Assembly: GCA_024274695.1 (NCBI GenBank)
Contig: JAJSAI010000004.1
Coordinates: 1 to 27,053 of the forward strand
Length of the DNA stretch: 27,053 nt
Origin: an archaeon
Lineage (GTDB): Archaea > B1Sed10-29 > JAJSAI01
Reading direction: 5' to 3'
A program made the position numbers and the translations under genes. A model generated the notes under the pieces. The model saw nothing but the letters and a program-made list of their open reading frames with translations. It had not been told where the DNA came from and did no database searches. Each line of letters opens with the position of its first letter. The stretch's first letter is position 1. Positions 1 through 27,053 of this stretch are shown here, one piece after another.

Positions 1-79
1 ACCATAAAAGGAAAACAAGTTTAAAAAACGTTCGCTTGCAGGCCGAAAACAGCAAAACAAAGCATAATCGCGGGAAAAG

Positions 80-124
80 TAAACCTTTTCCTGGTTTATT
101 CTGGTTGCATAAAAGGTTTAAATA
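80..124 (+). promoter_or_regulatory. Palindromic operator copy 1 (TAAACC-ttttcct-GGTTTA, 80-98), GTTGCA box and TATA box TTTAAATA (117-124) of the large secreted gene
   Basis: Inverted repeat with 7-nt spacer. The same motif recurs at 5233-5251(-), 10165, 10862 and 13142. The TATA box ends ~20 nt before ATG 145, consistent with a leaderless transcript. Confidence 0.75.
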
Positions 125-144
125 ATGCTCTCGCGTTATAACAC

Positions 145-3100
145 ATGCGCGCAAGAAACCTCACACTCACAATCATAACACTCACACTGATTCTGACCAC
201 CGGGCTCGCGCAAGAAGAGCCATGGTGGAACACACAGTACCAGTGCAGGGCCAAAATAGAAAATGTACAACCAGGAGACAACCACATCACACCATTCGTC
301 GACCTAGACTATCTTGCCACGCTCTGCAACATCACCAAAGTCCGCTCCTGGACAATCATACAAAACGGAAAACAACTCCCCACCTACTCCTACGGACCAG
401 ACCAAGAAAAAACCATAATATTCACGACCACACCAGAACAAAACACCATAAGCAAACACTGGAGCGTGACCAACCGCACCGGAGGAAAAGGAAAAGACAA
501 AGCAAGCATACCTTACAAAACAACCAACCAAAACGGCACGCTAACCATAACAACAGCACAAACAGCATCAGACTGGACAACATACTACCCACAAACCTAC
601 GCACAATACACGATAACCAAAAACATGTACCTCCCCAAACCAAAACAAATACAAAAAATAACGCTCACAATAGAACACCAGCAACCCAGACTAACAGCAT
701 CAGACACATCAATAAGAATCAACGGAAAAAGAGTATACAAGAAACACCTAGACGAGTACACCACACAAAAAACACTCATTATAAGCATACCCACAGAATA
801 CCTCAAGAAGGGAAACAACCAAATAACAATAACAATCAAGCACACCAATTTTCTGGACTTATACCGTGGAGGAATAACAGTCTACCAAAAAACAACCATC
901 CACAACCCCATAATAATCACAAAAAACAACCAAACTGTCACACCACCCACAACAACACCCAAAATAGGAAACCACTGGAACACCCAAAACCAAACAGGCA
1001 AAGACCCCTCCAGACCACACGCACTACTATCATCCCACCCCAAAAAAATAACCCAAAAAAACGGGACAATAACCATAACAACCGACCACCGCGGCTACTA
1101 CGACGGCAGCGAGGCATCAGCCATAGGAACATCCTGGGCAAAATACACACTAACACAAAACATATACATCCCAGACATAACACAAATACAATACCTCAAC
1201 ATAGACTTCAACACCACCGGAGGATCACTCTGGCCATACAGCAAGCTCAAAACAAAAATCACAATATTCGTCAACAACAAAAGAGCATACCATAAAAAAG
1301 TAGAACAAACCACCCACTTCAAAGCCAAAATACCCTCCAAACACTTCAAAAACGGGCCCAACCAAATAACAATCAAAATAACACACGTCCAATACCGCCT
1401 CGTCAACAAACCCCAAACCACAACAATATACAACATAACATTCACCACCAAAAACCAAACCCAAAAAACAACAAACACCCAAACAACAGCCTGGCTATAC
1501 TACACAGACAAAAAACTACCCCCAGGACCAACATACCAGCCCAAAACAACCATAACACCACCCAGAGCACTCGACAAACTAACCGGGTACTACTACCCCT
1601 GCTTTTACTCAGTAGCAAGCGAAACACAAACAACCACCATAAGCCACTATGAAACAACAACAGCAATACACGTAAAAGGAAAACTAAGAGTACTCGGCGC
1701 CCACAAAGCGCACGTGTACGTAACAACACCAACCAAAACCAAAGAGATATTCAGCAGAATGTACGCACCACTCATCACATTCCACAGAAAGCTTTCCCCA
1801 GAAACAGGAGAAAACCCAAAAGACTACATCACCCAACACAAACACATAACAGTAAAAGTAAGATACACCTCCAGTTGCTACATAGGAGGAGAAGCAGAAG
1901 TAAAAGAAATAACAGTATGGACAGAATACGTCCCATCCAACCCCACACAAATCACGAACATCGAAAAATACGCCCCAGTACCCCCCGCACCAACCAACCA
2001 AATCTTCCAACCAGCCCAAGGAACCAAACAAAAAAACAACCAAAAACCAGCCCAAGGAACCACAATCCCAATACTCCCCATCACAAGCGCAGCCGCAGCC
2101 GCGTACGCATACCACACCCTACTACGGAAAAAACAAGCACAACTAGACCAAAAAATACGCGCGCTCACACAAGCCTTCCGCCAAACAATAGCACAAAAAA
2201 CACGCCAACACCAGCGCGTGTCAGACGCAGACTACTCCAAGTTCTGGAAACAAATACGCGCCCTCAAGAACGCGTTCGCGTACTGGAAAAAATGGCTAGC
2301 GCCAGTACCAGAATGGCTGTACAAGCGCATGAACCCACACTCCAAAAACATATTCTACCGCCCACACTACATCAAACACAGGCTCAACCACCCAACCAAA
2401 TACGGAAAACCATACGCCAACCTCATACAACCAGACGGAACCACCAACACCAAACACATACAACAAACAATAAAACACATACAAAACACAACATACCCAC
2501 CAACCAAAACACACAAGCCAACAAAACCACACTGGCCCACCACAATACACACACCAAACAACACCTACCACATACTCACACCCATCACACCAAACACAAC
2601 ACAAATAATCATACAAAACACAAGAACAGGACAACTATACACACTCCCAATACAAACCAACCCCAAAAACAAGACCATAAAATACGACCTAAGGAACAAA
2701 AAAGAATACAAGTACAAGATCACCATCACACTACCAGACGGCAGCACAATCAAACACAACAACACCCAAGCACTACAACAATACCTAAAACAAAAAATCA
2801 CGCCAAACAACAAGATCAAAAACTACACCCAAACCCCCACAGCACTCACAATCACACTACAAGACAACACAACCATCACGCTCACCAAACCCAGCCAAGC
2901 ATTCCTAGAATGGTTCCAAAAAATACTCCAGTACCCAAGCAAATACCAAAACCACCCCTACAACAAGTTCACCCTATACTACCAAACAGCACAATGGCAA
3001 AAAGCAGCAACACTCCTCACCAGACACTGGCAACAAAAAGGAATCACGACCAGTATGACAACACAAGAAACCACCCAAAGACTACAAATGCTCGACAAAC

Positions 3101-4113
3101 TCACCCCGAACCTAAAACAAATCTGGAACAACCCCACCACCCTCCAACAACTCACACAACAAGAATGGAAACAAACACACACAACAAAAGAAGAAAACAA
3201 AGAAAACGGCCCAAGAGAAGAATTCAGACAAAAACTTAACGCCAAACAAGCAAGCCTAAAAGAATACCAGGAATACCTGAACACCGTAGAAAAAATCTAC
3301 GGGACAAAATACGCGTCAAAAGTAACAATAAAAGTAGACGCAAACACCACAGCACTCGAAGGCATAAAAATAAGAATATGGAACAGATACACACAAACAA
3401 CAATACTAGACACAACAGGCCACTTCACCAAAGAACTGCCACAAGAAGGAAAAACCGTGCCACCAGACAGCACACAACAATTCATACTACCACCCGGAAC
3501 ATACAACATACAAATAGACGCCCCAAGACACGCCAGCCAAATACACCAAATAACAATACTAGACGGAGAACACACCACAATAACAACCAAACTAAAAGAA
3601 CTCTACCCACCACCAAGAACCAACACACCCCTAGACCCAATAATAGACCTCATAAGCGGAAGAAGACCAATACAAAAACAACTAAGAATAGAACAACAAA
3701 CAAACTGGCTAGCAGACAACCTCGGACAAGACCCCCTCGGAACAGGAAGAAAAACCATAATCATATGGCCAGGAACCGAAACAATAATAACAAAACATAT
3801 CATAGTCAACGGAAAGACATACAAACTCACTGAAAAAAGTTTGTATCATCTAATGAAAGAACTGCGGGGACCAAGACCCTTAAAAAACGGGGAACCTAAT
3901 ACGAGATTAAACCAGATAAAGATGCTATTCAACGTAAAGACGGATGAAGAAGTTCTGGAATTAATTCAAAAAACTCTAAAATCCGGGAAGATAATAAAGA
4001 AAGACCCTCAAACAGTCAATTTCAAAATGATTATCAACGGAAAAGAGTTTATCGTTGGAGTAGACCCCACACAAAACGTAATAAAAACAGTAATAGGCAA
4101 GGCGATCCGATGA
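145..4113 (+). CDS. Large secreted/surface protein (1322 aa), probable polymorphic toxin with C-terminal RNase-like tip
   Basis: N-terminal signal peptide (MRARNLTLTIITLTLILTTGLA-QEE). WWNTQYQCRAKI resembles the DUF2341-type N-terminal motif. Two internal repeated beta-rich domains, a central hydrophobic segment ending in RKK, and a PEGA-like segment (LPPGTYNIQIDAPRHASQIHQITILDGEHTTITTKL). The last ~105 aa have different nucleotide composition and an alpha/beta RNase-toxin-like pattern. ATGA overlap with the next gene. Confidence 0.7.
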   Translation: MRARNLTLTIITLTLILTTGLAQEEPWWNTQYQCRAKIENVQPGDNHITPFVDLDYLATLCNITKVRSWTIIQNGKQLPTYSYGPDQEKTIIFTTTPEQNTISKHWSVTNRTGGKGKDKASIPYKTTNQNGTLTITTAQTASDWTTYYPQTYAQYTITKNMYLPKPKQIQKITLTIEHQQPRLTASDTSIRINGKRVYKKHLDEYTTQKTLIISIPTEYLKKGNNQITITIKHTNFLDLYRGGITVYQKTTIHNPIIITKNNQTVTPPTTTPKIGNHWNTQNQTGKDPSRPHALLSSHPKKITQKNGTITITTDHRGYYDGSEASAIGTSWAKYTLTQNIYIPDITQIQYLNIDFNTTGGSLWPYSKLKTKITIFVNNKRAYHKKVEQTTHFKAKIPSKHFKNGPNQITIKITHVQYRLVNKPQTTTIYNITFTTKNQTQKTTNTQTTAWLYYTDKKLPPGPTYQPKTTITPPRALDKLTGYYYPCFYSVASETQTTTISHYETTTAIHVKGKLRVLGAHKAHVYVTTPTKTKEIFSRMYAPLITFHRKLSPETGENPKDYITQHKHITVKVRYTSSCYIGGEAEVKEITVWTEYVPSNPTQITNIEKYAPVPPAPTNQIFQPAQGTKQKNNQKPAQGTTIPILPITSAAAAAYAYHTLLRKKQAQLDQKIRALTQAFRQTIAQKTRQHQRVSDADYSKFWKQIRALKNAFAYWKKWLAPVPEWLYKRMNPHSKNIFYRPHYIKHRLNHPTKYGKPYANLIQPDGTTNTKHIQQTIKHIQNTTYPPTKTHKPTKPHWPTTIHTPNNTYHILTPITPNTTQIIIQNTRTGQLYTLPIQTNPKNKTIKYDLRNKKEYKYKITITLPDGSTIKHNNTQALQQYLKQKITPNNKIKNYTQTPTALTITLQDNTTITLTKPSQAFLEWFQKILQYPSKYQNHPYNKFTLYYQTAQWQKAATLLTRHWQQKGITTSMTTQETTQRLQMLDKLTPNLKQIWNNPTTLQQLTQQEWKQTHTTKEENKENGPREEFRQKLNAKQASLKEYQEYLNTVEKIYGTKYASKVTIKVDANTTALEGIKIRIWNRYTQTTILDTTGHFTKELPQEGKTVPPDSTQQFILPPGTYNIQIDAPRHASQIHQITILDGEHTTITTKLKELYPPPRTNTPLDPIIDLISGRRPIQKQLRIEQQTNWLADNLGQDPLGTGRKTIIIWPGTETIITKHIIVNGKTYKLTEKSLYHLMKELRGPRPLKNGEPNTRLNQIKMLFNVKTDEEVLELIQKTLKSGKIIKKDPQTVNFKMIINGKEFIVGVDPTQNVIKTVIGKAIR
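454..1460 (+). repeat. Tandem duplicated ~165-aa domain inside the large protein (~454-930 and ~970-1460)
   Basis: Aligned motifs: HWxxxNxTG, QNGTLTITT/KNGTITITT, YAQYTITKNMYLP/WAKYTLTQNIYIP, INGKRVYKK/VNNKRAYHKK, IPTEYLKKGNNQITITIKH/IPSKHFKNGPNQITIKITH. Confidence 0.8.
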
Positions 4114-4502
4114 AAAAGACCCAAAATCAAACAGAACTAAGAAGGATTATCAGACAAATAAAACTATTAGAAACCGATGAAAAAACAAGAACAGAAAAAT
4201 GCTTCGACGATCCTGCAATAATCGCACTTTCACTACGTGACGCGTACGCCTGCCTAGGAGAACTATACCTAAAAGAAGCAGACATCAAACAAGCAATAAA
4301 CGCGTTCAAGAAAGCAAAAGAAAACGACCTCAAATTCATAAAATCAGAATTCTCATACGACCCAGAATACTTAAAAAAACAAATAAAATCCACACAGGCC
4401 TACTGGAACGAAAAAATAAACAAACTCACACAAAAGGAAGTGCTCCATCCCCACCAACACAGAAGAAAAAACCACAGCAAACAACCAAAGAAAGCCTCTT
4501 AG
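4110..4502 (+). CDS. Small TPR-like helical protein, candidate immunity protein
   Basis: Start overlaps the toxin-gene stop (ATGA). TPR-like motif AYACLGELYLKEADIKQAINAFKKA. Confidence 0.6.
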   Translation: MKKTQNQTELRRIIRQIKLLETDEKTRTEKCFDDPAIIALSLRDAYACLGELYLKEADIKQAINAFKKAKENDLKFIKSEFSYDPEYLKKQIKSTQAYWNEKINKLTQKEVLHPHQHRRKNHSKQPKKAS

Positions 4503-4569
4503 ACCCCGATAAAATAGCCATCACAACAGTATACAAAACAACCAAACTAGGCAAAAATTGGGTGAGAAT

Positions 4570-5016
4570 ATGGTAAAAGTAATGATAATGAACGAACCAG
4601 AAAAAGAGAGATTCACACTAATACTATTAAACAACAAAAAATACAAAGAAACACCCATCAATGACATAGTCCTCATAAGCATAGACACAGACAACGAATT
4701 GAAAGACATAGAAATACCCTACAATCTCAACAATTGCATAGGTCAAAACATACCAAAACCACCCGAGAAAACAACAAAAGACCCAAAAATAAAACTCCCC
4801 TCAGAAACACAAGAAGGAGTACTCTACGACCCGCAGGAACACACGATATACATACAACTAACACCCCAAACAGAACAAAAAATACAAATAAACAAAATGA
4901 TAACTCTAGGCAAAAACCAAAAAAAAGAACTTTCAGCTATATGGATCAAACTCCCAAAAGAGGTAAACCAAAAAATCTACCACAACCAAAAATTCTTACA
5001 AAAAATAGAACTCTGA
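4570..5016 (+). CDS. Tandem DUF2283-like protein, candidate antitoxin/immunity protein
   Basis: GGTGA RBS at 4561-4565 before ATG 4570. Two DUF2283-like halves: DIVLISIDTDNELKDIEIP and YDPQEHTIYIQL...ITLGKNQKKELSAIWI. Confidence 0.6.
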   Translation: MVKVMIMNEPEKERFTLILLNNKKYKETPINDIVLISIDTDNELKDIEIPYNLNNCIGQNIPKPPEKTTKDPKIKLPSETQEGVLYDPQEHTIYIQLTPQTEQKIQINKMITLGKNQKKELSAIWIKLPKEVNQKIYHNQKFLQKIEL

Positions 5017-5029
5017 CAAGAAATTCTTT

Positions 5030-5117
5030 AAAATCCAAAACAAACTACTACTATGATCCAACACAAGACATTCTAACAATTCCAGGACCAGCCAAACCCA
5101 CAAAATACGCATTCTGA
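5030..5117 (+). pseudogene. Fragment of another DUF2283-like gene
   Basis: Reads KSKTNYYYDPTQDILTIP, matching the YDPxxDxLxI start of DUF2283. There is no start codon, and it stops after a few more codons. Confidence 0.4.
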
Positions 5118-5187
5118 AAAAAGAAGAAAGAGAGGGAGAGAGCTCACCCGGCGCTCCCTGGAGAAAAGGAGAGCCTCTACGCTCGCA
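5117..5187 (-). ncRNA. Candidate ~70-nt small RNA
   Basis: A complete minus-strand promoter (operator, GTTGCA, TTTTTATT) points into a non-coding stretch GCGAGCGUAGAG-GCUCUC-cuuuucucca-GGGAGC-GCCGGGUGAGCUCUCUCCCUCUC. The stretch has a hairpin and ends in a U-rich tract CUUUCUUCUUUUUU. Confidence 0.45.
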
Positions 5188-5208
5188 AGAAAAACCCCGA
5201 ATCCTGGG

Positions 5209-5251
5209 AATAAAAAGCTTTTGCAACAAGAACAAACCAAACAAGAGTTTA
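5209..5251 (-). promoter_or_regulatory. Operator copy 2 and promoter on the minus strand; the operator also abuts the TATA box of the first TrmB gene
   Basis: Minus strand reads TAAACT-cttgttt-GGTTTG-ttcttGTTGCA-aaagc-TTTTTATT, nearly colinear with the 13142 promoter. The plus-strand TATA TTTTATATA (5253-5261) starts 2 nt from the operator. Confidence 0.65.
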
Positions 5252-5283
5252 GTTTTATATACTCCGCAGTCCCTTTCTGGATT

Positions 5284-6137
5284 ATGGGCTCCCTGGAGAA
5301 CGCCCTGAAAAGGCAGGGCTGACCGACTACGAGGTCAGGATCCTGTCAAGCCTCTCAAAGTATCCTGAGGGCCTCACCGCGGAAGAACTGTCCAAGATTG
5401 CGAGAGTGCCCCACGCCAAGATCTATTCTGTGCTGAACGGGCTGGCCAGGCACTCTCTCCTGCACTCTGACGAGAGCAGGCCCAAAAAGTACTATCCCCT
5501 GCCGGCAGACGCTCTCGCCGACGCGCTCATAAGACCGAGGAAAACCGAGCTAGACCAGATCCGGGAATCAGTGCTCGCAGCACTCTCCCCAGAACCCGGA
5601 CTCAAGCCCAACGTAAAAGCCCTGCACAGCAAAGAAGAAGTCTGGAGGAACGTGTACGCGATCCTCTCCGGAGCGAAAAGGAACATAAGAGCAATAAGCA
5701 TTGCCAAAATGTACGAGAAGTCAATGCTCATGCCAGACCTGATGAAACTAGGCACCAGGATATGCAATAACAAGGGCATCACGTTCAGGATACTCTCGAC
5801 AGAGTCACTGATGAAGATCCCGTTGTCAAAACTACCGTACGAAGCAGTAGAATTCTTGGCCAACCCAAGAGAGTCCAGCAGAGTCCTACCGGATGACATG
5901 CTACGCACTGACGTGCTGATCGCTGACGGAGAGAAAGCGGAAATACCCGCGATAGACCCTGAAACCCATGAGTACGTCTCGGGAGTGCTCATAGAAGGCA
6001 GGGAACTCGTGGCCCCGTTCGTGGCATACTTCGAGGACTTGTGGGAAAAAGCAGTCCCGATAGAAGACCAGGTAAGGAAAATGGCCAAAGAAGAGTTGAA
6101 AAGGAGAGGCATAAAGACTACTTTTTCCCGGTACTAG
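5284..6137 (+). pseudogene. TrmB-family transcriptional regulator 1, with a -1 frameshift at the A-run 5308-5311
   Basis: ATG 5284 gives MGSLENALK and then TGA at 5320. The -1 frame from 5310 continues KAGLTDYEVRILSSLSKYPEGLTAEELSKIARVPHAKIYSVLNGL (TrmB wHTH) into ORF 5406-6137, whose C-terminal effector domain includes YFEDLWEKA. It is paralogous to 8465 and 9313. Confidence 0.75.
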
Positions 6138-7128
6138 CAAGATGATACTTAAGCAAGAGTTCTAATCCTTCCACATACTCTCTCAAGTCTACGGATTTTA
6201 CCTTTGGAGCTAGCTTGAGGATATTATTTCTATGCATTTCCCATTCTTCTAGAAGATTTTTCTCTACTTCATTCTTTTTGATCTTTTGTTTTATATCCTC
6301 AGCTATTTTAGGATCGGAAACGCTTTCTTCCAACTCAGAAGGCGTTATGATCCCCTCGCTTATGGCGTATCCAAAAACTCCTGAGGAAAAATCTGTTTCT
6401 TTCATTTCTCTTTCCCAGGTGCTCAACCAGTTCCCTATTCTTGCCATCTGCTGCCCTTTCCACACTGCTTCTCTTAACAAGGGAAGATCACTCATATCGA
6501 ACTCTGGAGAGAACATGAGGTCTATGTCTGCAAACAAGTAAAACATCATATTATGAGCCCCATAAATTTTGGTCTCGAGATAGTTAAGCATTTTAACATT
6601 TTTGTTGGCAGTATAGGCATAAAGGAACGTATTCCACGTCTGTTTCAAATCGAACATAAACATTTCTCTGAATTCTTCCCATCTAGGTGCTTTTGATAAA
6701 ATTTCTACTGTCTTCCTCCAAGACTCTATTTCTATCTTTACTCTGTGTTGATCTTGAGTCACAAGATCAGCTGGTATCTTAATTTTTTCAAAGGGGACTT
6801 TCAGCATTACATCAAGAAGCCTTTTATTTTTATGAACATCTGAAATGTCATCGGTTACAGTTACCGCAAAGATCAAAATACTTTTCGCCAATGCTGATGA
6901 GTAACGATTACTTTCTGGAACGCAAGAAAGCATAAACCCTGGTTTCCGAGCGTATGTGAGATCCCAACACCATTTCCATAAAAATAAGGGCCTCTCTCCA
7001 CCCATTTTCTCATAATCTTCGGCAAGTTCATGGATTTCAGGCGGAAGTTCTACCTCCATGACTTTCCGAATGAACTTATTGATTCCTTCATTTTTTATTT
7101 CAGACAAGATCTGCTCGTATTTCTTCAT
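6118..7128 (-). CDS. Class I terpene synthase/isoprenoid-synthase-fold protein
   Basis: Helical 336-aa protein with a DDxxD motif (DDISD, 6838-6852) and an NSE-like motif (RIGNWLSTWERE, ~6406-6440) at typical spacing. Translationally coupled to the FIST gene. Confidence 0.7.
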   Translation of the reverse strand: MKKYEQILSEIKNEGINKFIRKVMEVELPPEIHELAEDYEKMGGERPLFLWKWCWDLTYARKPGFMLSCVPESNRYSSALAKSILIFAVTVTDDISDVHKNKRLLDVMLKVPFEKIKIPADLVTQDQHRVKIEIESWRKTVEILSKAPRWEEFREMFMFDLKQTWNTFLYAYTANKNVKMLNYLETKIYGAHNMMFYLFADIDLMFSPEFDMSDLPLLREAVWKGQQMARIGNWLSTWEREMKETDFSSGVFGYAISEGIITPSELEESVSDPKIAEDIKQKIKKNEVEKNLLEEWEMHRNNILKLAPKVKSVDLREYVEGLELLLKYHLASTGKK

Positions 7129-8405
7129 TTTTCCACCGAAATCACGTTTGCAGAGTATACTCCCAATATCACTCTCTCTCCAGGCTTTTTAAAATAATTG
7201 TTCATAGGATATACCGCAAGATAAGGCAACCCATCAAAATATTTTTCATATTTTTCTCTTAGCATCCAAGATTTATGAGAAAGCATATTCAAACGTATTC
7301 CTGAAGAATAAACAAATGCGAAAGCTTTTTCATTTTCAAATTCTTTTAACAATTCATCTACAGATTCTAAGATTTCTTTTCCAGAAACAGACAGAAGTAC
7401 TCCTTTTCGTCCTAAAGCCCTGTATCCTAAAAGGAGCTCTTCTCCGTAAATAGCTCCAACTCCTGTTGTATAAGTAGGGTTATCTTCAAATCCTATAGGA
7501 AAATAATCTGAAGTCTTGTAATAAAAGGCGGGCTCTATTACTTTAAATCGTTCTTCTGAAATTTTTGATATCTCTTCCAAAAACTGCCTTTTTGCACTTT
7601 TTCCATTTATTGAGACAACTATTCTATCATCATACGCAGTTTCGGTTATTGTAAATTTTTTATCTGTAGGTTTAGCTCCAAGCGTCCAATTCATGTAAAC
7701 ATTCTTGTTTATTCCAAAAAGTAACAGTACCGCAGAATTTCTTAGGGGAGTTTCGTTCAAAAAGACATAATTATCGAGACAGCTATAATCATCAACAGAA
7801 GAACCCCCAAAGATGTAATAATTTTCAAAATATTTTGATAATTCAATAATAAACGTCTCTTCTTTTCCTACTCCCGTACCAAGCAGGGCAGATATTCGCA
7901 TGCCTATTCTTGACAAGATTTTTCCCAAGACTACCGAGTTCACATTATTCACAGTACCTACAAAAGGCACTCTTGGGATTATAGCTCCTGAAACGAATGC
8001 AAACAAAAGCTTATTTCTGTGAGTGATTTTATTCCCTTTTCTCTTTATCATCTTCGCGGCTTGTCTTGCGGCCTTCCGCGGGTTTCGTTTCACGTTCTTG
8101 CCTACTCCCACGGCCACCTGCATTTCCGGGTCCTGGACCGCCATGGCAGTGACTCCCCTGGTGAACACGCCGTCCTGGTTCATGAATCCTGCCACCGTGC
8201 CCCCAACCAGCGGCGCGTCAGGAAACTCTTTCTTGATCCCCTCCAGCATTGGCTTGAACTCTTCCTTGTGGTGGATCGTGGAGAACAATAGAATGAACTT
8301 GGGCTCGGGCGTCTCTCGCTTTATTTTTTCAGTAATCTCTCTCGCGATCTCTTCTCCCTTCCACTTCCTGCTCGTTGCCACGCAAACCTTCAGTTCTCCG
8401 CTCAT
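7125..8405 (-). CDS. FIST N/C-domain signal-sensing protein
   Basis: FIST_N motifs PKFILLFST...PDAPLVGGTVAG...GVTAMA, IFGGSSVDD, FTITET..RIVVSINGKSA and a FIST_C-like tail. Confidence 0.8.
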   Translation of the reverse strand: MSGELKVCVATSRKWKGEEIAREITEKIKRETPEPKFILLFSTIHHKEEFKPMLEGIKKEFPDAPLVGGTVAGFMNQDGVFTRGVTAMAVQDPEMQVAVGVGKNVKRNPRKAARQAAKMIKRKGNKITHRNKLLFAFVSGAIIPRVPFVGTVNNVNSVVLGKILSRIGMRISALLGTGVGKEETFIIELSKYFENYYIFGGSSVDDYSCLDNYVFLNETPLRNSAVLLLFGINKNVYMNWTLGAKPTDKKFTITETAYDDRIVVSINGKSAKRQFLEEISKISEERFKVIEPAFYYKTSDYFPIGFEDNPTYTTGVGAIYGEELLLGYRALGRKGVLLSVSGKEILESVDELLKEFENEKAFAFVYSSGIRLNMLSHKSWMLREKYEKYFDGLPYLAVYPMNNYFKKPGERVILGVYSANVISVEK

Positions 8406-8430
8406 CCTAATAAAAAAGAGGAAACCGGAG

Positions 8431-8440
8431 TATTTAAATA
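8431..8440. promoter_or_regulatory. Perfectly palindromic TATA box (TATTTAAATA) shared by the divergent FIST and TrmB2 genes
   Basis: Self-complementary 10-mer centred in a 59-bp intergenic gap, ~25 nt from ATG 8405(-) and from ATG 8465(+). Confidence 0.65.
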
Positions 8441-8464
8441 ATTTCAGCCCATTCTCTCTTTTTG

Positions 8465-9304
8465 ATGGACCTGCGGGAAGCTCTCGGAATGCTCGGTCTC
8501 TCCTCTTACGAGGCCAGGGCGTTCAGGTTCCTGTTGGATCATCCCAAGGCAAGTGCGGAAGAAGTGTCGCAGGGCTCTGGAATCCCGATGGCAAAAGTGT
8601 ACACTGTCCTTGGTAGCCTGGAAAAGAGAGGACTGGTCAGGACCTTCTTGTCCAGGCCCAAAAAGTATTCTCTCGTACCCCCAGAGGACCTAAGGAGAGC
8701 ATTCCTGGAGTCCAAGAAAAAGGAACTAGAAACGGCTGAAAAGGCTGTCGAAAAAATAGTCTCGGAAGCAGTCCTGCCAGAAGAAGAGGAAACCACAATC
8801 TTCACGGTCTACTCAGAGCAGGCAGTCTGGCGGGAGGTTGAAAGGATCAAGCTTTCCGCGAAAAGGTACGTGAAAAACCTCGGACCCGCGTTCCAATGGG
8901 AATACGCACTAAAACAAGAAAAACTGATACAAACCGTCCTGAAGATACTGAAAAGAGGTGTGAAAGTATACAACATCCTCCCGGACGACTATACCCCTAA
9001 TTTCAAGAGCCTCTCAACAAGCTTCATGAGGATGGCTGCCCACAAGAACGAGAACTTCAGAATACTAGACCACAACAAGATAGTGACTCCCATACAAGTG
9101 GCAGATGATTATTACATAGGAATCCCGTTCATTGACATGGAGCACAAAAAACTGATAGGAGGAATGGTCATCCACAGCCGGGAGCTCGGGGTGATAGCGT
9201 CCCACTATTTTGACATGCTCTGGGAACAAGCGGACCACGTTGAGGACAAGATACGCACGACAGCCAGGATAGAACTGGCAAAAAGAAAGATTACAAGGAG
9301 GTAA
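8465..9304 (+). CDS. TrmB-family transcriptional regulator 2
   Basis: LGLSSYEARAF...SAEEVSQGSGIPMAKVYTVLGSLEKRGLV...RPKKYSLVPP wHTH. C-terminal effector-binding domain ending YFDMLWEQA. Confidence 0.9.
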   Translation: MDLREALGMLGLSSYEARAFRFLLDHPKASAEEVSQGSGIPMAKVYTVLGSLEKRGLVRTFLSRPKKYSLVPPEDLRRAFLESKKKELETAEKAVEKIVSEAVLPEEEETTIFTVYSEQAVWREVERIKLSAKRYVKNLGPAFQWEYALKQEKLIQTVLKILKRGVKVYNILPDDYTPNFKSLSTSFMRMAAHKNENFRILDHNKIVTPIQVADDYYIGIPFIDMEHKKLIGGMVIHSRELGVIASHYFDMLWEQADHVEDKIRTTARIELAKRKITRR

Positions 9305-9312
9305 AAAAAGGA

Positions 9313-10167
9313 ATGCACGGGCTCGAGGACGAACTCAAAAAGTTCGGGCTGAACTCTTACCAGGCCAAGGCAGTCGTTTTCCTGCTGGAGAACCCTGATT
9401 CCACCGCGGAAGAGGTGTCAAAGTATTCTGGAATCCCCATGGCGAAAGTGTACCAGGTGCTCGACTCCCTCGTGAAAATGGGCCTGGCCTCGTATTCTCT
9501 GGGAAGACCAAAAAGATACTCTGCCCTGCCCGCGGACCAGATCGTGTCAAGGCTCGTTGGCAGGATAGAAGACAGGCTCGCGTCGCTGAAGGATTCTGCC
9601 AGAACTCTGCTGGAACAACTCTCGGAAGCGAGCGTGGAAGGAAGGCTCCAGCCAGTGAAGATAGTGGACTCAGAAGAAGGCGCGTGGGCGGAGTACGGCA
9701 AGATGGTGCGCAGGACGAAAGAATACATTTACAACACCTCAGATTCTCTCGGGTGGGACAGCGGTTACTCCCACGGGAACCTGATGCTTCCAGCGTACTA
9801 TGACCTCATCCAAAAAAGGAAAGTTAGGATAAGGTGCCTCTACCCTGATAATTACAATCTCCTGCACACGGTCACCCTGGTCCCTAAGGGAATTCGGAGA
9901 AAGCTTTTCAAAATATACTCTTATCCTGGGCACGAGGCGCGCAAGATAAAAAAGGATATAACCCTGTTCTTCTCAGTGTCTGACGACGAGAGAGTATTCC
10001 TTGTCCTCAGGGACGGGAACGAGATCGTGGGAGGCTTGTTCATAAACGATCCCTTGACCGCGAGGACGTTCAGGGAAGTGTACGACAAACTGTGGGAAAA
10101 AGGGGTTCCTGTAACCAGCCGGATGGTTGAGGCTGCAATAAGGTATGCGGGAAAACTGCTCAAGTAA
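9313..10167 (+). CDS. TrmB-family transcriptional regulator 3
   Basis: FGLNSYQAKA...TAEEVSKYSGIPMAKVYQVLDSLVKMGL...GRPKRYSALP wHTH. C-terminal domain ending YDKLWEKG. Confidence 0.9.
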   Translation: MHGLEDELKKFGLNSYQAKAVVFLLENPDSTAEEVSKYSGIPMAKVYQVLDSLVKMGLASYSLGRPKRYSALPADQIVSRLVGRIEDRLASLKDSARTLLEQLSEASVEGRLQPVKIVDSEEGAWAEYGKMVRRTKEYIYNTSDSLGWDSGYSHGNLMLPAYYDLIQKRKVRIRCLYPDNYNLLHTVTLVPKGIRRKLFKIYSYPGHEARKIKKDITLFFSVSDDERVFLVLRDGNEIVGGLFINDPLTARTFREVYDKLWEKGVPVTSRMVEAAIRYAGKLLK

Positions 10168-10207
10168 ACCTTTTCTCGGTTTAATCCGGGCGCGGAAGGG
10201 ATATAAA
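10165..10207 (+). promoter_or_regulatory. Operator copy 3 (TAAACC-ttttctc-GGTTTA, 10165-10183) and TATA box ATATAAA (10201-10207)
   Basis: Same palindrome and 7-nt spacer, 17 bp upstream of a TATA box before the methyltransferase. Confidence 0.7.
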
Positions 10208-10243
10208 CTCTTGTTCTCCTTCTTAGAGTAAGAGGGGGTTATC

Positions 10244-10864
10244 GTGAAAAGACTCTACTCTGAGGGGGTCAAGTACTACGAGGACAACCCGCCCAATCCC
10301 ACGAGAGTGTACGAGAACTGGCTGGAGCTCTTGAAGAAGACGGATTACGCGAGCGTGCTTGACATAGGGTGCGGGCTGGGAGACTTTACCCAGATGCTGC
10401 GGGACGAAGGATACGAAGTGACCGGGATAGACAGTTCAGAGCAAATGATCCGGGCCGCAAGAAAAAGGCATCCTGAGTGCAGGTTCGTGCACGCGAACGC
10501 GGTGGACTACAAGCCAGCGCAAGAGCTGGGAATAATGGCGTTCACGGTCCTGCCACACCTCTCCCCAAAGGAACTCGGGGCCCTGTTCAAGAGGATGGGG
10601 CAAGGTGACTATACTAAGGCCTTGTGGTTCGACTACCCCAAGTACGTGAAACAACTGCTGGACGGGGTCACGAGCATGCCGGGAATAGACTTTGTCTTCC
10701 ACCACACGGGCAGGATAGAATACCATGTGGGAGAGTACGAGGAAGAGCTGTGGCTGGTCACACCCTCGCTCGTGGAAGCCCTGACAGGAGCCTGCGGGCT
10801 TGACTCCAGGACCCTAAAAGAAGGCAGGATAAGGTACTATCAAGAGTGCACGCTCGGGAACTAA
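10244..10864 (+). CDS. Class I SAM-dependent methyltransferase
   Basis: Motif I VLDIGCGLG, VTGIDSSEQMI and FVHANA. Confidence 0.9.
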   Translation: MKRLYSEGVKYYEDNPPNPTRVYENWLELLKKTDYASVLDIGCGLGDFTQMLRDEGYEVTGIDSSEQMIRAARKRHPECRFVHANAVDYKPAQELGIMAFTVLPHLSPKELGALFKRMGQGDYTKALWFDYPKYVKQLLDGVTSMPGIDFVFHHTGRIEYHVGEYEEELWLVTPSLVEALTGACGLDSRTLKEGRIRYYQECTLGN

Positions 10865-10935
10865 ACCCTTTACAGGTTTAATCGTGTTGCAGATTCTTTA
10901 TAAACCTGTTCTGCTGGTTTAGTTCCAGGAGGTGA
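10862..10935 (+). promoter_or_regulatory. Operator copy 4 (TAAACC-ctttaca-GGTTTA, 10862-10880), GTTGCA, TATA TTTATAAA (10897-10904) and RBS GGAGGTGA (10928-10935)
   Basis: Full promoter and strong RBS ahead of ATG 10941. A second TAAACC-N9-GGTTTA overlaps the TATA box (10901-10921). Confidence 0.75.
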
Positions 10936-10940
10936 CGAGA

Positions 10941-11039
10941 ATGGTGTGGAGCTTGGTTGCTGAAAACGCTGGAGGAGACGAGTACAGAGAGTGGGGGACC
11001 TGGATAGACACGTACGGTGAGAGAGAGGAGGACGAATGA
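10941..11039 (+). CDS. Putative RiPP precursor peptide 1 (32 aa): MVWSLVAENAGGDEYREWGTWIDTYGEREEDE
   Basis: Missed by the ORF track. Strong RBS and own promoter, directly upstream of a radical SAM gene. Aromatic residues at 3-residue spacing. Aligns with peptide 2. Confidence 0.8.
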   Translation: MVWSLVAENAGGDEYREWGTWIDTYGEREEDE

Positions 11040-11054
11040 AAAAAGTGAGCAAGA

Positions 11055-12875
11055 ATGCAAGGGAGAAAGCTTCCTGACGGCAGGTTCGAAGGAGAAGGAC
11101 AAGCTGAGGACACACTGTTGCTGGAGAAAGTGTGCAATGCCTTCGGCCTACCGGCAGGAGAAGAAAGGGAGGTGAGGGCAGGGCTCAGGCAAAAGCTTTC
11201 CCAGGACCCAAAAGAATTCCTGCAGGGGATCAAGAGACTCAAGCAAGAAAATCCTCCCAGGCTCGCGGGAGTCCTACTGGAAATGGTGGGGTCAGCGGTC
11301 TCAGGCAGGCTCTGGAAAGCCCTAAGAAAAGAGTGCGAGCACGCGGGGATCGACTTCTTCCAGGCAGTCTCGCGTGTGAAAAGCCCTCTACTGCACGGGA
11401 GGACAGTAGAACAAGAGTTCGAAGGTTATCCTGAAAGAGTAAGACTATTGCTAACTGTAATGCAGGAGCTCGCGAACTTTGAGGAGAAAACCCTGTGGTA
11501 CTACTGGAAAGAAAAAAGGGAAGAACAGTACATCATTCCTCCCCTGGAAAGAGTCTCGCAGGATCCACCAATATTCCTGAATCCTGAGACAGGCGGCTGG
11601 GCAGTGGTAACAGACCCGAGCCTGCTGGACCCTGCAAGGTACGCTGGCAGGGGGCAGATGCTCCAGGCGGAAGTGCAGGGCACCGCGTACATCAGTGAAG
11701 GAGTCCTGACAGAACAGGAAAAGAAAGATCTTGACGCTCTGGTCAAGGCAAGGGTAGCATACCACACGGGATCCAACACCCCCTCTCTCATGGAAGTAAG
11801 GTTCAGGCCAACGTTCCTGTCAATAATGCTAACAGAAAAATGCAACTTCGCGTGCGAGTACTGCTACCAGGACCATGACCCAGGAAAAAAGGAGGCTAAC
11901 GCGAGAGAACTTGACGCGCAGGCGAGCAGGATCCTGTCCTGGTTCAGGACCATAAAGAGCATAGAATTCTTCGGAGGAGAACCCCTTCTAGAACTAGGAA
12001 AGCTTAGGATGCTCCTGCTTAACGAGCTCGTCAGGGCAAGAGACCTGTTCATGGAAACCAACGGAAACCTGCTCACCAGGGAGGTCGCCAGGCTCCTCAA
12101 GGTGCACGGGGTGAGCGTGGGAGTGAGCCTTGACGGCCCGCCGGAAAAGAACAGACACAGGAAAACAAGGGCAGGAGAACAAGCGTACGAGACCGCGGTC
12201 AGGGCAATGGAAAACCTTAAGGCAGAGGGACATTCTTATGGAATGATCTCCGTCCTGACCCCCTCTAACGCGGGAATGGGAGAAGACTTCCTTGAGTGGG
12301 CTGAAGAACTTGGAGTCCACTCCTTTCACGTGAACTACTGCAACCATCCTGAACTCGCTCCCAGCGCAGGGCAGGCGTTCGAGTTCTTCAAGAAAACCTT
12401 TGAAGCGTACGTCGAACAAGAGCACTACAAGAGAATAGGGTACTCTAACTTCAAGTGGGCGATCGAAGCCCTTTCAACACCCCAACACCAGAGGAGCCTA
12501 ATGTGCGGCAGGAGCCCGTGCGGGGCGGGCATCGCGCACCTGACCATAACCCCTGACGCTAGGATCGCCCCGTGCCCAAGGCTCTCGGAAAACAGGGTCA
12601 GCCCAGAGAACACCTCCGACCTTTTCAGAAGGTTCTGGAGCGTGTACTCTCACAACATACTGACCACGAGCCCCTGCTCAGAATGCGCGTACCGGAACCT
12701 CTGCACAGGAGCGTGTCCTGAAACAAGCTCAGGAAAAGTGTTCCGGGAATACTGCAGGTTCCAGAGAATGCTCTGGCCCTGGCTCATGCAGAAAGTCTAC
12801 GAGAACCCGAAATACCTGGAGGCGGTAAAAAGATGGAAGAGGCTGAAGGTCTCACCAATTACCCCGGGACCGTGA
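11055..12875 (+). CDS. Radical SAM/SPASM peptide maturase 1 with long N-terminal extension
   Basis: CNFACEYC (CxxxCxxC), FFGGEPLL, ETNGNLL and VSLDGP. SPASM cysteines MCGRSPCGAG...APC...CSECAYRNLCTGAC...YC. RRE-like segment FLNPETGGWAVV before the catalytic core. Confidence 0.9.
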   Translation: MQGRKLPDGRFEGEGQAEDTLLLEKVCNAFGLPAGEEREVRAGLRQKLSQDPKEFLQGIKRLKQENPPRLAGVLLEMVGSAVSGRLWKALRKECEHAGIDFFQAVSRVKSPLLHGRTVEQEFEGYPERVRLLLTVMQELANFEEKTLWYYWKEKREEQYIIPPLERVSQDPPIFLNPETGGWAVVTDPSLLDPARYAGRGQMLQAEVQGTAYISEGVLTEQEKKDLDALVKARVAYHTGSNTPSLMEVRFRPTFLSIMLTEKCNFACEYCYQDHDPGKKEANARELDAQASRILSWFRTIKSIEFFGGEPLLELGKLRMLLLNELVRARDLFMETNGNLLTREVARLLKVHGVSVGVSLDGPPEKNRHRKTRAGEQAYETAVRAMENLKAEGHSYGMISVLTPSNAGMGEDFLEWAEELGVHSFHVNYCNHPELAPSAGQAFEFFKKTFEAYVEQEHYKRIGYSNFKWAIEALSTPQHQRSLMCGRSPCGAGIAHLTITPDARIAPCPRLSENRVSPENTSDLFRRFWSVYSHNILTTSPCSECAYRNLCTGACPETSSGKVFREYCRFQRMLWPWLMQKVYENPKYLEAVKRWKRLKVSPITPGP

Positions 12876-13144
12876 AGGGAACACTAATAACGAACGTTGA
12901 AAACGCTACAAGGTATCCTGACCCAGTACTGTACTGTGACAATTTCCTGATAGACCACGTGGTCTACTTGGACAGGCTCAAAGCAGTCCTGATACGGAGG
13001 AAGAACTTCTTGTGCCACGCGGCAATAGTCTGCAGGGAAAAGAAGATCCCGTCCGCTGTGGGAGTTGAGATCAGGGAACCGAAAGAAGGGGCTAGGGTCA
13101 CCGTGCACGCGGACACTGTCAAAACAAGAGTGGTGCTAGAGTAA
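12833..13144 (+). CDS. Stand-alone PEP-utilising enzyme mobile (phosphohistidine swivel) domain 1
   Basis: GLTNYPGTVKG start and LCHAAIVCREKKIPSAVG phospho-His signature. RBS GGAGGCGG. Overlaps the end of the rSAM gene. Confidence 0.8.
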   Translation: MEEAEGLTNYPGTVKGTLITNVENATRYPDPVLYCDNFLIDHVVYLDRLKAVLIRRKNFLCHAAIVCREKKIPSAVGVEIREPKEGARVTVHADTVKTRVVLE

Positions 13145-13215
13145 ACTTTTCCCCAGTTTATTCTGGTTGCAGAATCTTTTTATTACTCTTCCGCAGGGTT
13201 ATTTTCTGGAGGTGG
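13142..13215 (+). promoter_or_regulatory. Operator copy 5 (TAAACT-tttcccc-AGTTTA, 13142-13160), GTTGCA, TATA TTTTTATTA (13177-13185) and RBS GGAGGTGG (13208-13215)
   Basis: Symmetric C>T/G>A change keeps the palindrome. Same architecture as the 10862 promoter. Confidence 0.75.
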
Positions 13216-13220
13216 TTTTG

Positions 13221-13376
13221 ATGGCGGAGTACATGACATCCTCGTGCACGAGCGGAGGGGATGACTGGCCCAGGTACTCCAAGTCAGGAGGGTACTCAAG
13301 GTCAGGAGGCTGGGGAGAGTACGAGGACTGGAGAGACCACTACAACAAGTACTATGACAGGGACGAGTACGATTAA
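13221..13376 (+). CDS. Putative RiPP precursor peptide 2 (51 aa): MAEYMTSSCTSGGDDWPRYSKSGGYSRSGGWGEYEDWRDHYNKYYDRDEYD
   Basis: RBS before ATG 13221. Trp/Tyr-rich with repeated aromatic-x-x units. Directly upstream of the second radical SAM gene. Confidence 0.85.
   Translation: MAEYMTSSCTSGGDDWPRYSKSGGYSRSGGWGEYEDWRDHYNKYYDRDEYD
13273..13308 (+). repeat. 18-bp tandem repeat in precursor 2 (YSKSGG/YSRSGG)
   Basis: ggtactccaagtcaggag followed by ggtactcaaggtcaggag. Confidence 0.75.
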
Positions 13377-13410
13377 TTGGGGTGTGAGGTTGGAAGGCTG
13401 GTCGCAGGTA

Positions 13411-15393
13411 ATGAAGTTCGGGAGGATAAAAAGCATTTCAAGCGGGCTTGAGGACATGAAGCCCGCTGAAAGCCTTTTTTCTGTAATGCTCGGGAAAAGG
13501 CTTGAGCACCTGAAAAGGGAGTACGGGATAGAGGCAAGGGTGAACGAGAAGGGCGCGTGGGTCACGCGCGAGAGCAGGATCACAGCATACAAGCGGTTCC
13601 TGGCAGACCCGGAATACCGGAAGAAAATCCTGAGGCTGCGGATGAGGGACTACGAGCAGGAAGAACCTGAAGACCCGTGGGAAAAGAAGGAGTACTGGGA
13701 GAGGATGGCTGAAGAGCACGCTGAAGAAATGCTGCTCGTGACAATCTTGTACAGCATGCTGTCAAGAAAGGCTGAAGACCTCATCCTCTCAGGAGCCCCT
13801 CCTGAACTGCTCGCGTCACCTGACCCAGACTGGACTGAAAGAATAGGACCAACACACCCTTTCGTAGCATTTATTGAAGGAGGAGAGTGTGACTGGAGGA
13901 AGACAAGGGCAAAGAACAAGGACGCGTACAAGAGGGCCAGAGAACTCAGAAAGAGCGTGGACGAGAACGTCTTCAAGATAATGAGGCTCGCCAGCGCCAT
14001 GGCAAACCAGTACTCAAAAAAGGACTATGACGAGATCGTGTTCAGCAAGTACTCTTTCGCAAGATCGCAGAACTTTTTGGCTGACGACATAGAGTTCACG
14101 GGAAACAAGGCCGTGAACCGGGTGAACGGAAGGATAGCCAGGATCACTGAAGAAGAAAAAACGCTTCTGGAAAAGGCCTTGAAAGGGCCTTTGCTGTTCT
14201 CGGACATCAGCAGAAGAGAGTACTCCCTGCTCAAGAGCCTGCACGAGGCAGGGCTCGTGAGACTGAACGGAAGGTACCACGCCAGCGCGAGGCCCAGGGT
14301 CCCGGGAATCGAAGAGGACAGCGCCATAGTGGTGGTGAGGGTCACTGACGCGTGCAACCTCGCGTGCGAGTACTGTTACGCTAACGCGGGAAAAAGAACT
14401 GGCACCGTGTCCGAGGAGACAGTAATTAACGCGGTGAAGGTGTTCTCCCAGTACTATCCTCGGCTGACCGTGGAATTTCACGGAGGAGAACCCTTCCTCT
14501 ATTTTGACTCCTGGATAGGGACCGTGAACAGGATAAGGCGCTTGAACTGGCCTGTTGACTTCGCGGTGCAGACTAATGCCACGCTAATAGACCCGGACAA
14601 GGCAAGAAAGCTTTCCCTTAACAGGGTGAGCGTGGGAGTGAGCCTTGACGGGCCGAAGGAAATGCATGACAAGGCCAGGCATGATGCCGCTGGCAAGGGA
14701 TCCTGGGACGATGTGATGAGAGGAATAAGCGTGCTAAGGAAGTGGAACCTGTTCGCTGGAGTCATAACGACCGTGGGAGAGCACAACGCCAGACCGAGGG
14801 AACTCCTTGACTTTTATCTTGACAACGATATCACGAGGGTCAAGCTCAATCCCCTGTGGGAGTGGGGCAGGGGGAAGGGCAAGGGCATGAAAAGAGAAAA
14901 GTTCCACTGGTTCTACAAGGCATTCATAGAAGCCACTGTCAACGCCAGGCTGCAGGGAGAAAAACTGGTCAAGGAATCCAACTTTAAGGACATAATCGTC
15001 ACCCTCTCCTCCGGCAGGACAAGGTACATGTGCTTCCAGAACCCCTGCGGCGCTGGGAGAAGAATGTTCGGAGTAGACCACGACGGGACAGTGTACCCGT
15101 GCGAAGAGTTCACGGGAAACAAGGAGTTCGCGGGGCCCAACATCAACAAGGTCAAGAACGTGCTCCAGATCTTCTCCCACCCGGTAGTCTCTGGAGTGAG
15201 GGGGAGGATGCTGGAAGAGGACAGGCTGCCCTGCGGCCCGGGCTACTGCAAGTCAGCGTTCCTGCAGACAGGACGCCCCAGAGGATCCTGGGACGGCCTG
15301 CTTGAGTGGGCGTTCGACCTGCTCAAGGAAGAGCCCTGGCTGGCCAGGGAGTACGGGGTGAACATAGAATGGAAGAAGAGTTCGAGGGAGTGA
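13411..15393 (+). CDS. Radical SAM peptide maturase 2 with long N-terminal extension, RRE-like domain and shortened SPASM/Twitch region
   Basis: CNLACEYC, FHGGEPFL, QTNATLI, VSLDGP and MCFQNPCGAG...VYPCEE. PqqD/RRE-like NRVNGRIARITEEEKTLLE...LLKSLHEAGLV. Start uncertain (GTG 13384, TTG 13390 or ATG 13411); the ORF-track start 13261 overlaps the precursor gene. Confidence 0.85.
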   Translation: MKFGRIKSISSGLEDMKPAESLFSVMLGKRLEHLKREYGIEARVNEKGAWVTRESRITAYKRFLADPEYRKKILRLRMRDYEQEEPEDPWEKKEYWERMAEEHAEEMLLVTILYSMLSRKAEDLILSGAPPELLASPDPDWTERIGPTHPFVAFIEGGECDWRKTRAKNKDAYKRARELRKSVDENVFKIMRLASAMANQYSKKDYDEIVFSKYSFARSQNFLADDIEFTGNKAVNRVNGRIARITEEEKTLLEKALKGPLLFSDISRREYSLLKSLHEAGLVRLNGRYHASARPRVPGIEEDSAIVVVRVTDACNLACEYCYANAGKRTGTVSEETVINAVKVFSQYYPRLTVEFHGGEPFLYFDSWIGTVNRIRRLNWPVDFAVQTNATLIDPDKARKLSLNRVSVGVSLDGPKEMHDKARHDAAGKGSWDDVMRGISVLRKWNLFAGVITTVGEHNARPRELLDFYLDNDITRVKLNPLWEWGRGKGKGMKREKFHWFYKAFIEATVNARLQGEKLVKESNFKDIIVTLSSGRTRYMCFQNPCGAGRRMFGVDHDGTVYPCEEFTGNKEFAGPNINKVKNVLQIFSHPVVSGVRGRMLEEDRLPCGPGYCKSAFLQTGRPRGSWDGLLEWAFDLLKEEPWLAREYGVNIEWKKSSRE

Positions 15394-15698
15394 CAGCGTC
15401 AAGAGGAAAAGCGGTCGGGCGCGCGTGCCTTGACCTCAAGGACTTCAGGGACGGTGACATAATAATCGCCGAGACGACTTACGCGCCACTGGTGCCCCTC
15501 ATGAAAAGAGCGGCCGCGATCGTCACCAGCACAGGAGGAGTGCTCTCGCACGCGGCAGTAGTATCAAGAGAACTGGGGATACCGTGCGTGGTCAGGGCAG
15601 CAGGAGTCCTGAGCGTGCCTCACGGCGCGCTCGTGGAAGTGGACGCCACCGCCCCGAAGGGCAGGGTAAGGGTCGTCGGAAAAAATGATGTTTCCTGA
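15369..15698 (+). CDS. Stand-alone PEP-utilising enzyme mobile (phosphohistidine swivel) domain 2
   Basis: MEEEFEGVTASRGKAVGRA...GDIIIAETT...AAAIVTSTGGVLSHAAVVSRELGIPCVV...GALVEVDA. RBS GGGGTG at 15355-15360. Confidence 0.9.
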   Translation: MEEEFEGVTASRGKAVGRACLDLKDFRDGDIIIAETTYAPLVPLMKRAAAIVTSTGGVLSHAAVVSRELGIPCVVRAAGVLSVPHGALVEVDATAPKGRVRVVGKNDVS

Positions 15699-15862
15699 CA
15701 GTCCGGAACACTAGCGCCCCGAACTCAGGATGAACCGCGGACAATCTGACGAGGGCGAGGCACGCGGAACTCCTGAACTCCCGGATAACAGAACAAGATA
15801 AGAAAAAACTGTACAACCTGCCCAAGGTCCGGGGATAGAAGCGCTTGGGGAAAACCAGGAGA

Positions 15863-16222
15863 TCATGCCTTCAGTTCTCTTATTCTTCTCCGGGTGTTCT
15901 CCACTTCTACTTCTATTAGTCCCCTGTTCGCCAGGCTGTTTATCACGGTCACCAGGGCAGTTCCCCTGTCAACCGAGTACAACAGAATGCTCACCCTCCC
16001 CAGGTCTACCGTGATGTTGTCCATCCCGTAGTCATGGAATTTTGACATTATGTTCAGGAACGTGTCCATGGTGCCCTTTATCAGCGTCAGCAGGCCCACG
16101 TTCTTTATCTTGGGAGGCAGCCGGCTCTGGTATATCCTGCCAGGACTCTTGACCAGCATTACCGCCAAGACGTCGTCAAGCCTCTGCAGATCGTCCAGAG
16201 CATCGTAAAAACTTTCCGCCAT
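15863..16222 (-). CDS. Roadblock/LC7 (LAMTOR2-like) domain protein
   Basis: 119 aa with roadblock pattern LDDLQRLDDVLAVMLVKSPG...GMDNITVDLGRVSILLYSVDRGTALVTVI...NRGLIEVEVENTRRRI. TATA ~25 nt upstream. Confidence 0.7.
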   Translation of the reverse strand: MAESFYDALDDLQRLDDVLAVMLVKSPGRIYQSRLPPKIKNVGLLTLIKGTMDTFLNIMSKFHDYGMDNITVDLGRVSILLYSVDRGTALVTVINSLANRGLIEVEVENTRRRIRELKA

Positions 16223-16282
16223 CAGTAAAGAAAAGCGCGGCGGAGGGATAAAAAGGTTCTGGTCACAGGAAAAACACAAGGA

Positions 16283-17065
16283 TCAGAACAGTTTTGACTG
16301 GGTAAGATTTTCTTCCGGCTTGCTTACCACGATCCCCCTGCTCGTTATGTCCATGCTCACGAAGTCGTCGTAGTGCTTGGTGTTCCTCATCTTCTCTATC
16401 CTTAGCGTTCTCTTGCTCCCCGCCATGCCGAGGTAGTGGAGTGTTATCACCGCGTCGGACAAGAATTCTGAGACCCCGTCGCTGGAGAACATGGGAGAGT
16501 CTCTGGGGGTCTGGGAGGTGACTATGGATGTCATGTTGAACTCTTTCAGCATGAGGATGAGCTTGTGCACCTGCATCCTGATCATTATGTTCTCTGACAA
16601 GGGGCCTCCCATGACCTTGTCAAGCTCGTCCAGGAGCCCGTACTCTGCCAGCTCGTTCACTGATATTGGAAAGTCTGCTAGGGGAGAAAGAGAGTCTAGC
16701 ACGAACCTTTCCGGCTTGAAGGACTCTATCTCCTTTCTTATCATGGAATGGTACGTTTCTCCTTTCGGGAGCCTCCTCTGGGTTATGTCAAAGAATATGA
16801 ACCTCGCGAGCCCGTTCTTTTCCAGGGACTCGAAGTCCATTCCCATCAGGCTCGCCTGCTCGTACAGGTCTCTCACGGGCTGCTCGAAGCTTATGTACAT
16901 TACCCTCTGCCCGTACTCTTTGGCCCCGTGGTACAAGAACTGCAGGCAAAAGATTGACTTTCCTGTTCCAGGGGATCCTGAGACAAGGCAGGTGCTGCCC
17001 TTGGGAAGCCCGCCTTGTATTAGCTCGTCAAGCCCAGGAACCCCTACAGGCTCTCTCTCAATCAT
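16283..17065 (-). CDS. KaiC/RAD55-like single-domain ATPase A
   Basis: GVPGLDELIQGGLP, Walker A GSPGTGKS, YISFEQ, Walker B FVLDSL and SEFLSDAVITL...RTLRIEKMRNTKH. Confidence 0.9.
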   Translation of the reverse strand: MIEREPVGVPGLDELIQGGLPKGSTCLVSGSPGTGKSIFCLQFLYHGAKEYGQRVMYISFEQPVRDLYEQASLMGMDFESLEKNGLARFIFFDITQRRLPKGETYHSMIRKEIESFKPERFVLDSLSPLADFPISVNELAEYGLLDELDKVMGGPLSENIMIRMQVHKLILMLKEFNMTSIVTSQTPRDSPMFSSDGVSEFLSDAVITLHYLGMAGSKRTLRIEKMRNTKHYDDFVSMDITSRGIVVSKPEENLTQSKLF

Positions 17066-17124
17066 ACTGGGTAAGAAAAAGTATTCTTTGGTATAAAAAG
17101 TTTTGGACTCCCCCGGGGCCCTGT

Positions 17125-17349
17125 TCACTCTACCGCGAGATGGAACTCTTCTCCCACTTCCCTGGGCGTTTTCTTCGAGTCCGCGGCCACCCTCTTCAGC
17201 CCTGTTATGAGCTCGTCCCTGGTTATCCACTTGCTCCCGCACTCAGGGCACTCCAGTCCAACGAACTCGTACTTCCTGTCCCCGTACCACACGTCAACGT
17301 ACGCGGGGTTCATGTGAACTGTCTCACAGTAAGGGCAAACGTGCTTCAT
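17125..17349 (-). CDS. Small zinc-finger protein (YgiT/MqsA-type-like)
   Basis: CPYC...GLECPECG. Paralogue of the adjacent gene. Confidence 0.7.
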   Translation of the reverse strand: MKHVCPYCETVHMNPAYVDVWYGDRKYEFVGLECPECGSKWITRDELITGLKRVAADSKKTPREVGEEFHLAVE

Positions 17350-17356
17350 CCCCTGA

Positions 17357-17533
17357 TCACTCCATCCTCTTTATCCTTTTTAGTGCGAGGTTCACCTCGT
17401 GGTCCGTGAAGAACTCTGCCCCGCACTCGGGACACTTGAATCCCGCGAGCTCGTACTCCTTGCCCTTGAAGGGCACTGCAAGGTACACTGGATCCATCCT
17501 GACCTTCTCGCAGTAGGGGCACACTTGCATCAT
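17357..17533 (-). CDS. Small zinc-finger protein (YgiT/MqsA-type-like)
   Basis: MMQVCPYCEKV...GFKCPECGAEFFTDHEV. RBS GGAGGT upstream. Confidence 0.75.
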   Translation of the reverse strand: MMQVCPYCEKVRMDPVYLAVPFKGKEYELAGFKCPECGAEFFTDHEVNLALKRIKRME

Positions 17534-17609
17534 CCTGAATACCTCCTGCAAAGAGTATTCCAGGCGATCTTGTATTAAAACCAGACGGTCCAACCGAGGA
17601 GAGAAGAGA

Positions 17610-18371
17610 CTAGTAAATTCTTTCTCCAGGCTCTTCTGGCTTGCGCACCACAATGCCCTTCTGGGTTATGTGCATCGGGAGAATCTCTTCAGCGTGTCTG
17701 GTGCCCCTCATCTTCCGTATGTACAGGGTCCTCGTGTCAGAAGTTCCGAAGCCAAGGTAGTGGAGCACGATCACCCCGTCCGCCACGTACTCTTCCACAC
17801 CGTACTTTGAGAACTGCATTGGTCCGGCGGTGAAGCCCTGTTCAGGGACTTCTGACGTTATTACCGCGGTCACGTCAGTCCTCATGAGCATGTAGTTAAC
17901 CTTTAGTATTGTCCTCCTTATCTCGTGAATGCTGTCAATGTGGGCTGACAGGCCGGCCACCGAGTCCAGGACAAGCCTTTTCGCGCCTATCTCGTCAACC
18001 ACCTGCATTATCCTGAGCAGGAGCCTGTCAACGTCCAGGCTGGTGTCAGGGATCCTGTACTTCTCCTCTGAAGGAAACCCTGCCCTCGCGCTGCTCGCGT
18101 CCAGTATCGCGATCATGTTCTTTTTCTCAAGCTTCGGAATGTCCCAGTTGAACCGGGTCATGTCCTGTCTTATGAGCTCGGGCCTCTCGTCAAGGGTCAC
18201 GAAAACCCCTGGCTCGCCGTACTCAACAGCCCCCCTGTACAAGTACTGCATGCCGAAAATTGTCTTGCCCGCCCCGGTTCCTCCGGAGACGAGTATCGTC
18301 CTGCCTTTAGGGAAGCCTCCTTCTATCAGTTCGTCAAGCCCGTAAACGCCTGTCTGAACCCTTTCTATCAT
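17610..18371 (-). CDS. KaiC/RAD55-like single-domain ATPase B
   Basis: TGVYGLDELIEGGFP, Walker A GGTGAGKT, PGVFVTLDE, LVLDSV and GVEEYVADGVIVL...RTLYIRKMRGTRH. Confidence 0.92.
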   Translation of the reverse strand: MIERVQTGVYGLDELIEGGFPKGRTILVSGGTGAGKTIFGMQYLYRGAVEYGEPGVFVTLDERPELIRQDMTRFNWDIPKLEKKNMIAILDASSARAGFPSEEKYRIPDTSLDVDRLLLRIMQVVDEIGAKRLVLDSVAGLSAHIDSIHEIRRTILKVNYMLMRTDVTAVITSEVPEQGFTAGPMQFSKYGVEEYVADGVIVLHYLGFGTSDTRTLYIRKMRGTRHAEEILPMHITQKGIVVRKPEEPGERIY

Positions 18372-18461
18372 GCTAGGAACAAAAAAGCAGGCCCTGGTTA
18401 TAAACGTTTCGTCGCAGAAGGGTTTTATACTCCCTATGAGTAAGAGTCTGGTGGTGATGAC

Positions 18462-19406
18462 ATGAAAAAGCTGGTGATACCACTACTGTTCGCGGCCGTC
18501 CTCCTCGCCGGGTGCATCGGGGGAGGCCCATCACAAACCCAAGAACAGCAGGCGGGACCGGCCGAGCAAGCGGCTGCAGCCATGGTGATGAGCCCGTTCG
18601 GCCTAATGCTCTCTGAGGCCGACGCGGCAGGGCAGGACCTGGAGTGCATCGGAAGACCCCCGGGAACAGTCAGAGGATACTACACCAAAACAGAGGACAC
18701 TGGACTGGGAGAAACCAGCGTGACGATCGTGTACTACAAGAAGGGAACGGACGCTGACTCGGTCAAGCAGTTCGTGGAATCAAAAGCCCAGGAGTGCGGC
18801 TGGAAGAAAACCTCTGAATCCTCAGGAAGCGTTTCAACCCCCGGGTTCCAGATAGTCCAAGGCTACTCCCTGGAGTACGAGAAACAGGACACTAGCCTGG
18901 GAGTGGACATAATCGCGGCAAAAACCTCTGGAGGGAACGAAGAGGGCTACACATTCATCGAGTTCACGGTCAACGAGCACTCGGGAGAACAGGGCACAGC
19001 AGCCCAGCAGGAGACCACCACAACAGAAGAGGAGTCTGGGTTCGGCGCGGTCACGGAGCCGAGCGTGACTGACGCTGACGCCCAGAAGTACGACAACCTG
19101 CTAAAGCCAGTGTTCCAGAAGGTTTTCGGGAGCACCAAGCTCTCAGCATACGCTGCCGTGGAAGGAGAGCAGAAGATGATAACCCTTGAGTACGTTCTGG
19201 AGCAGGGAGCGCAGGCAAGCAAGCTGGCTGACCTGAAGAACGAGCTCAGCCAGGCCTTGAACCCAGAGGGCTTTTCCAACATAGTCTCTACAGTGACCAG
19301 CGACAGTTTCATCTACTCCTACAAGGGACTCAGGGACAGCACGATAACAGTGTCAGGAGCCCCGGGAGAAAACAAGGTGAGCGTGACGATCCTGCTCGGC
19401 TCCTGA
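18462..19406 (+). CDS. Lipoprotein of unknown function
   Basis: MKK + hydrophobic stretch + lipobox LAGC. RBS GGTGGTGA. Acidic S/T-rich linker between two domains. Confidence 0.8.
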   Translation: MKKLVIPLLFAAVLLAGCIGGGPSQTQEQQAGPAEQAAAAMVMSPFGLMLSEADAAGQDLECIGRPPGTVRGYYTKTEDTGLGETSVTIVYYKKGTDADSVKQFVESKAQECGWKKTSESSGSVSTPGFQIVQGYSLEYEKQDTSLGVDIIAAKTSGGNEEGYTFIEFTVNEHSGEQGTAAQQETTTTEEESGFGAVTEPSVTDADAQKYDNLLKPVFQKVFGSTKLSAYAAVEGEQKMITLEYVLEQGAQASKLADLKNELSQALNPEGFSNIVSTVTSDSFIYSYKGLRDSTITVSGAPGENKVSVTILLGS

Positions 19407-19465
19407 AAACCCCTCTTCCATTTTCCGGGAAAGGATTTTAAACCATCTTCCTCTTTTTATCCAGC

Positions 19466-20761
19466 ATGACACAACAAGAGCAGTACCCTCTCAGGGGCCT
19501 GAGAATGCACTATAACGCCAGTCCCGCGACGGGGACAAGGCTCCTGCACCCAGAGCACGCTACGCCGAACGGGATCTGCGTTGACTGCGTGCAGTGCGGG
19601 ATCTGCGAGGTCGGGCGCAAGGCGAAGACAGGCCAAGCCCTCTTCCCCCAGCCGTTCGGGAAAACGCAGTTCGGGGCGGAGAAAAGGCTTCCTGGAATAA
19701 AGGACCTTCAGGTGGTCCCAGAGCTCTTCGGCCCGGACATCCTGTTCCACGAAGTGAAAACAGAAACAAGGATAGGAGGATTCAGGTCAAGAGCCCCTGT
19801 CTCCATAGCAGCCATGGGGTCCACCCAGGTCGCTCACTCTAAAGGAAAAGCGCTTTCAGAAGGCGCCGCAAGAGCAGGGATCCCTGTCGTGATAGGAGAG
19901 AACGTGCTCATAACCCACGGGCCAGAAGGGCTTGAGGAGAGGATCAGGGCGTTCAAGGAAAACCAAGATGACGGGTACGGTGCGGTAGTAGTGCAGGCTA
20001 ACGTGCACGACAGGAAGCTCGGGGTGTGGAAGCACGCGGTAGAGTACGGCGCCGACGCGGTGGAGGTCAAGCTAGGCCAGGGAGCCAAACAGGGTCTTGG
20101 AGGAGAGATACGGTTCGAATCAGCAGAAGAGGCGGAAAAGTACAGTAAGGCAGGGTACACTATCATAAAAAACCCTGACGGGTCGTGGCAGAGGCACGCG
20201 CACCCAGGAGAGGTTTCCGAGGAGAGCGTGAGGCAGGCGCTGGCAGAAGCGGCTGACACAGGCCTGCCTGTGTGGGTCAAGACAGGCGCTGGCAAGGGAG
20301 TGGCCCGGCTCGTGGAACTGCTCGAGAGGATCAAGAAAGAAGAAAAAATCAGGCTGGAGTGCCTCACGGTAGACGGGCACGGCGGCGGGACTGGAATGAG
20401 CCCGTGGCTTGTCATGAACGAGGAGAACGTACCGAGCGCTGCCGCGCTCGCCAGGATGCCCAAGACCAGCTTCGACGTGCTCGTAGCAGGAGGGTACTCT
20501 GACGGCATGGACATTGCCAAGGCCATGATGCTGGGAGCCAAGGGAGTCAGCATGGGCAGGCCGTTCCTGATAGCCGCTGGAACAGCAGGGGCAGAGGGGG
20601 TGGAGAACTTCGTCAAAGCAGTCTCAACAGAACTGAAGATGGCCTGCGCCACTCTCAAGGCAGAGGACGTGGCAGGGATAATAGGAAAGAAAGAAAACCT
20701 GGTGGCCCTGAGCAGGCTGGCAGGAGAATGGTTCGGCGTGAAAACAACACCCGTCCTCTGA
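19466..20761 (+). CDS. FMN-binding glutamate synthase family protein
   Basis: N-terminal CVDCVQCGIC cluster, IAAMGS, VVIGEN, EVKLGQGAKQGLGGE, LTVDGHGGGTGMSP, AGG...DIAKAMMLGA and MGRPFL. Confidence 0.88.
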   Translation: MTQQEQYPLRGLRMHYNASPATGTRLLHPEHATPNGICVDCVQCGICEVGRKAKTGQALFPQPFGKTQFGAEKRLPGIKDLQVVPELFGPDILFHEVKTETRIGGFRSRAPVSIAAMGSTQVAHSKGKALSEGAARAGIPVVIGENVLITHGPEGLEERIRAFKENQDDGYGAVVVQANVHDRKLGVWKHAVEYGADAVEVKLGQGAKQGLGGEIRFESAEEAEKYSKAGYTIIKNPDGSWQRHAHPGEVSEESVRQALAEAADTGLPVWVKTGAGKGVARLVELLERIKKEEKIRLECLTVDGHGGGTGMSPWLVMNEENVPSAAALARMPKTSFDVLVAGGYSDGMDIAKAMMLGAKGVSMGRPFLIAAGTAGAEGVENFVKAVSTELKMACATLKAEDVAGIIGKKENLVALSRLAGEWFGVKTTPVL

Positions 20762-20811
20762 GAAGAGGTTCTGGAAAAGCATTTATAACCGAGGGCAGTC
20801 TACTAAAAACT

Positions 20812-21648
20812 ATGAACACGAGAGCAGTCCTCCTGTCAATCATACTACTGGCCGGGACAGGCCTGCTGCAAGCCCAGCAGTACTCTCAGGTGAACGCCAG
20901 CATCACGTTCTCAGGAGACACTGCCAGCGTGAGAGCAGAATCAGAAGCCACAGGGTTCACTTTCCTTCAGTTCCCGGCCAAGGTCAGCGGAAGCTCTTTC
21001 CCTATTGAGTTCGAGTACATGATAAAAAGCGAGAACCCCTCCTTTGACCCGTCAATATTCATCCGAGTGTACCCCAGGGAACAGGAGATAAGCGACGACT
21101 GGATAAAAACGAGGACCAAAGAGGAATGCTACTACTACACGGCCAGCAACGGGGAGATGATATTCGTAGGGAAGACCCCTGTCATAAAGGGCAGGCTGGA
21201 GGCCTACGGCCCCAGCGGGTGCATAGAACAGGACTGCGATTACTACTACGAGAACAACAGCGTCCTCCCGATACCAGACGGAGAATGGGTTCACAGGACG
21301 GTCCCGGTAGAATGTGACAACAGCGGGACAGTGTGGATAGTGGTCGAGATGAACAAGAAAACCCTCGGGAGCATAGAATGGAACCTCAAGAACTTCAGGG
21401 TGAATGGGGAAAAGATCCTGTTCTCTGAAGAGGAGAAGGCCCCTGCACCACAGGAGCAGGAGAACAGGACGGTTGAAAAACAGCCTCCTTCCAAGCAGGC
21501 TGTCCTGGAAGAGGAAAAGAAGGAGACCCTGAGCATGTTCAAGAAAGCCTTAGAGTACTCCGCGGTGCTGTTGCTCGCGGCGGTCGTGATAGCGCTCGCA
21601 ATGTTATTAAAGAAGAAGAGAGCCTATAAGAGGATGGAGGTGGCATGA
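20812..21648 (+). CDS. Secreted, C-terminally membrane-anchored protein
   Basis: Signal peptide MNTRAVLLSIILLAGTGLLQA. C-terminal TM helix followed by KKKR. TATA TTTATAA ~25 nt upstream. Confidence 0.75.
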   Translation: MNTRAVLLSIILLAGTGLLQAQQYSQVNASITFSGDTASVRAESEATGFTFLQFPAKVSGSSFPIEFEYMIKSENPSFDPSIFIRVYPREQEISDDWIKTRTKEECYYYTASNGEMIFVGKTPVIKGRLEAYGPSGCIEQDCDYYYENNSVLPIPDGEWVHRTVPVECDNSGTVWIVVEMNKKTLGSIEWNLKNFRVNGEKILFSEEEKAPAPQEQENRTVEKQPPSKQAVLEEEKKETLSMFKKALEYSAVLLLAAVVIALAMLLKKKRAYKRMEVA

Positions 21649-21651
21649 AGA

Positions 21652-22725
21652 ATGAGAAGAACAGTGTTCGTGCTGCTGTTGCTGCTGGCAGCAGTGGTGG
21701 CACAGAATATCACGCCCGCAGTACAGGGTGACGGAGTGGCAACAGTAAAACCAGTCGTCCCAAGGGCTGTGAGGGCAGTGTACATGGCAGGAAAGGGGCT
21801 TGCAGTGAACCCGAACGACCTGACAGACTTCGCCCTGCTCAAAGGGGCTGTCGGAAAGGTAATGGTCGGGCAGGCTGAAAAGAAGATAGGGATCCTGCAC
21901 GTTGACGACAAGAGGTACGTGCTGAAGAACATTCAAGTGGAGAACGGGTCCTTCTACGCAGAACTGTACGAGAGCCTGCAGGCGGCCGAGCCAGCCGGAA
22001 GAATTTCTCTGGACAGGATAGACAAGCCTACCGGAGAAGTGTGGGCGGGAGTGCTAGCGTTCGAGGACAGGGAGTACTACGCGTACCTGATAGGATTCCG
22101 CGTGCCAATGCCAGTAAAGAAAGTAGGAGAGAGAATAGAAGAGTACTGCAAGGAACACCCTGAAGAGGAAAGGTGCCAGCAGATAAAGCAGGCGGCCCAG
22201 AACAGGATAAGAGAATACTGCGAGGAACACCCTGAGGACGCGAGGTGCAAGGCTGTCGTGGCAGAGTACTGTGCCAGGAACCTTGACGACGCTAGCTGCA
22301 GGGCGAGAATAAGAGAGTACTGCGAGAAGAACCCTGAGGACAGGGTGTGCGAGAGGGCAGGAGAAGTGGTAAGAGCAGCCAAGGCAACAGGGACAGCCCT
22401 GAAAGAGAAGGTCAGGAACTGTTACTCAGAGTGCGTCCGGGACTGCGCTGTTGAGAAAAACGAGTCCACCACGGCAGAGTTCTCATGCGCCCTCAAGTGC
22501 AGGAGAGAATGCGCGTTCCAGCCAGAGGAAATAAGCGCGGTGAAAAAGAGGGTGAAAGAAAGAGTCTCAGAAGAAAAAGAGATGATGCCGGAAATCTCAA
22601 GACGCGTTAAGATCAGGGTCATCCCAACAGCCCAAGAGGAGGAACAGGTGAGGGAAAGGAACAGGTACGAGATGACCGAACAGGGACAGTATAACAAGAC
22701 CATGGAAGAGGAAGTGAGCGCATGA
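21652..22725 (+). CDS. Secreted protein with Cys-rich repeats
   Basis: Signal peptide MRRTVFVLLLLLAAVVA. Four EYCxxxxxxxxC repeats and a further CxxxCxxxC...CxxxCxxxC segment. Confidence 0.75.
   Translation: MRRTVFVLLLLLAAVVAQNITPAVQGDGVATVKPVVPRAVRAVYMAGKGLAVNPNDLTDFALLKGAVGKVMVGQAEKKIGILHVDDKRYVLKNIQVENGSFYAELYESLQAAEPAGRISLDRIDKPTGEVWAGVLAFEDREYYAYLIGFRVPMPVKKVGERIEEYCKEHPEEERCQQIKQAAQNRIREYCEEHPEDARCKAVVAEYCARNLDDASCRARIREYCEKNPEDRVCERAGEVVRAAKATGTALKEKVRNCYSECVRDCAVEKNESTTAEFSCALKCRRECAFQPEEISAVKKRVKERVSEEKEMMPEISRRVKIRVIPTAQEEEQVRERNRYEMTEQGQYNKTMEEEVSA
22141..22350 (+). repeat. Four Cys-pair peptide repeats (EYCKEHPEEERC, EYCEEHPEDARC, EYCARNLDDASC, EYCEKNPEDRVC)
   Basis: Visible in both protein and DNA (gagtactgc/gaatactgc units). 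Confidence 0.8.
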
Positions 22726-22970
22726 GGAAACAAGCCCTGCTCTTGGGAGTAGTACTGGCAGCATCATTCCTGCTGGGCTGCATAGGAGGACAGCAAGAGC
22801 AGCCAGGACAACAGGCGGCCAACATCACTCCCGGTGAGGCGCAGAACGCGGGCCAGCAGGCAGAGCCTGAGAGTTACGCGAGCGAGCAGGAGGCAGTACA
22901 GGGCCTGGAGCAGATGCTAGACCAGATGGAGGAGCAAGCGCTCGCGAACACCACAGGAGAACTGGCCTGA
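22722..22970 (+). CDS. Small lipoprotein
   Basis: Lipobox LLGC then IGGQQEQ. ATGA overlap with the upstream gene. Confidence 0.75.
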   Translation: MRKQALLLGVVLAASFLLGCIGGQQEQPGQQAANITPGEAQNAGQQAEPESYASEQEAVQGLEQMLDQMEEQALANTTGELA

Positions 22971-22996
22971 ACCCTTTTTCCCTTTCAATTTTTTAT
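22971..22996 (+). terminator. Pyrimidine/T-rich archaeal-type terminator
   Basis: accctttttccctttcaattttttat-like tract immediately after the stop codon. Confidence 0.5.
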
Positions 22997-23104
22997 CCTC
23001 AAAAAAATTAGTGTGCTGGGGACAGGACCCCCTGGTTCTTAGCGATCGCTGCTGTTACCCTAAATGTTTCCAGGCAAGGGAGTATGTGCTTGGCCACTCA
23101 AAGT

Positions 23105-23290
23105 TTACTCAAGAGTTATCGCGCCCACTGGGCACGTGTCCCTTGCCTGCTCGCAGTTGCAGGAATCACACCCGTCAGGATTCTTGACGTGGCTCTTCCC
23201 GTCAGGTCCTATCTCGAACACGTCAGGACACAGGGCAGCGCAAGCGCCGCACCCAATGCAAAGGGACTGGTCAACAACAGGCTTTACCAT
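23105..23290 (-). CDS. Single-cluster 4Fe-4S ferredoxin
   Basis: CIGCGACAALCPDVF...CPVGAI. RBS GGGAGG before MVKPVVD. Confidence 0.92.
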   Translation of the reverse strand: MVKPVVDQSLCIGCGACAALCPDVFEIGPDGKSHVKNPDGCDSCNCEQARDTCPVGAITLE

Positions 23291-23361
23291 GCTTAACACG
23301 CCTCCCCTCATTTTTTTCTTGGGGTTAGATTATCCCGTGCAGTATAAAAAGGGTTTTGGTC

Positions 23362-24312
23362 TTATTCAATGTCACGGATCCCCTGGCTGGTGACCGCGAA
23401 GATGACTTCTCCTTCCGGCAGGCAGGGGGAATCCACTAGTTTCGCTATCCTTTTTTCTCCCTTGCTCTTCCTGAGGTAAATCCTGTACGTGCTCTGGTGT
23501 CCTAGCACGTTCCCTCCTATAGGGGTAGTAGGATCACCGAACAGGATTCCAGGGTTGCTCATCACCTGGTTGGTAACGTACACGGGTATATTGTACAGGT
23601 CAGCCAGCCTCTGCAGGGAGTGCAGGTGCTTGTTAAGCTTCTGCTGCCTCTCGGACAGCGTGCCTCTTCCCACGTACTCTGCCCTGAACTTTGACGTGAG
23701 AGAATCTACTATCAGCAGTTTGATGTTCTCTTTCTCTATTACTTCTCCCGCTTTTTCCACGAGCACCATCTGGTGGTCTGCGTTGTACGCTCTCGCTACA
23801 AGGATGTTTCTCAGCACTTCTTTCGGGTCCAGGTCAGTGGCCTCAGCCATCTGCAGCACTCTTTCTGGCCTGAAAGTGTTTTCAGTGTCTATGAAGAGGC
23901 ACTTGCCTTCCAGGCCCCCTTTTTCTTTCGGGAGCTGGACGTTCACGGCCAGCTGGAGCCCGAGCTGGGTTTTGCCAGAACCGAAGGTCCCGTAGACCTC
24001 TGTTATGGCCTGGGTTTCTATCCCTCCTCCGAGGAGCTGGTCCAAGGCCTTTGATCCCGTGGTGAGCTTGCCTATGTTCTTTCTTCTCTCTAATATCTGC
24101 TCGGCGGTCTCGAACCCTATCTTGAGTGCGTTCCTGGCCGCGGTTATTATCTTGTTCGCGGTGGCCTCGCCTATCCCGAACTCTGAAAGCTCTCCTGCGC
24201 TGGCCACTGCTATCGCTTCCAGGGTCCGGTAACCCGCTTCCCTGAGCTTGGCGGCGGTGGCTTCTCCCACTCCGGGGAGGTCTTCAATGAACTTTATTTC
24301 TTTGGCCATCAT
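23362..24312 (-). CDS. radA: DNA repair and recombination protein RadA
   Basis: N-terminal Hh[19 protein letters not shown] polymerisation motif, Walker [20 protein letters not shown] and [17 protein letters not shown]. Confidence 0.97.
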
Positions 24313-25355
24313 GATCCCTCCAGCTCTTGTTTGATGCTGTACTCCCGGAAGCCTCTTATGACGAACTCGGTCCCATCGCCTGAGAGGCTCCCGTGGAAGA
24401 CTTTCTCTTCCCCGAGGAGTTTATTCTTTACGGTCTCATAAGGGTTTTGGTCGCGCGCCAGGTCTTGTCCAGTAATCCCCGCGAGGTCCTCTGCCGTGTC
24501 AAAGAAGGCCACGCTCCTCTTTTCTCCTGACGAGTCTGACAAGACCAGGCTGAGGACCAGGGACTTCCGCTTGTCCTGGCACTGGCATCCGGTGGTGTTG
24601 TGCCTTGGGCAGTAGTCCACTATCCTCGGCTCGAAGACTCTCGTGACGACCGCCCTAACCCCTGCAGGCTCTCCTGGCGCTAGCTCTGCCATTCTCTTGC
24701 GCGGGAACCTGTCGGAGGGCCTGCGCGACTCGCTGATCATCGTGCTCCGGACAGTGTGAACTTCTCCTTCTTTTTCCCTGTAGCCCTTGACCGTCACGGT
24801 CTGGCCTGCTGACAGGGGATGGAACGCGTGGCCGTTCCAGAGCACCAGCCTCTTCTCACGCCCGTTTTCTTCCACGACCGCGGTCCGGACGACTCCCTTC
24901 TCGAAAAACCTTCTTGGGAAGACCCTCACCACGCTCAGCTCGATCTCGTTCTCTTCCCGGCCGGGCTCGAGCTTTTCGATCCTCGTGCTCTTGGTGTAGT
25001 GGAGTTCTGGGCCCATCCTCCCTTCTTTTTCCCTGGCCCCTGAAACCTTTATCCTGTCGCCAGGGGAATACTTGCCCGCCAGGTCAGCGTCCTTGTCCCA
25101 GAAAACGAGCCGCACCCTCCCTTTTTCTCCCGAGAGGATCAGGGACGAGTAGTACCTTCCTTCACCGAACTGCTTCTTGCCGTAAACCTTTTCAACCGTG
25201 TACTCTTCCGCTGGGTCCAGGAGCCCTTCTTCTTTGGCTATCGCGTACAATGCTCCCTCCCTGTTCAAGAGCCCAGCGTACTCTTTCTGCTTTTCTTTTA
25301 TTCTCCTTTCAAGCTCTTCTTTGCCCAGTTTTTCAAGAAGCTTTTCTTCACTCAT
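24309..25355 (-). CDS. rpa: Replication protein A-like multi-OB-fold ssDNA-binding protein
   Basis: N-terminal [25 protein letters not shown] folds ([24 protein letters not shown]...VAFF). Zn-finger-like CPRH..CQC. Coupled to radA. Confidence 0.8.
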
Positions 25356-26436
25356 CGTAAGGCCTCTTCTTGGTTATTCTGCGCATCATCTCCCTTTCGG
25401 TCTCGGCATAGTCTATCGGCATGGCCGCAGGGCCTTCTGGGAACAAGGGGACTTCCTGTTCTATTTTCTCCTGCTTTTTAACCCTTTCAGCGAACTCGGG
25501 CAGTTCTTTAGGGGTTAGTATGACCGGCTTCATCAGCACTGCTCTCGCTTCTGCCTTGAACCTCTGCTCCTGCTCTTTCTCGAGAACCTTTCTCGTGCTC
25601 TCGTCAAAGGATTCTATCCTCGGCTGGCGCATGTACTCGGTCTCAAAGGGCCAGACTATGCTGTCGAAAGCGTTCTTCGCCTTCCAGAGCCCTATTTCAA
25701 CGGCCTTCTGTTCCCTTTTCGTGAGCGGCCGGTCGAAGATGATGAGGGGCACCAGCGTGTCCTTCGTGGTCACTCTCTTTCCAACCACCTTCTTAACAAG
25801 CCGGGGGTCCGTCAGCAGGAGCATGTGCAGCAGCGCGGTTTCTGACACGTACTTTTCCACGAGGGCAGGGTTTTCTTTTTCCGGGAGCTTTTTTATTTCT
25901 CCCACGAGCACCTTGTTCCCTACCTTCGCGGCCACGTCAACGTCAACAGTTTCTCTGACGAAATGTGTTTTCTCCTCCACGACCTCAGGGGCTTTCTCGT
26001 ACTTTTCGCCTTTCAAGGTGGCCTGCTTAAGGGTCTTCTTCACTTCAACCTTTTTTTCTACGGTCCCTCCTTCAAGTGTCCTGTCCCTAACGGTCTCGTA
26101 ATCGTATATGGTCTTCGGGGCCAGTTCTCCCCTTTTTTTCACTTTCTTCTTTTTCTTGCCCGGGCGCATTCCCCTGTGCAGGTCTTTCAGGAAGGCCACG
26201 CCGAACCACAGGCCCGGATACGAGGGCTTTATCCTTCCCGAGGGCCTGCCTGATATCTTCACGTTGTACTTCGGCCTGAAGTCCGAAAACGCCTGCCTCA
26301 CCTGCTTCTCCAGCTCATACTGGCCTGCTCTCCAGAACTGGTGCAGGGGAACCTGTTTAGCAGGCTTTCCTGCAGGAGGCTTTTTTATTCTCGCCCCGAA
26401 GTCCTCCAGCCTCGGCTGTTTTTTCTTTCTCGCCAC
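25348..26436 (-). CDS. Basic hypothetical protein with a possible PD-(D/E)XK nuclease motif
   Basis: Lys/Arg-rich N-terminus. Motif DVDVAAKVGNKVLVGEIK preceded by a distant E-containing helix (QYELEKQV). Overlaps the rpa start. Confidence 0.55.
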   Translation of the reverse strand: MARKKKQPRLEDFGARIKKPPAGKPAKQVPLHQFWRAGQYELEKQVRQAFSDFRPKYNVKISGRPSGRIKPSYPGLWFGVAFLKDLHRGMRPGKKKKKVKKRGELAPKTIYDYETVRDRTLEGGTVEKKVEVKKTLKQATLKGEKYEKAPEVVEEKTHFVRETVDVDVAAKVGNKVLVGEIKKLPEKENPALVEKYVSETALLHMLLLTDPRLVKKVVGKRVTTKDTLVPLIIFDRPLTKREQKAVEIGLWKAKNAFDSIVWPFETEYMRQPRIESFDESTRKVLEKEQEQRFKAEARAVLMKPVILTPKELPEFAERVKKQEKIEQEVPLFPEGPAAMPIDYAETEREMMRRITKKRPYDE

Positions 26437-26519
26437 ATCTTCTTTTGGAGCCCAACAGTGATATAAGGGTTCCCTTTTCCCCGGAAGCGTTAAAAACTCT
26501 CCCGGCCTTTTTTCACGTG

Positions 26520-27053
26520 ATGAGAGTGGAGTCCTACGGCAGGATAGTGTTCGTCCAGGGAGTGGGAATGAACAGCAACAGCATTATCTTGGATGACGAG
26601 GAGAAGGGAATCATAGACCCTGGCCTGCCGGACAACTACTACCTGCTCGGGGTCCTGAAAAAGAGGGGCGTTGGCCCCGAGGATGTTTCGGTGGTGGTGG
26701 ACACAGAGCCCCACGCCGACCACTGCGGAGGGAACGCGCTTTTCCCGAAGGCAAGAGTCTACGCGGGGAAGGACGCTGCGGACTACGTTTCTGCCGGGGA
26801 CCCGAAGTACACTGTCTCAGGGCTTTTCGGAGTCAAGCTTGCCAAGAGGAGGGTCATACCCCTGAAGGAGGGTGACGTGCTCTCCTTCGGGGAGACGCGG
26901 TTCAGGGTGCTAGAAACTCCTGGGCATGCTCCGGGAGGCATAAGCTTGTACGAGCCAGACATGAAGCTGCTCGTGTGCGGGGACGTGGCGTTCAAGGAGG
27001 GCGTGGGCCGGACTGACCTGCCCGGGGGCAACGTGAGGCTCCTCAGGAAGAGC
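26520..27053 (+). CDS. MBL-fold metallo-hydrolase (glyoxalase II-like), truncated by the window end
   Basis: Not in the ORF track because it has no stop in the window. Translates MRVESYGRIVFVQGVGMNSN...IIDPG...DTEPHADHCGG...ETPGHAPG...CGDVAF..GVGRTDLPGG. Confidence 0.88.
   Translation, partial: MRVESYGRIVFVQGVGMNSNSIILDDEEKGIIDPGLPDNYYLLGVLKKRGVGPEDVSVVVDTEPHADHCGGNALFPKARVYAGKDAADYVSAGDPKYTVSGLFGVKLAKRRVIPLKEGDVLSFGETRFRVLETPGHAPGGISLYEPDMKLLVCGDVAFKEGVGRTDLPGGNVRLLRKS

Follow-up and report, generated by a model that had tools for sequence, protein, structure and literature searches.

A block of about 45 nt, in which a 19-bp inverted repeat is followed by 5 nt, a GTTGCA box, 5-7 A-rich nucleotides at the BRE position and a TATA box, recurs seven times in the 825-kb genome of a DPANN archaeon (Micrarchaeota; genome G000) and very probably constitutes a functional cis-regulatory promoter module. 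Five copies lie in the stretch of DNA that was analysed, which is 27,053 nt long and is called the window below, and two lie on contigs C19 and C29. The observations described here support the view that the copies represent one conserved cis-element tied to promoters.

The probable promoter module and its copies

The exact pattern TAAACYNNNNNNNRGTTTA (TAAACY-N7-RGTTTA) occurs four times in the window, at 80-98, 10165-10183, 10862-10880 and 13142-13160. A fifth copy, at 5233-5251, has one mismatch, and its layout on the minus strand equals that of the other copies. None of 100 dinucleotide-preserving shuffles of the window yielded any exact match. The full modules are as follows.

80-124, plus strand: module 1; palindrome 80-98, GTTGCA 104-109, TATA-like octamer 117-124; heads ORF 145-4113
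5209-5251, minus strand: module 5; palindrome 5251-5233 (one mismatch), GTTGCA 5227-5222, TATA-like box 5216-5209
10165-10208, plus strand: module 2; palindrome 10165-10183, TATA-like box at about 10201-10208; heads the methyltransferase gene
10862-10904, plus strand: module 3; palindrome 10862-10880, GTTGCA 10886-10891, TATA box 10897-10904; heads peptide ORF A and its cassette
13142-13184, plus strand: module 4; palindrome 13142-13160, GTTGCA 13166-13171, TATA-like box 13177-13184; heads peptide ORF B and its cassette
C19:5444-5473, minus strand: full copy outside the window
C29:13076-13105: full copy outside the window

The inverted repeat has the core AAC-N11-GTT. In all five window copies, the TATA-like octamer starts 16-18 nt past the end of the palindrome. 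GTTGCA follows four of them, and in module 2 it is replaced by GGCGCG at 10189-10194. The 7-nt spacers of the window copies are rich in pyrimidines on the strand of the downstream unit (7/7, 7/7, 5/7, 7/7 and 6/7). The spacer is asymmetric, and its orientation (TTTTCC-like) is kept in all 12 copies of the two genomes compared below. In the 13142 copy, the change C6>T is paired with G14>A. An earlier note on this DNA had described the five palindromes, their spacers, the TATA distance, the four GTTGCA boxes and the symmetric double substitution, and all of these were found again. Its statement that the motif is missing in front of the right-hand genes also holds, there being no copy with two or fewer mismatches to the right of 13160. 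The palindrome that it took for the element is present, but the element is longer than these 19 nt, and GTTGCA is its second conserved box.

A genome-wide scan for the motif and its distance to the TATA box, proposed in the same note, gave the seven copies. Six have a clear TATA-like box 15-19 nt past the palindrome, and the C29 copy is ambiguous. A 29-nt pattern with up to two mismatches matched six times in G000 and five times in a genome of the same genus (G001), and a reversed control pattern did not match at all; the 10165 copy, added to these matches, brings the G000 total to seven. Only seven sites in the 825 kb have GTTGCA with a TATA-like hexamer 3-9 nt behind it; five of them are modules and two are half-modules. 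The 30-nt core is on average 75% identical among the seven G000 copies (21 pairs), compared with 28% for the upstream 30 nt and 40% for the downstream 30 nt. The radical SAM enzymes behind modules 3 and 4 (26% identical) and the swivel proteins behind them (30%) are old paralogs. A further exact match to the 19-mer (C28:7086-7104) falls within a zinc-ribbon ORF, is followed by neither GTTGCA nor a TATA box, and was read as a chance match. No multi-copy or archaeal holder of the module was found beyond G000 and G001, so that the comparative support comes from close kin, namely two genomes of one genus.

Three window copies begin at the TAA of an upstream gene, as had been pointed out before: the palindromes of modules 2, 3 and 4 contain the stop codons of the TrmB ORF 9313-10167, the methyltransferase ORF 10244-10864 and ORF 12833-13144, respectively. 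The C29 copy begins 2 nt past a TAG. Palindromes in such positions might be transcript-level signals, that is, terminators or processing hairpins at the 3' end of the upstream gene. Their spacers contain runs of 3-4 T, and the 27-nt stretches fold at -3.2 to -7.8 kcal/mol, with z-scores of -3.1 to -7.8 for four of the seven. The other three hairpins are not clearly apart from shuffles (z of -0.18, -1.71 and -1.82), however, and no palindrome copy has a run of at least five T. Pair counts over the 12 copies gave no covariation beyond sequence conservation (one double change; 117-190 of 500 shuffles scored as high). Two of the seven G000 copies (5233 and C19) and one of the five in G001 are situated in divergent intergenic regions, where no co-directional upstream gene is present to be terminated, and a hairpin would leave the GTTGCA box and the fixed TATA distance without a role. 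A signal of this kind is extremely unlikely. All seven G000 palindromes are located upstream of the BRE/TATA region of the unit that they face, the placement that the earlier note had described, and transcription would be expected to start at these module promoters.

Units headed by the module and their variation

The genes behind the window copies are the following.

145-4113, plus strand: protein of 1322 aa without an assigned family; signal-like segment at the N-terminus, hydrophobic segment in the interior
10244-10864, plus strand: class I SAM-dependent methyltransferase, target of module 2
10941-11039, plus strand: candidate precursor peptide of 32 aa (short ORF A); GGAGGTG lies 7 nt ahead of it
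11055-12875, plus strand: radical SAM enzyme A, resembling peptide maturases but below every NCBIfam cut-off
12833-13144, plus strand: small protein A, PEP-utilizers mobile (swivel) domain
13221-13376, plus strand: candidate precursor peptide of 51 aa (short ORF B), in which W, Y, D, G and R are abundant; preceded by GGAGGTGG
13261-15393, plus strand: radical SAM enzyme B, with a weak SPASM match below the Pfam cut-off
15306-15698, plus strand: small protein B, PEP-utilizers mobile domain

The ATG of ORF 145-4113 is found 20 nt past the TATA box of module 1, and its mRNA is therefore probably leaderless. The gene has a low G+C content and a strongly skewed composition. Its previous label, 'toxin-like', gained no backing, as the protein returned no Pfam family, no NCBIfam family and no usable Atlas match. 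Module 5 has no protein gene downstream of it on the minus strand. The 'sRNA candidate' of the earlier note was not borne out either: there is no fold signal (z = 0.44) and no Rfam match in the window. The best NCBIfam matches of radical SAM enzyme B are radical SAM/SPASM peptide maturases. As its listed start overlaps ORF B, the real start is probably downstream of 13261.

The module thus heads three cassettes that combine a radical SAM enzyme with a swivel-domain protein (a short peptide ORF precedes two of them), as well as the methyltransferase, the 1322-aa secreted protein, a TrmB gene and one gene-less unit. The genome has five small PEP-utilizers-domain ORFs, three in module-headed units and one in a unit divergent from the module-headed TrmB gene. 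As one 45-base block precedes several cassettes for peptide modification and a few further genes, all of these are likely to be switched together. The island-wide regulon claimed earlier agrees with the window copies, but it is not confined to the island, since copies are also found on C19 and C29 and one of them belongs to a fourth TrmB paralog.

Three of the five modules of G001 occupy matching places: after a TrmB gene, before a second TrmB gene and before the start of the large gene. The G001 copy at C16:63-92 matches module 1 (73-nt alignment, 85% identity). In the intergenic pair formed by C19 and its G001 counterpart C15, the module is conserved, and alignment fails in the sequence directly before it. 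The DNA that runs from the TrmB gene to the end of the palindrome is 93.5% identical in the two genomes, and clear homology stops at window position 10189, 6 nt past the palindrome. Behind this point G000 has the methyltransferase and two cassettes, whereas G001 has a Cys-rich peptide and a different radical SAM enzyme (26-31% identity), followed by a gene-less module. The methyltransferase gene (84% nucleotide identity) and module 3 with its leader (77%, 79 nt) are in opposite order in the two genomes. These differences in cassette content at the modules hint at a second role of the module in cassette shuffling.

The module could even be mainly a cassette junction, at which homologous recombination swaps or permutes cassettes between strains and the promoter travels along. 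The loss of homology just past the palindrome, the differing gene content and the inverted order all fit this reading, as does the start of four of the seven G000 copies at, or 2 nt past, the stop codon of the preceding gene. It is nevertheless very unlikely: the comparison involves two genomes, homologous recombination would have only a short block of 45 nt to act on, a Pfam scan of 23 window ORFs gave no recombinase family (five other ORFs were outside the scan), and the strict TATA spacing and the module in TrmB gene promoters would stay unexplained. A junction and a promoter-operator are compatible with each other and not mutually exclusive.

Candidate regulators and the proposed mode of action

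The window contains three TrmB paralogs, and the fourth is encoded on C19.

5284-6137, plus strand: TrmB paralog 3; the frame of the ATG at 5284 stops at 5320-5322, and the TrmB domain goes on in another frame (open 5253-6137)
8462-9304, plus strand: TrmB paralog 1 (PF01978, 71 bits); own promoter (TATA box at about 8431-8440) without module
9313-10167, plus strand: TrmB paralog 2 (PF01978, 66 bits); candidate regulator

TrmB genes directly adjoin three of the seven copies (5233, 10165 and C19), in agreement with the earlier remark on local TrmB-family genes. The C19 paralog carries the module in its own promoter, and the promoter of the operon with TrmB genes 8462 and 9313 has none. As the domain of paralog 3 is in another frame than its ATG, this gene is frameshifted or misassembled. 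The paralog 9313 protein is 97-99% identical in G001. The C19 paralogs of the two genomes share 55 of their first 60 aligned residues, the helix-turn-helix included, but only 51% of the whole protein. No close copy of paralog 8462 was found in G001 (best match 35%).

Four genomes from another family of the same order encode a short TrmB homolog with GTTTA-N5-GTTTTA upstream of its own TATA box, and the best G000 match of the three homologs checked is paralog 9313 (36-42%). By our own estimate, about four chance matches to this loose pattern are expected in the roughly 185 kb scanned, and the four sites, being orthologous promoters, count as about one event; they point weakly and thinly to a link with TrmB.

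Judged from the sequence, it is somewhat probable that a TrmBL2-like TrmB paralog uses the module as its upstream operator, and the palindrome is, to a similar degree, expected to be bound by one of these paralogs. The chances that the module is activating appear evenly balanced. A dimer of the regulator would bind the palindrome, and the GTT of the GTTGCA box, one turn of the helix beyond it, may provide a third half-site. The archaeal TATA box is usually centred near -26/-27, which would place the palindrome centre about 29-31 bp upstream of the TATA box, near -57, with GTTGCA abutting the BRE. The bound regulator would then aid TBP/TFB loading onto the promoter, and one signal could turn on the dispersed units: the three radical-SAM and swivel cassettes, the methyltransferase, the large secreted protein and the TrmB gene. 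The candidates for this regulator are the paralog at 9313-10167, whose stop codon is inside a palindrome, and the C19 paralog, which has the module in its own promoter. A reading based on an alternative TFB is disfavoured. A symmetric dimer would not require the kept orientation of the spacer, for which common descent, DNA bending or another factor may be responsible.

As reviewed in PMC4158304, the sites of characterised TrmB regulators are inverted repeats whose halves are 3-8 nt apart, and autoregulation is frequent. A site upstream of BRE/TATA is linked there to activation, and a site at the TATA box or downstream to repression. It is rather unlikely that the palindrome in this same promoter module is instead a repressor operator, or is bound by a factor other than the TrmB paralogs. 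On the plus strand, a single nucleotide separates the module 5 palindrome from another TATA box (5253-5261), that of TrmB paralog 3, which starts at 5284. This is a repressing geometry, and since the palindrome abuts that TATA box, this copy would more likely block TFB and repress paralog 3. The closest solved relative, TrmBL2, is entered in a table of the review as a repressor and as a chromosomal protein whose binding covers coding as well as intergenic DNA, and sequence-specific activation is not attributed to it (PMC4158304). Other potential binders include the products of the 18 places in the genome that match the TrmB helix-turn-helix profile with E of 0.01 or less (11 of them over the cut-off) and of the Lrp/AsnC-type genes that adjoin the C19 copy. 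The position of all seven palindromes upstream of BRE/TATA, where the review does not place TrmB repression, and the TrmB genes beside three of the copies argue for the TrmB operator.

Comparison with known systems

Integron arrays are composed of variable cassettes, whose boundaries are short conserved inverted repeats of 57-141 nt. The array described here resembles them in that its content varies between close relatives and its cassettes are bounded by a short inverted-repeat element. It differs in the length of this element (19-45 nt), in that each cassette brings its own promoter, in that the Pfam scan of 23 window ORFs gave no integrase, and in showing no evidence for site-specific recombination. 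By analogy only, the arrangement can be compared to the streptococcal radical-SAM RiPP operons controlled by Rgg/SHP, where a regulator gene stands beside short-peptide and radical SAM operons with a common promoter element; those operons belong to bacteria, whose promoter machinery is unrelated, as is the regulator family.

Paralog 9313 aligns with TrmBL2 of Pyrococcus/Thermococcus (PDB 5box, 5bpd and 5bqt) over residues 9-264 of 284 (E of about 1e-6), and both consist of a winged helix-turn-helix, a linker and a C-terminal domain. It is not an equivalog, as its score in the NCBIfam TrmBL2 model is 29 bits, where the cut-off is 530. The element described here is a specific site in few copies, unlike the coding and intergenic DNA assigned to TrmBL2 in PMC4158304.

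The euryarchaeal operators given in the review are TACT-N3-AGTA for TrmB, TATCAC-N5-GTGATA for TrmBL1/Tgr (the Thermococcales glycolytic motif) and TACT-N7-8-GAGTA for Halobacterium TrmB (PMC4158304). The palindrome matches none of these three, its half-site AAAC/GTTT being unrelated to TACT or TATCAC, and it has the extra GTTGCA box beside the BRE. TrmB regulons concern sugar metabolism, whereas the targets here are peptide-modification cassettes and a secreted protein. Pfam returned no sugar-binding effector-domain family in the candidate regulators, and the host is a DPANN archaeon with a small genome rather than a euryarchaeon. The element resembles the TrmB operators in being a spacer-split inverted repeat of similar total length, in standing beside BRE/TATA, where in TrmB systems the sign of regulation can be predicted from the place of the site with respect to the TATA box, and in having a regulator gene close by. 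One TrmB gene even has the site in its own promoter, as would suit the autoregulation proposed for some TrmB systems.

Architecture and copies of the module

The earlier note had described an inverted repeat, TAAACY-N7-RGTTTA, in five copies. A pattern scan of the window confirmed exact copies at 80-98, 10165-10183, 10862-10880 and 13142-13160, and the exact pattern had no match in any of 100 dinucleotide-preserving shuffles. The fifth copy, at 5233-5251, carries one mismatch. The further properties that had been ascribed to these copies were also found: the spacers are rich in pyrimidine, a TATA-like box follows 16-18 nt beyond the palindrome, GTTGCA is present after four of the five (in the 10165 copy GGCGCG replaces it), three palindromes open with the TAA that ends the preceding ORF, a symmetric double change is seen in the 13142 copy, and the scan returned no palindrome from the right-hand half of the window. 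The regulon had been called island-wide; beyond the five copies in the window, which is contig C30, two more lie on contigs C19 and C29. The genome under study (G000; 825-kb, 32 contigs, 91% complete) contains seven modules in total.

Modules of G000 and the units behind them
Module 1, window 80: heads a 1322-aa protein with a signal-like N-terminus
Module 2, window 10165: heads a SAM-dependent methyltransferase
Module 3, window 10862: heads a 32-aa ORF with a ribosome-binding site, a radical SAM enzyme and a small swivel-domain protein
Module 4, window 13142: heads a 51-aa ORF, a radical SAM enzyme with a weak SPASM match and a second swivel-domain protein
Module 5, window 5233, minus strand: no protein gene behind; T-rich stretch about 70 nt downstream
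C19:5444-5473, minus strand: heads a TrmB-family gene; divergent from it are a 348-aa ORF without a family and a fourth small swivel-domain ORF
C29:13076-13105: heads a third radical SAM and swivel-domain pair

Read on the strand of the downstream unit, the block consists of the palindrome (19 nt), 5 nt (mostly TTCNG), GTTGCA, 5-7 A-rich nt and the TATA box. The TATA boxes and transcription starts are predictions read from sequence alone; a TATA-like box lies 15-19 nt beyond the palindrome in six of the seven G000 copies, and the C29 copy is ambiguous. The archaeal TATA box is usually centred at -26/-27. With the predicted boxes so placed, the centre of the palindrome would lie about three helical turns upstream, near -57, and GTTGCA would abut the BRE.

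In an alignment of 12 copies from two genomes, palindrome positions A3, A4, C5, G15, T16 and T17 are invariant; the 5-nt linker likewise has an invariant TC, and GTTGCA an invariant G. At the outer palindrome positions the left half is more variable than the right. The spacer is TTTTCC-like, always in the same orientation towards the TATA box. The inverted repeat has a 6+7+6 layout with a short spacer, and 91.7% of the 72 cells in the 12 copies are complementary, a value that falls to 50-54% when the partner is slid by one column.

Such a palindrome might act in the RNA, as a terminator or a hairpin. Four copies coincide with a stop codon or begin 2 nt beyond one, and T3-T4 runs are found in the spacers. 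However, two of the seven G000 copies and one of the five in the comparison genome sit in divergent intergenic regions, where a terminator is not expected. An archaeal intrinsic terminator has a run of five or more T directly after the gene; the longest T run within the palindrome is 4, and T5 occurs in modules 4 and 5 only inside the TATA boxes. The pair counts show no covariation beyond conservation, and the folding energies are weak and uneven. The RNA reading is very unlikely. GTTGCA, in turn, might be a BRE of its own, recognized by an alternative TFB. A PF00382 search of the 91% complete genome hit one locus only, C29:9247-9798, through its two cyclin repeats; with a single TFB locus detected, this reading is rejected. 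The module is very probably a promoter-linked cis-regulatory element.

Distribution and constraint

Two half-modules, with GTTGCA and a TATA box and without the palindrome, are present at C21:5503 and C23:31896. GTTGCA followed by a TATA box occurs seven times in G000, always in modules or half-modules, and therefore it is not a general promoter feature of this genome. The exact 19-mer at C28:7086 lies within a zinc-ribbon ORF, is accompanied by neither GTTGCA nor a TATA box, and looks like a chance match. A reversed control pattern gave no hits.

Among 40 related genomes, several copies were found only in G001, a genome of the same genus (four exact and one with one mismatch).

Units behind the five modules of G001
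A 50-aa Cys-rich ORF and a radical SAM enzyme that differs from those of G000
A 29-aa ORF, a methyltransferase ortholog and another radical SAM enzyme
A C19-type TrmB gene
The first part of a gene cut off by the contig end
No gene

Two further exact 19-mers in these genomes were rejected as modules: in G008 GTTGCA and a TATA box are present but 21 nt away instead of 5, and in G014 both are missing. An exact scan of GTDB, with one genome per species, matched 22 stretches. Three of these, with four matches, are G001 contigs, labelled Candidatus Micrarchaeota archaeon. The other 19 have single matches in non-archaeal, mostly bacterial records, which is no more than chance, as about 35 are expected by our own arithmetic with equal base frequencies. 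A slightly stricter pattern gave no hits in metagenome contigs, and a pattern scan of viral contigs also gave none. Because no copies beyond chance were detected outside G000 and G001 in the collections scanned, the module appears to be genus-specific as far as these collections reach; its carriers are two genomes of one genus, both draft assemblies.

The mean identity of the seven G000 copies is 75% in the 30-nt core, 28% in the 30 nt upstream and 40% in the 30 nt downstream. The radical SAM enzymes of modules 3 and 4 are 26% identical and their swivel proteins 30%, and the genes behind modules 1, 2 and C19 are mutually unrelated. Between G000 and G001 the identity of orthologous DNA is 73-79% for the C19/C15 stretch and 77% for the KaiC region; the module forms a conserved block in the C19/C15 intergenic pair, where the sequence just upstream does not align. 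For these reasons recent copying is rejected, and the module is best regarded as a constrained cis-element.

Units behind the modules

Short ORFs with ribosome-binding sites precede both radical SAM enzymes of the window, which resemble peptide maturases yet score below every family cut-off.

Candidate precursor ORFs
Window 10941-11039
Window 13221-13376
L022 (a stretch of G001 C24) 2696-2848, minus strand
L081 1409-1498

The 51-aa ORF (ORF B) is rich in W, Y, D, G and R and contains aromatic-X-basic/acidic triplets such as WPR, YSK, YSR and YNK, and the 50-aa ORF of G001 is a Cys-rich CxC repeat. Triplets of the former kind are linked to cyclophane-forming enzymes. A Trp-Arg cross-linking enzyme is reportedly the subject of PMC11851443. 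The short ORFs have the look of RiPP precursors that belong to different classes and occupy one locus.

Five small swivel-domain ORFs were found in G000, three of them in module-headed units and one beside the C19 module.

Small swivel-domain ORFs
Window 12833-13144
Window 15306-15698
C29:14613-15635
C19:6623-6919
C26:44956-45294

Their sole domain is the PEP-utilizers mobile (phosphohistidine swivel) domain. Four of the five directly follow a radical SAM enzyme, and the C19 one follows the 348-aa ORF. We know of no described role for the pairing of radical SAM and swivel-domain proteins in peptide modification. The fifth ORF belongs to an AT-rich cassette on C26, in which the radical SAM gene has an internal stop and for which no pattern scan found a module. 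This cassette follows long repeats among tRNA-like sequence, read by eye, at the contig end (C26:46500-47496), and the region may be an integrated element.

The 1322-aa protein behind module 1 has no family match and no usable Atlas hit. The G+C content of window 1-5000 and 6000-8000 is 35-45%, against 51% for the genome, and window 1-5000 has an extreme skew of A over T and C over G. The 1322-aa ORF, a FIST-domain gene (7125-8405, minus strand) and a 336-aa ORF without a family look compositionally foreign. In G001, KaiC-like genes on C4 that match the end of G000 C25 (20566-21515) lie directly upstream of a module; from this gene order, the C25 end may join the window start (1-79) in the real genome. 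G001 C16 (L023 875-5905) encodes a 1676-aa protein with a signal peptide, Ig-like regions that recur, a hydrophobic anchor midway and, at its C-terminal end, a PD-(D/E)xK nuclease-like motif, judged by eye.

The sRNA candidate of the earlier note, downstream of the 5233 module, was not supported: the fold z-score is 0.44, and the window matches nothing in Rfam. Window 5153-5165 and 5288-5300 form an exact 13-nt direct repeat. Any leftward RNA from the 5233 module would be complementary to the first of these and might thus base-pair with codons 2-6 in the mRNA of the TrmB paralog that starts at 5284.

Candidate regulators and possible cassette exchange

Four TrmB paralogs lie near the modules, three in the window and one on C19; 8462, 9313 and the C19 paralog are the candidate regulators.

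TrmB genes of the window
8462-9304 and 9313-10167: tandem pair (paralogs 1 and 2); the stop codon of the second falls inside module 2
5284: start of paralog 3, immediately beyond the 5233 palindrome; the frame opened by its ATG closes at 5320-5322

The PF01978 TrmB winged helix-turn-helix scores 71.4 bits in paralog 8462, 66.4 in 9313 and 49.9 in the C19 paralog (cut-off 25.6). The best scores of 8462 and 9313 against the NCBIfam equivalogs of TrmB, TrmBL1 and TrmBL2 are 29-52 bits, with cut-offs of 500-650, and Pfam detects no sugar-binding effector-domain family in 8462, 9313 or the C19 paralog at E up to 0.01. The full length of paralog 9313 can be aligned with TrmBL2 structures. The candidates are TrmB-family proteins of TrmBL2-like architecture, but 8462 and 9313 are not equivalogs of the named members. 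The TrmB domain of paralog 3 continues in another frame (open 5253-6137). As a change of frame is needed before 5320, this gene is either a pseudogene with a true frameshift or the product of an assembly error.

In G000 and G001 alike, the C19 paralog carries a module within its own promoter. Its first 60 aligned residues, helix-turn-helix included, are identical at 55/60 positions, whereas the whole protein is 51% identical, with the greatest divergence in the C-terminal part. Paralog 9313 is 97-99% identical to its G001 copy. A search of G001 gave no close copy of 8462, but the G001 contig ends inside the 9313 ortholog, and the 8462 copy may be missing only from the assembly.

According to the TrmB review PMC4158304, characterised members bind inverted repeats; sites upstream of BRE/TATA serve for activation and downstream ones for repression, and there are cases of autoregulation. 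The half-sites TAAAC/GTTTA match none of three published motifs, TACT-N3-AGTA, TATCAC-N5-GTGATA and TACT-N7-8-GAGTA (PMC4158304). The module would be like the upstream operators of the TrmB family in its working, but its sequence is no copy of these published motifs.

In another family of the same order, four short TrmB homologs carry GTTTA-N5-GTTTTA ahead of a TATA box, each in its own promoter; for the three checked, the best G000 match is paralog 9313 (36-42%). About four chance hits of this loose pattern are expected in that search space by our estimate, and the four promoters are orthologous and hence amount to roughly one observation. They are a weak, suggestive addition to the case for TrmB binding.

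It is possible to outline how the module would work. A dimer of one TrmBL2-like regulator would bind the palindrome, with the GTT of GTTGCA, 10 bp further on, as a possible third contact. The bound regulator would aid the loading of TBP/TFB, and the dispersed units would be switched on together. At 5233-5251 the site abuts the plus-strand TATA box (5253-5261) of paralog 3, where binding would repress. The binder is probably one of the TrmB paralogs; that binding at the module activates is an evenly balanced proposition.

In a second role, the module may be a junction of cassettes, a reading that draws real support from the comparison of the two genomes. Clear homology between G000 and G001 spans the TrmB gene through the palindrome and ends 6 nt later, and the cassette content behind this point differs. 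The order of two elements, the methyltransferase gene and the module 3 block with its leader, is reversed between the two genomes. The TrmB-to-palindrome stretch (window 9417-10189; G001 C24, L022 2899-3671) is 93.5% identical, against 73-79% elsewhere, which suggests recent exchange between lineages; strong constraint is a possible cause instead. On the other side, no recombinase family was found in the 23 window ORFs scanned.

A bolder proposal, which we consider unlikely, is that the module is a portable promoter-operator head, so that any cassette carrying it joins one TrmB regulon and can recombine with others between modules. Such a cassette may consist, for example, of a precursor peptide, a radical SAM enzyme and a swivel-domain partner, and strains of this symbiotic DPANN archaeon might exchange, reorder and lose cassettes with no recombinase devoted to the task. 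The result would be a modified-peptide gene array, integron-like yet recombinase-free. In this proposal the C-terminal domains of the TrmB paralogs, which evolve fast, might also act as sensors of the peptides, in the manner of quorum sensing.

Gene regulation in DPANN archaea is almost unexplored, and no literature was found with both Micrarchaeota and TrmB in title or abstract. The 825-kb genome offers a small, clean candidate regulon with a 45-bp module, two or three candidate regulators and seven target units. It would join modified-peptide-like biosynthesis genes and a large surface protein, plausible tools against competitors or for dealings with a host. If the modules also mark points of cassette exchange, a reduced genome would keep an accessory repertoire that varies and yet answers to a single control.

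The radical-SAM peptide operons of streptococci are regulator-linked, like the arrangement here, and integron arrays loosely resemble the module-headed cassettes; both likenesses are analogies only.
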